Below are positions 1 through 64,000 of a stretch of 64,000 nt of DNA, one piece after another (position 1 is the stretch's first letter; each line of letters starts with the position of its first letter). The position numbers and the translations under genes were made by a program. The notes under the pieces are model-generated. The model searched no databases. It was not told the origin of the DNA and was given only the letters and a program-made list of their open reading frames with translations. Source of the stretch: Ignavibacteriota bacterium (GTDB taxonomy: Bacteria > Bacteroidota > Ignavibacteria > Palsa-1295); assembly GCA_963787835.1 (NCBI GenBank), contig CAWBEI010000002.1, positions 1,088,001 through 1,152,000 of the forward strand, given 5' to 3'.

Positions 1-2
1 AG

Positions 3-1469
3 GTCACTACGCTCATCCGCAAGCACAAGGAAGTTCCATATACTTATACAACGATCGGCAGCACGGCTACCATGCTCGGAACCTCTTCGAGTTCCGGCGA
101 TGTGACCGAAGCAAGCGTGTATGTAAAAATGGTCCCCAAAAAAGATCGAGATATTTCCGGCGAGGATTTTGCCGCTATCCTTCGGCACGAGGTAGCAACG
201 ATCGGTGGCGTTCACACTTATGTATTTACCAATCCGTGGGGTGCGGCGCAAAAAGAGATCCAACTTCAAATCCGTGGCACCAACGATGCCAGCATGGAGC
301 AAGCTGCGGAGATGATCCAGAACGTTATTCGAAATACCAAAGGCGCAGTGGATGTCGCGCTTTCCACGAAAGGACAAAAACCGGAGATCGAAGTGAATCT
401 TCGTCGTGGTCTTATCGGATCGATGGGACTTACCGCCGGACAAACAGCGCAATCGCTTATGCCTGCTTTCGCGGGACTTAAGACTGGCGATTGGGTAGAT
501 CCAACCGGTAAAACGCGTGATGTTACAGTGCGTCTTGCTGCATCATCCAGACAAAATGCGGCTGACTTATTGCAAGTACCGATCGTGGTCTCACCCGGTG
601 CTGGGCAAGGTGGTCAGCAACCCCCTCCTGGAGCTATTCCTCCCGTTGGTGCGGCGATGGGTGGTTCTGCCGTCGTTCCTCTTGGGCAAATTGCAGATAT
701 TAAACAGAGCCTTGGACCGGCAGAGATTGACCATCTCGATGAGGACCGCGTTATAAATGTTGAAGCAAATACTTCCGGGCGTTCGCTTGGGGAAGTGACG
801 AATGACATTCAAGCAGGCATCGCTAAATTATCGCTTCCGCCGGGAGTGCATATTTCTTCCGGTGCGCAGGCGAAAAATCAAGCAGAAATGTTCGGCTCCA
901 TTTTCGCGGCGCTGGGTTTGGCCATTTTGTTGATGTATTTGATTCTTGTCGTGCAGTTTGGCTCGTTCCTCGATCCGTTGGCGATCCTCCTATCGCTTCC
1001 GCTTTCACTCATTGGCGTCGTGCTCATGCTTATTTTCACGGGCGATGCACTGAACATCATGTCCATGATCGGCGTGATGATGCTCATGGGTATTGTGGCA
1101 AAGAACGCTATCCTGCTTATTGATTTTGCAAAAAATCAGCATGAAGCTGGGATGCCACTTCGTGAAGCATTGATCGAAGCAGGCCGCGTTCGTTTGCGAC
1201 CCATTATGATGACGACGCTCGCGCTGGTTGCCGGGATGGTTCCGGTTGCCATCGGCTGGGGTGAAGGAGCAGATTTCCGCGCGCCTCTTGGCCGCGCCGT
1301 GATCGGCGGCGTTATCACTTCGACGATCCTTACACTCGTCGTAATACCGACGATCTACGAGATCTTTTACGAGTGGCGCGAAAAGCTTGGACGCAGGTTC
1401 CGTAAAAATCCAAAACATCAACCCTCCCATGCGCCGGAAGTACTATCGCCAGTGCAAAATGCAGCGTAA
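3..1469 (+). CDS. RND efflux transporter permease subunit (AcrB/AcrD/AcrF family), 5'-truncated by window edge
   Basis: Frame open from position 3. C-terminal RND motifs GIVAKNAILLIDF, RLRPIMMTTLA, PLGRAVIGG and TSTILTLVVIP. Confidence 0.93.
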   Translation, partial: VTTLIRKHKEVPYTYTTIGSTATMLGTSSSSGDVTEASVYVKMVPKKDRDISGEDFAAILRHEVATIGGVHTYVFTNPWGAAQKEIQLQIRGTNDASMEQAAEMIQNVIRNTKGAVDVALSTKGQKPEIEVNLRRGLIGSMGLTAGQTAQSLMPAFAGLKTGDWVDPTGKTRDVTVRLAASSRQNAADLLQVPIVVSPGAGQGGQQPPPGAIPPVGAAMGGSAVVPLGQIADIKQSLGPAEIDHLDEDRVINVEANTSGRSLGEVTNDIQAGIAKLSLPPGVHISSGAQAKNQAEMFGSIFAALGLAILLMYLILVVQFGSFLDPLAILLSLPLSLIGVVLMLIFTGDALNIMSMIGVMMLMGIVAKNAILLIDFAKNQHEAGMPLREALIEAGRVRLRPIMMTTLALVAGMVPVAIGWGEGADFRAPLGRAVIGGVITSTILTLVVIPTIYEIFYEWREKLGRRFRKNPKHQPSHAPEVLSPVQNAA

Positions 1470-1658
1470 TTAATTAAGTTGTTTCATTGATTCTGTCGCA
1501 TCGCTAACAGATTCATACCCGCTACAAATCACCACTGGCAGCTTCGGATATTTCGGGAATTGTGGCTCGTCTTTCGATCGTAGGCAGAATATGAATTCGC
1601 TGTCGTGCGATGAGGTAATTCGTTTCACGTGAGCGCAATCATCACAGAGACCATTCAT
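1470..1658 (-). CDS. Small Cys-rich hypothetical protein (CxxC...C...C, possible metal-binding)
   Basis: 62 aa, GLCDDC..FCLRS..FPKYPKLPVVICSGY. Starts 5 nt after the gmhA stop on the same strand. Confidence 0.65.
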   Translation of the reverse strand: MNGLCDDCAHVKRITSSHDSEFIFCLRSKDEPQFPKYPKLPVVICSGYESVSDATESMKQLN

Positions 1659-1663
1659 CCCAT

Positions 1664-2236
1664 TTAGACTTTTTCTGCGTAGAGCCTTTTTTGCAATTCA
1701 ATTGCGACGTAGTGGAAAATTACCGAGTGAACGCTCTCGGATGTACACATATCGTTGAGTGGAACATGCACGGTCGATGCTGCAATTTGCTTAAGCTTTC
1801 CACCTCCAAAGCCTGTCACGCCGACGGTATGTAAACCATTGGCATTCGCCCATTCGATAGCGCCAATTACATTCGGGCTATTCCCGGAACCTGAAATAGC
1901 AATCACAATATCGCCGGGACGAGCGTAGGTTCGTAATTGTTGTTCGAAGATGGAAGCATAGCCTTCATCGTTACCATAAGCGGTCATGAGGGCAACGTTA
2001 TCGGTGAGTGACAAGGCTCGCATCCGTTTAGTTTGATCCATTGAACGGAGGGTACCTTTGGCGAGATCATTTGCAAAATGTGATGCATTCGCTGCGCTAC
2101 CACCATTGCCGATCACAAAAACCGTGCGGTCATTTTCGTATGCATCGACGAGCAGATCAACGAACTCCTGCACTTCCGCATGATTTAGCGAATTGAGCGA
2201 ATTATTAAAATAGGAGATATATTCTTCGAAGGTCAT
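1664..2236 (-). CDS. gmhA: SIS-domain phosphoheptose isomerase (GmhA-like)
   Basis: GNGGSAANASH, TAYGNDEGY, ISGSGNSPNV and TGFGGG motifs. Confidence 0.85.
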   Translation of the reverse strand: MTFEEYISYFNNSLNSLNHAEVQEFVDLLVDAYENDRTVFVIGNGGSAANASHFANDLAKGTLRSMDQTKRMRALSLTDNVALMTAYGNDEGYASIFEQQLRTYARPGDIVIAISGSGNSPNVIGAIEWANANGLHTVGVTGFGGGKLKQIAASTVHVPLNDMCTSESVHSVIFHYVAIELQKRLYAEKV

Positions 2237-2256
2237 TTTTTGAATAAAGTTGAAAG

Positions 2257-2277
2257 CGCATCGCCGACGATGCTTAA
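2257..2277. repeat. 21-nt hairpin repeat CGCATCGCCGACGATGCTTAA
   Basis: Exact reverse complement of 22898-22918. Internal stem GCATCG/CGATGC. Confidence 0.75.
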
Positions 2278-2282
2278 AACAT

Positions 2283-2316
2283 TATCCCTTCATCTTTCAT
2301 CTTTTATATTTCATCG
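2283..2316. repeat. Degenerate heptamer tandem repeat (TTCATCY-type)
   Basis: cttcatctttcatcttttatatttcatc in the intergenic spacer. Same unit type recurs at 4583, 4746, 8317, 8411, 10541 and 13324. Confidence 0.6.
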
Positions 2317-2320
2317 TTTT

Positions 2321-2959
2321 TCAAGTCCCTGGCAGGTTTCTGAGATATTCACTCAGATGTGAACGGCCTCCAATTTTTTCGATGAGCGGGCCTTGTTCGC
2401 CAAATCGTACCACGCTCACCGAACCGACGGGGCAAGCAAGCCGATAACGGAATCGGCCCACGTCAATGCCAATAAGGGAACACAGCGCAATGCGTATCGT
2501 TGCTTTATGCGAGACGATCAGCAGTTTTCCATCATCGAATTCCTCGCGAATTTTCGCGATCACTGCCAAAGCTCGATTGGAAACAGAGATAGCGGATTCC
2601 CCATCCGTTGGAGGATACCACGCAGGGTCAGCGATCCAACTGATATGCTCGTCATGGTAAAGCTTATCGACTTCTTCGACCGTTTTTCCTTCCCATTTTC
2701 CATATCCGATCTCGGTCAATCCCTCATGCGTTCGATGCCGCATTCCGAGTGGCTTCGCGATGATCTCCGCTGTCATCCGTGTTCGTTCCAGGGGACTGGT
2801 ATAAATTGCATTCCAGCGCGTATCTTTGTAAAATGCAGCGAAGGCTCTTGCCATCTCTTCCCCTTCCGCCGTAAGCGGAATGTCAGAGCCCGAACCGCAA
2901 AACTTATTTTCGCGACTGGAATCGGTCTGCCCATGCCGAAGGAAGTATAGCTCGAGCAT
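2321..2959 (-). CDS. Histidine phosphatase (phosphoglycerate mutase-like) family protein
   Basis: LRHGQT, SPLERT, EIGYGKWEG, DGES and VSH motifs. Confidence 0.92.
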   Translation of the reverse strand: MLELYFLRHGQTDSSRENKFCGSGSDIPLTAEGEEMARAFAAFYKDTRWNAIYTSPLERTRMTAEIIAKPLGMRHRTHEGLTEIGYGKWEGKTVEEVDKLYHDEHISWIADPAWYPPTDGESAISVSNRALAVIAKIREEFDDGKLLIVSHKATIRIALCSLIGIDVGRFRYRLACPVGSVSVVRFGEQGPLIEKIGGRSHLSEYLRNLPGT

Positions 2960-2975
2960 TTACTCCTGTGATCTA

Positions 2976-3965
2976 TTACCAGCGATAGCGCCGCTGATTA
3001 AAAATGATCGTTGCGCCAAAATTATCGAGCATCACCGGCATTTGCCGGTAGTCCGAAAGTGCTTCTCGCACGTTTGACTGATGCTCCGGCCGAACATAAA
3101 GCAACAGGAACCCTCCGCCACCGGCTCCCGCAACTTTTCCGCCCATCGCTCCTGCGGCTTGTGCTCGCTGATACATATCGTCGATGCGGGATGTAGTGAT
3201 GCCAGAAGCAAGCTTCTTTTTCAGCGTCCAATTCTCATCTAAAACTTCCCCGATCTCATCGAATCGCCTCGCTCGTATTGCCTCTTCGATCCGTTTGCCG
3301 AGTGCATGGATCGCTTGCAAATGAGCCCGATTCGATGATGTTTTGTCCCGCTGTTCTCTCAGGATGGTCGATGCCTGTCTGGTGATATTCGTAAAAAACA
3401 GCATGAACCTGCCGCCAAGATTGTGCCGCTCTTGCTCGGAGAGTCCCAATTGCTCCGTCGTGACGCGCTCCGAGCCGTGGAACGTTATTGCCGATAGCCC
3501 TCCGTGAGCCGCAATATACTGATCCTGTTTGCCGATCGGTTTCTTTAGGATCTCGATCTCGATCGCGCAGGCTTCTTCAGCAAGCCGGTCGTGAGTAACT
3601 TGCTCGCCGATGAACGTGTACATCGCATTCAACAACCCTACAGTAAGGCTGCTGGAGGAACCTAATCCGGAACCCTCCGATGGAATATCGGCAAAGGTTG
3701 CAAGCTCAAAACCATTGCGAAGTCCCGCCATGATGCCGGCCTCGCGCACCAGCTCGTGTTGGATCTCCGAAATATCATCGACGATCTCCTTGCGAGCTGC
3801 GTAATTCAGATAGATCTTCGAATCGAACCGCTCCTTGATAAGCACATAGACGTACTTATCAATGGCGGTGGAAACGACAAAGCCATCGGAATCTTTGTAA
3901 TATTCGCGTAAGTCGGTTCCTCCTCCGGCAAGACTGATTCGTAACGGTGTCTGACTAATGAGCAT
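2976..3965 (-). CDS. hddA: GHMP-family sugar kinase, D-glycero-D-manno-heptose-7-phosphate kinase-like
   Basis: TPLRISLAGGGTD, PSEGSGLGSSS, IGKQDQY and GGKVAGAGGGGF motifs. Clustered with gmhA. Confidence 0.8.
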   Translation of the reverse strand: MLISQTPLRISLAGGGTDLREYYKDSDGFVVSTAIDKYVYVLIKERFDSKIYLNYAARKEIVDDISEIQHELVREAGIMAGLRNGFELATFADIPSEGSGLGSSSSLTVGLLNAMYTFIGEQVTHDRLAEEACAIEIEILKKPIGKQDQYIAAHGGLSAITFHGSERVTTEQLGLSEQERHNLGGRFMLFFTNITRQASTILREQRDKTSSNRAHLQAIHALGKRIEEAIRARRFDEIGEVLDENWTLKKKLASGITTSRIDDMYQRAQAAGAMGGKVAGAGGGGFLLLYVRPEHQSNVREALSDYRQMPVMLDNFGATIIFNQRRYRW

Positions 3966-3967
3966 CT

Positions 3968-4061
3968 TTGTAGTCGTGACCTTCAGGTCACGGCGAAATC
4001 TCTATTCTATCTAAAACATTTTCTTCACTTCGCGACCGTGACCAAAAGGTCACGGCAACAA
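3968..4061. repeat. Inverted REP doublet (REPIN-like), GTAG class
   Basis: GTAG-t-CGTGACC-ttca-GGTCACG at 3970-3992, and inverted copy CCGTGACC-aaaa-GGTCACGG-CAAC at 4036-4059. Confidence 0.75.
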
Positions 4062-4084
4062 GGCTTGGATTCTTCATACTTCCT

Positions 4085-4519
4085 TTAGCCAGAACTCCTC
4101 TCCAGTTCTGTTCTAATTCTTTCCGCAATATCTTCCATTTCCTGATCCGGTATTTCCCGAAGGATCTTCGGATCGGGAAGCTCGCCATGGCCATCGTCTT
4201 CGAAACGTGGCACGAGATGGATATGCGCGTGCGGCACGCTGATGCCGCCCGTATCGGCGATGACCCACTCCGTATCGAACACCACTTGCAGCGCCTTGGC
4301 GATCCGCTGCGCCCGCGCCATGAGGAAACCCAGATCGGATCGATCCATATCCCACACCCAGCGGCGATGATTTTTCGGCATCACCTGCGTATGGCCCGGA
4401 TTCAGAGGATACCGGTCCAGGAAACCCAGAAATTCCGGATCCTCATAGACGATCTGGTGAGGATTCGTACCCCGTATAATATCGCAGAATACGCAATCGG
4501 CTGACAAAGTTGGCGGCAT
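4085..4519 (-). CDS. HIT (histidine triad) family protein
   Basis: CVFC, PLNPGH and HAHIHLVPR motifs. Start taken at ATG 4519. Confidence 0.93.
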   Translation of the reverse strand: MPPTLSADCVFCDIIRGTNPHQIVYEDPEFLGFLDRYPLNPGHTQVMPKNHRRWVWDMDRSDLGFLMARAQRIAKALQVVFDTEWVIADTGGISVPHAHIHLVPRFEDDGHGELPDPKILREIPDQEMEDIAERIRTELERSSG

Positions 4520-4582
4520 AGTGGCATTCTTAACAGCACCGCGCTGCAATTCCTTCCAGCTTCCTACCCATCACACTCCCCA

Positions 4583-4778
4583 TTTCATCCTTCATCCTTC
4601 ATCCTTTCCCCAAGACATAGGTGCCCATTAAACACAATTGAATTGTCATTTAATGAACTATATTTCACTTTCCATCAACTATTCATTAATTTCTTCAGGA
4701 AAATTAATGTCATCTCGATTTTCAATGAACTGCACTTTCCCCCCATTTCATACTTCATAATTCAAACTTCATACCTTC
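4583..4778. repeat. Two heptamer tracts (TTCATCC x3; TTCATAC-like x4)
   Basis: ttcatccttcatccttcatcc at ~4584-4604 and ttcatacttcataattcaaacttcatac at ~4747-4774. Each is preceded by a C-run and followed shortly by AGGTGCC. Confidence 0.7.
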
Positions 4779-4914
4779 CTGAAACAGGTGCCTATCATCT
4801 CACCACCTAATATACGACACTTTTCCGAGACGCCACGAAATTCGAAATTTTCTTCCTCGCGTAGGTCGGTGCTTCCAGCCCGCCCCAAGTGGCGGAGCTA
4901 CGGAGTACTCGCCG

Positions 4915-4961
4915 CCCAGGGTGTTGCAAGCATCGCCCACGATGCGAAGCGGAACCCTGGG
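4915..4961. repeat. Nested palindrome CCCAGGGT...GCATCG-ccca-CGATGC...ACCCTGGG
   Basis: Outer 8-bp and inner 6-bp inverted repeats are visible. The inner stem matches the hairpins at 2257 and 22898. Confidence 0.65.
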
Positions 4962-5034
4962 AATGCAAGGTGGCACATTTAATGAACGTTCTCTCATCAT
5001 CGTTGCAATATGTAGCATTAAGGGGACAATCAAT

Positions 5035-5589
5035 ATGAAGACGATCATACTCACCATTCTACTTGGAACTCCCATCGTCACATTCGCGCAAAAGCCAGCC
5101 ACTCATGTGGTAAAAGCTCCCCGCGCCGGAGATACAATTTGGCCTGGTTCGCCAGAGTGGATACATGCGGGTTCCCCTCGTAATGCGTCAACAGGAGACT
5201 CGGTCTTACTCTTATGCGGTACCGATGGCAAACTGCATCCTCTTGGATATGCGATCGAGGATTCAGGTGGTATGTGGGTAGCCAACACGCCGAAGAACAG
5301 CGAAATGGTAGCGGAGCATAAGGAAATGGTGCGGCTGATAGCGGCCGTACGAAAAATCATACAAGATATGCCTGATAAGAAAATTCCTAGACCTGCTGAG
5401 ATTCAGATTGTAACGGCCAATGCTCCCGATACGGGTTACGACCCCTACAACGTAGTGATGCAATGGGCGGATTCGATTGCAAAGGTTTACGATGATCCGG
5501 ATTTTTATCAATGGGTGAAAAACCATTATCGAACGCAACAACAGGGATTAGATGCATCGCAATTCGATGATCCTCGTGGCAATTCATAG
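5035..5589 (+). CDS. Hypothetical secreted protein
   Basis: Signal peptide MKTIILTILLGTPIVTFAQ after an AGGGG RBS. No recognisable domain. Confidence 0.7.
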   Translation: MKTIILTILLGTPIVTFAQKPATHVVKAPRAGDTIWPGSPEWIHAGSPRNASTGDSVLLLCGTDGKLHPLGYAIEDSGGMWVANTPKNSEMVAEHKEMVRLIAAVRKIIQDMPDKKIPRPAEIQIVTANAPDTGYDPYNVVMQWADSIAKVYDDPDFYQWVKNHYRTQQQGLDASQFDDPRGNS

Positions 5590-5629
5590 GCTCTAATAAT
5601 TTTACGCATAACAATAAGGAGACACCACA

Positions 5630-5815
5630 ATGAAAAAGCAACTTGCATTGCTCATCTGTCTGGTGCTCACGGCTTCGTGCGCACCGACGCTCAATCCACA
5701 TACGGCGGCGTTAATGGCCGCAGACTATCGCGTGACCGGGCCGAAGTGTCCGCCCATCACGGATTCGATCCGGCGGGCGAATATGAGGGCGTTCTTCGGC
5801 GACACTACCAAATAA
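5630..5815 (+). CDS. Small putative lipoprotein
   Basis: AAGGAG RBS and lipobox-like LVLTASC. Confidence 0.65.
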   Translation: MKKQLALLICLVLTASCAPTLNPHTAALMAADYRVTGPKCPPITDSIRRANMRAFFGDTTK

Positions 5816-5833
5816 TAATAAGGAGAAACCACA

Positions 5834-6073
5834 ATGAAAAAGCTACTTGCAATAATTAGCTTAATTCTCGTGCTAACTGCTGACGGGGCGTTCGCGCAAG
5901 TTCACGTTCGCGGACATTACAATCACAGGACGGGTACTTACGTTATGCCGCACTACCGCACTGCGCCCGATCACACGCGTCTCAACAATTGGAGCACGAG
6001 AGGGAATTACAATCCGTTTACGGGAAAGCGGGGTAGCGCCGATCCACTTCTAAAGTTCCTAAGACGGAAATAA
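5834..6073 (+). CDS. Small secreted hypothetical protein (VRGHY..GTYVxPHYRT..NWSTxGNxNPxTG type)
   Basis: AAGGAG RBS and signal peptide ending AFA-Q. The motif resembles a widespread uncharacterised small-protein family. Confidence 0.75.
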   Translation: MKKLLAIISLILVLTADGAFAQVHVRGHYNHRTGTYVMPHYRTAPDHTRLNNWSTRGNYNPFTGKRGSADPLLKFLRRK

Positions 6074-6124
6074 AGTTTTGACTTAGGCACGTAACTTATG
6101 TAAAATTTATTTTAAATAACCATT

Positions 6125-6673
6125 ATGCTACTTTTAATTGCATTCGCGTTTGCTATCGTCCATGTTGCGCTAAAGCCTCTGGCTGATGGCCTATACGATA
6201 CAAGCATGTGGTTAGCCAAGATTATCGGTCCTCCCAGAACTGACGACCCCAAAGTTGATCGACTAAACTTAAAAATCGGTCAAGCCGCTCTTATGGACGG
6301 CTGGTTAAGCAATATCCCTTTTGTAGAGTCAATTCTTCTGCCGGTGGCCACAATTGTAGGATTCATCTATGCTTGGTGGGCCGGACCGGCGGTATTCATA
6401 TTCGACATATTCTTGGGGGTTCTTGCTAATCTTGTTTACGGACGCTCTTGCTCTCACTATCTTTACCTCATCCACATGAAGATGTGCAATAGGGTTGCCG
6501 ATTATCTTGCGAAGGCGGATGAAACCCGCTCTGAAGCAGCTCAATCAATGCTAATAGACATTGAAAAAGTAATGAGCGTATACCATGAATCTCGCCTCAG
6601 ACCTCCAAATTCAAATCAATTGAGGGCAATTGAGTTTGGGGATATCTATGGCTGGCTATTAAAGAATAAATGA
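6125..6673 (+). CDS. Hypothetical membrane protein
   Basis: 182 aa with about three hydrophobic segments. AT-rich. Confidence 0.65.
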   Translation: MLLLIAFAFAIVHVALKPLADGLYDTSMWLAKIIGPPRTDDPKVDRLNLKIGQAALMDGWLSNIPFVESILLPVATIVGFIYAWWAGPAVFIFDIFLGVLANLVYGRSCSHYLYLIHMKMCNRVADYLAKADETRSEAAQSMLIDIEKVMSVYHESRLRPPNSNQLRAIEFGDIYGWLLKNK

Positions 6674-6725
6674 CATCCGTCATTTTTTAAAACGGTGCAA
6701 GTGACGTGTTTGAACACAAACGAAC

Positions 6726-7109
6726 TTACGCGAAGATTTCCTTCCCGCGTCTATAACCTTCGATAATTCCGTGCGCTTTTGCTAACAATCGATCAGAATC
6801 AGCATTAGTTTCAGGCTTCCATAGAGTTGGTACGTTGATGCCATCTCTGGCAAGTAATAGTCCAATCATAAAACCTTCGGATCGAAGCGCTTCTGAATCC
6901 GCAAAACGTATTCGAACCTCTACAGATTTTTTCGATTTTTCATGCACTCGATTGAGCATACCCTTTAGTGCTTTTTCTTTTTCCTTGTTCGCGAATCTGA
7001 TTCTGCTGGCCGCAACGTAGGACCATGTGATCTGTTCAGAGGCTGTCAATACAAAATTATTTAACTTTAACATTGAGGTAGATATCGCTTGTAAAAGTAC
7101 TTGTTTCAA
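6726..7109 (-). CDS. Hypothetical protein
   Basis: 127-aa ORF, start uncertain, no recognised motif. Confidence 0.45.
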   Translation of the reverse strand: MKQVLLQAISTSMLKLNNFVLTASEQITWSYVAASRIRFANKEKEKALKGMLNRVHEKSKKSVEVRIRFADSEALRSEGFMIGLLLARDGINVPTLWKPETNADSDRLLAKAHGIIEGYRRGKEIFA

Positions 7110-7194
7110 CAGACATTGGTAATCTTTGCGTTCCTCTCTTGCTCATCCTCATGAGCACCTACTTAAGCACCACCACGCACTGTCGGTGGGCACT

Positions 7195-7542
7195 TTATGC
7201 TGCAACCCTTCGCGTTCGTTTTGCGGGCGCGCGGCGTGGTTTTGGGGCTGCGGGAGTTTTAACCGTTCGGGGGGCTTTGCTCCAGTAAATGGGAAGATGC
7301 GCGGCAGCGAGAGATTCGTTGACGCGATCGACAACGTTCCCATCAATACGCGAAAAATCGGTTCCGGCGCGGATCAGCGCGTGAATGCGATCGACAATCA
7401 TTTCGGGTCCATCGGGAATGGCAAGCTTGAGATAGCCGGTAGCAACTTCGGGATTGCGAAGTTCTTCATCCAATACGTTGTCTAACGTGCGGTATTCGTT
7501 TTTCGGATCTTGTATTCGTTCCATTTGCTCAATTGGCTCCAT
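7195..7542 (-). CDS. Hypothetical protein resembling the N-terminus of HI1420-type addiction-module antidote proteins
   Basis: LDEELRNPEVATGYLKLAIPDGPEMIVDRIHALIRA pattern, followed by a basic Pro/Arg/Lys tail. Confidence 0.5.
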   Translation of the reverse strand: MEPIEQMERIQDPKNEYRTLDNVLDEELRNPEVATGYLKLAIPDGPEMIVDRIHALIRAGTDFSRIDGNVVDRVNESLAAAHLPIYWSKAPRTVKTPAAPKPRRAPAKRTRRVAA

Positions 7543-7705
7543 TCATAAGATCCTAACGAGAAGGTACTTTAATCTACTCCCTCACACGTTGGGCTACTTA
7601 ATCCCCACCACCACACCCTGTCGGCGTGCGCGTTATGCAGCTACCTTCGTGTTTTTTATCATCTGGGAATGAGTCCACGAAGGTAGAGGTTACTCATTAG
7701 CGCGT

Positions 7706-8068
7706 ATGGATAGGTTACTGATTCGATTCGGGGTAGGGTTCGCCGCTGGGGCGATCATCGCAGCAATAGATAGCTATGCGTTTGGCGGCGAGATCAGCCC
7801 CATCGCCATTGTGATCCTGTTGCTCGGTGGTTCTGTTGTCATGGGGTTTCTGTGGGGCCGTCGTGGATGGGTTGCAGGTTTGGCAATGTGGATCGGCGTT
7901 CCGTTATTCCACGTTTTCAAGCATATATGGCAGTTACCGGATACCCTACAACCCAATACGTATGCCTCGATCCTGCTGTTAGCAGGATTTACGCTGGTCA
8001 TCGTCAGCATCGGCACTGTGGGAGGCGCAATAATGCACAAAGGTATAGTAGATCCACATCGATCCTGA
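7706..8068 (+). CDS. Four-TM hypothetical membrane protein
   Basis: 120 aa with four hydrophobic helices. Confidence 0.75.
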   Translation: MDRLLIRFGVGFAAGAIIAAIDSYAFGGEISPIAIVILLLGGSVVMGFLWGRRGWVAGLAMWIGVPLFHVFKHIWQLPDTLQPNTYASILLLAGFTLVIVSIGTVGGAIMHKGIVDPHRS

Positions 8069-8161
8069 GATGATAATTCCCATCCGTCAGATGGAATTAA
8101 CCCGGCCGTTAATGGGTATAGTATAGGCTCATTTTCACAATCCGAGCGATCTTTACCGTCC

Positions 8162-8329
8162 ATGTGGTTTCTCATCTCGATTCTTGTTTTGTTATGGTTT
8201 ATCGGGATCATTACGTTCGGTTTTACGGCGTACTGGGTACACGGGCTGCTTGTTGTTGCGGTCGTACTTGGTGTTTGGAATATGCTCGCTTCAAAAGTAA
8301 TAAGTATTGGTGGCAAGTATGAGGTATGA
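8162..8329 (+). CDS. lmo0937-family (DUF5670-like) small membrane protein, absent from the ORF track
   Basis: Hand translation: MWFLISILVLLWFIGIITFGFTAYWVHGLLVVAVVLGVWNMLASKVISIGGKYEV* (55 aa), with the LW..G...H.LLV.A pattern. Confidence 0.7.
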   Translation: MWFLISILVLLWFIGIITFGFTAYWVHGLLVVAVVLGVWNMLASKVISIGGKYEV

Positions 8330-8437
8330 AGTATGAAGTATGAACGGGGGAATGGGAAAGTAAAAGCGGTCATGCTATGGGCCGCGTGGGTTCTGCGGGT
8401 ACTTCTTCTTTTCATACTTCATACTTCATACTTCATC
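8317..8437. repeat. Inverted pair of heptamer tracts (GTATGAA x4 ... TTCATAC x3-4)
   Basis: gtatgaggtatgaagtatgaagtatgaa at 8317-8344 and ttcatacttcatacttcatacttcatc at 8411-8437. Confidence 0.8.
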
Positions 8438-10528
8438 ATTGCCCCGAACGCTCAGGAAACGAACCATCCCACGCCGGATAGCTTATGCCAATGCGGCGGA
8501 CCGGCGCTCACTACGGTGCCCACGAATGCCGGAACGAATTTCCTGCTCTGCTTCGAGGAGAATATCGACCAATACTACCATTCCATTTATTCCTCCGACG
8601 GCTATCTTGGGATCTATTGTGCCTCGCTCGGCACTCAGGATACGGTAACGATCACCTGCAAGCACTATCCATCGTTCAGTAAGGTGTTTATTTTAACACC
8701 GAATGGGTCGTTCACCTATACGGTCGCCGGAGATTCGCTGCTTTCCTGGATCGTCTCAAGCGAGGTGGTCGATGACCGTGTGGTGCAGGTTCACTCGACG
8801 TCACCGATCGTCTGCTACGGAATGAATTACAAGCGCTGGTCTGCCGACGCATTTTGCGCGCTTCCTCTGGAATATTCCGGCACAGATTACCGGGTGATGA
8901 GCTATGGCAGTTCTTCCGGCGCGATCGATGGCGGCGCCGCAAGCGGCGAATTTGCGGTCGCCGCGTTCGAGGATAACACGGTTGTGACGATCACGCCCAC
9001 TGTTCAAACAATAGGCGGCAATGCAGCCGGAGTTCCCGAAACGTTCACCCTCAATAAAGGAGAATGCGTCCAGGTCCAGGCCGATACCGTTGGCCACAAT
9101 AATGCGGACGCGTATCTCGATCTTACGGGTTCCATCATTACGTCGAACAAGCAGGTTGCGGTCTATGGAGGCCATGTGGAAACGGAAATACCGGATTTCT
9201 TCGTGCGCCCGTCGGATGATTATGTCACACGCGATATGCTGCTCGAAGCGTTGCCGCCAACCTCCGCATGGGGATATAGTTTTGTGCTGGAACCAATTAC
9301 GCTCGATAGCGCGGGCCACACTAATCCAGCCGGAGACCTTATGCGCGTGCTCGCGCTGGATTCCAATACGGAAGTATTCGTGAATGGTGAGCCGTGGGTT
9401 ACGCTCAACAGCCCGTCAAATATCAGTGCGTTTGCCGATTCGCTTATTACCATTCCAACGCTTGTGACATCGAGCAACCCGCTGATGGTAGCGGAGTATG
9501 CGCATTCGTCGTACACGTATTATGGCCCCGGTGATCCATTCCTTGCCATTGTTCCGCCGATGGAGCAAACCTACAATAACTACACCTTCTTTCTTCCACC
9601 GGACACTAATTTTAGTTACCAGGGTTTGATCGTCGCTGCGGATACGAATGCACAGGATAACATTCGGTTCGACGGGACGCTTATTCCGTCCTCGGAGTTC
9701 AAACCGGTTCCCGGAAACCTCAATGGGCGTTCGTTCTCGATCGGTGCGATAAGCAAATATTTTGGTTACAAGGGATTGCCGCAGGGCATTCACACGATCA
9801 GCACCACCTCTCCACCGGAACAGGGTTTTACGATATTAGGCTACGGCGTTGGTTTTGCGAATGCGTATGGATATGCGGCAGGGCAGCTTTTGGTGCCGAA
9901 GCGATCGATACGAATTGATAACCCTCCGGTAGTGAATGGTCCCGTGCATCCGAACACGCTTACATTCCACAACACAGCGTATCAGCCGGCGTATTTGGAT
10001 ACTGCGCTTTTCATTCCCGATGATTTTAAGAATGCTGCGTTCGGCATTCACATCGCAGAAAATGTAGCTCTGGATATTGGCCGTGTAGATATCGGCGGCA
10101 CCGGACAGATACATCTCGTGTCCGACATTCCGCTTAACTATCCCGTGAGCGGGGTCGTGAAAATAGTTAGCCATCTGCCATCGTACCCGAACATCGAGCC
10201 GGCAGAGATGCGCTATACACTGTACCCAGAAACTTCAGCGGGTGTGAGCAATCCTAACGATCTTTCGCTGAACGTAACAGCCACGCCAAATCCGTTTTCC
10301 AGCTACACCACAATCAACTTCTCGCTTCCGGAAGCCGGCGATATTACCATAAAATTATATGATGAACTTGGCCGGATCATCCGTCATGTGGCTTCGAGCG
10401 AATTTTCGGCAGGGCCGTATTCTGTGGGCATCGGTCGGTTCGGGCTTGCAAATGGTGTCTATACCTGTGTGATAGCATCAAGCAGGCTGAATATTCACGT
10501 GCGTATTCCGATCGTGGCCGGCGAGTAA
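8333..10528 (+). CDS. Secreted IgGFc-binding (FCGBP N-terminal-like) domain protein with T9SS-type C-terminal sorting domain
   Basis: SADAF..LP...GTDYRVMSY, E.LPPTSAWG and GDPFL.IVPP.EQ motifs. C-terminal PNPFSSYTTINF...LYDELGR...GVYTC. Exact start uncertain. Confidence 0.8.
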   Translation: MKYERGNGKVKAVMLWAAWVLRVLLLFILHTSYFIIAPNAQETNHPTPDSLCQCGGPALTTVPTNAGTNFLLCFEENIDQYYHSIYSSDGYLGIYCASLGTQDTVTITCKHYPSFSKVFILTPNGSFTYTVAGDSLLSWIVSSEVVDDRVVQVHSTSPIVCYGMNYKRWSADAFCALPLEYSGTDYRVMSYGSSSGAIDGGAASGEFAVAAFEDNTVVTITPTVQTIGGNAAGVPETFTLNKGECVQVQADTVGHNNADAYLDLTGSIITSNKQVAVYGGHVETEIPDFFVRPSDDYVTRDMLLEALPPTSAWGYSFVLEPITLDSAGHTNPAGDLMRVLALDSNTEVFVNGEPWVTLNSPSNISAFADSLITIPTLVTSSNPLMVAEYAHSSYTYYGPGDPFLAIVPPMEQTYNNYTFFLPPDTNFSYQGLIVAADTNAQDNIRFDGTLIPSSEFKPVPGNLNGRSFSIGAISKYFGYKGLPQGIHTISTTSPPEQGFTILGYGVGFANAYGYAAGQLLVPKRSIRIDNPPVVNGPVHPNTLTFHNTAYQPAYLDTALFIPDDFKNAAFGIHIAENVALDIGRVDIGGTGQIHLVSDIPLNYPVSGVVKIVSHLPSYPNIEPAEMRYTLYPETSAGVSNPNDLSLNVTATPNPFSSYTTINFSLPEAGDITIKLYDELGRIIRHVASSEFSAGPYSVGIGRFGLANGVYTCVIASSRLNIHVRIPIVAGE

Positions 10529-10590
10529 GTCTCCTGGTATTCCATAATTCACACTTCATACTTGCACCGAGGGTGTAACAAAACTCTGGA

Positions 10591-11034
10591 ATGCGAATTC
10601 TTTTACAACGGGTAAGTAGTGCTTCCGTGAGGGTGGGAGATGAGGTCGTGGGCCAAATAGGCCGCGGCCTGCTGGCTTTCATCGGAATTCGCGAGAGTGA
10701 CACCGAGGAAACAGCCAAATGGATGGCCGAAAAAGTCGAAAATCTGCGTATTTTCGAGGATCAGGACGGGAAGATGAATCTGTCGGTCAGGGAGATGGGT
10801 GGAAGCATCCTCGCCGTAAGCCAATTCACGCTTTATGGTGAAGCGTCCAAAGGCAACCGGCCAAACTTCCTGGCTGCCGCCGCACCGGATAAAGCCGAAA
10901 GGATCTATGAGATCTTGTTAGGTTATCTTGTGGCGCGGTTAGGGCCGGAAAAGGTCGCTTCGGGGCGCTTCCGTGCGAAAATGAAGGTCGAACTCGTGAA
11001 CGAAGGGCCGGTCACGATCCTGCTCGAACGGTAA
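10591..11034 (+). CDS. dtd: D-aminoacyl-tRNA deacylase
   Basis: QRVSSASV, SQFTL, KGNRP and NEGPVT motifs. Confidence 0.96.
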   Translation: MRILLQRVSSASVRVGDEVVGQIGRGLLAFIGIRESDTEETAKWMAEKVENLRIFEDQDGKMNLSVREMGGSILAVSQFTLYGEASKGNRPNFLAAAAPDKAERIYEILLGYLVARLGPEKVASGRFRAKMKVELVNEGPVTILLER

Positions 11035-11139
11035 CTGATTTCTTCTGTTCTTTTGTTGTTAACGGAGTTCGCCAGGGCGTAACGGTCTTGCTTTGGCACC
11101 TTGAATGCTTTTTCGTCAACATTAATAATCTTTTGTCCG

Positions 11140-13314
11140 ATGACTACATTGTATCGCATTCCCTCGAGTCGGCTTCATAATAGTTCCACGCTCCGCGCGC
11201 TGTTCGTGTGTTGCAGGATAGTGGTTGCCTCGTGCCTCGTCATTCCGGCTACGGGAAACGCCCAGCAATCCAGAGGCCCGGTATATGACACGGCCTGCCA
11301 ATGCGGTGGTCCGGCGCTTACATCTGTCGCGACGAATGCAGGAACGAATTTCTTGCTGTGCTTCGAGCAGAATAATTATCCCGGGTATGAAACCGGCGGT
11401 TACCTCGAAGTCTATGTGGCTTCGCTTGGAGACACCGCGACCGTTACGATCACAAGCCGGTTGCACCCGTCATTGAACAAAGTGTTCTTCCTGCAGGCCA
11501 ACTCCTCCATCTCGTATGACATTTCGGATGATACGATACCGGGGGGGGGACAGATGCAGGATCTTTGGATCGTTTCCGACGAGGTTCCCGATAATACGGT
11601 CGTGCAGGTTCAGGCCACGGCGCCGGTCGTTTGCTATGGCCTGGATTACAAGATCTTTACCGCGGACGCATTTTGCGCTATTTCGGCGCAATCGGCAGGT
11701 ACCGATTATCGTGTCATTAGCTATCCTAATTCCAACAACCAGATCTTCTTCTCGGATAACCAGGATTGGATGCCTTCTCAGTTCTCCGTTGCCGCATTCG
11801 AGGATGATGATACCGTTACCATCACACCTTCTGCTCCAACCTTAGGCGGTCATGTTGCCGGAGTTCCATTCAAAGTGGTGTTGCAGCAAGGGCAGTGTGT
11901 GCAGGTGCAGACGGATCCCTCTGTGGATGGCCTCGACCTTACCGGATCGATGGTGTCGGCGACGCATCCCGTTACGGTCTATGGTAGCCATGCGCGCACA
12001 GAAGTTCCTTCGGACTGGCAGCGCCCGCAAGCCGATGGCGGAAGTGTTAGCCGGGACATGCTGCTCGAAACGATGCCTCCCACCAGCGACTGGGGCGATA
12101 ACTTCGTGCTTAATGCCGTGGTTATCGATAACAAAGGCACGCTCGATCCCAACGGCACGGTGATGCGCGTGCTTGCGCTCAACGATAATACGGCGGTCAG
12201 CGTCAATGGCGATCCCTGGGTAACGCTGAGCCACAATCAGTTCAAAGACTCAACGATCCGTGGACCGGTGTTGGTTACCTCGACGGGTCCGCTGCTTGTT
12301 GGAGAAATTGAACATACGGATTATACCACCAACAGTAATGGCGATCCATTTCTTGCTATCGTTCCACCGGTTGACCAAACCTATAACAATTTTACATTTT
12401 TTCTGGGCGATTCCACTATTTTTAATTATCAGGGTGTGATCATTGCCGCCGATACCAGTTGTATTGGAAGTATTGTGCTCGATGGAACCCCCCTGCCGCG
12501 CTCGTTTTTTAAACTCGTACCTGGCTCGGTGAACGGGCGATCGTTTGCGATCCTGGACTATCCAAGATCACAGGGCCCGCACAAGATCAGCACGACCCAA
12601 TTGCCGGAACAGGGTTTTACTATCTTAGCGCATGGTGAAGGAGATGTCATTTCTTATGGTTACACCGCAGGCTCGCTGCTGGTACCCAAACGCTCGATCA
12701 TGATCGAATATCCACCGGTGACGAACAGGCAGATTCATACGAATACTCTCAACTTCCACAATGGCGCCTATCAACCTGCGTATTTGGATAGCGCCACATT
12801 CATTCCAGATGATTTTAAGAATGCCGCGTTCGGTATTCATACCGCAGAAAATGTAGCGCTCGACATTGGCCGCGTGGATATTGGTGGCAGCGGGCAGGTG
12901 CATCTTGTTTCCGATATTCCACTCAACTATCCGGTCAGTGGGACGCTGAACATCTTCTCGCATTTGCCCTCGTATTTTAACATTGAGCCAGGGCAGATGC
13001 ACTTCACGCTCTATCCGGATGCAGCGGATGTAGCCCAGGCCGGGCAGACGCTGTTGAATCTAACGGCAAGCCCCAACCCATTTTCTGCCTATACGACGAT
13101 CAATTTTACAGTTCCTCAGACTGGCGACATCACGGTCACGCTGTACGATCAACTTGGTCGCGTGGTGAAGCATGTTGCATCCAGAGAATTCACTGCCGGA
13201 CCGTATTCATTCCAGATCGAGCGAAATGGCTTACCCAGTGGTGTGTATGTGTGCGAGGTTACATCCGCACAATTGAACATCCATGCTCGCATTCCGATTA
13301 TCGCCGGCGAATAA
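11140..13314 (+). CDS. Secreted IgGFc-binding domain protein with T9SS-type CTD, paralog of 8333-10528
   Basis: Shares CQCGGPALT..TNAGTNFLLCFE, AYQPAYLD..FIPDDFKNAAFGIH and terminal IPI.AGE with its paralog. Confidence 0.8.
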   Translation: MTTLYRIPSSRLHNSSTLRALFVCCRIVVASCLVIPATGNAQQSRGPVYDTACQCGGPALTSVATNAGTNFLLCFEQNNYPGYETGGYLEVYVASLGDTATVTITSRLHPSLNKVFFLQANSSISYDISDDTIPGGGQMQDLWIVSDEVPDNTVVQVQATAPVVCYGLDYKIFTADAFCAISAQSAGTDYRVISYPNSNNQIFFSDNQDWMPSQFSVAAFEDDDTVTITPSAPTLGGHVAGVPFKVVLQQGQCVQVQTDPSVDGLDLTGSMVSATHPVTVYGSHARTEVPSDWQRPQADGGSVSRDMLLETMPPTSDWGDNFVLNAVVIDNKGTLDPNGTVMRVLALNDNTAVSVNGDPWVTLSHNQFKDSTIRGPVLVTSTGPLLVGEIEHTDYTTNSNGDPFLAIVPPVDQTYNNFTFFLGDSTIFNYQGVIIAADTSCIGSIVLDGTPLPRSFFKLVPGSVNGRSFAILDYPRSQGPHKISTTQLPEQGFTILAHGEGDVISYGYTAGSLLVPKRSIMIEYPPVTNRQIHTNTLNFHNGAYQPAYLDSATFIPDDFKNAAFGIHTAENVALDIGRVDIGGSGQVHLVSDIPLNYPVSGTLNIFSHLPSYFNIEPGQMHFTLYPDAADVAQAGQTLLNLTASPNPFSAYTTINFTVPQTGDITVTLYDQLGRVVKHVASREFTAGPYSFQIERNGLPSGVYVCEVTSAQLNIHARIPIIAGE

Positions 13315-13331
13315 TTTTTAGGGGATGAGGA

Positions 13332-15677
13332 ATGAAGCATGAAGATCAGGTAAGGGAAAGGGAAGCCTCGTTCGCTGCTCGAACGAGGTTCGTCCTATAT
13401 AGTTTTTTCTCCCTTTCACTGTTCTTCACTTTTTGCATTACGGGTGTTCCGTCTTCTTTCGCACAGACCACCGATACGCTTCTCAAGATCGTTCCGGCCG
13501 ATACGATCGATTTTGGCAGGGTACGGCTCGGGCATCAGCGCGATAGCCTGTTTACGATCGAGAACAATGGAACGTTTATATCTCAGCAACTGGAACTGAT
13601 CGATCTGAATTATTCCGTCGCGCTGCTGGGAACCGATTTCACGTCCGATAACATAAAAAGTCCATCAGACTCATTGATCCTCGATCCAAAGAGCAATCCC
13701 ACCGCTTCTGACACGATCCATTTTCGCCCGACGACATTGGGGCCTGCCTTTGGGAACATTCCAATTACGTGGATCGATATTCTGAAAGGCGATACACTTT
13801 CTACGCCCAACGTGGTATTACGCGGGATCGGTGTCGCCCCACATGTAGTATCGAGCGGAGATACCTTCCCGGATGTGCGAGTCGATAGCACTTCGTTGGT
13901 TGATTCGATCTATATCGTCAATCGCGGCACGGACACAACGGCCATCGACGCAGTTACGATCGTGAATACATCCGATCTCGCAGATTTTCTGGTCGCTCTC
14001 GATAGCTTTCCGCCCAGCAAGCCGCGAACGTTGCCGCTTGGATATGAAGGGAAAGATACGGCACTTATGTTCGAAGTTCAATTTCAGCCGAAATCGCTCG
14101 GTCAGAAGATGCTCGTCATTCGGATCCATACCGTGGATGATTCCGTCCTGTTCGATACGATCTGGGGAAGAGGGGTGGAACCATTAGTGCTGCTGGACAC
14201 GAATGTCATCGATTTCGGAACGATCTTGGTTCAAAAGAATGGCAGTCCGGATTCGACCGTTTCGGAGTCCTTCGTTATTTCGAACACCGGCACATTCCCG
14301 GCAGTGTTAGATACTCTTACGGATCGCGATACGGCTGGGAACTTCACCGTGCTGGCCGGTCAACCGCCTATCTCTCACGAAACACTGGCCGTCGGTAGCA
14401 ACCAGACTGTTCTGGTTCAATTCAATATTACGCAGGAAGGAGATTTTTTCGACACAGTCTTTATTCCAAACGACACACGTTACGGGCTATACAGCGTGTA
14501 CAGCACATATCAGCCGACGATCGTTCTGAAGGCTAAAGTGCGAACGGGATCCATCGGCTCTTATTCGGCATCGTTCGATACGATACGATCCTGTGATACG
14601 GTAAGCGACACGGTCTTGGTCACAAACCCCTATCCCGTCGAGGTCTATATCGATAGCATCGCCCTTGTCTCGGATACTGCAGGATTCAGCTACCGGCAAA
14701 ACACGTTTTTGCACAAGATCAGCATTCCTCCGAATGGGTCCTATCCGTTATATCTTGACTATTCCTTCCCGTATGACAGCGTGAATGGTTCACAGGTCAT
14801 GAAAATGGCGCTCTTCCAACGCCATCTGGATAACGATCCCACCGTTGTCGATACAGTCACAGCTACGCTGGTTCGCAAGGAGCAGATAGTGACGCTTTCC
14901 GCGCAATTGCCGGCTGCCGGCGCTACTGGTACCAGTGCCGCAGATATTACAGAACTACGATTGCCGATCACGTTCGATGGGCCGCGCTCCGGTGTAACAG
15001 AGTTTAACAATTGGACGCTTTCCTTTCAATTCTCGAACGATCTCTTTGCGCCAACAGGCATCGATACTACCGGATCGCTTTCGGTGCCGGGAGATCCTTC
15101 TTACTCATTAACGACGTATTGGGATCAGTCCACGCGGACCTACACGATCATTGCTACGGGGACAGCAGTTTCCGATCCTGCGAAGATCGCCAATAAGCTC
15201 CTCTTTACGATGCTGATGCAGGCGTATGTGACGACCGATACCGTTGTAACGATATCGCCTTTGCTTGCATGGGCCCAACGGCCTTGTGCGTATGCGCTTC
15301 AGAGTTTTACGCTATCGCTTCCGTATGCAGAGGATTGCGGCAACCAAACCCTGCGCGAATTTATGCAGGGAGGCACTCCATCATTCATTCTTACAGGGAC
15401 TTGGCCCGACCCCGTTATAAATGGGGATGGCGTTTCGATCGGCTATCGAGCCGGGCTGCCATGCCAAGTTAAAACAAGCATTTTTAGCGAGTCCGGCGAG
15501 CAACTTGGGCATGTCGAGGAGACGATCGGCGCGGGGATCGGCACCATTAATCTGCCCCAGGAGTTGCTTCCGGCATCTGGGCTTGCGTTCATTCGAGTCG
15601 AGGCCGTGAGTAATACGAACGATGCGAATGGGGGGATCTCAACAATTCAAAACTGCAAGGTCGCTGTCATGAAATAG
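13332..15677 (+). CDS. Secreted protein with Ig-like ASH/choice-of-anchor-D repeats, a cohesin-like domain and a degenerate T9SS-type CTD
   Basis: Repeated IDFG...I.N.G...F.P...G..L.G.G units and a WPDP-type CTD start. Confidence 0.7.
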   Translation: MKHEDQVREREASFAARTRFVLYSFFSLSLFFTFCITGVPSSFAQTTDTLLKIVPADTIDFGRVRLGHQRDSLFTIENNGTFISQQLELIDLNYSVALLGTDFTSDNIKSPSDSLILDPKSNPTASDTIHFRPTTLGPAFGNIPITWIDILKGDTLSTPNVVLRGIGVAPHVVSSGDTFPDVRVDSTSLVDSIYIVNRGTDTTAIDAVTIVNTSDLADFLVALDSFPPSKPRTLPLGYEGKDTALMFEVQFQPKSLGQKMLVIRIHTVDDSVLFDTIWGRGVEPLVLLDTNVIDFGTILVQKNGSPDSTVSESFVISNTGTFPAVLDTLTDRDTAGNFTVLAGQPPISHETLAVGSNQTVLVQFNITQEGDFFDTVFIPNDTRYGLYSVYSTYQPTIVLKAKVRTGSIGSYSASFDTIRSCDTVSDTVLVTNPYPVEVYIDSIALVSDTAGFSYRQNTFLHKISIPPNGSYPLYLDYSFPYDSVNGSQVMKMALFQRHLDNDPTVVDTVTATLVRKEQIVTLSAQLPAAGATGTSAADITELRLPITFDGPRSGVTEFNNWTLSFQFSNDLFAPTGIDTTGSLSVPGDPSYSLTTYWDQSTRTYTIIATGTAVSDPAKIANKLLFTMLMQAYVTTDTVVTISPLLAWAQRPCAYALQSFTLSLPYAEDCGNQTLREFMQGGTPSFILTGTWPDPVINGDGVSIGYRAGLPCQVKTSIFSESGEQLGHVEETIGAGIGTINLPQELLPASGLAFIRVEAVSNTNDANGGISTIQNCKVAVMK

Positions 15678-15805
15678 TCATGGGCAGACTAAAATAATTT
15701 TTATTTTTTATTGTAATTAATCTCTCGTTCCGGGTTTATAGAGATGTGAATAGTCGGTCATTCACGGTGTTTTGGTAGTAAACGAGGCCGGAAAGGTCAT
15801 TTCCC

Positions 15806-18800
15806 ATGCATCATCATCCGAACATCTTTCATCGAAGTTCTCAATGCCCTCGGAGCATCGGGAAGCGTTCTCGTGTATCGCTATTTATTTCCGTGTTGGC
15901 AGTGCTCTCTGTTTTTTGCAGCACACGTCTTCGTGCCCAGAGCGCTAACTATGATAATTTCGGTAAGGAGTTTTATGTGGCGTTTGGACCCAATGAAGGA
16001 GGCGAAGGTGATCTTACCTCCGAGACTGTAATGGATCTCTACATTACGAGTCATGTAATTGCACATGGGGAAGTAGATGTCCCAGCGCTTAATTTTTATC
16101 AGACGTTTACCACTACTCCCGGGCAGATCACGACCATCGTGCTGCCGAATGGAAATAATTTCTCACCGACGGTCGAGGTCACTCAAGATCAACAAGTTCT
16201 ACCGGGGATGGCCGTTCATATCACGAGCGACAGCGAGGTCGCGGTGTTTGGTATGAATCACAAGTTGTATTCCAGCGATGCGTTCATGGGCTTGCCTACC
16301 AATGTGCTCGGCACGGAATATCGGACCATGAATTACCCATCCTCAGACAATCAGGGCGATGTGCAGCCTGGAATGTTTCTCATCGTAGCTGTTGTGGACT
16401 CGACCAATGTGACCATTACCCTTCGAGATGCTTCCACGGGTAGCCCCGCGGGTTTGCCGTTTAATATCCTGCTCGATAAAGGCGATGTGTATCTTGTAGA
16501 GGGTACGTATGACCTAAGTGATGATCTGACGGGCAGCTTGATAGAATCCGATGAGCCCATTGCCGTGTTTAGTGGCCACCATCGCACGGCGATCCCCGAT
16601 ACGGCCGTTAACATCGAGCGAGCTCCCAGCCGTGACCATTTGGTGGAGCAATTGCCGCCGGTAAGCGCCTGGGGCGATTCCGCGCTCGTTGTTCCCTATG
16701 CCACATCCATGTTACCCGATCTGGTTCGCGTTGTATGCGCTGAAGATAGCACGCAGATCTCCGTTAATGGAAAAATCATTCCGGGAACGTTCAATGCCGG
16801 TGATTTTTATGAAATCACTCACCTTGCCGGAGTGACCTCTATCCAGGCATCCAAGCCGATCGAGGTAGGCCAATTCATGCATACCAGTTTGGGAGCGTTG
16901 GGAGATCCGCGACTTCCGGCCTATGGCGATCCTGCGCTTGCACTTGTGTTCCCTGTCGAGCAATTTAAGAATGCTTATACCATTATTAGCATTGTCAATC
17001 CCGATGCCTTTACTGGAAATTTTGTGAACATCGTGGCCGATGCGAGTTCCATCGGTACAATGACGATCGATGGAGCGCCGATCGATCCGAATGAGTTTTA
17101 TTCCATCCCCAATACCCGCTTTGACTACGCGCAGCATCAGCTCCAGCAAGGGACGCATAATATTACAGGGAGCAGCCCCTTTGGGGTCACCGTGTACGCG
17201 CTCGGACCTGTCGATAGCTACTCCTACACTGGCGGTACGCTGCTCAAGACCATCACTCCGCTCGAAACCGTCGGACTGGTTATCGACTTCGGAGACCGCG
17301 TCCTTAATCCATCGAACCTCAAAGGCCCTCCGTTTGTCGGCGGAATCTTCGATACTACGGTCGTCTTGAGAAATATTTCCGAAGATACGGTGAATATTTA
17401 TTCCTTCCCAAAGCGTATTCAGGATACCGACCGATTTAACGTGGTTGCTACCACCCCTCCGTCAGGAGCTCCTGCGGGAATCGCGCCTGCGTTAACCATC
17501 CCGCCGCTCGGGGTTGATTCGTTCACGATACAGTTCCAGCCCCATGAGGTCAACCGCCGCATGCACACGCAGATCACAGCAAACACGGATCACCTCCGCG
17601 CGTATGTTGTCGATGTTTATGGTCGCGGTGTTGAGGACGATATGGGTCTTTTTGCAGATACCAATAAGACATTAAAGATCGACACTCTGAATTTTGGCAC
17701 CTTTACCGATCAGGATAACCCGGATGATTCCGAGATCTATGTCGGAAATGCCGGTTCGGACTCGATGCAAGTGAATGTGGTTTCGATCACCACGCACACG
17801 AGTCCTGACCCATTTTCTCAGATCGGAGCTAGCAATCACGGAGGAGCGGTTACGCTTCCATTCTCCATTGCCGCTGCTCCTTCCGCTCCGGCTCGTATTT
17901 CGCTTCGGTTCTCACCATTCGGAATGACAAAGGGTCTGTATTCCGATTCCATCCTTGTTACTTCAACCAGTATTGGCGATACTGCTGCCGACGGTGGGCC
18001 GCTTCAGAGCACGCATATCGTAGTGCTTATCGGTCGTGTCGATTCGATCGTAGGCCTTCAGACCGGGGTGGATACCGTTACCTGGGGAACCACAGAAGTG
18101 TGCTCCGACTCCGTATATCGAATTCTCATTCCTAATCCGAACGACCTTCCTGTGACTGTCACCTCCGCGAATATCATCGGCGTGAATGCTTCTGATTTTG
18201 TTCTCTCTACGAAAACGCCGCTCGTCATCCCTCCCGGACAGACGGACACCGTCCAAGTCAATTTCCTTCCTACTGCGCGGGGGATCAGAACCGCTCAGGC
18301 GATCCTCACCTACAATCTCCCCAAAAATGCTCCCATCGACACGGTAAACCTTTCGGGAACTGGTGACAAACCCACGCTCGAACTTGCTGCCAGCCAAACC
18401 TTGCACTCGTATATCCTTGACAATTATTTCCTCATGCCCATCTACGCGGTAACGAATATGGATATTATCGGGTGTGATGGGTACCACATTTATGTGCAAT
18501 ATGACTCGGTTCATCTCAAGCTGCTCGATGTCGTCACGGCCGGGACATTCACGCCGGGAGGCTATCTTTCGATTCAATCCTCTACGCCGCCGGGACATGA
18601 TACTATTAATTTCCAGCAGGGAGGGGAAGGAAGTACGATCGCTCCTGTGATCATCTCAGGCGGTGGCTGCAATCCAGGCGATTCCGGATGCCTTCCGCTT
18701 GTGTATCTAAAGTTTCAGGCCAGTACCGCTGGTGCAGACCCACTGACGTATGAGCAAGGGTTCCCGATCAATTTTACGATGACCTTCGATGATTCCCGTC

Positions 18801-19177
18801 TGCCCTACGCATGCGCCGATCACATCTTCGATAGCGGCTACGTCGTCATAGGGCCCATTTGCGATACCCAGTTCCTCGAGCAACAGCCCACCGTGCCATC
18901 TGCCATGATGCTCGGCACGCCGGTGCCAAACCCTGCGGGAACCGCAACAAGTAATAAGCCGACTTCCATTCAATATGATGTCGATACAGCAATACTCGTC
19001 ACTATTGATCTGACGGACGAGCAAGGTAATCGTGTCCAGACGCTGGTTAACGATGTCAGGACGCCGGGCTACTACACCACGACCGTCGATCCGGCTAATT
19101 TGCCCAGCGGACTCTATTACCTCCGTATGAGCGCCGGAGCCTATCAGAGGATCAGAAATCTCGTTATTCAAAAGTAA
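15806..19177 (+). CDS. Large secreted protein: IgGFc-binding domain, ASH/Ig repeats, cohesin-like domain, T9SS-type CTD
   Basis: DNFGKEFYVAF, SSDAFMGLP..LGTEY, DHLVEQLPPVSAWG and GDPAL motifs. C-terminal PNP...LPSGLYYLRM. Confidence 0.8.
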   Translation: MHHHPNIFHRSSQCPRSIGKRSRVSLFISVLAVLSVFCSTRLRAQSANYDNFGKEFYVAFGPNEGGEGDLTSETVMDLYITSHVIAHGEVDVPALNFYQTFTTTPGQITTIVLPNGNNFSPTVEVTQDQQVLPGMAVHITSDSEVAVFGMNHKLYSSDAFMGLPTNVLGTEYRTMNYPSSDNQGDVQPGMFLIVAVVDSTNVTITLRDASTGSPAGLPFNILLDKGDVYLVEGTYDLSDDLTGSLIESDEPIAVFSGHHRTAIPDTAVNIERAPSRDHLVEQLPPVSAWGDSALVVPYATSMLPDLVRVVCAEDSTQISVNGKIIPGTFNAGDFYEITHLAGVTSIQASKPIEVGQFMHTSLGALGDPRLPAYGDPALALVFPVEQFKNAYTIISIVNPDAFTGNFVNIVADASSIGTMTIDGAPIDPNEFYSIPNTRFDYAQHQLQQGTHNITGSSPFGVTVYALGPVDSYSYTGGTLLKTITPLETVGLVIDFGDRVLNPSNLKGPPFVGGIFDTTVVLRNISEDTVNIYSFPKRIQDTDRFNVVATTPPSGAPAGIAPALTIPPLGVDSFTIQFQPHEVNRRMHTQITANTDHLRAYVVDVYGRGVEDDMGLFADTNKTLKIDTLNFGTFTDQDNPDDSEIYVGNAGSDSMQVNVVSITTHTSPDPFSQIGASNHGGAVTLPFSIAAAPSAPARISLRFSPFGMTKGLYSDSILVTSTSIGDTAADGGPLQSTHIVVLIGRVDSIVGLQTGVDTVTWGTTEVCSDSVYRILIPNPNDLPVTVTSANIIGVNASDFVLSTKTPLVIPPGQTDTVQVNFLPTARGIRTAQAILTYNLPKNAPIDTVNLSGTGDKPTLELAASQTLHSYILDNYFLMPIYAVTNMDIIGCDGYHIYVQYDSVHLKLLDVVTAGTFTPGGYLSIQSSTPPGHDTINFQQGGEGSTIAPVIISGGGCNPGDSGCLPLVYLKFQASTAGADPLTYEQGFPINFTMTFDDSRLPYACADHIFDSGYVVIGPICDTQFLEQQPTVPSAMMLGTPVPNPAGTATSNKPTSIQYDVDTAILVTIDLTDEQGNRVQTLVNDVRTPGYYTTTVDPANLPSGLYYLRMSAGAYQRIRNLVIQK

Positions 19178-19211
19178 TAGTATATCTTCGATCTAAAATG
19201 CTTGCATAATA

Positions 19212-21680
19212 ATGATTGAAGAATGGTTCCGTGGGCGTCCGGCTGCGCTCGCTGCTTGTGGTCTTGGAATAGGAATCGCACTTCCTCCGATCGGAAGCAA
19301 TGTGATCGTTCCTATCCTGTGTGTCGCGTCGGTCGTTCTTGTTGCGATGCTTCTATGGCAGCGCTCCTTTGTATTACTATATCTTCTGTTCGTAGCTTTG
19401 GTGCTACTCGGACAGCAGCTTATAACGCGTGATACAGCGAGCTATACAGCGACCCCGCTTGCCCGGATCGCATCGATGAAACCCGCAAACCCAACCCTGA
19501 TTGGAACCCTTGAAGAGATCGACGAGGCGGCTTCCGAATATCTTCTCATCTTCAATACGGATAGCATAAGATTTGCATTCCAAGCCTCTGTTCCTGTACA
19601 TGGCCGAATATTGCTCAGGCTCTCGAAGAATGATCGAACAAGCGTTCCACTACCAGAGGAAGGATGCCGGATGCGAGTATTCTGCACACTGGAGCCATTC
19701 CACGCCCCGACGAATCCTCACGAATTTGCCAGCGAGCAAAAACTTCAGACGACCACCCACACCGAAGCCACAGGATTTATTCATTCCCGCTTCGATTATT
19801 ATATTCTTAATGAGGCAAGGCCAAATATCCTTTCGCAAGTCTATCACAAGTTACAGGCCTTACACCAAACTTTATTGACATTACTGGATTCGGCGATCGA
19901 AGAGAGAAATGCACGCGGGTTTGTCGAAGCTGTTGTTCTCGGCGATCGCAGCGATATGGATAAAGAAACGCTAATTGATTTCACCACCTCTGGCGTGGCT
20001 CATATTCTCGCCGTGAGCGGGTTCAACGTGGCAATTGTCGCATTGGTAGTTGCACAACTTTTGAGAATATTTGGGATCTATTGGCTCCGCACTCGCATCT
20101 CGATCACAATGGTTATGGTGCTCCTCTATTCGGCCATCGTAGGGTTTCAACCAAGCGTAGTGCGTGCATTATTGATGATCGAGTTGTATTTATTGGCAAA
20201 GTTACTGGAACGCAGGCCCGATCCGTTAAATATCGTGATGAGCGCGGCAGCCATCAATCTTCTTTTGCGCCCATACGATCTATTCGATGTCGGGTTCCAA
20301 CTTTCCTATGCCGGCGTGATGGGAATGATCCTCATCGCGCCAAAGATCCGATGGCTTCTATCGCCGGAGACGGATAATAGTGAATTTGTCAAAACACAGC
20401 CTCGGCATCCGCAATGGAGAAAGCTATTGGAAGCGTCCGCACTATCTATTGGTGCATCTATTGCTTCCTATCCTGTTATTGCGTCGCATTTTTATCGCAT
20501 TTCTTTTATTGGATTGATCGCTAATATTCCGCTCATTCCCTTATCGGCCATTATTACCGCGCTTGGATTTTTACTTCTTCCCATCACGGCGATATCACAT
20601 TGGCTCGGCCTGCTTTATGGCGATGCTACTGGCTATTTATCGGATCTTCTGTTGCTTCTTACAAAACTTTCCGCGCATGTTCCCGCTGCCGCTCATGCGG
20701 CGGCATCGCCTTCGTGGATCTTTCTTGTACTGCTTGGCTTAGCTGTGATCTTTTGTTTGAGATCATCCACAAGACCACAATTTCTTGGAAGGCTCTCCAT
20801 TTCATTATCCTGCTTCTTCGTGCTCTCTACACTCGGAGTTCCCTTTACAAACTCCGTGCTTGCTAAGAATGAAGGAAAGCTTCAAGTTCTGTTTTTCGAC
20901 GTCGGTCAGGGGGATTGTATCTTGCTTCACACGCCATCGGGGAAATCCTATTTTGTCGATTTCGGCAGAGTAGATATGGAAGGAAACGCGAATATCGAAC
21001 GGACGGCATTGCCATTTCTCCGGGCCGAAGACATTACACAGATTGATGGCGGTTTTATCAGCCACATGCACACGGATCATTATGGCGGCGCGCCAGTGCT
21101 TCTCGAGAATTGCAGCGTCGCCTGGCTAATGACGAGTGGTGAACGAGTGGCCGGCCCTACGGCGCATTTATTAGATACGATCTCGCAGGCGCAACATACT
21201 GGCCTGCGCGTTCTCAGCCGAGGGGACACCCTGCGACTGGACCAAGATCTGATGCTGTATGTACTCTATCCGGACCGCCGGGTTCCCGAAGCAAAGCTAA
21301 CTGCGTTTGGCGAGAATATCCACAGTGGCATGCTTGCTTTTCGCCTTGTCTATCGCAACACGAGTTTCCTCTTTTTAGGTGATGCCGAGCGAAGCGGAGA
21401 AGAAGCAATGCTCGCGAGTTACGGAAATGTATTAAAATCAAATGTAGTAAAAGTCGCGCATCACGGAAGCCTGACAAGTTCCTCGAAGGATTTCGTTGCG
21501 GTGACTAATCCGGAGTATGCAATAATTTCCGTTGGTGAGTATAATCATTTTGGACACCCCGCGCCAGCCATTGTGAAGCGCTGGACTGCAAACGGCTCCA
21601 AGGTTTGCCGAACGGATCTCGACGGAGCCGTGCTCCTCGTCAGCGACGGTAATCGCGTCGAAAAAGTTGATTGGAAATAA
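19212..21680 (+). CDS. comEC: DNA internalization competence protein ComEC/Rec2
   Basis: HILAVSGFNV, PSVVRA and GFQLS motifs. Metallo-beta-lactamase domain DVGQGD, SHMHTDHYGG, KVAHHGS, NHFGHP, RTDLDGA. Confidence 0.95.
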   Translation: MIEEWFRGRPAALAACGLGIGIALPPIGSNVIVPILCVASVVLVAMLLWQRSFVLLYLLFVALVLLGQQLITRDTASYTATPLARIASMKPANPTLIGTLEEIDEAASEYLLIFNTDSIRFAFQASVPVHGRILLRLSKNDRTSVPLPEEGCRMRVFCTLEPFHAPTNPHEFASEQKLQTTTHTEATGFIHSRFDYYILNEARPNILSQVYHKLQALHQTLLTLLDSAIEERNARGFVEAVVLGDRSDMDKETLIDFTTSGVAHILAVSGFNVAIVALVVAQLLRIFGIYWLRTRISITMVMVLLYSAIVGFQPSVVRALLMIELYLLAKLLERRPDPLNIVMSAAAINLLLRPYDLFDVGFQLSYAGVMGMILIAPKIRWLLSPETDNSEFVKTQPRHPQWRKLLEASALSIGASIASYPVIASHFYRISFIGLIANIPLIPLSAIITALGFLLLPITAISHWLGLLYGDATGYLSDLLLLLTKLSAHVPAAAHAAASPSWIFLVLLGLAVIFCLRSSTRPQFLGRLSISLSCFFVLSTLGVPFTNSVLAKNEGKLQVLFFDVGQGDCILLHTPSGKSYFVDFGRVDMEGNANIERTALPFLRAEDITQIDGGFISHMHTDHYGGAPVLLENCSVAWLMTSGERVAGPTAHLLDTISQAQHTGLRVLSRGDTLRLDQDLMLYVLYPDRRVPEAKLTAFGENIHSGMLAFRLVYRNTSFLFLGDAERSGEEAMLASYGNVLKSNVVKVAHHGSLTSSSKDFVAVTNPEYAIISVGEYNHFGHPAPAIVKRWTANGSKVCRTDLDGAVLLVSDGNRVEKVDWK

Positions 21681-21694
21681 TCTATGTATCAAAT

Positions 21695-21758
21695 GTAGCG
21701 CAAACTTTAGTTTGCGACCCCTGCGCCTGCAGTGATCGCAAACAAAAGTAGCATCGAC
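21695..21758. repeat. GTAG-class REP with degenerate inverted partner
   Basis: GTAG-CGCAAAC-ttta-GTTTGCG at 21695-21716, and decayed partner CGCAAAC-aaaa-GTAGCAT-CGAC at 21737-21758. Lies between convergent genes. Confidence 0.7.
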
Positions 21759-21774
21759 GACGGTGTGCGTTTCA

Positions 21775-22827
21775 TTATAGCCCATACTGGATCCCAACGA
21801 TAGCCCTTACGCTTTCCGCAAGCTGGTTTCCGTAGAGCGCATGAATGAAGGGAATCCAGACGGTTGCATCCAGTGATATGCGCGGTGTAAAATAGACCTG
21901 TGCACCCGGAGCAACATAAACCATATTGCCGCCCGACCATCCGAGAGAATCGTTATCGAGCGGCTGGCCGTTCTGCAGTTCGTACCCACGCCACTCGCCT
22001 CGCATGCCTAACGATGCGAACGCGGAGGACAGGAGGGAACTCGGCTGAATGTTCTCGTTCTGATAGAGTCGGTAACGCCCGGTAACGTCATAGTTAAAGT
22101 TATTGCCATAGACGTGTCCGTAATATCCCGATCCCGGTCCTCGAAGATTGAACAGTCCATCAGCCCCAAGAGTCCAGGTTTCATTCCCCTGCATATATCC
22201 TATCCCCAATAGGAAATCCGTGGTACCGGTACTGAGCTGAACGTCAGGATCGGCAGGCTGACCCATATCGGTGAAGGCATTACTGCCAGTGGGAAATTTT
22301 ACCCCAGCCGACACTGCGAGAGCATCCATGGATGTAGCTCCATCCTCTTTCATCGAGTGATCGGCTATCAGATAATAGCTTACTCGGAGGGAAATATCCG
22401 CTAACCCGATGTTCGTGATCTCTGTCGGCGCTGTCGGCGATGGGTTTGCGTTGGGGCCGAACAGCGCGGTGGGATCGTTAGAGGTTTCCGATTTATGCGC
22501 GAATGGTACCGCCAGTGTTGCTGAAAGATTCGGAACGATCTGGTAATTGAATGACAGTACCTGGGTAAGAAATCGCTGCACGTGATTGTCGGGATTCGGC
22601 TGAGCCACACCATCCTGAGTGACCGTCCCGAGTTCCGTGTAACGCGCATCATACCGAATGTACGAACCACCCATCGCAACAAGAGGAGAAATGCCCATCG
22701 AACACTGGCAGAAATCGCATTCGGAATAAAGGCCGGGAATCGAGGGCGAGGTAGCATATCCTTGGCCGAAGGAAGGATGCGAAAGGGATAAGAAACTTAA
22801 AAAAACAAACAGGAAACGTGTTTTCAT
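21775..22827 (-). CDS. Putative outer-membrane beta-barrel/transporter-like protein with N-terminal CxxCxC motif
   Basis: Signal peptide MKTRFLFVFLSFLSLSHPSFG, then ECDFCQC. GLADISL and GVKFPTG motifs as in MetA-pathway/Phenol_MetA_deg-like barrels. Terminal beta-strand VGIQYGL. Confidence 0.7.
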   Translation of the reverse strand: MKTRFLFVFLSFLSLSHPSFGQGYATSPSIPGLYSECDFCQCSMGISPLVAMGGSYIRYDARYTELGTVTQDGVAQPNPDNHVQRFLTQVLSFNYQIVPNLSATLAVPFAHKSETSNDPTALFGPNANPSPTAPTEITNIGLADISLRVSYYLIADHSMKEDGATSMDALAVSAGVKFPTGSNAFTDMGQPADPDVQLSTGTTDFLLGIGYMQGNETWTLGADGLFNLRGPGSGYYGHVYGNNFNYDVTGRYRLYQNENIQPSSLLSSAFASLGMRGEWRGYELQNGQPLDNDSLGWSGGNMVYVAPGAQVYFTPRISLDATVWIPFIHALYGNQLAESVRAIVGIQYGL

Positions 22828-22897
22828 ACATGTAAAAAAATTAAATGATGAAATGCAACTATGCCCACCGGAGCATAGTGATTTCGTTGTCAGATGA

Positions 22898-22918
22898 TTA
22901 AGCATCGTCGGCGATGCG
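22898..22918. repeat. 21-nt hairpin repeat, copy of 2257-2277
   Basis: TTAAGCATCGTCGGCGATGCG is the exact reverse complement of 2257-2277. Confidence 0.75.
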
Positions 22919-22931
22919 GGTTGCCGAAGAC

Positions 22932-23309
22932 TTAGGCGAACCGGGGTGGTTGGAGGAGTGCCGTATGAAAACCGGGGAGGGTATGGTTAGCAGAGAAAAT
23001 GGATGTGTTTTGTTTCCCCGATGCAAAAGGAGTCAATTCAGTTTTCTCGCTTCGCAAATATTGGCCGCTGATCTGAAAAGTAAATCGATCGGCGCGTTTG
23101 GCGTTATCTGTATTCGCAGATTTCGCGAGTTGCTTCATCAAATAGCAGTTGCCGTTGCAATGCGGCATCTTGTGCTCGCACATCGTCCGCGCGATCTGAT
23201 CCTGATTGAGACGGAACAGCAAAAAATCCAGCGGGACGGCATTAAGCTGCACCGTAATTGCAGCAATGCCGAGCCAAGTAAGAATCTTAATACGAAGGGG
23301 TGTGATCAC
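22932..23309 (-). CDS. Small Cys/His-motif membrane-anchored protein with C-terminal PP motif
   Basis: N-terminal TM segment, CEHKMPHCNGNCYLMKQL, C-terminus LLQPPRFA. Confidence 0.7.
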   Translation of the reverse strand: MITPLRIKILTWLGIAAITVQLNAVPLDFLLFRLNQDQIARTMCEHKMPHCNGNCYLMKQLAKSANTDNAKRADRFTFQISGQYLRSEKTELTPFASGKQNTSIFSANHTLPGFHTALLQPPRFA

Positions 23310-23312
23310 CTA

Positions 23313-24506
23313 TTATTTCAAAACACGGAGTTCTTCCCCCACGTTCGTGAATGCTGTAATGGCACGATCCAAATGCTCCTGCTCATGCGCTGCAGAAATT
23401 TGCACGCGAATGCGAGCCTGACCCTTTGCCACAACGGGATAGAAAAATCCCGTAACGAAAATTCCCTCATCCTGCAGTCTTGACGCGAATTTCTGCGCAA
23501 GTGGTGCATCATAAAGCATGATTGGCACAATGGGATGAATGCCGGGTTTGATGTCGAAACCGGCAGACGTCATTTTTTCGCGGAAGTATGTCGTGTTCGA
23601 TTCAAGTTTGTCGCGAAGTTCCGTTGTGGTGTCGAGCATACGCAATACTTCGAGCGCCGCGCCGGCAATGGGCGGCGGCAATGTGTTCGAAAAAAGGTAA
23701 GGCCGCGAACGCTGGCGCAGCATTTCGATAATCTCTTTCCTTCCAGACGTAAATCCACCCGCAGCTCCGCCGAGCGCTTTGCCCAGTGTGGATGTGATAA
23801 TATCGACACGGCCCATCACATTCTCGTGCTCGATCGAGCCACGGCCTGTCTTTCCAACGAAGCCGGTAGCATGGGAATCATCTACCATCACGAGAGCATC
23901 GTATTTATCGGCAAGATCGCAAATGTGCGAGAGCTTGGCAATGTCGCCATCCATCGAAAACACGCCATCGGTAACGATCACACGTCTGCGTTGCGGTTGC
24001 GACTCGATGAGCTGCGTTTCCAGATCGCTCATATCCGCATGTTTATAGCGATACCGTTTCGATTTTGCGAGACGAACTCCATCTATAATAGAAGCGTGAT
24101 TCAGTTCATCGGAGATGATCGCATCTTCTTCGCCGAAGATCGGCTCGAAGATTCCTCCATTCGCATCGAAGCACGCGACGTAAAGAATGGTATCGTCCGT
24201 CTGCAGGAAGTGCGAAATTTCCCGTTCCAGCTCTTTATGCAGATCCTGCGTACCGCAAATAAACCGCACGCTGGACATACCATAGCCATGCGTTTCCAGC
24301 GCCTTGCTTGCCGCCGCGATCACCTTCGGATGCGACGAAAGCCCAAGATAATTATTCGCGCAGAAATTGAGAACCGTACCTTCGCGCCCTTTGACGCGGA
24401 TTTCGACGCCCTGCGGCGTGGTGATCTCGCGCTCGTTCTTGTATAAACCCGCCTCGCGGATGGCTGTGAGTTCGTTCGCTAATTGCTCTTTTACTTTTCC
24501 GTACAT
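23313..24506 (-). CDS. kbl: Glycine C-acetyltransferase (2-amino-3-ketobutyrate CoA ligase)
   Basis: [44 protein letters not shown] and [11 protein letters not shown] motifs. Confidence 0.96.
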
Positions 24507-24508
24507 TA

Positions 24509-24574
24509 TGTCTGAACCTGGATTTTATTCGACGCCTAAACAACGGGGACATCCCATAAATCCCGGTTTAGATA
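24509..24574. repeat. Short element with imperfect 17-bp terminal inverted repeats
   Basis: TGTCTGAACCTGGATTT ... AAATCCCGGTTTAGATA. Fills the lpdA-kbl spacer. A related half-site lies at 49990-50007. Confidence 0.65.
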
Positions 24575-24575
24575 A

Positions 24576-25982
24576 TTACAGATCGATCACTTCGCCTTCG
24601 GCGACTGAAGCGGCTTGCATGACGGCTTCGCTCCAGGTCGGGTGCGGGTGGATCGTCTTCGTCATCGACATGCCGGTTGCGCCATGAGCGCGGCCAACGA
24701 CGAGTTCCTCGATCATCTCGGCTGCTTCGTTACCGATGATATGCGCGCCTAAGATCTCATCGTATTTCGATCCAATAACGAGCTTAACAAATCCATCCGT
24801 CTCACCCATCGCGCGTGCTTTGCCAAGTGCTGTGAACGGGAACTTCCCAATCTTGTATTCGATGCCTGCTTCCTTCGCGGCGCGTTCGGTCATGCCGGTG
24901 CTTGCAACTTGCGGCTGGCAGTAGGTGCAGCCGGGAATGTTATCGTAATCGAGCGAGTGGGGATGAAGCCCTGCAAGATGCTCTGCCGCAATAATTCCCT
25001 CATGCGTAGCTACGTGCGCAAGCCACGGCGGACCTGCAACATCGCCAACAGCATAAATGCCCTCGACGGGAGTTTGCATATATTCATTGACATCGATAAA
25101 GCCCTTCGTCATCTTGATTCCGAGCTTTTCGAGGCCGATATTTTCCGTATTTCCCTGCACACCGATCGCAACGAGGACGCATTCCGCTTCCAGAGTCTGT
25201 TTTGCGCCACCATCAATGGCTTCGATCTCGACTTTCGTCGAATTCTTTTCCAGCTTCACGCCATTGACTTTGTGTTTGGTGAAGATCTGGTATCCCTGCC
25301 GTTTGTAGAGCTTTTCGATTTCGGCTGAAACTTCCGTATCTTCGACGGGCAGCACATTCGGCATCATCTCGACAATGGAGACCTTCGTACCAAAGCTCTT
25401 ATAGAAATAAGCGAACTCCATTCCGATCGCGCCGGCACCAACGACGGTCATGGATTCCGGAATATGATTCATGATCATCGCTTCCGTTGAGGAAAGCACT
25501 TGCTTTCCATCTGGCTTCAGGTTCGGAAGCTGCCGCGCTCGAGCGCCGGTGGCGATGACAATGTTCTTCGCGGTCACCGTTTGCTTTTTGCCTTCAGCAT
25601 CCGTAACTTCAAGCGAATTCTTGCCCGTCAGCGTGCCGAAGCCTTTGATGGTATCGATCTTATTCTTGCGGAACAGGAATTCGACGCCTTTCACGACACG
25701 GTCGGAGACATCACGGGAACGTTTAATGACGCGTGTGAAATCCACGCGAAGGTTATCGTAGGCAAGCCCCCATTCTTCCGGCGCAACTTGCATGGTGTGA
25801 TAAATTTCGGCATTTTTGAGGAGTGCTTTCGTCGGGATACATCCCCAGTTAAGGCAGATACCGCCGAGCCGGTCGCGCTCGATACATGCGACTTTTTTTC
25901 CAAGTTGAGCGGAACGGATCGCTGCAGGATAACCACCGGGTCCACCGCCAAGTACTATGACATCGTAATCGAAAGAAGCCAT
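24576..25982 (-). CDS. lpdA: Dihydrolipoyl dehydrogenase
   Basis: GGGPGGY, GGICLNWGCIPTK, GAGAIGMEF and HPHPTWSE motifs. Confidence 0.96.
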   Translation of the reverse strand: MASFDYDVIVLGGGPGGYPAAIRSAQLGKKVACIERDRLGGICLNWGCIPTKALLKNAEIYHTMQVAPEEWGLAYDNLRVDFTRVIKRSRDVSDRVVKGVEFLFRKNKIDTIKGFGTLTGKNSLEVTDAEGKKQTVTAKNIVIATGARARQLPNLKPDGKQVLSSTEAMIMNHIPESMTVVGAGAIGMEFAYFYKSFGTKVSIVEMMPNVLPVEDTEVSAEIEKLYKRQGYQIFTKHKVNGVKLEKNSTKVEIEAIDGGAKQTLEAECVLVAIGVQGNTENIGLEKLGIKMTKGFIDVNEYMQTPVEGIYAVGDVAGPPWLAHVATHEGIIAAEHLAGLHPHSLDYDNIPGCTYCQPQVASTGMTERAAKEAGIEYKIGKFPFTALGKARAMGETDGFVKLVIGSKYDEILGAHIIGNEAAEMIEELVVGRAHGATGMSMTKTIHPHPTWSEAVMQAASVAEGEVIDL

Positions 25983-26406
25983 CGAATTATTTCTATTCTA
26001 ATGAATCAACAGACTGTCCGATAATGATAAGGACAGCCGAGAATATGTACGAAAATACGACAGTTCTGGAAAGCAAGCACCAGGACAGGCGATTTTTATT
26101 ACGTTTACGAGCGATTTGGGGAATAGTTTAATTTTTGGCATTTCTGGCATGGTGTTTGAGTTGCGTCCCACTACTTGCGATTCCTTTCCCAGCGATGGTT
26201 GCTTGGTTGCACCATCTTTCATCTCATCCGAAACATCTTCGGTGTTGCATCATATACATGGAAAACACAGAGAATTATTATGTGGAAATCACGTTATGTC
26301 TCCTTCCCGATCACAACGGGATATTCGTGGTTTGTTTTCATGTTTTTAAAATGCAGCAGTAGGACAATAACTCTAACGTGAGTCACTGAGGGAGCATGCA
26401 TTTATC

Positions 26407-27150
26407 ATGACAAAAGTCCGTGTTTTAGAACGATCGTTTTATTATCCTTCGCCTCTGTTGTTCGGCGTGATGATGATCGTGCTCTTGCTTGGAACTATAG
26501 CGAATAGTAGCCTTGCTCAAACGTCCGGTAAGATGCTGTCTCAGGCTCCATCGGAAAGCGGTAGTGCAGATCCCGGGAATATCCTTCCCTCCTATACGCA
26601 GTATGCTCTTGTCCCACGCGATCTGGCGCCACCGGCCGGTCTGATCGTCGAAATGTCGCTCGCGCCACCGGAGAATATTCCCACCGGCTATTACGATCTC
26701 GCAAAGTATGGCCGCGTCGGCGTGGATTATACGCGCGCCGCAGTGATAGATGGAGCGAATTTGGGTCTGGCTGCACAAGCGCTTCATGTGGAGCATCACC
26801 TGCTGTTGTATTCTGCCGGCCTCAGCAGCGATATCAATAATGACGGGATGTTTCTTCTCACCGCCGGAATTGCACATTATCAGACAGGGAATGATCAGGC
26901 CGCGTTTGTCGATGCACCGTTCGTTCGTTTTCGGTTTCAGTCCTCGGAGGACTATGTTTTTGTCTATTCCGAGATCGAGACCACGATGCACTTTAGCCAG
27001 TATATTTCAGGCATGGCCGGTCTCGGCCTTCGGGTTTCACCCTCCTTGCGTCTCATGGGCGGATTTCATCACACCGAATTCGTAATGCCCGCCGAACAAA
27101 CGGTCCAGATGGTCAATGGGCTGGAAGGAATTATCAGTTGGGGTTTATAG
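26407..27150 (+). CDS. Hypothetical exported protein, possible small beta-barrel
   Basis: Signal-like N-terminus, alternating beta-strand pattern, terminal GIISWGL. Confidence 0.55.
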   Translation: MTKVRVLERSFYYPSPLLFGVMMIVLLLGTIANSSLAQTSGKMLSQAPSESGSADPGNILPSYTQYALVPRDLAPPAGLIVEMSLAPPENIPTGYYDLAKYGRVGVDYTRAAVIDGANLGLAAQALHVEHHLLLYSAGLSSDINNDGMFLLTAGIAHYQTGNDQAAFVDAPFVRFRFQSSEDYVFVYSEIETTMHFSQYISGMAGLGLRVSPSLRLMGGFHHTEFVMPAEQTVQMVNGLEGIISWGL

Positions 27151-27155
27151 CAACC

Positions 27156-28466
27156 TTAAGCAGTTAGTACCGCTTTCGTCCCATCCAAAAACTTCCCAAT
27201 ATCGTCCGGCGATGTATAAATATGCACGCTGAACCGGTTCGCCTGTAGGTTGCCTTCCGGCACAATGCGCGTCCGGGCTTTGCATGTGTCCATTAGTTTG
27301 TTCGCGAACACGTGATAATCCATTGTATCGAGCTTGATCGTGGTTAAGCTCGTTACCGATGTGCTTGGAGTGAGAAAGCGGAAATGCCCATCGCTCATGT
27401 CGTGAAGGCCAGAGCGTAAGATTCCTGTAAGCTGTTTCACGCGCGCTTCGATCTTATCGAACCCGATCTTTTCCATGAATTCGATCGCGCACTGGAGGCC
27501 GTCGAACAGCGCAAAGTTTTGTGTTGCAAAGTCATAGCGCGAAGCAGTGGGAAGGAAATCGAGCTTGCCATTATACCCCCAATATTTATCCACTTCGGCA
27601 CCGCTCCACGTGGGAATCACATGCTCCATGAAATCGGGTGAAATATAGAGGAATCCGATGCCTTTTGGTCCGCATAGCCATTTGTGGCCACATGAGGCGT
27701 AGGCGTGGACTCCGAGATCCCGCACATCCGTTTGCAGCATTCCCGGTGGGTGCGCCCCGTCGGAAAGGAACCAAATATTCTTCGAACGCGCCAGTGCCGC
27801 CAGCCGCTTGATCGGCAGCAGATGCCCCGTGGTGCAGGTGAGATGTGGCATCGAGATCGCGCGGGTGCGCGGCGTAATGGCGTCCGATACGCGCTGGACG
27901 AACTCATCGTCGCTGTAGGGGTTCAGGTGTTCATCGGTAAGCGGAACGAATTTAATTTCGATCCCATCACGCTTTTTTCGCGCAAGCCACGGGATCGCAT
28001 TGCCGGCATGCTCTTGGTTGGTCAGCAATACTTCATCTCCGGCTTTAAGATCGATGCCGCTCGAAACGATTGAGATCGCCTCGCTAACATTATGCGTGAA
28101 CGCGATCTGGTCACCACTTTCAGCATTCACTACTCGTGCGAGCGCCGTGCGTATGGCTTCGTAATCACCACCGTAATCGCCGGTAGAATCGACATGCGTG
28201 ATACGGCTTGTGACCCGCTCCGTCACCGCATAGGGGCTTGGTCCCATCGTGCCATTGTTAAAATAGAGCAGATTCTGTGTTATTGGGAACTCGTCGCGGA
28301 TCAGGTTCCAGTACGCTTCGTCGGCCTCCAAAGCTGGAACAATAGCAGCCGGTGTGGAGGGTTTTCCGTTCGTGGTGGCAAGGGAATCGAGGGTAAGCCC
28401 GCGTTTGCGGGCAGAAATGGCTGTGGTCGATGCCAAGCCTATTTGAAGGAATGTCCGTCGGTCCAT
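27156..28466 (-). CDS. Class V PLP-dependent enzyme (cysteine desulfurase/isopenicillin-N-epimerase-like) with Tat-like signal
   Basis: MDRRTFLQ twin-arginine start. YFNNGTMGP, QEHAG, DGAH and SCGHKWLCGPKG motifs. Confidence 0.88.
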   Translation of the reverse strand: MDRRTFLQIGLASTTAISARKRGLTLDSLATTNGKPSTPAAIVPALEADEAYWNLIRDEFPITQNLLYFNNGTMGPSPYAVTERVTSRITHVDSTGDYGGDYEAIRTALARVVNAESGDQIAFTHNVSEAISIVSSGIDLKAGDEVLLTNQEHAGNAIPWLARKKRDGIEIKFVPLTDEHLNPYSDDEFVQRVSDAITPRTRAISMPHLTCTTGHLLPIKRLAALARSKNIWFLSDGAHPPGMLQTDVRDLGVHAYASCGHKWLCGPKGIGFLYISPDFMEHVIPTWSGAEVDKYWGYNGKLDFLPTASRYDFATQNFALFDGLQCAIEFMEKIGFDKIEARVKQLTGILRSGLHDMSDGHFRFLTPSTSVTSLTTIKLDTMDYHVFANKLMDTCKARTRIVPEGNLQANRFSVHIYTSPDDIGKFLDGTKAVLTA

Positions 28467-28616
28467 AATTAATTCTTTGATCCGAATCATTGAAAACCGC
28501 GTGAATTCAGCAATCATTCAATCGAAATATGAATTCACGGCACCTATTCGCAGGTGCGTTTGTCATTGCTAAAGTAAGAAGATCCCCGCAAGTAACTCGT
28601 TCCAACGAATAATCAC

Positions 28617-29489
28617 GTGCTTCGATATAAAGCTGACCGGCGCACGCTGGTCTTTATGGCCGCAACCACCGCGATGTTTTTCGCGCAGTGGGTATGGGGC
28701 TTTAACGTCGCGATCTATGTAGTCTATCTCTACCTTTCGATCGCCGTGACGGTCATCGCGCACAATCACAATCACATTCCGATCTGGCGCGGAAAGAAAT
28801 TGAACGCGCTTACCGATTATTGGCTGACGATCTTCTACGGGTTCCCGGCCTTCGCATGGATCCCAACGCACAACATGAACCACCATGCGCTAAACAATCG
28901 TGAGGGCGACTACACCATCACCTACCGCCTGACCGAGCACAATAATCTGCTGATGTTGCTTCTATACCCGACCGTCAGTAGTTATTACCAGCAAAAGCCG
29001 ATACGCGATTACCTCAAGCGGCAATGGGCGGAAGACAGGTCATACTACTGGCACTGCGTTTCACAATATATCCTCCTTGCCGTCTGGATTGCCGTGGCGT
29101 TGATCATCGACTGGAAAAAAGCGCTGCTCTTTGTCGTCATTCCGCAGCAGGTGGGGCTATTCAGCGTACTCATCTTCAATTTTGTTCAGCATGTTCACGC
29201 CGATGAAGAGTCCGAATGGAACCACTCTCGCAATTTTGTCGGGTTCCTGAACAAGATGCTATTCAATAATGGTTACCATACCGTGCATCATGAAAAAGCC
29301 GGCTTGCACTGGAGCAATGCGCCCGCTGCCCATGCCAAAGTTGCTTCCAAGATCTCTCCCGATCTACAGCAACCCGGATTCTGGAGCTTTATCTTCAAAT
29401 CCTATTTTCTCGGTATGGTTGTACCACGCTACCGCACACACTCGATGCGACTAGAGCGAATCGCCCGACAGAAACAGATCACTGTTTAG
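28617..29489 (+). CDS. Membrane fatty-acid desaturase family protein
   Basis: His boxes HNHNH, HNMNHH and HTVHH with TM segments. Confidence 0.88.
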   Translation: MLRYKADRRTLVFMAATTAMFFAQWVWGFNVAIYVVYLYLSIAVTVIAHNHNHIPIWRGKKLNALTDYWLTIFYGFPAFAWIPTHNMNHHALNNREGDYTITYRLTEHNNLLMLLLYPTVSSYYQQKPIRDYLKRQWAEDRSYYWHCVSQYILLAVWIAVALIIDWKKALLFVVIPQQVGLFSVLIFNFVQHVHADEESEWNHSRNFVGFLNKMLFNNGYHTVHHEKAGLHWSNAPAAHAKVASKISPDLQQPGFWSFIFKSYFLGMVVPRYRTHSMRLERIARQKQITV

Positions 29490-31698
29490 TAACGCTTTTG
29501 GTTTCCATCCGCCCAGCAAGATGGCAAACGACAAAATAGACTCCACTCGGGAGCGACTCAATCTCTATCGACGATGTCGTAAGTGCCGGAGCACTTGCAT
29601 CGAGAACCTCTCTGCCAATTACATCATAGATCGCGATCGAAGCAGGAAGCACATCATCGTTTTTCACGAACAGTTCGTCACCCGCCGGATTTGGGTACAC
29701 GGATATCTCTTGTGAAACAATTGAAACTTCTTCAACTCCGCTTTGCACTCCGAGTGTTTTTACTGCCCAATGATTATCCTCGTTGTCAGTGACGCAAAGT
29801 GAAATAGCCTGTCCGCCAATATAGATCGTTAAACTCGGGAGCACTACCCAACTCGACGAAAGCTGCGTTGAACTCGGGCGAAACAATGCCGTTCCAAGAT
29901 CGACCGGTTGCGTTGCGAATGAAGAGATATTCTGAATATCGAAATTCACGGTATTGCCCGTATGCGTTACGGAAGAAGTTACCCAGCCATTGGGAGCTAA
30001 ATACGATACATAGCTAACTAACGAAGAGTCCCAGGAATAGGTAGCCTGAATTTCAGTAATGTACGGCCATAAGGAATCAATATTGATCTGGGAGCTGAGA
30101 TCGACACCCAGCGTGAGCGAATCGAGATGCCCAAAGTATGACGAGGCGGACTCTCTATGAATTTGAGCCGGTTGCGATGTAAACGGCGTGCTCACTACGC
30201 CGATAAGCTGGATGGTAGTATCCTTTGCGCCGGAGCCGAGGTTATATTGCAAGTGCAGAAGCGCGGTATCTGGCCCATGCGTGCCGGCATAACTAACGAG
30301 AATACTATCCAATGTGGCAAGCGATCGCGGCTCGGATCGCGAATCTGTGATCTGAAATGCAGAGGAGCCGGTAAGCCAAATGGAATCAAGTTGGCAAGAG
30401 ATAAAGCTACATCCTAAGGTTTTCACGGGAATTGCTGTCTCAGAGGGAACGCAAGAGGACTGACTGATTTGTGAAACAGTCGGAATAGATAAAGTAGAAT
30501 TAGCCCCTTGGGAGAATGTATAGGTAATACTTTCACAGGTTGAGGTATAATCAAGCAAAGCCGCTTCGCACGTAAATAAATATACAGTGTTCAATTCGGT
30601 GCATTGCATCGTATCAAAAGATTTGATCATAATAGCAGCCTGAGAAGTTCGGTTAACGTTTGGCGCTGGCCCGATCCAGGATTTCCCCGTTTTAAGATCA
30701 ATTAAATCGCATGCTTCGACGGTTGGATAATCCCCGGGTATATCCAATCCACCAATAGTTATAATAGAGTCTCCTTGAACGTCGAAGGAAGAACCATAAT
30801 CATGGCCATAGGGTAAAAAACCTCCTGTGCTCCACGATAACGTCGTGGGGTTAAAAACCTGAACGCGTTTCGTTGTAGTCCGATTTTCATTGCGACCGGC
30901 CATCAGCGCAAAATTGCCTTCCGGCGTTTCTACAAGTTGATTATAACCCTCCTCTGCTTCTATCAAAGGACTAAGAAGTTTCCATTTAGAAGTGTTTAGA
31001 TCATAGAATTGAACGAGTCCAACAGGGTGTTCAAAAGAAAGTTGAAAGACTCCTCCTGCCGCAATAATCCCGTTCAGAGTTTTGGAATAGACCATTTCAT
31101 AGCCGTAACACGATGGCTGTGGATTATCAATCGTCGACATCGTCTCGGTTGCGGGGTCGAACTTTTCCGCTAAATTCGTCATATCGGAACTTGTTGAATC
31201 GGTCCCGCCTAGGATCAGAACCTTTCCATTGGGTAGGGTTATTGCTTCAAATTGAGTTCTGGTACGAGCCATGCTTGCAGTATATTCCCAAGTTCCTGAA
31301 GCTGGATCATAAATCTCACAAGTGTTTGTAGGATTAGAATTACTTAGTGTCCATCCGCCAGCAACAAAAATTCTCCCATCTTGCAGCGTTGCATGTGCGA
31401 ACCAAAATCGAGGAGTATTCAAACTACCGGTGATAGACCACGTATCGGACTTCGGGTCGTAAATCTCACATTCGTTTATTGCTGTGGGCTGTATTTCGCC
31501 ACCTATCAATAAAATCCTTCCATCGGGCAATAGAGCACAATCAGGGCGCTCTCTTGCAAGCAAAACAGGTGCAATATATTGCCAAGACTGCGCTTGAACC
31601 AAGTCCGTTCCAAAGAGCACAATGAAAAGCCCTATAAGAAAGCCGCGACACACAATTGCGCGGACGAAGCGCGAAGTACGTAATGAAGATTGCAACAT
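29479..31698 (-). CDS. Secreted Kelch-propeller protein + 1 stalk repeat + cohesin-like domain + T9SS-type CTD
   Basis: Kelch repeats (DGRILLIGG..EIYDP...W). C-terminal LCVTDNEDNHWAVKTLG..VYPNPA. Confidence 0.85.
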   Translation of the reverse strand: MLQSSLRTSRFVRAIVCRGFLIGLFIVLFGTDLVQAQSWQYIAPVLLARERPDCALLPDGRILLIGGEIQPTAINECEIYDPKSDTWSITGSLNTPRFWFAHATLQDGRIFVAGGWTLSNSNPTNTCEIYDPASGTWEYTASMARTRTQFEAITLPNGKVLILGGTDSTSSDMTNLAEKFDPATETMSTIDNPQPSCYGYEMVYSKTLNGIIAAGGVFQLSFEHPVGLVQFYDLNTSKWKLLSPLIEAEEGYNQLVETPEGNFALMAGRNENRTTTKRVQVFNPTTLSWSTGGFLPYGHDYGSSFDVQGDSIITIGGLDIPGDYPTVEACDLIDLKTGKSWIGPAPNVNRTSQAAIMIKSFDTMQCTELNTVYLFTCEAALLDYTSTCESITYTFSQGANSTLSIPTVSQISQSSCVPSETAIPVKTLGCSFISCQLDSIWLTGSSAFQITDSRSEPRSLATLDSILVSYAGTHGPDTALLHLQYNLGSGAKDTTIQLIGVVSTPFTSQPAQIHRESASSYFGHLDSLTLGVDLSSQINIDSLWPYITEIQATYSWDSSLVSYVSYLAPNGWVTSSVTHTGNTVNFDIQNISSFATQPVDLGTALFRPSSTQLSSSWVVLPSLTIYIGGQAISLCVTDNEDNHWAVKTLGVQSGVEEVSIVSQEISVYPNPAGDELFVKNDDVLPASIAIYDVIGREVLDASAPALTTSSIEIESLPSGVYFVVCHLAGRMETKSVTKQ

Positions 31699-31725
31699 TG
31701 TCTTATTACATTATTCAGAATTTAT

Positions 31726-33753
31726 TTACTGCACTTTATTAACTCGAAACGTTGTAACCCTGTCTCCAATATGTCCCACAAGCACATACGAACCCTGCGC
31801 GAGCCCTGCTATATTGATGGAACCCGTCGAACCCGCAAGAACATTCCCGCTAGCCACCTCTCTGCCGATCACATCATAGATCGCGATCGAAGCAGGAAGC
31901 ACATCATCGTTCTTCACGAACAGCTCATCACTCGCCGGGTTGGGAAATACTTCCAACTCTTCGCCACCTTTTGGGAGAGGCTGGGTGAGGGGAGTGACTC
32001 CGCTTTGCACTCCCAGTGTTTTCACCGCCCAGTGGTTATCTTCGTTATCGGTTACGCAGAGTGAAATTGCTTGTCCACCAACCTCAAGAGTTAGACTCGA
32101 TAATTGCACCCAACTCGATGCAAGTTGCGATGAACTTGGCCTAAATAACGCTGTGCCAAGATCCAGCGGTTGCATTGGGGAAGAAAAATTGTTCTGGATC
32201 TCAATATGGGCAGTGGTATCAGTATGATTAATGGCAGATATTAACCACCCCGTTGGTTGCATATAGGAGGCATAAGCGACGACCGAAGAATCCCAGGTAT
32301 AATCGGCTTTAATGTCGGAGATATGTGGCCACAAAGAATCGATATTAATTTGCGAGTTAAGATCGACTCCAAGCAGGAGAGAATCAAGCTGACCGTAATA
32401 TGCCGAGGCGGATTCCCGATGAAGTTGTGCGGAGTGTGCTGCTAACGCCGAAGATACGAAACCAATAAGTTGGGTGGTGGTATCTTTTATGCCTGCACCA
32501 ATATTATATTGAAGATGCAGGATCGAAGTATCTGATCCCTGCGTACCATCGTAACGAACAAGAATGCTATCGACTGTGCTAAGTGTTCGCGGAGTGGGTC
32601 GGGGATCAGACAATTGAAATGCTGCGGAACCGGAGAGCCAAAGTGAATCGAGCGTGCCGGTGGGAATTCCGCATCCAACAAGTCCTATTCCGAGAAATGT
32701 ATCGACCGGGGTACTACAAATAGTGTGATTGAGAATGGATGATCGAGAAGGAATAATGAGTGCAGAAGCAGAGGAATTTTGCGCGGTCGCGATCGAATCG
32801 CCTCCGCTATTATCCGTGCGCCACACATTGCCGGCATCATCGACGGCTAACAAAATATTATCATTGATCGCGGCGATCAGCCGCGTATCGAAAGTTACGG
32901 ACGGGCCTCCGATCGAACTCCACGTCACACCATGATCTGTCGAGCGATACACCCCGTTTGAAGTAGATGGACAATAGATAGTTGTTGTTCCCTCCGCAAT
33001 CGAACCGCTAAAAAAGGGTTCCGGCTCGGAAGCCGTTACTTGCCAAGTAGTTCCGAGATCTGTTGTAAGATAGATCTTGGAATATTGATCCGTCCGAACG
33101 GCTCCATCCTCATGGCTTACGTATATTCGATTAGGGTCGCATGAATCGATGGCAAATGAATATGAATCCTGATCAAAACCTGATTTCGTTTGTTGCCATG
33201 ATAATCCAAAGTCCGTGCTGAAAAAAATATAAGCTGGGTCTCCGCTTCCGCCGGACTGATAAATAGTCCCATTCTTATATCTCACGCAAAGTTTGTATTG
33301 TTGTGTGGGTATGTTCCTCCAATTATTTCCACCATCCAAAGTGACTCCAACAGTACTTGCATCCTTACAGGCAAGAGCGATACTATTAGAGTCATTAAGA
33401 AAACAACCGCTGGCTGCGGCTTGTGATAATATTTGCCAGCTTGTTCCACCGTTTCTGGTAATCCAGGCATTGCTGGTGCCTGACAAAACGCCATTCATGG
33501 AATTAAAAAATTGAATATCATATGGCTCATCCGGAAGCGGTTTCTTGATCCATGTAATTCCTGTATCTGTTGAAATGTAGAGTGCATCTGAAGCGATCCA
33601 GACCGTCCCATTCTGAAAGCACATCGCGCCGAACCATTGAGAAAGTATTGTCAAGTTTGGCGCAACGATCCTCCATTGTGCATGAGTGTTACTTGCTGCT
33701 ACCGTGAGAAATAGCATCGCGAACCACAAATTTTTTAATGAGTAAAAACCCAT
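31726..33753 (-). CDS. Secreted BNR/Asp-box beta-propeller protein + 1 stalk repeat + cohesin-like domain + T9SS-type CTD
   Basis: Repeated S/T-x-D/N-x-G-x-x-W boxes and the shared C-terminal module. Confidence 0.85.
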   Translation of the reverse strand: MGFYSLKNLWFAMLFLTVAASNTHAQWRIVAPNLTILSQWFGAMCFQNGTVWIASDALYISTDTGITWIKKPLPDEPYDIQFFNSMNGVLSGTSNAWITRNGGTSWQILSQAAASGCFLNDSNSIALACKDASTVGVTLDGGNNWRNIPTQQYKLCVRYKNGTIYQSGGSGDPAYIFFSTDFGLSWQQTKSGFDQDSYSFAIDSCDPNRIYVSHEDGAVRTDQYSKIYLTTDLGTTWQVTASEPEPFFSGSIAEGTTTIYCPSTSNGVYRSTDHGVTWSSIGGPSVTFDTRLIAAINDNILLAVDDAGNVWRTDNSGGDSIATAQNSSASALIIPSRSSILNHTICSTPVDTFLGIGLVGCGIPTGTLDSLWLSGSAAFQLSDPRPTPRTLSTVDSILVRYDGTQGSDTSILHLQYNIGAGIKDTTTQLIGFVSSALAAHSAQLHRESASAYYGQLDSLLLGVDLNSQINIDSLWPHISDIKADYTWDSSVVAYASYMQPTGWLISAINHTDTTAHIEIQNNFSSPMQPLDLGTALFRPSSSQLASSWVQLSSLTLEVGGQAISLCVTDNEDNHWAVKTLGVQSGVTPLTQPLPKGGEELEVFPNPASDELFVKNDDVLPASIAIYDVIGREVASGNVLAGSTGSINIAGLAQGSYVLVGHIGDRVTTFRVNKVQ

Positions 33754-33765
33754 AAATTCAAATTC

Positions 33766-35547
33766 TTAATGATTCCTAACCACCCTAAGAGAATTTATTC
33801 CCGCTGAAGTTTTCACCAAAAGATTATACACTCCATCCGCATCGGGAAGAGTCAGTTCAATAGGATTATCCTTGGTGATATTGGCTTCGGTCTTGCCTCG
33901 CTCAACTCCAAGCAAATCATAGATCTCGATCGTAACATTACCGAGGTCGTCGCTCGAATAGATCCAAACATTGCCGTTCGCCGGATTGGGATAGACTGTA
34001 ATATCCTGCGAAACGGTCGGAACTTCGGTAACTCCGCTTTGTACCCCAAGTGTTTTTACTGCCCAATGATTATCCTCGTTGTCGGTCACGCAGAGGGGAA
34101 GCGACTGACTGCCAATATCAACAACAAAATTTGTTAAGTTCACCCAACTGGTTGCCAGTTGTGGCGAACTCGGACGAAATAGCGCCGTACCCAAATTCAT
34201 CGGTTGCTCCGGAGATGACCCGGTGTTTTGAATATTAATATCGACGAAAGTATTATGATTTGCAAGGCCGTTCAGTGTCCAGCCGGAAGGCGGAAGATAA
34301 CCGGCATATTTTGCGACTGAGGAATCCCAGGTATAGGTGAACTGAATATCAGAAATATACGGCCACAAGGAGTCGATATTTATTTCCGAGTTGATATCGA
34401 CACCAAGCATAAGCGAATCGACCTGTTCAAAATACGAAGATGCAGCTTCGCGATGAAGTTGTGAAGGAACTCCTGTGGCACCAGATCCGAACGAATATTC
34501 ATAGAGGGAACCGTTCGGCTGATCGTCGAACCCGTAAAGATTTATTCCGTCGCACCCATTTAGGACAGAGAATCGTGTATCATTGTGAGCACTGGGACCC
34601 CCGATGCTTGTCCAAGTTACTCCTTGGTCTGTAGAAAAGTAAAATCCATTGTAAGTAACTCCACCAATCGTATTGTTAACGTCCTGGACCTGGAAGAAAA
34701 GATATTGCTCGCCAAGACCGGCAAAATGTCCCGTGGAAACAAAAGGAAAATTTGCGAGTGGGTTCCAATTGACTCCATAATCCGTTGATCGATAGATTTC
34801 CAGGTTATAGGGCTCGCCGTTAGTATATCCTTCCGGTGCAGCATAAAAATTCGAAGTTCCGGAATCGTCATAAACAGACCAGGACTCGATGTTCATGTTT
34901 GAATTTTGCCATGTGACACCGCCATCCGAGCTGTATAGCCAACTTTCTCCACGGTAACAACTAATTACGCCATGCATCGGGTCAATAAAATCTACGCAAT
35001 TTGTGCTGTTAATGAAACCATCTGAAAAGGTGTTGCCGCCATCGGTTGAGATGTGTCCATTACCAATAATGTCAGTTACGATCATTGCATTCGGGGTTAT
35101 CTGAACAGATGTTCCGGAGCCAACGAGTCGTGTTTCTTCCCATGTCAGGCCTCCGTCCGTTGTTTGCCAAAGTGCTTTGTTCCCACTGCCACCCCACGCA
35201 GTCATGGCGAGCCACCCATGCAAAGGGTCCACCATAATAAGGTCCCCGATCTGACCTCCATATCCACCCGGAATGGATGCTTTTATCCATGTTTTCCCAC
35301 CATCAGTGGTTTTATCAAGTTCAACCGGACCGCTCAAATTCTTGCCCGGGCTCACTCCAAGTCCGACGAAGCCGGTATTGGCATCAAGAAATTTCGCGAG
35401 GCAGATATAGCCATCAAAAGTTCCTATCCTCTTCCATGATTGAGCCTGTACCGAACCAGCTCCTAAAATGAAAATAATAGGTAACAAAAAGCGGATACAA
35501 AGCATACGTTCAAACAAAAACCTCATTATATTTTGACGGTGATTCAT
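33766..35547 (-). CDS. Secreted BNR/YCF48-like beta-propeller protein + cohesin-like domain + T9SS-type CTD (no stalk repeat)
   Basis: TTDGGKTW, TTDGGLTW, SSDGGVTW and STDQGVTW boxes, plus the shared C-terminal module. Confidence 0.85.
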   Translation of the reverse strand: MNHRQNIMRFLFERMLCIRFLLPIIFILGAGSVQAQSWKRIGTFDGYICLAKFLDANTGFVGLGVSPGKNLSGPVELDKTTDGGKTWIKASIPGGYGGQIGDLIMVDPLHGWLAMTAWGGSGNKALWQTTDGGLTWEETRLVGSGTSVQITPNAMIVTDIIGNGHISTDGGNTFSDGFINSTNCVDFIDPMHGVISCYRGESWLYSSDGGVTWQNSNMNIESWSVYDDSGTSNFYAAPEGYTNGEPYNLEIYRSTDYGVNWNPLANFPFVSTGHFAGLGEQYLFFQVQDVNNTIGGVTYNGFYFSTDQGVTWTSIGGPSAHNDTRFSVLNGCDGINLYGFDDQPNGSLYEYSFGSGATGVPSQLHREAASSYFEQVDSLMLGVDINSEINIDSLWPYISDIQFTYTWDSSVAKYAGYLPPSGWTLNGLANHNTFVDINIQNTGSSPEQPMNLGTALFRPSSPQLATSWVNLTNFVVDIGSQSLPLCVTDNEDNHWAVKTLGVQSGVTEVPTVSQDITVYPNPANGNVWIYSSDDLGNVTIEIYDLLGVERGKTEANITKDNPIELTLPDADGVYNLLVKTSAGINSLRVVRNH

Positions 35548-35581
35548 ACTTTCCTCCTTGCATATATCGCTACCGACTCAT

Positions 35582-38500
35582 CTATTGAATTTTGCTAATT
35601 CTTCGAGCGATCATGCGATCACCAATGTGACAGACAAGCACATACGAACCCTGCGCGAGCCCTGCGATATTCATGGAACCCGTCGAACCTCCAAGAACAT
35701 TCCCGGTAGCCACCTCCCTGCCGATCACATCGTAGATCGCAATCGAAGCCGGAAGCGCATCATCATTCTTCACGAACAATTCATCGCCTGCCGGATCGGG
35801 GTAGACGGAGATACCCTGCACTTGGGGTGGAGAATCCTCCACAGCGGCTGTAAGCCCCAGTGTTTTTACTGCCCAATGATTATCCTCGTTATCGATGACG
35901 CAGAGGGAGTTCGTTTGATTCCCAATCGTCAGCAGGAGCCGTGGCATTGTTACCCAGCTCGTGGCGGGTTCGGAGGATTTCGGACGGAACACCGCCGTAC
36001 CGAGATCGAGCGGGTTTTGTGCCCTCCCCGTGCTGTTGTGGATCTCAAAATCGAACGAACTTGCGTGTGCCGTAAAGGATACCAGCGTCCATGGAGTTGG
36101 CGGTAAATACTGCACGGCGCTAACCACGTTCTGGTCGAACGCACACGTCCCCTGAATATCGGTCACTAAGTTCCAAAGAGAATCGAAATTGACCGAGGTA
36201 CTAATATCGAGTTGAAGGGGAAGCGAATCGAGCCCGTCGTAATACGCGGATGAGGATTCCCGGCGCATGTGCGCCGGCTGTGCAAGCAATGGTGACGCCA
36301 CCGTGCCGATCACCGTAAGCACGGTATCCTGCGGGCCAGAACCGACATCGTACCGAATATGCAACTCCGCAGTATCCGAACCACCTCCGTTGGGCGAATA
36401 CAAGACACCGATACTGTCGTTGATCAGCAGCGATCGTGGAACGGAACGGGTATCGCTGATCTGCAGCGTTGGCGACCCGGTAAGCCACACTGAGTCCAGT
36501 TCCCCATTTGCGAGCGGACAGCCGGTAACGCCGATGCGAAGACCTGTATCCGATCCGCCGCAGGACTTGGAAAGGATGCTTTCTACCAAAGCCGGAAGCA
36601 GGATCGCCGGAGGGGGCAGCGGATTCATGACGGTGCCGATCACCGTGATGGTCGTATCTTGCACACCCGAGCCAAGATCATATCTAAGATGCAAAACGGC
36701 GGTATCCGGAGCGGTCGCGCCGGGCAGATATTGTAACTGCACACTATCGAACGAGCCAAGTCCGCGCGGCACGCCGCGAGTGTCACTGATATGGATGGCG
36801 GGTGATCCGACAAGCCATGCTGAATCCAAACGGCCGCCGGAAATGAGGCATCCTGTGACCCAGAGTGAAATGGGAATCGAGAGTGGTACACACGTCGCTT
36901 GTACTATTTGTGGCGATGGCGCCGTTTCAAGCGTCACCGAACGAACCGATGTAGCAAGTGTGCCGATCAGTGTTATGATCGTATCGCGATCCCCGGAACC
37001 TGTGTTATAGACAAGATGGAGATACGTCGTATCCAACCCGGGAGGCGTTGGTGCGTAAACGATGCGAACGCTGTCGACCGAATCGAGTGCGCGAGGAGTC
37101 TTGCGCAGATCGGCTATGCTAAACGCCGATGATCCGGTCATAAATGCGTTCACTAAGGTTACGCCCGGACATCCCGTACCTCCCAACCGGAACGAAGTAT
37201 CCTTGACATTACAGACCGTATCAAGCACAGACTCCGTCGTTGGAGCAAGGAACAGTGTGTTAGAGGTATTTTTAGAAAAACCTATCAGTGTAATAACCGT
37301 ATCCCTGGAACCGGAACCAAGATTATACTGCAGATGGAGGTAGGATGTATCGGCGCCCGGCGGAGTGGGCGTAAAGACAAGATTAACGCTATCGAGCGAA
37401 TCCAGCACACGTGGTATACCGCGCAGATCCACAATATGGAATGCAGAGGAACCAGTGATCGAGGCACTCTCGAGCGTTACGCCCGGGCAGCCGGTCCCGC
37501 CAAGATAGAAGGAAGTATCTTCCGGTTTACCGCACGTCGTATCCAAAACCGATTCAGTTGTGGTGGAAAGGGATAGTGTGGAGGCTCCTGCGGATGTGGC
37601 TTCGGTAATAATATTAGCTGCTGCCTGGGACATCACCCATGATGGCTCAAGTGTAGCCGTATTCGTTGATGGATTCAACCGCTGCTGCATTGCAACGACG
37701 TATGTTGTGTTATCTGGATCTATTGTAAGTGCATAGGACCATTGATTCTGGGAGTAACCACCGACGGTTCCTGTAATTTGCCAGGGATTTGTCCCAACTT
37801 TTGTGTAGATTCGGATAGAATCCCCATCTCCGGTACCGTGGAGCGTTAATGGGTTGACCGGAGTATGGGATGTATCAGTGGATAGACCGCGATATGTCGT
37901 GGCTGTGTTTGGTAAGATGGAAGGATTATTACTAATAGGGCCATCGAAGCGGACTCGGCCATCGCCCCCGCTCCCATTATCAGCATGAGTGTGTAAAGAA
38001 ATCCCTCCTGCAGCAGAGATGGAAGGGAACACACTATTCAATTTTGCTTCTATGGTTAGCCCACCTCCACTTCCGCAGCCTCCAACTGATCCATGATTTA
38101 CACAGCCAAATCCACCAGTGACCCCGCTTTCACCATTAACCTGAACCGAGGCGCTTGGACCAGTAATCTGAGCTGAAAAAAGACACACTCCTCCTCCTCC
38201 TCCGCCCGCAGATGCACCAGGAGTCGAGTTATCTTCATCACAGGAACAGAACTCATTTCCACCTCCTCCACCGCTTCCGCCCATCAGAGGTACCAGCATT
38301 GGATTTCCATTGACAATTCCACCCTGATCATCGTAATTGCCCCGCTCTCCTCGACCGTTTTCACCAATTGTACCGAAACCTCCTCCATTACCGTCGCCCT
38401 CATGTTTGTCATGAGTGACAACCCCACCGCCCTCAGAGATAAATGGATTTCCTGTGCCGCCGTAATACTCGCAATTGGGATTTGCGTCACTTGGCTCTGG

Positions 38501-39367
38501 AACAATCTGATTAAGGCCAATTCCGCCTCCATTTACATCTCCAGTTCCTCCAGTTCCTGTGCCTCCAGTTCCAGAACATGGAGCACCATCTCCAGATTCT
38601 CCCGGCGCTCCGCCGACAAATCCATCGCCACCGGGATAGATAACGGGTCCATCGCCCATACTTCCACCACCACCACCTGGACCCCCGTTTTTTCCGCTTG
38701 CACTTCCAGATAGCATTGCGCCAGAAGCAAGTGTAATATTACCTTTGGAGAGGATCACTGCAGGCAAATACCCTTGATTTCCGATCGTCGAGGGATCACA
38801 ATCGGACGTCGAAATAGTATAAGTTCCGGAATCTAATGAAATGCTGTCAAAAATAAGTGCTCCGCGCTTTGAACGGACACCCCACTGGCCACCACTTCCC
38901 AAAACGCCACCGCCCGAAACAACAAGGGCAGGATTTGGTTGAACAATAAAGAATGTGTCGCTATTAGAAGCGACCCCATTAACAAGGACCTTAAGTGGGA
39001 TCGAAAAATCGGGGCCAACTTGATTCCATTGTGAAGAATTTGGCTCTGGACAGGGAGCAATGAATATTTGCGTAGAAATGACACGTCCTTGCCAGCTGAC
39101 AACGATCGGTCCAATAGTAACTTTCGAAGTATCTGAAGAATTCGTACAAACGACCCTCACGTTATCGCCGGGGTTATTGGAGTAGGATCCATCGGAGCCA
39201 AACTGGCCAGTGGCGTTATAGGGTCCAATCATTTCCATGTAGGTATTCATCCCGGGTGTGCCAATATCGGGAATGATGTAAGAGATGACCGGGGCCTGAC
39301 CAAAAGCCCTCAGCGGTAAGACAACCACGCTAAGAAATGCGAACGAGACGGAAACGAATTTATGCAT
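35582..39367 (-). CDS. Secreted Gly-rich protein + 4 stalk repeats + cohesin-like domain + T9SS-type CTD
   Basis: Signal peptide from MHKFVSV, poly-Gly region, four DT..LHL.Y..GSG..DT.ITxIG repeats, LCVIDNEDNHWAVKTLG, VYPDPA. Confidence 0.85.
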   Translation of the reverse strand: MHKFVSVSFAFLSVVVLPLRAFGQAPVISYIIPDIGTPGMNTYMEMIGPYNATGQFGSDGSYSNNPGDNVRVVCTNSSDTSKVTIGPIVVSWQGRVISTQIFIAPCPEPNSSQWNQVGPDFSIPLKVLVNGVASNSDTFFIVQPNPALVVSGGGVLGSGGQWGVRSKRGALIFDSISLDSGTYTISTSDCDPSTIGNQGYLPAVILSKGNITLASGAMLSGSASGKNGGPGGGGGSMGDGPVIYPGGDGFVGGAPGESGDGAPCSGTGGTGTGGTGDVNGGGIGLNQIVPEPSDANPNCEYYGGTGNPFISEGGGVVTHDKHEGDGNGGGFGTIGENGRGERGNYDDQGGIVNGNPMLVPLMGGSGGGGGNEFCSCDEDNSTPGASAGGGGGGVCLFSAQITGPSASVQVNGESGVTGGFGCVNHGSVGGCGSGGGLTIEAKLNSVFPSISAAGGISLHTHADNGSGGDGRVRFDGPISNNPSILPNTATTYRGLSTDTSHTPVNPLTLHGTGDGDSIRIYTKVGTNPWQITGTVGGYSQNQWSYALTIDPDNTTYVVAMQQRLNPSTNTATLEPSWVMSQAAANIITEATSAGASTLSLSTTTESVLDTTCGKPEDTSFYLGGTGCPGVTLESASITGSSAFHIVDLRGIPRVLDSLDSVNLVFTPTPPGADTSYLHLQYNLGSGSRDTVITLIGFSKNTSNTLFLAPTTESVLDTVCNVKDTSFRLGGTGCPGVTLVNAFMTGSSAFSIADLRKTPRALDSVDSVRIVYAPTPPGLDTTYLHLVYNTGSGDRDTIITLIGTLATSVRSVTLETAPSPQIVQATCVPLSIPISLWVTGCLISGGRLDSAWLVGSPAIHISDTRGVPRGLGSFDSVQLQYLPGATAPDTAVLHLRYDLGSGVQDTTITVIGTVMNPLPPPAILLPALVESILSKSCGGSDTGLRIGVTGCPLANGELDSVWLTGSPTLQISDTRSVPRSLLINDSIGVLYSPNGGGSDTAELHIRYDVGSGPQDTVLTVIGTVASPLLAQPAHMRRESSSAYYDGLDSLPLQLDISTSVNFDSLWNLVTDIQGTCAFDQNVVSAVQYLPPTPWTLVSFTAHASSFDFEIHNSTGRAQNPLDLGTAVFRPKSSEPATSWVTMPRLLLTIGNQTNSLCVIDNEDNHWAVKTLGLTAAVEDSPPQVQGISVYPDPAGDELFVKNDDALPASIAIYDVIGREVATGNVLGGSTGSMNIAGLAQGSYVLVCHIGDRMIARRISKIQ

Positions 39368-39430
39368 CGGAATGAAGACTAATTCATTGCATTGTACAAC
39401 CCACAATCATGGCGAAGGTTCCGAAATAAT

Positions 39431-40756
39431 TTATACCTTTCTTTGAATGGAAAAGAGTCCTCGCAAATGATTGGAAACATCGCTAAAACCACGGGTTAGA
39501 AGCAGTTTCCGATCGAATCCAACATGCTTTTGCATGTATGCATACAGTTGCGCAGTCTGGACCGCCGAAGCTGCAACAAAGGCGATGGCTGCGCCGATAA
39601 GCTGATGTGTAATTGCAAGCATGGTCGAAGCGAATACGACATTGACGACGAGGGTTATCGTGAACATACGAAAAGCTTCCTTGATCTTTCCCATCCCCGT
39701 CATCGAAACACCAAACACCATTTGGAGGGGAAAGAAAAGTACCGAAATTAATAATACTCGAAAGATAGGAATGCTTGCGTCAAATTTTACTCCATATAGC
39801 AGATGAAAAAGGAACGGAGCGCCAATATCGAGTAAGATCCCAAGAGGGATCAGTCCCAGGAATAAGAAGCTAACGCTCTTTTCTATGATGGTTCGAAGCG
39901 TTTGAATTTCTCCGCGTGAATGATATTTACTGGTGGCTGGAAAAACAAAAAGTGTCATTGTTTCACGAATGACGTCGAATCCACGAAACAGCATTTTCGC
40001 TCCGTTGTACATGGCTACTCCAATGGCGCCCGTAAACCCCGATACGATCAATACATCGAAATTCTGTTGAGCGGTCGAGACCACTCCCATTGCTGCTTGA
40101 TACCGAACAAATTCCGATATACGCATGAGCATCTTACGAGAATATTTTACGCGGTATCGCAGATACGGTCGAACCAGAATAATTGCAGTTAATGAGGAGA
40201 GCAGGCCGGAAAGCATAGTAATGCGAATCACGTTCTCCGCGCTGTGAAGTTTTCCCATCAATAGCAAGAGGAAGAGCGCAATACTTGCAACTCCAAAATT
40301 TGCAAAATCCACAAAGAAGATCTCTTTCATCCTAAATTTTGATTGCAGCACCTTACTGAGCACCACTCGTGGCATGGTAAACACCGCAAAGATTGCCAGA
40401 TAAGGAATCAGATGTCCTAATTGCGGGATGTTCAGCAAGCCACTGAACGTATCGGGGAACATTAGCAGAAGAGCCAATGCAGTACCAAGGAATGCAATAA
40501 ACAATAAGGTGGTGACGGTGACGAGCTCTTCCAGTTCTACCTCCGGTTCTACGCCGAACTTCACGATGGCCTGCAACGCAAATCCATCAGAGAAGGTGAA
40601 CAGGATCGTGAAGAGGGTCTGAAATACGCTGAGGATCCCAAATTCCGTTGGTGCAATGGAACGAGCCACCATTATTAAGGCGAATGCATAAGGAATGGGA
40701 AGTCCTCGTGAGGCAAAGGCCCATAGTCCTTTTCCAAGATGGCTACTAAATCTCAA
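39431..40756 (-). CDS. Oligosaccharide flippase (Wzx/MATE-like polysaccharide biosynthesis protein)
   Basis: About 12 TM segments. VARSIAPTEFG, NFDVLIV and LYGVKF patterns typical of Wzx. Start is non-ATG. Confidence 0.85.
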   Translation of the reverse strand: MRFSSHLGKGLWAFASRGLPIPYAFALIMVARSIAPTEFGILSVFQTLFTILFTFSDGFALQAIVKFGVEPEVELEELVTVTTLLFIAFLGTALALLLMFPDTFSGLLNIPQLGHLIPYLAIFAVFTMPRVVLSKVLQSKFRMKEIFFVDFANFGVASIALFLLLLMGKLHSAENVIRITMLSGLLSSLTAIILVRPYLRYRVKYSRKMLMRISEFVRYQAAMGVVSTAQQNFDVLIVSGFTGAIGVAMYNGAKMLFRGFDVIRETMTLFVFPATSKYHSRGEIQTLRTIIEKSVSFLFLGLIPLGILLDIGAPFLFHLLYGVKFDASIPIFRVLLISVLFFPLQMVFGVSMTGMGKIKEAFRMFTITLVVNVVFASTMLAITHQLIGAAIAFVAASAVQTAQLYAYMQKHVGFDRKLLLTRGFSDVSNHLRGLFSIQRKV

Positions 40757-40877
40757 AATTTTCTTATGGAAATATATGTAGAAATAAATCTATGGTTTGG
40801 GTGTAACAAACTAAGGGTTCAAGTGTTCTTAAACATGTGTAGAACTCTTTTGTTTCAATTCCTGGAGGGCTTCAATC

Positions 40878-42347
40878 ATGAAATCGTTCGTTAAGCTTTT
40901 CTTCGTTGTTTCTTTAATCTTGGTTCCTTTCGTTTCGGTCGCGCAGACGTGGCAATACACGGGTGCTCTTAGTGAGCCAAAGCGAACGGGAGTGCTTACC
41001 ACGCTTCCGAACCAAACCGCGATCTATGTCGGTGGCGCGGACGCTAATGGCTTTCCACTAACAACCTGCGAGATCTATAATCCGGCCACGACATCCTGGA
41101 CGCTTGCCGCTCCGCTGGCGGTGGGTGTCGAAAGACATACCGTTACTCAGCTCGCAGATGGACGTTTGGTTGTGATCGGTGGTAATACATCGATGGATTA
41201 CGATGAAAGTCAGCCCACCGGAGCGATCGAGATCTATGATTATACCACGAATACATGGTCAAATGGGGGAACACTCTCAATTGCGCGGCAAAACCATTCA
41301 TCAACGTTGCTCTTAGATGGTAACATTCTCGTAGCGGGAGGGTACACTGGGGGAGATGTTACTTCATCCGTGGAAATTTATGATCCTTCCACACAAACAT
41401 GTAGAAGTGTTGCACCACTAATACTTGCTCGTCACGATCATTCTGCAATACTACTTAATGATGGAAGAGTATTAGTAGTTGGAGGACGAGATGGCGGCTC
41501 CAGTAGTAACTATTTTAACGAATGCGAAATTTATGATCCCACGTCAGATACCTGGACGGTGATCGGTAATATGATCCAGGCTCGAATTAAGGGATCTTTG
41601 GCTACCTTCAGTGACGGGACTGTGCTCGCATCTGGTGGAAGGAATACACCGAATACTTCTGCTCCGGGATCTGAAGTATTAACGGGAACATTTTCTTTGT
41701 GGAATGCCACCTCTCCGATGCTCGTGCCCATGACTTGGAATGGAAGCGCACTATTACCTCAAGACCGCTTTTTAGTAACAGGAGGTCTTGTGGATGCCGA
41801 TTGGACTAACTCCTTCACCGGGGATATGACGCCAACCTGTGAATGGTATGATAAACCGAATGAACGCTGGTTTTTTGCTCCGCAATTAAATCTGCAGAGG
41901 AGTTATCACGGGCAATGTTATATGCACCAGACGGTCAACGATACGCTTCCTCAGGACATGGTCTTAGTGGCTGCCGGCATTACGGGGGACTACACTTTTA
42001 CGCAAACCGCTGAAATTCTGGATGTTACTGACCATGCGCTCCAAGCATACAAAGAAATGCCGCAAAACTTGGCTACAGTTAATTCTCCATCCAATTTACT
42101 TGATGCAAGTGTCGTAATGCAATCGCCCGGTCAAGCTTTGCTCCAACTCTCTTTAGGCGCTAATTCCGATGTTAGGGTGGATATCATCTCTTCGGCAGGC
42201 GAAACACTCTCCACGACCGAAGAAGAGCTATCTTCAGGCAGCTATGCTTTGCCCTTGATCGTATCGAACAATGTGTCGGGAATTTATTTTGCTCGTGTCA
42301 ATGTAGGCGGGGTGAATACTCTTCTAAAGTTTGCGATACTTAAGTAA
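40878..42347 (+). CDS. Secreted Kelch-repeat protein with T9SS-type CTD
   Basis: Signal peptide ending VAQ, Kelch repeats (LLDGNILVAGG..EIYDP), C-terminal SGIYFARV..KF. Confidence 0.85.
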   Translation: MKSFVKLFFVVSLILVPFVSVAQTWQYTGALSEPKRTGVLTTLPNQTAIYVGGADANGFPLTTCEIYNPATTSWTLAAPLAVGVERHTVTQLADGRLVVIGGNTSMDYDESQPTGAIEIYDYTTNTWSNGGTLSIARQNHSSTLLLDGNILVAGGYTGGDVTSSVEIYDPSTQTCRSVAPLILARHDHSAILLNDGRVLVVGGRDGGSSSNYFNECEIYDPTSDTWTVIGNMIQARIKGSLATFSDGTVLASGGRNTPNTSAPGSEVLTGTFSLWNATSPMLVPMTWNGSALLPQDRFLVTGGLVDADWTNSFTGDMTPTCEWYDKPNERWFFAPQLNLQRSYHGQCYMHQTVNDTLPQDMVLVAAGITGDYTFTQTAEILDVTDHALQAYKEMPQNLATVNSPSNLLDASVVMQSPGQALLQLSLGANSDVRVDIISSAGETLSTTEEELSSGSYALPLIVSNNVSGIYFARVNVGGVNTLLKFAILK

Positions 42348-42366
42348 ATTTTGAACTATAGATAAG

Positions 42367-42400
42367 AAAGCCTCGCATCAGAAATGCGAGGCTTTTATTT
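42367..42400. terminator. Intrinsic terminator, probably bidirectional
   Basis: AAAGCCTCGCAT-cagaa-ATGCGAGGCTTT then TATTT, between convergent genes. Confidence 0.85.
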
Positions 42401-42413
42401 TGGAGAAATCTTG

Positions 42414-43256
42414 TCAATGTCCTCCTCGCCGATGAGTTTCAATATATCGAGCAAGTTCGGGATACGTTTTGGTGGGATCGCCATAGGTGTTACCTGCCAG
42501 ATCACGGCCTCGGGCAAGATAATTGATATGAGGATGTCCCAATTCAGACTTTCCACCCAAAGCTTTCACGGTACTTGGCATATACCGCATCGTGTATCCT
42601 GTGCGTCGTTTTGCACTAAGGTTCGGTGGACTTCCGTGAATCAGTCCGCTATGGTGAATGCTGGCCTCATTCGCAAAGAGTTCACAGGGCACTGCTTTCG
42701 ATTCGTCAAATCGACCACGCTTGATCTCGATCGGAAATAGATTTTTTTCTTTATCGACATCCTCATACTCAGAGAACCCCTGGTGATGGCCACCAGGAAT
42801 AACATACATGCATCCATTTTCAACAGAAGAGTCATCGATCGCCAACCACACCGTTACGACCTCGACAGGTGAGATCATCTGTTTCCAATAATGTGCGTCC
42901 TCGTGCCACGGTACACGCTTCCCAATGCCTTGTGGTTTTGAGATGAAGTGACTTGAGAAAAGAGCGATGTCTGGCCCAATAATCGGCTCGATCAGATCAA
43001 GAATTTCATCCGCGAAAAGCCATTCAAATAATTTTGTATCTGTAAAATGGGGAACATCCATTTCCTCGGGTCTGACTCCGTCAGGCAATGAGGCTAATTT
43101 CTCTTCAAAATGGTCTTTCAATGCCTGAAATTTAGGCTCTGGCAACACTGGGTGCTTATAAAGCAGATAACCCTCCTGCTGGAAGAAGTCGACTTCGGCG
43201 TTGCTTAGCAAAGGCTGTTTTGTCACAGATTCCATAGGTGTATTGTTTGAATTCAT
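42414..43256 (-). CDS. Phytanoyl-CoA dioxygenase (PhyH) family Fe(II)/2OG oxygenase
   Basis: PWHED, VWLAIDD..ENGCMYVIPG and HGSPPN..RR motifs. Confidence 0.92.
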   Translation of the reverse strand: MNSNNTPMESVTKQPLLSNAEVDFFQQEGYLLYKHPVLPEPKFQALKDHFEEKLASLPDGVRPEEMDVPHFTDTKLFEWLFADEILDLIEPIIGPDIALFSSHFISKPQGIGKRVPWHEDAHYWKQMISPVEVVTVWLAIDDSSVENGCMYVIPGGHHQGFSEYEDVDKEKNLFPIEIKRGRFDESKAVPCELFANEASIHHSGLIHGSPPNLSAKRRTGYTMRYMPSTVKALGGKSELGHPHINYLARGRDLAGNTYGDPTKTYPELARYIETHRRGGH

Positions 43257-43349
43257 TTCTTACCCGAAAAACTCCCCAAAAGCAAGTTGGCACTCTAAAG
43301 AAGCCCTTTCAGTTTGGCTTCGGTCAAATTTTAATGGAGATTCAAAAAT

Positions 43350-44087
43350 ATGAAAATTGATTACGAGACGATTAAAATGTATAAGGTCCATAAAAGCCTT
43401 CTTTTTGAAGGATGGGATGGGACCAAGCTCGATCTGATAATGAAGAAATTGCAAATGACGTTTTCTAAGCTGATGGGCATTCAGTTCAAACCTTTATTTG
43501 GAGACCGAATCGTCGAATATCCCTTACTTTTTCAGCATTTGAACCCCAATGCTAAGACCATACTCGATTTTGGCTGTGTCGAGGATCTTCTCCCACTTCA
43601 TTTTGCAAGTATGGGGTACAAAGTTGATGGACTCGATTTTCGTGAATACGTTTTCGAGCACCCTAACTTTAAATTTACACAGGGCGATATTCTTACATGG
43701 ATGCCGCCCGAAAATTTCTATGATATGGTCTGCTCGATTTCAACTGTCGAACATGTCGGACTTACCGGTTACGGCGATCCTGAGAAATCTGATGGCGACA
43801 AGGTAGCGATATCGAAACTTTGGACAGCACTGAAACCAGGCGGAGACCTCATCCTTACCATGCCAGCAGGTAAAGCAACCACACGCCGCAACATGCGAAT
43901 CTACGATCTTGATAGAATAAAATCCGTTGTTCCAAATCCACGGATTGTCCGTTTCTTTGCAAAACCTACTCGGTATGGAAATTGGTCAGAAGTGTCTGCA
44001 GATGAGATCAAGAACCTTGTATATGAGGATTATGAAGCTCCCATCACCCCAGGGCAGGGAGTAGCATTTATCGTTTCAACCAAATAA
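43350..44087 (+). CDS. Class I SAM-dependent methyltransferase (DUF268-like)
   Basis: RIVEYP, ILDFGC, ISTVEHVGL.GYGD and LKPGG motifs. Confidence 0.8.
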   Translation: MKIDYETIKMYKVHKSLLFEGWDGTKLDLIMKKLQMTFSKLMGIQFKPLFGDRIVEYPLLFQHLNPNAKTILDFGCVEDLLPLHFASMGYKVDGLDFREYVFEHPNFKFTQGDILTWMPPENFYDMVCSISTVEHVGLTGYGDPEKSDGDKVAISKLWTALKPGGDLILTMPAGKATTRRNMRIYDLDRIKSVVPNPRIVRFFAKPTRYGNWSEVSADEIKNLVYEDYEAPITPGQGVAFIVSTK

Positions 44088-45682
44088 TGCTCATTACCCC
44101 CACCGGCGAGCTTCTCGACCACCCCACGCTGATCCCCGGAAAAGCTACGCCGGAGGCTACTTCGGCCATTCCGGCGCGGCATCTGGATTGGGCGGAATCC
44201 TACCGTAAGCTCGGCAGAACTGGCCTAACCTGTAGCGGCGTGGGGTATGGGACGTACCGCGTTCATTTGCGGGTGCAGGAGCATCGGGCGGCGCTGGCGA
44301 AGGCGCTCCGAATGGGTGTCAATCTCATCGATTCATCCTCGAATTACACTGGCGGGAATGCGGAGCGGCTTATTGGTGAAGTGCTGGCTGGTCTTATTGG
44401 GCAGGACATTGTGAAGCGCGAGGAAGTGATCGTCGTTTCCAAAGGCGGGTACATTCAAGGTGAGCTTTTTGAGGAAATGCAGCGGCGAGCGAACGAGGCC
44501 CACGCTGATTATTCGTCCGGTTCCGAGCTTTCGGAACTTGTTCGGCATAGTCAGGGACTTTGGCATTCGATGCATCCCGATTTTCTTCGCGATCAACTCA
44601 CCGATTCGCTCGAACGCCTTCAACTCGAAACGATGGATGTGTATCTTTTGCACAATCCTGAATATTATATCGAGTGGGCGATCGGGGAGGGAATTGCTGC
44701 CGATGAAGCGATCGATGAATATCATCGGCGCATCAAACAGGCGTTCGCGTATCTCGAAACCGAAGTCGAGCGCGGTCGCATTCAATACTATGGGATAAGC
44801 TCCAATACATTCCCGCGACCGGAAGATGCGATCGATCGAACCTCTCTCGAACGGGTGTGGCAATCGGCGGAAGAAATTGCAGGTGTTAAGCACCACTTTG
44901 CCGCTGTGGAGTTTCCGATGAATCTCTTCGAGCCTGGCGCGATCTCGGAACGCAATCAGCGGCACGGAACGGAAACGCTGCTTGATTTTTGTGCGGAAAA
45001 GAATCTTGGTGTGCTCGTTAACCGTCCGCTGAATGCTATTGCAGCAAAGAAACTGATCCGTCTGGCAGATTTTCCGCTAATGGATATTCCACCGGATGAT
45101 GACATTGACGATCATTTGCATGACCTCAAATTGCAGGAAGTGGAATTCACTTCGACTCAATTACATACTCTTGAGTTGGATGAACAGGATCGCGATGCCG
45201 TCAAACAATTTATGACCTTAGGACAGAACCTCGATGAAGGTAATTGGCGGGAGTTTGCGAGCGTCGAGGAATGGCGGGATATTTCGCAAACCGTGCTCGC
45301 GCCGCGCATTCAATATGCGTTCGGAATTCTTCGTCCATTCACTCAGGATAATTCTGCGCTCTTTACATTTCTCACAAATTATGCAGAGCATGTGGACGAA
45401 GCATTCGAGTATGTCTCGAATTATTATACCAATAGCGGGCACGAGCGCTCTGCCAAGATTCATCATGCGTTGAACGCATTGATGGGTGAGGATTATTTCG
45501 AACTTTCGTTGTCACAGAAAGCCGTGCTGCTGATCCGAAGCTTACCACAAGTTTCGTCGGTGCTTGTTGGGATGCGTTCTGATGAGTATGTGGAGGATGC
45601 AGTGTATGGTTTGCAAGCCAAGCCACTAACGCGAGCAGTCGAGATTTGGGAACGTCTTGCTGCTGTGAAGGCCGAGTCTTAG
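44087..45682 (+). CDS. Aldo/keto reductase family protein with large helical insertion
   Basis: GYGTYR, NLIDSSSNY, SKGGY, SLERLQLETMDVYLLHNPE and C-terminal SSVLVGMR motifs. Confidence 0.85.
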   Translation: MLITPTGELLDHPTLIPGKATPEATSAIPARHLDWAESYRKLGRTGLTCSGVGYGTYRVHLRVQEHRAALAKALRMGVNLIDSSSNYTGGNAERLIGEVLAGLIGQDIVKREEVIVVSKGGYIQGELFEEMQRRANEAHADYSSGSELSELVRHSQGLWHSMHPDFLRDQLTDSLERLQLETMDVYLLHNPEYYIEWAIGEGIAADEAIDEYHRRIKQAFAYLETEVERGRIQYYGISSNTFPRPEDAIDRTSLERVWQSAEEIAGVKHHFAAVEFPMNLFEPGAISERNQRHGTETLLDFCAEKNLGVLVNRPLNAIAAKKLIRLADFPLMDIPPDDDIDDHLHDLKLQEVEFTSTQLHTLELDEQDRDAVKQFMTLGQNLDEGNWREFASVEEWRDISQTVLAPRIQYAFGILRPFTQDNSALFTFLTNYAEHVDEAFEYVSNYYTNSGHERSAKIHHALNALMGEDYFELSLSQKAVLLIRSLPQVSSVLVGMRSDEYVEDAVYGLQAKPLTRAVEIWERLAAVKAES

Positions 45683-45897
45683 AGTGCTTCCCATTCTTCA
45701 CGAGGAATGTTGGCATCTCGCAATATTTTTCGTAACAACCCAACACTAATATCTCCAACGTGTGGGTTTGGGATGGTAACCTGTATGATTCCCTTTTTCA
45801 TCACTCGATGTTTCCTTCCATGCAGTGGACCGTCAAACCCAAGCTTCCTGAGATAATAGATAAGATCGTCGCGCTTGGTTGGCCCTATGTTAGGCAT
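45679..45897 (-). CDS. hicA: HicA-family mRNA interferase toxin
   Basis: LRKLGF..GRKH..M..VTIPNPH..IS.GLLRKILRDA. Confidence 0.9.
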   Translation of the reverse strand: MPNIGPTKRDDLIYYLRKLGFDGPLHGRKHRVMKKGIIQVTIPNPHVGDISVGLLRKILRDANIPREEWEAL

Positions 45898-46138
45898 GTT
45901 CTGCCATTTGAATTTCGAGCGAATGCCCGTCTATTTCTGGAAGCGGGTCATGGCAGGAAATGGCAATCAGAATGTAGTCTTCGATGACACTCTCCAATGC
46001 TTCGCGGCATGCTTCAAGCGTTTTTTCATTCGCCCACGCACCAGGGAATGCTTCGATATGGCCATAAAATGATCCATCATCCTCGACGACCTCGTATTTC
46101 GCGTGATGCATTGCCGCGTGTAGATATTCTGAAAACAT
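45890..46138 (-). CDS. hicB: HicB-family antitoxin (short form, no DNA-binding domain)
   Basis: EDDGSFYGHIEAFPGAWAN.KTLEACRE.L. Overlaps the hicA start by 8 nt. Confidence 0.88.
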   Translation of the reverse strand: MFSEYLHAAMHHAKYEVVEDDGSFYGHIEAFPGAWANEKTLEACREALESVIEDYILIAISCHDPLPEIDGHSLEIQMAEHA

Positions 46139-46184
46139 GATACCTATTGAACCACAAAGATGATAAACTTGTGCCTTTGGTTTC

Positions 46185-46853
46185 TCACATCCGATTCGGC
46201 ATTCGAATTGTAGCACCATTTACGGCCTTACCCGCTTCGCTCGAAAGGAAGAGACACATTGCCGCAATGTCCTCCGGCTTCGTCCATTTCGGGATTTCAT
46301 CGGGAGATCCCCACTCCTCATTTGCCTTCGTGTGAATCACGGTTGGAACGATACAATTTGCATTGACTCCAACGACTTTTCCTTCTTCTGCTATAACTTT
46401 TGTCAAAGCAATCACTCCTGCCTTTGCTGCAACATAACCACCCTTCTTTGCCGATGGTGAAAGCGCAGGTTCCGCGCCGATGGAAATGATCGTTCCTTCG
46501 GCGGACATAAGGTTCATTGCTCGCTTTGCAGCAATGAAAAAGGTTACAAGATTAAGTTCAAAAAGAAACCTGAAATCTTCGATGGGCATTTCAGTAACAG
46601 TCTTCCATGGTTTTACCCCTCCAACTGTTGCTACGAGCGCGCGAGGTGATCCAAGCTTTTGAGCGGCATCTGCGAAGGCCTGCTCGACACTCGTGTCATT
46701 CGCAGCATCCACGGCCCAAAAGCGATAACGCTCGTGCGTGAATCCATCATCTTCATGTGAAAACCCCGCGACGCTCCAGCCATTATCGAGATACGTTTTG
46801 CGAATCGCACCGCCAAGTGCGCCTGTTGAACCTGTTAGAAATAAGACTGACAT
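46185..46853 (-). CDS. Short-chain dehydrogenase/reductase
   Basis: TGSTGALG, YVAAKA and NCIVP motifs. Confidence 0.9.
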   Translation of the reverse strand: MSVLFLTGSTGALGGAIRKTYLDNGWSVAGFSHEDDGFTHERYRFWAVDAANDTSVEQAFADAAQKLGSPRALVATVGGVKPWKTVTEMPIEDFRFLFELNLVTFFIAAKRAMNLMSAEGTIISIGAEPALSPSAKKGGYVAAKAGVIALTKVIAEEGKVVGVNANCIVPTVIHTKANEEWGSPDEIPKWTKPEDIAAMCLFLSSEAGKAVNGATIRMPNRM

Positions 46854-46873
46854 AATAATAAATTAGTTACTAA

Positions 46874-47949
46874 TTATTGTTGATTCACGTGCGACGACAT
46901 TCCTCCCCGAATGCTCTTTGCTTTTATTCCGCGATCGCGGAGCGAAGTTACGGCCCGAAGGCTCCGAATTCCCGAGGCGCAGACAATAGCAAATTCATCT
47001 TTCGGCAATTCTTGAATTCGGTCGAGCAGAGATCCTAATGGGATATGCTTTCCTAAAGATGGCGATGCACGAAATTCCCATTCCTCCCGCACATCGATAA
47101 GCGGCATCGGGCGATGTAAAAACTCTTCCCAAGTGATCTCATCGGCATTATCGTTACAAACGTCAAATTGGTAAGAATCGAAAAGTTTTCGCTCAGATTG
47201 GGGAATACTACATGCTAGACATTTGGGATCGCTATTAACACGGAATGTTCTAACGCTTGCATTTAGGGCATCGTAGAGCATAAGCCTTCCCACCAACGGT
47301 TCGCCGATCTTCGCGATAAGTTTCACCGCTTCCATCGCCAACATCGTTCCCATTACTCCAGCGAGCGCACCGATCACTCCAGCTTCAGCGCAGGATGGCG
47401 CATCCGCAGCATTTGCAGGCTCTGGAAATAAACAGCGATAGCAAGGGCCATCATGTGTGCAAAGAACAGTAAGCTGCCCTTCAAACCTTAAGATTGAGGC
47501 AGAGATAAGCGGAATCCCAAGCATGAGACAGGCATCGTTCACCAGATAGCGCGTCGCAAAATTGTCGGTGCCATCGAGCACAAGATCGAAGCCGCTCAGG
47601 ATTTCAATTGCATTCTCTGGCGTAAGCCGTTGGTTAAAAGCAATGATTGAAGAGCGTGGATTGATTTCCGAGAGCCGCAGCTCTGCAAGAATCACCTTTG
47701 TCTGACCGACATCGCTCTCACAATACAGTATTTGCCGGTGAAGATTTGAAGCCGCAACCGTATCATCATCAATAATTCCGATCGTCCCCACGCCCATTGC
47801 GGCGAGATAGAGCGCGGCGGGCGAGCCAGCCCGCCCGCGCCAATAATAAGGACGCGAGCTTCTTTTAGACGCTCCTGGCCCGCAATTCCAAATTCTGGGA
47901 GTAGAATTTGGCGGGAATACCGCTGCATCTCTTCAGGTAGTAATGCCAT
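46874..47949 (-). pseudogene. thiF: ThiF/MoeB-type adenylyltransferase with rhodanese domain, split by a 1-nt frameshift near 47826
   Basis: The upstream frame gives [24 protein letters not shown]. The other frame continues [29 protein letters not shown]..rhodanese. Adding one G restores GAGGLGSP. Could be an assembly error. Confidence 0.8.
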
Positions 47950-48562
47950 GATACTCCTCCAACATTCTGACAAATTTTTTAATAACTACCGCAGGATTCT
48001 CCGCATCACTCACAGCACTTATGACAGCGATGCCGCCAAGACCGGGACAAAGAATGCTTTCTACATTTGAGGTTGAAATACCACCGATAGCGATAACGGG
48101 GATGGAAACAGCCGCGATAACCGAGCGCAATTCATAGCTCGATCGAGGTTGGGAAGCTTTTTCTTTCGACCGTGTTGGAAACATGTGCCCAAAGCCAAGA
48201 TAATTTGCCCCCTTTTGTTCGGCCTCAAGCGCTTGCTCGATATTCGATGTTGAAACACCGATGATGGCATTCGGGCCGAGCATATCCCTTGCTGCTTTGA
48301 TCGGGAGATCATCCTGACCGAGATGGACACCATCCGCGCCTGTGGCAAGTGCAATATCTGCTCGGTCATTGATAATGAAGGCTGAGCGTTTAATGATGTT
48401 GCGGAGGCTATCTGCAGTAACCAGAATTTCCCCGGTGGATTTTGATTTCTCTCGAAGTTGAATGGCGGTCGCGCCTTCTGCTTCAGCGATGCGGGCGAGT
48501 TCCAGTGTCCGATCGATTTCGGTGCCGCCAACAATAACATGAAGTCCCCGAAGCGAATTCAT
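47933..48562 (-). CDS. thiE: Thiamine phosphate synthase
   Basis: [23 protein letters not shown] and IAIGGI motifs. Confidence 0.88.
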
Positions 48563-49170
48563 AACACCCCTAACACATCTTTGTACTCGGCAATACGCTC
48601 CTTGAGGTTCGGCGCGGTCAATAAGTCGCGAACAGCGGCAACGCCCCACGCACCATGCTCGATACATTGCCGCGTGCGTTCGGGTGTCATCCCACCAATC
48701 GCAAAAACGGGAATTTTTACTTGCTGAGTAACTTCCGTCAACCCATCAAGCCCACGAGCCTCTATGCCGATCTTCTGCTTCGAAGGCGTATCGAATACTG
48801 GACCAAACACTATGAAGTCTGCGCCATTATCTTCTGCGATCATCGCGCCATCCAGCGAATGAACACTAACTCCACATTGTAATTTTGGGAATGATCGATG
48901 AATTCTGCTCACGGGCCAGCTTGTCTCCGGGAGATGAATTCCACTCGCTCCTGAAGCCATTGCGATGTCAGCCCGATCATTTATAAAAAGCTTACAATTA
49001 GGCGCAGTACTACGAATATTCTTTGCAAGTTCGAACAGTGATTTTCCAGATAGATCTTTCTCGCGAAGTTGAAACGCACGCAATCCTGCGTGCGATGCTT
49101 CACTCACGAACTTCGCCAAGTCCGGAACAAGTGCGCGGTTGCTTATGACGTATAGCTTAAAATCAACCAT
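48559..49170 (-). CDS. ThiE/TenI-family protein (second paralog)
   Basis: [29 protein letters not shown] and FAIGG. HLPE instead of HLGQ is TenI-like. Confidence 0.8.
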
Positions 49171-49942
49171 GCCCGATCATTCCTCCTATCGGGCTGGAAC
49201 GCTCAGCCATAAGCCGCTCAGGAATTCGCCCAGCGAGATAGGCTGAGCGGCCTGCTTCCACAGCCAGTTTCATTGCGCGCGCCATTTGCGCTGGATGTTC
49301 AGCGCAGGAAATGGCCGTGTTCAGTAAAATTCCATCTGCGCCGAGTTCCATTGCAAGCGCGGCGTGGGAAGCAGTTCCAATTCCTGCATCGATGAGAACA
49401 GGGATCGAAACAAGCTCGCGAATAATGGTAATGTTGGCCGGATTCCGAATCCCGCCACCGGAACCAATGGGCGCGCCGAGCGGCATCACGGCGGCACAGC
49501 CCATGTCCGCAAGTTTTCGTGCTGTTACAGGATCGTCGTTCGTGTAAGGAAGCACAGTAAATCCGAGTGCGATAAGTTGTGATGCTGCTTTTAATAATTC
49601 CACAGCATCCGGCATCAGCGTTTCATCATCACCGATGACTTCCAGCTTGATCCAGTTCGTTTCAAGCGCTTCACGAGCAAGCTCGGCGGTGAGCACGGCT
49701 TCTTTCGCGGTGTAGCAGCCGGCCGTATTCGGCAATATATGAAATGCTCCGCTCTTGAGCAATCCCAGAATGCTCTCGCTCGAATTGTCTTGCAAATTAT
49801 AGCGGCGTACCGCAACAGTTACCATCTCTGCTCCGCTCGCCGCAATGGATTCGAGCATGGTTTCCGGATTAGGATACCGTGCGGTTCCCAATATGAGCCG
49901 GGACGTAAATTCACGCCCTGCGATAGTGAAAATATCATTCAT
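49163..49942 (-). CDS. thiG: Thiazole synthase
   Basis: [30 protein letters not shown] and DAGIG motifs. Confidence 0.97.
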
Positions 49943-49989
49943 ATCCTTGTAACCTCATATAAAAATCTCATACATTCCCAAAATCCCCT

Positions 49990-50007
49990 AAATCCTGGTT
50001 CAGACAA
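49990..50007. repeat. Half-site of the 24509-24574 element
   Basis: AAATCCTGGTTCAGACAA matches the reverse complement of 24509-24525 at 16 of 17 positions. Confidence 0.6.
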
Positions 50008-50211
50008 TTATCCTCCCTGAACTGCTCTGACGATCTCGATATGATCGCCGTCGCGCAGTTCATGTTCTTGCCACTTCGATCTTGAAACCACGAGATCATT
50101 CACAGCAATGGCAATACCTTTACCATCTTCTGGAAGCACCAAAGCCTTAAGGAGATCGCCTGTAACTCGAACATCCAGGTTCTTTTTTTCTTGTCCAATA
50201 AATAGATCCAT
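50008..50211 (-). CDS. thiS: Sulfur carrier protein ThiS
   Basis: AIAVN..V....W..L..GD.IEIVRAVQGG with C-terminal GG. Confidence 0.95.
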   Translation of the reverse strand: MDLFIGQEKKNLDVRVTGDLLKALVLPEDGKGIAIAVNDLVVSRSKWQEHELRDGDHIEIVRAVQGG

Positions 50212-50219
50212 TTATCTGT

Positions 50220-51302
50220 TTATGTTTTTATTCCAAGAATTTCACGAGAGATCGTGTATGATGTTAATGGCGCCATAAGTATTCCATGCCGCCAATGACC
50301 TGTGGCATAGTAGAGATTTTCTGTTTCAGATATTCCTACAATGGCACGGTGATTCCGAGTTGCTGGACGAAAACTTGCGAGCGTCTCTTCCATTTCAAGT
50401 TCATAAATAGCTGGAACGATCTCCCACGCAAAATGAAGAAGTTCCATGATGTTTCCTGCAATGATTCGCTGGTCGAACCCAGCTTCCTCCGCAGTTGCAC
50501 CGACAAGCAGGCGGCCATCGTCCTTCGGCACAAGATACACGCGCGGAGTTCGAACTGTTTGTTTCAGTTGTACTTGCGGAGTCATTCGCAAGCCGATCAT
50601 TTGTCCTTTCACCGGTCGAACAGGGATTGCCGGAATAATACCACTAATTTTCGAGGACCACGCCCCTGCCGCGATCGTAATACTTTGTGCATCCAATTCC
50701 TCGCTCCCAAACCGAATCCCCGTCGCTTTATCGTTCTTGATGACGATCTCAGAAATTTTGCAACGCTCGTGTAGTGATCCACCACGCTTCAAAAAAGCCT
50801 CCTTCAATGCCAGACAAAGAGATCGATTATTGATCTGCGCATCTTTTTCCAACCACAATGCTGCACTGACTTTGGTGCTTAGAAGTGGTTCTTGCTCTCG
50901 TGCTTCATCTCCACTCAGGCGTTCAACGGGGATTCCCATGCGATTGCGAAAATCATACTGCCGTGTAAGTTCGCGGGCTTCATCAGCATTCGTCGCGAGA
51001 ACGAGGGTTCCACATCGATCGATAATTGGCACGAGTTCTCCTGCATCTTCGCGAAGTTCATCCAAAAATTGCGGATACAGATCGAGACTTTGCAGACCCT
51101 CTTCATAAATATCCATATCTTCGAAGCCCGCTTCCGCGCGCGGCGAAAGCATTCCCGCCGCAACCCAGGCCGCGCTCGACCGTGCTGCTTCGCCTGCTTC
51201 AAAAATTACGACGTGCCCGGCTCCCTCGCGCAAAAGCCGCCAGCCGATCGCCAGCCCCATAATGCCGCCGCCAATCACGATATGTGGTTTGGGATCGGGC
51301 AT
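50220..51302 (-). CDS. thiO: Glycine oxidase
   Basis: GGGIMG, AAGMLSP, PVKGQ, YLVP, VGAT, RP and GHWRHGILMAP motifs. Adjacent to thiS. Confidence 0.92.
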   Translation of the reverse strand: MPDPKPHIVIGGGIMGLAIGWRLLREGAGHVVIFEAGEAARSSAAWVAAGMLSPRAEAGFEDMDIYEEGLQSLDLYPQFLDELREDAGELVPIIDRCGTLVLATNADEARELTRQYDFRNRMGIPVERLSGDEAREQEPLLSTKVSAALWLEKDAQINNRSLCLALKEAFLKRGGSLHERCKISEIVIKNDKATGIRFGSEELDAQSITIAAGAWSSKISGIIPAIPVRPVKGQMIGLRMTPQVQLKQTVRTPRVYLVPKDDGRLLVGATAEEAGFDQRIIAGNIMELLHFAWEIVPAIYELEMEETLASFRPATRNHRAIVGISETENLYYATGHWRHGILMAPLTSYTISREILGIKT

Positions 51303-51384
51303 TATCGTACTCCGGTTTTTGCGACAAAAATGTTTGTTCTTTCGTTTAGCATCATCCGAAATTTATCGCTTGAAAATTGTCGTC

Positions 51385-51822
51385 ATGAAATCGTTATTAT
51401 ATTCCGTCGTCGTGGTTACATTGTTCCTTGCGCTTTCTTCGTGTGGGAAGGTGAGCGGGAAGTTTAATGAAGCATCCGTTGCCGGTGGCAGCTCTGCGTC
51501 CGCGAATCTCACGATCGATATGAGTGCCGATCATATTGCTGCCGGCAAAGCCGAGTACATCGAAACCTGCGCGCCCTGCCATGGCACAACCGGCAAAGGC
51601 GATGGGCCTGCCTCCGTTGCTATGAATCCGAAGCCACGAGATCATACGAACGGCGCTTACATGGATAAGCTTTCGAATCTGCATATCTACACGGTCATCA
51701 AACAGGGCGGTGCCCAATTCGGATACCCCGGAATGCCGGCGCAGCCGCAGCTGTCTGACCAAAAGGTGAAGGATGTGATCGCATTCGTTCGCACGCTCAG
51801 TTCGAATTATCATCAGCGGTGA
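51385..51822 (+). CDS. Lipoprotein monoheme cytochrome c
   Basis: Lipobox LSSC, CAPCH heme motif, GKGDGP, distal MPA. Confidence 0.9.
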   Translation: MKSLLYSVVVVTLFLALSSCGKVSGKFNEASVAGGSSASANLTIDMSADHIAAGKAEYIETCAPCHGTTGKGDGPASVAMNPKPRDHTNGAYMDKLSNLHIYTVIKQGGAQFGYPGMPAQPQLSDQKVKDVIAFVRTLSSNYHQR

Positions 51823-51833
51823 TCTTAAATTCC

Positions 51834-52604
51834 TCATGTTATTACTCGCTTGTAAAGCGAGGCTCCGATCGTTACCAGTATGAGCGAGGAGATCAGAAGC
51901 ACCAGGAAGTCAGTTCCGAGTCCAAATTGTCCAATCTGACCTGTCATCATCTCACGGAGTGCATCGATCATATACGTTAGAGGATTTGCGCGCGAAAGCG
52001 CTTGCAGCCAACCGGGCATGAGCGCGATCGGATAAATCGCATTGCTTGCAAAAAAGAGTGGCATGGTCATGAGTTGGCCGATGCCCATAAATCGCTCCCG
52101 CGTTTTTACTAAACACGCGATGATAAGCGAGAACGTAGAAAAGAAGATCGCACCAAGGATGACCATCGCAAGCACGCCAAGTAATGCGAGCGGTTCCCAT
52201 ACAATGTGTACACCAAGTAAAAGCGCAAGGATATACACAATGATCGCGAGAGGAATACAGCGTACGCCTGCCGATAACGATTTCCCAAGCACCAGTGCCG
52301 CACGCGGAGTTGGCGTAGCAAGAAATTTATGTGTCAGGCCAAGATCGCGTTCCCAAATGATCGCGATGCCGTAAAAAATGGAGACAAAAAGCGTGCTTTG
52401 TGCGAGAATTCCCGGCGCCATGAAATCGAGATAGTTCACATTGCCTGTGATTCTCATGCGCGCGAAGACCTGGCCGAATACCAACAGCCACAGCGCGGGC
52501 TGAACGGAGCGCGTAAAAATTTCGGTCGGGTCTCGGAAGATCTTGATGATCTCGAACTCCGCGATGACCCAGGTCTTTTGAAAAAACGAGAATATGGTCT
52601 TCAT
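51834..52604 (-). CDS. ABC-2 type exporter permease (DrrB-like)
   Basis: Six TM segments. YLDFMAPG, ERDLG, FASNAIYP and NPLTY..DALR motifs. Confidence 0.92.
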   Translation of the reverse strand: MKTIFSFFQKTWVIAEFEIIKIFRDPTEIFTRSVQPALWLLVFGQVFARMRITGNVNYLDFMAPGILAQSTLFVSIFYGIAIIWERDLGLTHKFLATPTPRAALVLGKSLSAGVRCIPLAIIVYILALLLGVHIVWEPLALLGVLAMVILGAIFFSTFSLIIACLVKTRERFMGIGQLMTMPLFFASNAIYPIALMPGWLQALSRANPLTYMIDALREMMTGQIGQFGLGTDFLVLLISSLILVTIGASLYKRVIT

Positions 52605-52620
52605 TACAAATTATAGTGCT

Positions 52621-56197
<3,577 letters not shown>

Positions 56198-56199
56198 TC

Positions 56200-56295
56200 C
56201 GCTTTCCCCACGCTGGCATTATCCAGATCGGGTCCCTGGGGTATTTCTCAGCCTGCCCGGACGAACCATCCCTGCAAAGCACCCCCATCGGAAGT
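56200..56295 (-). promoter_or_regulatory. TPP (THI-box) riboswitch
   Basis: Minus strand reads GGGGTGC...GGCTGAGAAATACCC...GACCCGATCTGGATAATGCCAGCGTGGGGAA, immediately upstream of thiD. Confidence 0.95.
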
Positions 56296-56458
56296 GAGTA
56301 ACCATTAAACGGTGTATAGGAGAGGAAGAATTCCAGATAGCAAATTGTCGAAACGGAAATCAATCGGCTGATTGCGAAGTTCATCATACATGCGAGGTCG
56401 AGCTTCGACACACATTACTCCCTGGTCACACCCCCTAACACTACTTCAAGGAATACCC

Positions 56459-56704
56459 ATGATCGGAATGAAAGCGGAGAAATACTTGCTCCAGATCGAG
56501 GCCGGTGGCACGGTTTCTGTAAAGGTAAGGTATGGTTTTGGTGCGGCGGGCGAAGAAGTTCAAAGGCTTCTCGATCTGCTCAACCCCGAGCGAATCCGCG
56601 TAAAGATAGATGGGCAGCAACGCGAAGTAGAATTTCTCCCAGGCAAGCAATTCCGCCTGGCAGACATTAAGCAGAAGATCAAATCACTTTCATTCAACAG
56701 TTAA
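56459..56704 (+). CDS. Hypothetical protein
   Basis: 81-aa ORF after an AAGGA RBS, abutting the next gene. Confidence 0.5.
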   Translation: MIGMKAEKYLLQIEAGGTVSVKVRYGFGAAGEEVQRLLDLLNPERIRVKIDGQQREVEFLPGKQFRLADIKQKIKSLSFNS

Positions 56705-57067
56705 ATGGCACTATTCTCACGACCGATCTTTCTGATACTGGCCATTCTCCTTTGCATCGGATGTTCGGACTCCGTATCCTCAACAAATTATCCACTTCAG
56801 TTGACCGTTGTTTCCGATACGATCGTCAATAATTCGGCGCTCTTTAATTTTCGTGTCACGAAAAACGGCGCGCCGGTCAAAAATGCTCGGTTGCAACGGA
56901 CCGATTCTCCTATTCTAACGACATTCGATCTGGGTATCACATCGGACTCTGCTGGAAATTTCCCTCGTGTGATCGTTGTAATCCCACTGACGCAGGATAC
57001 CATGACCGCCGTCGCCTATCAGGCGGTAAGCGATACTCTTCTTAGTAATTATTTTCGATGGCCGTAA
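56705..57067 (+). CDS. Hypothetical lipoprotein (Ig-like)
   Basis: Lipobox-like LCIGC followed by beta-rich sequence. Confidence 0.65.
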   Translation: MALFSRPIFLILAILLCIGCSDSVSSTNYPLQLTVVSDTIVNNSALFNFRVTKNGAPVKNARLQRTDSPILTTFDLGITSDSAGNFPRVIVVIPLTQDTMTAVAYQAVSDTLLSNYFRWP

Positions 57068-57079
57068 CCGCCGGGAGCG

Positions 57080-58453
57080 TTAGGCGCACCAGTGGCGGAT
57101 AGCATCTCGAACCAGTTCTGGATTTGTACTTCCAGCAGATTTTTTTTCATGCAGGCTTCGGCGGGGATCGAGATACTCGATAATATCACGATCGAAGTTC
57201 GGTGAGAACGACTGGAATTCCTCGAGAGAAAGTTGATCGAGATCTTTGCGTTGCTCTTCGGCGTACGAGACGATCCTTCCCGAAATATGGTGCGCTTCTC
57301 GGAACGGAACCCCTTTTGATCGGACCAAATAATCAGCGATCTCCGTTGCCATTAACTCACCGCTTGCGGCGGACTCCATTCGCTCGGCATTAAAGCTCGT
57401 TTCACGAACAACGAACGCCATCATTTCAAGGCTGTCGCCCGTCGTTTCGATCGCATCGAACATGGGCTGTTTATCTTCCTGCATGTCACGATTATAAGCC
57501 AGCGGCAAGCCTTTCATCGTCGTCAACACATTGATAAGCGCGCCATACACACGCCCCACTTTGCCACGTATCAACTCCGCCATATCGGGATTCTTTTTTT
57601 GCGGCATGATGCTGGAACCCGTCGTTACAGCGTCCGACATAGTGACAAATCCAAACTCCCTCGTGGACCAGATCACGAGTTCTTCCGACATACGAGATAG
57701 GTGCATCATAATGATCGAGCATGTGGCTGCAAGTTCGATCAGATAGTCGCGGTCGCTTACGGCATCGATACTATTGTTGAGGATGCCGGTGAAGCCGAGT
57801 TCCCGTGCCGTCATTGCTCGGTCGATGGGATAGGATGTGCCGGCAAACGCTGCGGCACCAAGCGGTGAGCGATCTACGCGGCTTAGTACGCCTGCCAGCC
57901 GTTCTCTGTCGCGAGCGAACATCTCTACATACGCAAGCAAATGATGCGATAGCAGCACAGGTTGAGCGCGCTGCATGTGGGTGTAGCCAGGCATGATCGC
58001 ATCAATATATGCCTCGGCTTTCTCCAGAAGCTCAGAGATTAGAGATGAGACTTTCTCCGAGAGATCCGGAATTGCCTGCTTCAAATACAGCCGTTCATCA
58101 ACAGCAACCTGATCGTTTCTGCTTCGGCCGGTATGCAATTTGCCGCCAACAGCTCCTATCTTTTCCGTCAATCGTTTTTCGATCGCGAGATGAACATCCT
58201 CCATCGAGTCATCGAATTGGAATGCGCCGGATTCGACCTCACCAGCAACATCTTCGAGACCAGCAATGATGACCCTTGCTTCATCTCTGGTAATGATTCC
58301 GCACACACCAAGCATTCGCGCATGAGCAATGGAGCCGCGAATATCTTCGCGCCACAATTTACCATCGACGGCAATGCTGGACGAGAAGCGATGGGCGATC
58401 TCGGAAATAGCTTCCTGAAATCGCCCACCCCAAAGCGCAGGTTGGTTAGACAT
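57080..58453 (-). CDS. argH: Argininosuccinate lyase
   Basis: LWGGRF, HTGRSRNDQ, PGYTH and GSSIMPQKKNPD motifs. Confidence 0.98.
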   Translation of the reverse strand: MSNQPALWGGRFQEAISEIAHRFSSSIAVDGKLWREDIRGSIAHARMLGVCGIITRDEARVIIAGLEDVAGEVESGAFQFDDSMEDVHLAIEKRLTEKIGAVGGKLHTGRSRNDQVAVDERLYLKQAIPDLSEKVSSLISELLEKAEAYIDAIMPGYTHMQRAQPVLLSHHLLAYVEMFARDRERLAGVLSRVDRSPLGAAAFAGTSYPIDRAMTARELGFTGILNNSIDAVSDRDYLIELAATCSIIMMHLSRMSEELVIWSTREFGFVTMSDAVTTGSSIMPQKKNPDMAELIRGKVGRVYGALINVLTTMKGLPLAYNRDMQEDKQPMFDAIETTGDSLEMMAFVVRETSFNAERMESAASGELMATEIADYLVRSKGVPFREAHHISGRIVSYAEEQRKDLDQLSLEEFQSFSPNFDRDIIEYLDPRRSLHEKKSAGSTNPELVRDAIRHWCA

Positions 58454-59703
58454 TATACTGCTTCTTGCTCGCGTTCTGCGAATTCTGCGGAGCGTGCAAG
58501 TGTACGAAGCGGGAGCGAGAATATTTTCGAAAATCCTTCGCCGGCAGAATGATCGAACGTATCTTCAGCAGTGTACGATGCAAGCGCCTTATCATACAAT
58601 GAAAATGGAGAGGTGCGCGAAAGAATGCGAAGATTACCCTTGTACATCTCGACGGTAACGTTGCCGCTTACACGAGTTTGCGTTTCATCCACAAAGGCAT
58701 CGAGCGCTTTACGCAACGGCGAGAACCAAAGTCCGTTATAGACGATGTCCGCATAATCCTGCGCGATCTTTGCTTTCGCGTGAGCTGTCCACTTATCGAG
58801 CGTAATGCGTTCGAGTTCGGTATGCGCGAAATGCAGGAGCGTTGCTCCAGGTGCTTCGTATATCTCACGGGATTTAATTCCGACAAGCCGGTTCTCGATC
58901 ATATCCAATCGGCCAATGCCATGGGTGCCTGCAAGATGATTAAGCATTCGAATGAGATCAACGGCGCCGATCTTCTCATCATTCAGCGCCACGGGAATAC
59001 CATTTTCAAACGTAATAGCGATGGATTCTGGCTTATCTGGCGCAGCAGTCGGAGAAACAGTGCGCTGGTACGCATCCTCCGGAGGGGCGACGGTGGGATC
59101 TTCGAGCACACCGCACTCGATGCTGGTTCCCCAAAGATTCTCGTCAATCGAATAAGGATTCGCTTTCGTCGCAGAAACAGGAATTCCGCGCTCGGCACAA
59201 TAGGCAATTTCATCCTCGCGCGATTTGAATGGCCAATGTCGAACCGGCGCGATCACGCGAAGATCGGGAGCTAATGCCCACACACCTGCGTCGAAACGAA
59301 CCTGATCGTTACCTTTTCCAGTGCATCCATGCGCGACGACAGTGCATTCTTCCTTGCGCGCGATCTCGACAAGCGTTTTTGCGAGCAGAGGACGACCCAG
59401 CGCTGTTGCCAGCGGATACACGCCTTCATAGAGTGCTCCGGCTTTCAATGCGCGAAAAACAAAATCTTCCGCGAACTGTTTTCTGAGATCGACATGATGC
59501 GCCGCTTTTGCGCCAAGCTGATATGCTTTTTCCGTAATTCCATTTAATTCCTTCTCTTGACCGAGATCGCCGGAAACCGTGACAATCTCTGTGCCAAATT
59601 CTTCCTGAAGCCAGGAAGCGATCACGGAGGTATCGAGCCCTCCGGAAAACGCCAGCGCAATACGTGCGCCTTCAAGCCCACCAAGTCCATTTACATTGTG
59701 CAT
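58453..59703 (-). CDS. argG: Argininosuccinate synthase
   Basis: [30 protein letters not shown] and [14 protein letters not shown] motifs. Confidence 0.98.
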
Positions 59704-59705
59704 TG

Positions 59706-60152
59706 TTATTCTCCTGTAATAAATCCTGTTAGTTCTTTTACGAGTCGATTAAGATCCTTGACCGCGCGAGGCGCGACGAAAATGGTGTTATCCCCGGCAA
59801 GAGTGCCGAGCACAAAGGGGGAATCCAGCGAGTCGATAAGTTCCGCCACGCCCTGCGCCCGTCCCGCAAGGGTTTTCACGACGATCATTGCTTCGTTCCG
59901 GTGAATGCCGCGCACTTCGTAACTAAGCAGCGAGCGAACCCGCTGATCCTCGCTTACATCGGTGATGGCATAGCGCGGACCATCCGGCGACGTGATGCGG
60001 GCAATGCCCATCTCGGTCAGATCGCGAGAAAGCGTTGCTTGGTTTACATCGACGCCCGCTTTTTTCAGGAACCGCTGTAGTTCCTCGTGTGATCCAACTT
60101 GCTGTTTTGTTACGATCTCACGAATGGTATATTGTCTCTTTTTCTTGGTCAT
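59706..60152 (-). CDS. argR: Arginine repressor
   Basis: [16 protein letters not shown] and [11 protein letters not shown] motifs. Start at MTKKKRQ. Confidence 0.95.
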
Positions 60153-62016
60153 AGCTGTGTTGGACAGCATTAATGCTGTCAAAATCTCTTGTCGCACGGA
60201 TGCCTTCGCCGCCATTGGCAAGCAGTGTTGTTAAGATCGCTTTCTGCACATGCAATCTATTCTCCGCCTGATCGAATACGACGGAATGTTTGGAGTCCAG
60301 TGCATCGCTGGTAATTTCTTCGCCGCGATGTGCCGGAAGGCAATGCATGATGAGCGAGTTCGGATGTGCAAGTTCCACAAGCCTGCTATTCACCTGATAC
60401 GGCTTGAACGCTTTCATGCGTGCTTCTTGCTCGGACTCCTGCCCCATGCTGGTCCAGACATCGGTATAGATCACATCAGCGCTATCGGCTGCGATACGCG
60501 GGTCATCCAAAATTTCGATGGTGCTAATTCCAGTTCCGGTTGCATACGCAAGGATCTCCGGATCGGGATGATACCCCATCGGCGCGGCAATTGCAAGGTG
60601 CATCGGATAGATCGCCGCCATTTCGAGCCACGAATGTGCAACGTTATTACCATCGCCAACGAACGCGATCTTCAGCCCTGGCGTAAGTTTGCCATGCTGA
60701 CGAATTGTGTACATATCCGCCAGAATTTGGCAGGGATGCGAACGATCCGTAAGCGCATTGATGACGGGAACCGTGGAATACTCTGCCAGTTGGAGCAGAA
60801 GATTATGATCGAACAATCGCGCAACGATGCAATTTGAATATGAAGATAGTACGCGAGAAACATCCTCGACCGATTCACGCTCACCGATACCAACCCCTTC
60901 GTTCGAAAGATAAAGGGAAGTTCCCCCAAGTTGCGAAACGCCAACCTCGAAAGAAACGCGCGTTCGGAGTGACGGCTTCTGAAACAACAGTGTTACATGC
61001 TTGCCTGTGAGTGGCTTTGCATCGGTGTTCTTCAATACATCGGTCAGATGCATCAGATCTTCGACGTCTTGCTTTGTCATGACGGTAAGATCGAGCAGAT
61101 CGTGCTTGAGTTTCTCTTCTTTGGAACGCACAGGGCTAATGGTTGCAGGATTGCCGAAAACTTTTTCTTCGCGAATGATCTGCGTCCCAACACCTTCATG
61201 CGTGAAAATTTCGAGCAGGAGCGAATGCCTTGCGGCGCCATTGATCAAGTGAACTTTCTTCACGCCATTCGCGAGGGCATCGAACGATGCATTCACTTTT
61301 GGTATCATCCCGCCGCTGATGATGCCCAGTTTCATCAATTGCTGTGCGCGTGTGTTGGTGAGCGTGGGCACCAGTTCGCCATCGACAAGCACACCTTCGG
61401 TATCTGTAAGGAAAAATAGTTTTTCGGCACCGAGGGCCTGAGCGATCGCACTTGCGGCAATATCGCCATTGATATTGTAGATATCCCCGTTCTCCGCTAC
61501 GCCAACCGGCGCAATGACCGGCATGACACCGGAGGCGACCAGCTTATTCAACCAATCGGCATTTACTTTTTCGACTTGACCGACCAGGCCAAGATCATGC
61601 CCCTTCGGTGCGTATTTCGTGGCTGTGATAAGGTTGTTATCGATGCCGCTAATGCCAATGGCGCTGCCACCCGCACGATTGATGAGCGCAACGACCTCTT
61701 TATTCACACTGCCGGCAAGGGTCATAACGACGGTCTTCAACGTCGCTTCATCGGTGTAGCGCTGGCCACCGACAAAACGAGTTTCCATCCCGAGCTTCGA
61801 GGACAGTTCCGTTACTTCGTTCCCGCCGCCGTGAACGATCACGACGTTAATGCCGATCTTTTTCAGCAGGGTAACGTCCTTCGCGAAGGATTCTTTCAGC
61901 GCATCCTCGATCATGGCGGCACCGCCGTATTTAATGACGAACGTCGTGCCTTCGTACCGCTGAATATAGGGCAGCGCGCTTGTTAAAATTTCTTCTTTTG
62001 TAAGTGTCGTCGTCAT
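60118..62016 (-). CDS. argB-argF: Fused acetylglutamate kinase (ArgB) and ornithine carbamoyltransferase (ArgF)
   Basis: N-terminal half VIKYGG, VHGGG, NINGD, GGMIPK, LLLEIFT..G.GT. C-terminal half KPSLRTR, HPCQ, GDGNN, DVWTSMGQE, HCLP, QAENR. One continuous ORF. Confidence 0.93.
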   Translation of the reverse strand: MTTTLTKEEILTSALPYIQRYEGTTFVIKYGGAAMIEDALKESFAKDVTLLKKIGINVVIVHGGGNEVTELSSKLGMETRFVGGQRYTDEATLKTVVMTLAGSVNKEVVALINRAGGSAIGISGIDNNLITATKYAPKGHDLGLVGQVEKVNADWLNKLVASGVMPVIAPVGVAENGDIYNINGDIAASAIAQALGAEKLFFLTDTEGVLVDGELVPTLTNTRAQQLMKLGIISGGMIPKVNASFDALANGVKKVHLINGAARHSLLLEIFTHEGVGTQIIREEKVFGNPATISPVRSKEEKLKHDLLDLTVMTKQDVEDLMHLTDVLKNTDAKPLTGKHVTLLFQKPSLRTRVSFEVGVSQLGGTSLYLSNEGVGIGERESVEDVSRVLSSYSNCIVARLFDHNLLLQLAEYSTVPVINALTDRSHPCQILADMYTIRQHGKLTPGLKIAFVGDGNNVAHSWLEMAAIYPMHLAIAAPMGYHPDPEILAYATGTGISTIEILDDPRIAADSADVIYTDVWTSMGQESEQEARMKAFKPYQVNSRLVELAHPNSLIMHCLPAHRGEEITSDALDSKHSVVFDQAENRLHVQKAILTTLLANGGEGIRATRDFDSINAVQHSYDQEKETIYHS

Positions 62017-63257
62017 GAGCGATAGCTTGCGTTGATGTGTACGTATTCTTTCGAGAGATCGCAGGTCCAGAAATTTGCGCTCTCGGTTCCTTGATTCAGA
62101 TTAATCGTGATGGTCAGATTCTCGTTCGAAAATGCTTCCTTGGCTTTGACCTCATCCATCACAATGCCGTAATTCATTTCGAGCACGAGAAGCTCATTAA
62201 AAAATAGCTGAATTTTCGCGGGATCGAAATTAATGCCGGAATAGCCAACTGCTGCGAGAATTCTACCCCAATTCGCGTCCGCTCCATGAATTGCGGTCTT
62301 TACCAAGTTGCTATTTGCAACGGATCGCGCGGCTTGCAATGCTTCGGCTTCCGTACGAGCGCCATTGACGACGATCTCCACCAGCTTCGTGGCACCTTCG
62401 CCATCACGCGCGATAAGTTTTGCGAGACGAACCAGAACATGTTCAAGCGCCTGTTCGAAGATCTCGAAATCTTTCGTTCCTTCAATAAGCTCCGGCGCGC
62501 CGGAGAAACCATTTGCCATCAGCGTGGCCATATCGTTCGTACTCATATCGCCATCGACGGAAATCCTGTTGAACGAGCGATCGATAAGGCGCGCAAATGT
62601 GCGTTGTAGAAGCGGCTGCGCGATAGTTGCGTCTGTTGTGAGGAACGCAAGCATCGTCGCCATGTTCGGCGCGATCATGCCGGAACCTTTTGCAATACCG
62701 CCAATGCGAATAGGATTGCCCGAAGAAGTTGGGAATTCTACTGCAATTTCTTTCGCATACGTGTCTGTCGTCATGATGGCTTCCGCGGCGTCTATGCTTC
62801 CGTTTTCGGAGAGCAGTGCCGGAAGTTGTTCAATGCCTACGACGATATTATCCATTGGCATGTACTGTCCTATCACGCCAGTAGAAGAAACGAGCACTTC
62901 GTTTTCTGGAATGCTGAGGGCTTTCGCAGTGGTGCGAACCATGGTCCACGCATCCTCCATTCCGCGTTCACCCGTGACGGCATTCGCGTTCCCGCTGTTG
63001 ACAATGATCGCGCGGCACACATTGCCACTCTGCTCGAGCAATTGCTTGTCGATAACTAACGGCGCAGCCACGACGCTATTCAATGTAAACACTGCCGCAA
63101 CATTTGCGGGCACATCACTTTTGATGAGCGCGATGTCCTTCTTTACTTTGCGGATGCCGCAATACATTCCCGCGGCAGTAAATCCTTTCGGTGCGGTAAT
63201 GCCTCCAGGGATCTCACGGAAATCCTGCGAACTTGTGCCATTGTAATAGATGCTCAT
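62013..63257 (-). CDS. argJ: Glutamate N-acetyltransferase / ornithine acetyltransferase
   Basis: NSGNANA, STGVIG, IMTTDT, KGSGMIAPNMATML, RDGEGATK and NWGR motifs. Confidence 0.98.
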   Translation of the reverse strand: MSIYYNGTSSQDFREIPGGITAPKGFTAAGMYCGIRKVKKDIALIKSDVPANVAAVFTLNSVVAAPLVIDKQLLEQSGNVCRAIIVNSGNANAVTGERGMEDAWTMVRTTAKALSIPENEVLVSSTGVIGQYMPMDNIVVGIEQLPALLSENGSIDAAEAIMTTDTYAKEIAVEFPTSSGNPIRIGGIAKGSGMIAPNMATMLAFLTTDATIAQPLLQRTFARLIDRSFNRISVDGDMSTNDMATLMANGFSGAPELIEGTKDFEIFEQALEHVLVRLAKLIARDGEGATKLVEIVVNGARTEAEALQAARSVANSNLVKTAIHGADANWGRILAAVGYSGINFDPAKIQLFFNELLVLEMNYGIVMDEVKAKEAFSNENLTITINLNQGTESANFWTCDLSKEYVHINASYRS

Positions 63258-64000
63258 AGCAAGCCCTCCGTTTCTGGGAACCCGCAGACGAGGTTCATAT
63301 TTTGCACAGCTTGTCCAGCCGCGCCTTTCACGAGATTATCGAGCGTTGAAATAATGATCACTTGATTGCGTTCGGGGAGAACCGTTGAATAAATATCGAT
63401 GAAATTAGTATTCGTCACGCGGCGAACTTCCGGAATGCTCGCCGGCAGCCGGACGAATGGCTTATTCGCATAATGCTTTTGAAACGCGGATTTTACATCG
63501 GATTCTGAATATGCGCCGGAAAGCGTGGCGTATGTTGTAGAATAAATCCCGCGCGTGATGGGAATAAGATGCGGCGTGAAGGTGATCTTCACCTCTTCTT
63601 CCGAGATCTCGCCAAGCACGGTTTCGATCTCTGGAATATGCTGGTGATCGCCGATGCGATACGCCTTCACGTTCTCATTCACCTCGGAGAAGGAATATTC
63701 GATAGCCGCTTTGCGTCCTGCGCCGGAAACGCCGGACATGGAGTCTATAATAATGGAATCCGGCTCGATCAGTCCCTCGACGAGCACGGGCGCAAGCGCA
63801 AGGATGGCACTCGTGGCATAGCAGCCCGGATTTGCAACAAAACGCGATTTGCGAATGGCTGTGGAATTCCATTCGGGAAGTCCATAAACGGCTTCATCGA
63901 GAATGGCGCCAGAAGTTTGCTGCTTCTTGTAAAATTTCTCAAAGAGCGCTCGATCTTTCAGGCGATGATCGCCGCCAAGATCGATAACGATCTTGCCTTG
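63254..64000 (-). CDS. argC: N-acetyl-gamma-glutamyl-phosphate reductase, 5'-truncated by window edge
   Basis: Frame open to the window edge. VIDLGGDHRL, ANPGCY, SGVSGAGR, HQHIPEI and DNLVKGAAGQA motifs. Confidence 0.96.
   Translation of the reverse strand, partial: QGKIVIDLGGDHRLKDRALFEKFYKKQQTSGAILDEAVYGLPEWNSTAIRKSRFVANPGCYATSAILALAPVLVEGLIEPDSIIIDSMSGVSGAGRKAAIEYSFSEVNENVKAYRIGDHQHIPEIETVLGEISEEEVKITFTPHLIPITRGIYSTTYATLSGAYSESDVKSAFQKHYANKPFVRLPASIPEVRRVTNTNFIDIYSTVLPERNQVIIISTLDNLVKGAAGQAVQNMNLVCGFPETEGLL

Follow-up and report, generated by a model that had tools for sequence, protein, structure and literature searches.

A tandem array of four genes in a soil Kapabacterium encodes T9SS cargo proteins assembled from exchanged parts, and these are, on balance, probably surface-displayed binding proteins of a genus-restricted family, built in the manner of fibrillar adhesins with stalks that are predicted to be O-glycosylated. 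The array lies in a window of 64,000 nucleotides, which is the whole stretch of DNA that was analysed. The evidence for this explanation comprises the architecture of the proteins, their folds (as models), their mosaic ancestry, differences in the locus from genome to genome and the fact that SprA and PorU are encoded. A design of this general kind is already known, and the array can be regarded as a variation on fibrillar-adhesin-like T9SS cargo that is confined to one genus and sits at a variable locus.

Kapabacteria are common and uncultured, and their cell surface is almost unstudied. The locus illustrates how recombination of heads, spacers, base and secretion signal brings variety to a T9SS repertoire (approximately 256 ORFs). 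Two domain families that are missing from current libraries are defined here, and the locus clearly exemplifies cohesin folds in genomes with no detectable dockerins. What is gained is a new family and a question about the role of an invariant residue cluster; only the discovery of a docking partner would make it a new mechanism.

Architecture of the array

The four ORFs are co-oriented and all encode T9SS cargo. The genes, their predicted domains and their neighbours are as follows.

28617..29489, plus strand: fatty acid desaturase, a convergent neighbour; downstream boundary of the locus in 4 of 7 genomes compared
29479..31698, minus strand: gene A, 739 aa; signal peptide, Kelch propeller head, one stalk unit, cohesin-fold base, T9SS CTD
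30514..31590, minus strand: A head, Kelch beta-propeller, residues 37-395
30175..30480, minus strand: A stalk unit, ASH/choice-of-anchor D-like Ig
29743..30177, minus strand: A cohesin-fold base, fold by homology to the B model
31726..33753, minus strand: gene B, 675 aa; signal peptide, BNR propeller head, one stalk unit, cohesin-fold base, T9SS CTD
32779..33678, minus strand: B head, BNR/Asp-box propeller with conserved Glu, Asp and Arg outside the Asp boxes
32440..32748, minus strand: B stalk unit; the model matches VesB/CEP192/Hydin ASH-type Ig
32005..32439, minus strand: B cohesin-fold base, modelled; best match 2vo8
32011..32061, minus strand: B conserved LCVTDNEDNHWAVKTLG motif; cohesin-fold strand 9 and the loop preceding it
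31729..31953, minus strand: B T9SS type A CTD; 90-93% DNA identity with the D CTD over approximately 120 nt
33766..35547, minus strand: gene C, 593 aa; signal peptide, second BNR propeller head, no stalk unit, cohesin-fold base, T9SS CTD
34039..34473, minus strand: C cohesin-fold base
35582..39406, minus strand: gene D, 1274 aa from TTG; Gly-rich head, four stalk units, cohesin-fold base, T9SS CTD
37592..39298, minus strand: D head; predicted TIG/IPT domain (38936-39298), Gly-rich core (37895-38935), FN3-like domain (37592-37894)
36281..37561, minus strand: D stalk units 1-4 (37256-37561, 36938-37240, 36611-36919, 36281-36589)
35849..36283, minus strand: D cohesin-fold base; 97% amino-acid identity with the base of paralog E
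39431..40756, minus strand: Wzx-like polysaccharide flippase, the immediate upstream neighbour of the array; in relatives, a marker of the same variable locus

An earlier sequence-only reading of this DNA had described four co-oriented genes with Kelch, BNR, BNR and Gly-rich heads, stalk copies of 1, 1, 0 and 4 and a shared domain before the CTD, and ORF, Pfam and family-profile evidence bears this layout out. An in-frame ATG at 39367 would shorten D to 1261 aa and matches the array end in that reading. Counting by HMM confirmed the copy numbers and added a fifth paralog, E, that had been missed; it lies outside the array in the same genome (G000:C2:701485-704997) and has a Kelch head and five stalk units. 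Paralog E adjoins a heptosyltransferase-like gene.

The sequence DNEDNHWAVKTLG is found in all four array proteins. The base domain that they share is 145 aa long and 46-69% identical among A-D, and the stalk units are 35-91% identical to one another. Family profiles score 215-265 bits on the base and 110-147 bits on the stalk, and of the 9,438 ORFs of the genome just 5 match the base profile, so the shared domains are not due to chance.

The cohesin-fold base

The structure model covers residues 335-675 of B (pLDDT 82.4, pTM 0.52), and in it the base takes the form of a nine-stranded jelly-roll of the cohesin fold, in agreement with the earlier suggestion that the shared domain is cohesin-like. 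The best structural match of the modelled base is 2vo8 (Z 13.4, rmsd 2.5 over 131 residues), the best 14 of 48,161 chains are all cohesin entries, and Foldseek also returns 2vo8 (TM 0.72). The same nine-stranded jelly-roll is found in non-cellulosomal cohesins (C. perfringens X82 2vo8 and 2w1n, A. fulgidus 2xdh) and in cellulosomal type I cohesins, which the base matches with Z of 11-13.4 and rmsd of 2.5-3.8 at just 6-15% identity. Clostridial hydrolase cohesins and the array base alike occur as a single copy within a secreted multi-domain protein. Unlike cellulosomal and X82 cohesins, the base does not score with PF00963 (no match in the four array proteins at E<=0.1, nor are they among the 8 matches in the genome), and its conservation is not centred on strands 8-3-6-5. 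Against the genome's PF00963 domains and other pre-CTD families, hhalign gives the base probabilities of 0.4-47% and the best HMM link is 22 bits; because this sequence link is weak, those other families are called cohesin-like by pattern and not by folding. An atlas look-up of the base gave leads under 0.9, with cohesin in 14% and 19% of the members of the top two clusters. A homodimer prediction for the base (score 0.05, mark 0.42) counts neither way.

The base carries an invariant polar cluster of His-Arg-Glu, Asp-Ser-x-Trp and Cys-x4-Glu-Asp-x-His-Trp, the last of which (C-x4-E-D-x-H-W) is present in 66 of 69 bases. This motif is conserved in the protein and not in the DNA: across the 52 of 58 sequences that are in register, the motif and the rest of the domain have synonymous codon identities of 0.58 vs 0.63 at 2-fold and 0.34 vs 0.32 at 4-6-fold codons, which rules out a DNA-level element or recombination site. 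A passive spacer role leaves the invariant Cys/His/acidic/Trp cluster of the base unexplained.

Stalk units and their length

The stalk is best read as a divergent member of the described ASH/choice-of-anchor D Ig family and not as a new unit. Profile-profile comparison with 33 choice-of-anchor D domains of the genome gives a probability of 95.2% (E 2.6e-8; reversed control 0.6%), and the modelled B stalk matches the VesB Ig (Z 9.2, rmsd 3.0 over 96). Choice-of-anchor D/ASH proteins of the T9SS in Kapabacteria and Ignavibacteria (NF012200, PF15780, PF22544) have a homologous Ig with the VesB/CEP192/Hydin-like fold, and in the genome NF012200 finds 104 matches at E<=0.1. In contrast to these, the stalks of the present family are too divergent to reach the NF012200 and PF15780/PF22544 cut-offs, have two conserved Cys (70 of 77 units) and carry more sequons (4.1 vs 1.4 per 100 aa). 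In a literature search, with subscription journals and supplements outside its reach, the family was found described nowhere.

Stalk number varies from 0 to 5 across paralogs and species. Tandem Ig units are present in D (four) and E (five), whereas A and B have single units and C has none. The repeats inside D and inside E are 50-71% identical in DNA, so stalk length is not rapidly tuned; the tunable distance proposed in the sequence-only reading holds on an evolutionary scale only. Periscope proteins (Whelan et al., PMC8201768) likewise vary the number of stalk repeats under similar heads, but their repeats change rapidly and have high DNA identity, and such highly identical tandem repeats are absent from the array stalks. 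No stalk-skipping joint was seen in the contigs of four runs, in which cover is patchy. The pTM of the model gives no support for a rigid stalk-base junction.

Predicted O-glycosylation

The O-glycosylation sequon of Bacteroidota has been defined (PMC8729774, PMC8550257) and was scanned as D[ST][AILVMT]. Each stalk unit has approximately four D-S/T-hydrophobic sequons, an enrichment of 5.8x in 11 stalks, as compared with 3.07x in 256 mature T9SS cargo proteins, 1.01x in 702 cytoplasmic-like ORFs and 0.30x in CTDs; six control patterns in T9SS cargo lie at 0.78-1.08x. Dense O-glycosylation is predicted for the Kapabacterial lineage. At the five conserved D-S/T columns of the stalk, exchange between S and T is rare, and part of the enrichment could come from beta-strand capping. 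Sequons are similarly abundant in the O-glycosylated T9SS cargo of Tannerella forsythia (TfsA/TfsB and others; PMC8550257, PMC8729774), whereas glycosylation of the array proteins is a sequence prediction.

Heads

Head A is a Kelch propeller, and heads B and C are BNR/Asp-box propellers. The head of D has no Pfam match at E<=0.1, its Gly-rich core (a low-confidence model) has no solved match by Foldseek or VIA-align, and an atlas look-up led to unnamed clusters with leads under 0.9. The head diversity noticed earlier is real, as the 98 heads in the family fall into eight unrelated groups. Heads are kept by class between species at 50-75% identity. They are putative adhesins that would bind ligands such as glycans or proteins. 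At least 16 further proteins of the genome combine a BNR head with a cohesin-like domain before the CTD.

Secretion and anchoring

In the T9SS, proteins are exported by Sec and translocated in dependence on a CTD, PorU cuts the CTD off, and the protein is then released or its new C-terminus is joined to a surface glycolipid. Each of the four array proteins has at its C-terminus a T9SS type A CTD that scores above the TIGR04183 and PF18962 cut-offs, as the sequence-only reading had supposed, and the modelled B tail matches the T9SS CTDs 8gl6, 8glj and 5ag9. Their N-termini have a hydrophobic leader followed by AQA-Q, THA-Q, VQA-Q or AFG-Q, which predicts a mature Gln start (Q-rule). The genome, with 256 CTD proteins in 3.57 Mb, encodes the PorU sortase (723.6 bits) and the SprA translocon (over cut-off). 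Signal peptide and CTD together would place the array proteins outside the cell, and PorU can be predicted to anchor them by the established route of CTD cleavage and attachment (PMC10202324).

The proteins would leave via Sec and cross the outer membrane by means of the CTD, and after its removal by PorU would be either freed or attached by the new C-terminus to a surface glycolipid. The cohesin-fold base would be a membrane-proximal structural domain, and the ASH-type Ig units would act as spacers whose D-S/T sequons receive glycans in the periplasm. What the propeller and Gly-rich heads bind may be glycans or proteins carried by soil particles, other cells or prey, and recombination among shared tails at the tandem locus would renew the set of heads over evolutionary time.

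Mosaic ancestry and variation of the locus

Patterns of identity show that heads, stalks, base and CTD have been reshuffled between paralogs. D and E share 85-100% DNA identity over the last stalk and the base, fall to approximately 52% from the CTD junction and have unrelated heads; B and D share 37-62% over stalk and base and 90-93% in the CTD. A tree of 70 bases requires 28 head-class changes (minimum 8), and head class is still clustered on it beyond chance, as shuffling gives 37.6. These mosaics and changes substantiate the mixing of heads and tails that was proposed earlier. The content of the locus is different in each of the 7 genomes compared. Split genes occur in the arrays of G006 and G001 and may be assembly errors. 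One contig joins the D CTD to the B CTD across a 32-nt identical stretch; as a possible assembly chimera, it was left out of the evidence. The family has 61 relatives among 1.84 billion representatives and is genus-restricted.

Comparison with known systems

Polymorphic toxin systems have a tandem locus in which a constant part is combined with swapped variable parts. In the array, unlike in these systems, the variable part is N-terminal and the C-terminus is constant. No toxin families were detected, and there is no room for immunity genes in gaps of 12-34 nt (27, 12 and 34 nt from A to D). The "reverse polarity" of polymorphic toxins that the sequence-only reading saw here gives way to the ordinary head-stalk-anchor layout of fibrillar adhesins (PMC8286594), which share a terminal head, a variable tandem beta-sandwich stalk and free combination of the two; here the anchor signal is that of the T9SS at the C-terminus. 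The array proteins differ from fibrillar adhesins in that their heads are propellers or a Gly-rich domain for which adhesion is putative, their stalk is an ASH-type Ig, and the domain in front of the CTD has a cohesin fold. Neither PMC8286594 nor PMC9210967 contains the word cohesin. Most family members are short and not fibrillar, since C is stalkless and 53 of 70 tree homologs, across four main head classes, have 0 or 1 stalk.

Alternative explanations

The heads, and BNR propellers above all, could instead be surface-displayed enzymes (glycoside hydrolase-like or other) positioned by stalk and base, as catalytic parts are positioned by X82 cohesin and FN3 modules in clostridial hydrolases; this is unlikely. 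In structure, the base comes nearest to the cohesin of a C. perfringens GH33, and in 48 BNR heads Glu203 (100%), Asp277 (100%) and Arg279 (94%), all outside the Asp boxes, would also fit an enzyme, which speaks against the adhesin reading. GH74 xyloglucanases are the best solved sequence matches of the B head (E 1.2e-7), but the match spans approximately 85-95 residues of Asp-box repeats, on which sortilin scores similarly. None of the array proteins reaches an enzyme family cut-off, no His is conserved at >=85% in Kelch heads, so that a copper-oxidase site is not evident, and the same tail carries LamG and IgGFc-binding heads in relatives. Quite improbable is a variable glycoprotein coat, in which glycosylated stalks and bases would shield the cell against phage, predators or drying and head turnover would be escape from recognition or mostly neutral recombination among paralogs. 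Genome-wide sequon enrichment in T9SS cargo, the number of CTD proteins, the flippase beside the array, the heptosyltransferase-like gene beside E and the split genes in two arrays would suit such a coat, and in T. forsythia the O-glycans on T9SS cargo have been proposed as the dominant surface polysaccharide (PMC8729774). Against it, the heads are poorest in sequons (1.4x), their class-wise conservation across species points to head-specific functions, and the split genes may be artefacts of assembly.

The sequence-only reading saw in the base a common docking or anchoring module for plug-and-play display. For such display to be non-covalent, the invariant cluster would bind an unrecognised stand-in for dockerin, a partner bridged by metal or a receptor in the outer membrane, and such a role is as doubtful as that of a coat. 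The fold itself and the protein-level conservation of the motif argue for it, as does the position of the motif in the strand 8-9 loop, which approaches dockerin in R. flavefaciens cohesins (PMC5429695) and here borders the 8-3-6-5 sheet, where a cohesin binding plateau would lie; the few relatives fit a lineage-specific interaction. However, conservation of polar columns is lower on strands 8-3-6-5 than on 9-1-2-7-4 (entropy 2.12 vs 1.48; 21 columns each), and the motif decays to C..E[DG]..W among distant members. The search for dockerin-like partners that had been suggested gave PF00404 in 0 of 30 family genomes, where a divergent partner would be missed, and dockerin patterns in 0 of 9,438 ORFs. 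A conserved small partner gene is absent beside family loci. The same heads also stand on other bases without the motif, as 16 of the 22 paralogs with the BNR head family have it on other cohesin-like bases and 2 have it on the array-type base, and PorU and SprA offer an established route of anchoring. Very unlikely is a wider proposal, that dockerin-free cohesin-fold domains form a Kapabacterial interaction code with the cluster as a metal or partner site that docks varied heads. If it were true, heads on glycosylated spacers of set length would dock to a surface receptor or to each other, and the sister cohesin-like families of the genome would provide docking specificities in parallel, in the logic of a cellulosome but without any dockerin.

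A recurring 120-aa gene that follows family members was considered as a docking partner and set aside, as it reads as a response-regulator receiver.

The gene array and its relatives

Four neighbouring T9SS cargo genes (A-D), separated by gaps of 27, 12 and 34 nt, and a fifth paralog elsewhere in the genome (E) encode a variable N-terminal head, stalk units, a shared domain of about 145 residues (the base) and a T9SS CTD.

29479-31698, minus strand: gene A, Kelch head, one stalk, base, T9SS type A CTD
31726-33753, minus strand: gene B, BNR head, one stalk, base, T9SS type A CTD
33766-35547, minus strand: gene C, BNR head, no stalk, base, T9SS type A CTD
35582-39406 (in-frame ATG at 39367), minus strand: gene D, four stalks, base, T9SS type A CTD
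G000:C2:701485-704997 (source genome), plus strand: paralog E, Kelch head, five stalks

Gene calls and family searches agree with the sequence-only reading, which had described four co-oriented genes with Kelch, BNR, BNR and Gly-rich heads, 1, 1, 0 and 4 stalks and a shared domain. Pfam and NCBIfam recognize Kelch in A, BNR in B and C and the T9SS type A CTD in all four, and find no match for the D head. Neither the stalk nor the shared domain, which might have proved a known Pfam, has a match in these collections at E<=0.1. The DNEDNHWAVKTLG motif is present in all four proteins. Counted genome-wide, the base profile matches 5 of 9,438 ORFs, namely A-D and the additional paralog E; the last stalk and base of E are 91% and 97% identical to those of D in amino acids. 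A heptosyltransferase-like gene adjoins E.

Named homologs belong to Candidatus Kapabacteria, and the window DNA is present in four soil metagenome runs, all from one study. The base alignment matches 13 of 14 other genomes of the genus, mostly in several copies each, 11 of 15 genomes from other genera of the family weakly, and none of 177 genomes from other families in the class sample. Only 61 relatives occur at E<=0.001 among 1.84 billion representatives, and a literature search at listing level found no description of this protein family.

Predicted folds and the docking question

B residues 335-675 were modelled (47 sequences, pLDDT 82.4, pTM 0.52) and the model was searched against 48,161 solved chains; Foldseek gives the same result. 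As had been proposed, the base is predicted to be cohesin-like: cohesin entries fill the top 14 rows, led by 2vo8, a C. perfringens GH33 module (Z 13.4, rmsd 2.5 over 131 residues, 11% identity). The modelled stalk resembles the Ig domain of VesB (Z 9.2) as well as repeats of the CEP192/Hydin type; the tail resembles T9SS CTDs. Against 33 NF012200 domains of the source genome the stalk profile reaches P 95.2% (reversed control 0.6%). The D head is predicted to comprise a TIG/IPT domain (Z 9.7), a Gly-rich core and an FN3-like domain (Z 8.8). The core (window 37895-38935) has no match in Pfam or among solved structures; our guess is that it may be a polyglycine II bundle.

The base had also been read as a docking module. 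The predicted cohesin fold stands, but the search for dockerins does not bear out that role: none of 30 family genomes has a PF00404 match, and dockerin sequence patterns occur in 0 of 9,438 ORFs of the source genome. By these tests the array is not a cohesin-dockerin system. In Cloacimonadota, T9SS-linked cohesins together with dockerins have been inferred (excerpt of PMC8542988). The word cohesin is absent from the text of PMC9210967. True docking by the base is improbable, although some features favour it. Ten residues are conserved at 90% or more (in model numbering His111, Asp130, Asp138, Ser139, Trp141, Cys232, Glu237, Asp238, His240 and Trp241); 66 of the 69 bases have C-x4-E-D-x-H-W and 30 of the 69 have the exact 13-mer, a constraint at the protein and not the DNA level. 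By analogy this motif would sit in the strand 8-9 loop, which approaches dockerin in R. flavefaciens cohesins (excerpt of PMC5429695). However, it weakens to C..E[DG]..W in distant members, and polar columns of strands 8-3-6-5, the dockerin plateau of cohesins (same excerpt), are less conserved than those of 9-1-2-7-4 (entropy 2.12 vs 1.48; 21 columns per sheet, 91 of 99 sequences after a 90% filter, strands numbered by analogy without coordinates). The invariant residues would have a structural or metal-binding role. Since PorU cleaves the CTD and the protein is then released or attached to A-LPS (excerpt of PMC10202324), the base would be membrane-proximal with no dock needed.

Two further comparisons failed. 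Stalk units within D and within E are only 50-71% identical in DNA, unlike the repeats of Periscope proteins (excerpt of PMC8201768), and by this test the family does not belong to that class. A polymorphic toxin, whose reverse polarity the sequence-only reading had seen here, is also ruled out by tests against the general features of such toxins as commonly known.

Head diversity and exchange of parts

The claimed head diversity is borne out by 98 heads, each 150 aa or longer, which fall into 8 unrelated groups: BNR (51), Kelch (28), Gly-rich (8), IgGFc-binding (4), SBBP/DUF7948 (2), LamG (2), unknown (2) and other (1). Above 100 bits, the BNR head profile finds 22 genome paralogs, 2 with this base and 16 with other pre-CTD domains that are cohesin-like by pattern alone, with a weak sequence link. 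The Gly-rich domain of the D head is widespread in Bacteroidota-group T9SS proteins (277 matches); in the best 120 of these the D head is carried on stalks of ASH, PKD or Ig type, and the tails are type A or CHU_C. Judged from sequence, the heads are not restricted to this base and come from a shared pool. BNR-head T9SS proteins with such other cohesin-like pre-CTD domains number at least 16 in the source genome (C6:184089-193153, C2:290009, C2:1020993, C3:305334 and others), four of them encoded in a tandem array on C6; these domains end in a Cys...Cys-Gly-x-x-x-Leu pattern.

The heads of D and E are unrelated, but their DNA is 85-100% identical across the last stalk and the base, and about 52% identical from the CTD junction onward; this exchange is not recent because 38 of 140 shared residues differ in codon. 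B and D are 37-62% identical in stalk and base and 90-93% in the CTD. Homolog P0010 joins a Kelch head to a base 88% identical to that of B and a CTD 87% identical to that of A, and P0006 joins a BNR head to a base 96% identical to that of D. The base tree (n=70, bootstrap not fully settled, two headless fragments left out of the count) has 28 head-class changes, against a minimum of 8 and a shuffled mean of 37.6, and contains starred sister pairs with unlike heads. These alignments demonstrate mosaic ancestry, with heads, stalks, base and CTD exchanged between paralogs. Among 12 fetched regions, picked by family hits, 7 held the locus, and no two of these 7 genomes are alike downstream of the Wzx-like flippase gene.

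Table. Genes downstream of the flippase (head class and stalk count) in the source genome (G000) and relatives
G000: Gly-4, BNR-0, BNR-1, Kelch-1
G001: LamG-Gly on another base, BNR-1, BNR-1
G002: BNR-1, BNR-0, BNR-0
G003: LamG-4
G004: BNR-2, Gly-4
G006: Gly-1, Gly-4, BNR-1, fragment, BNR-1
G014: three BNR-1

At loci L078 (G006:C4) and L080 (G001:C1) some array genes are split across frames, as pseudogenes or assembly errors. A contig of run X2 (depth 3.1) fuses the D CTD to the B CTD at window 31777/35634, skipping 3,856 bp; the joint crosses a 32-nt identical stretch and may reflect either a deletion by recombination within the population or a chimeric assembly.

Predicted O-glycosylation

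D-S/T pairs are the most conserved stalk residues; a caveat to the glycosylation reading is that S/T exchange is rare in the five conserved D-S/T columns. The Bacteroidota O-glycosylation sequon is D-S/T-(A/I/L/V/M/T) (excerpts of PMC8729774 and PMC8550257). It occurs 46 times in 11 stalks of the source genome (5.8x shuffled) and is enriched 2.9x in the five bases and 1.4x in the five heads. Compartments were set by a crude hydrophobicity rule. In 256 mature T9SS cargo proteins the sequon is found 2,077 vs 677 times (3.07x); it reaches 1.98x in 366 other signal-peptide proteins, is neutral in 702 cytoplasmic-like ORFs (1.01x) and is depleted in cleaved CTDs (0.30x); six control patterns in cargo give 0.78-1.08x. 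Twelve D-head homologs with PKD/CHU_C tails are likewise enriched (2.8x), which points to a wider Bacteroidota trait. Among the papers searched, none links Kapabacteria with glycosylation. In P. gingivalis a wzx mutant left a glycoprotein unshifted (excerpt of PMC8729774). The flippase beside the array is a positional marker only.

Proposed mechanism and neighbouring genes

The array probably displays different predicted binding heads on putatively glycosylated spacers of 0-5 units as T9SS cargo, with tail recombination renewing the set. Sec export would start the pathway, followed by periplasmic folding and putative O-glycosylation, then T9SS translocation and PorU processing, which are established elsewhere and whose genes are present in the source genome. 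Heads differing in predicted binding would then be displayed, and recombination among paralog tails, consistent with the mosaic ancestry, would renew them. That the heads are displayed enzymes is unlikely: Glu203, Asp277 and Arg279 are conserved in 48 BNR heads, but GH74/sortilin matches of the BNR head are short only. A protective, variable glycoprotein coat is slightly less likely again.

TIGR04183 matches number at least 150 in the source genome (150 of 253 candidates scored), a purpose-built CTD profile finds 256 CTD ORFs, and PorU and SprA score over their cut-offs. Two PorU-like genes below cut-off accompany the full PorU (C3:289826-293161, C2:1621799-1626136, C3:449470-453955). A second secreted-protein cluster (window 8333-19177, plus strand), directly followed by comEC, holds three IgGFc-binding T9SS proteins and a multi choice-of-anchor D protein with no CTD detected (13332-15677). 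Beyond the flippase, a stand-alone Kelch-propeller T9SS protein (40878-42347, plus strand) is at the locus in some relatives and missing in others.
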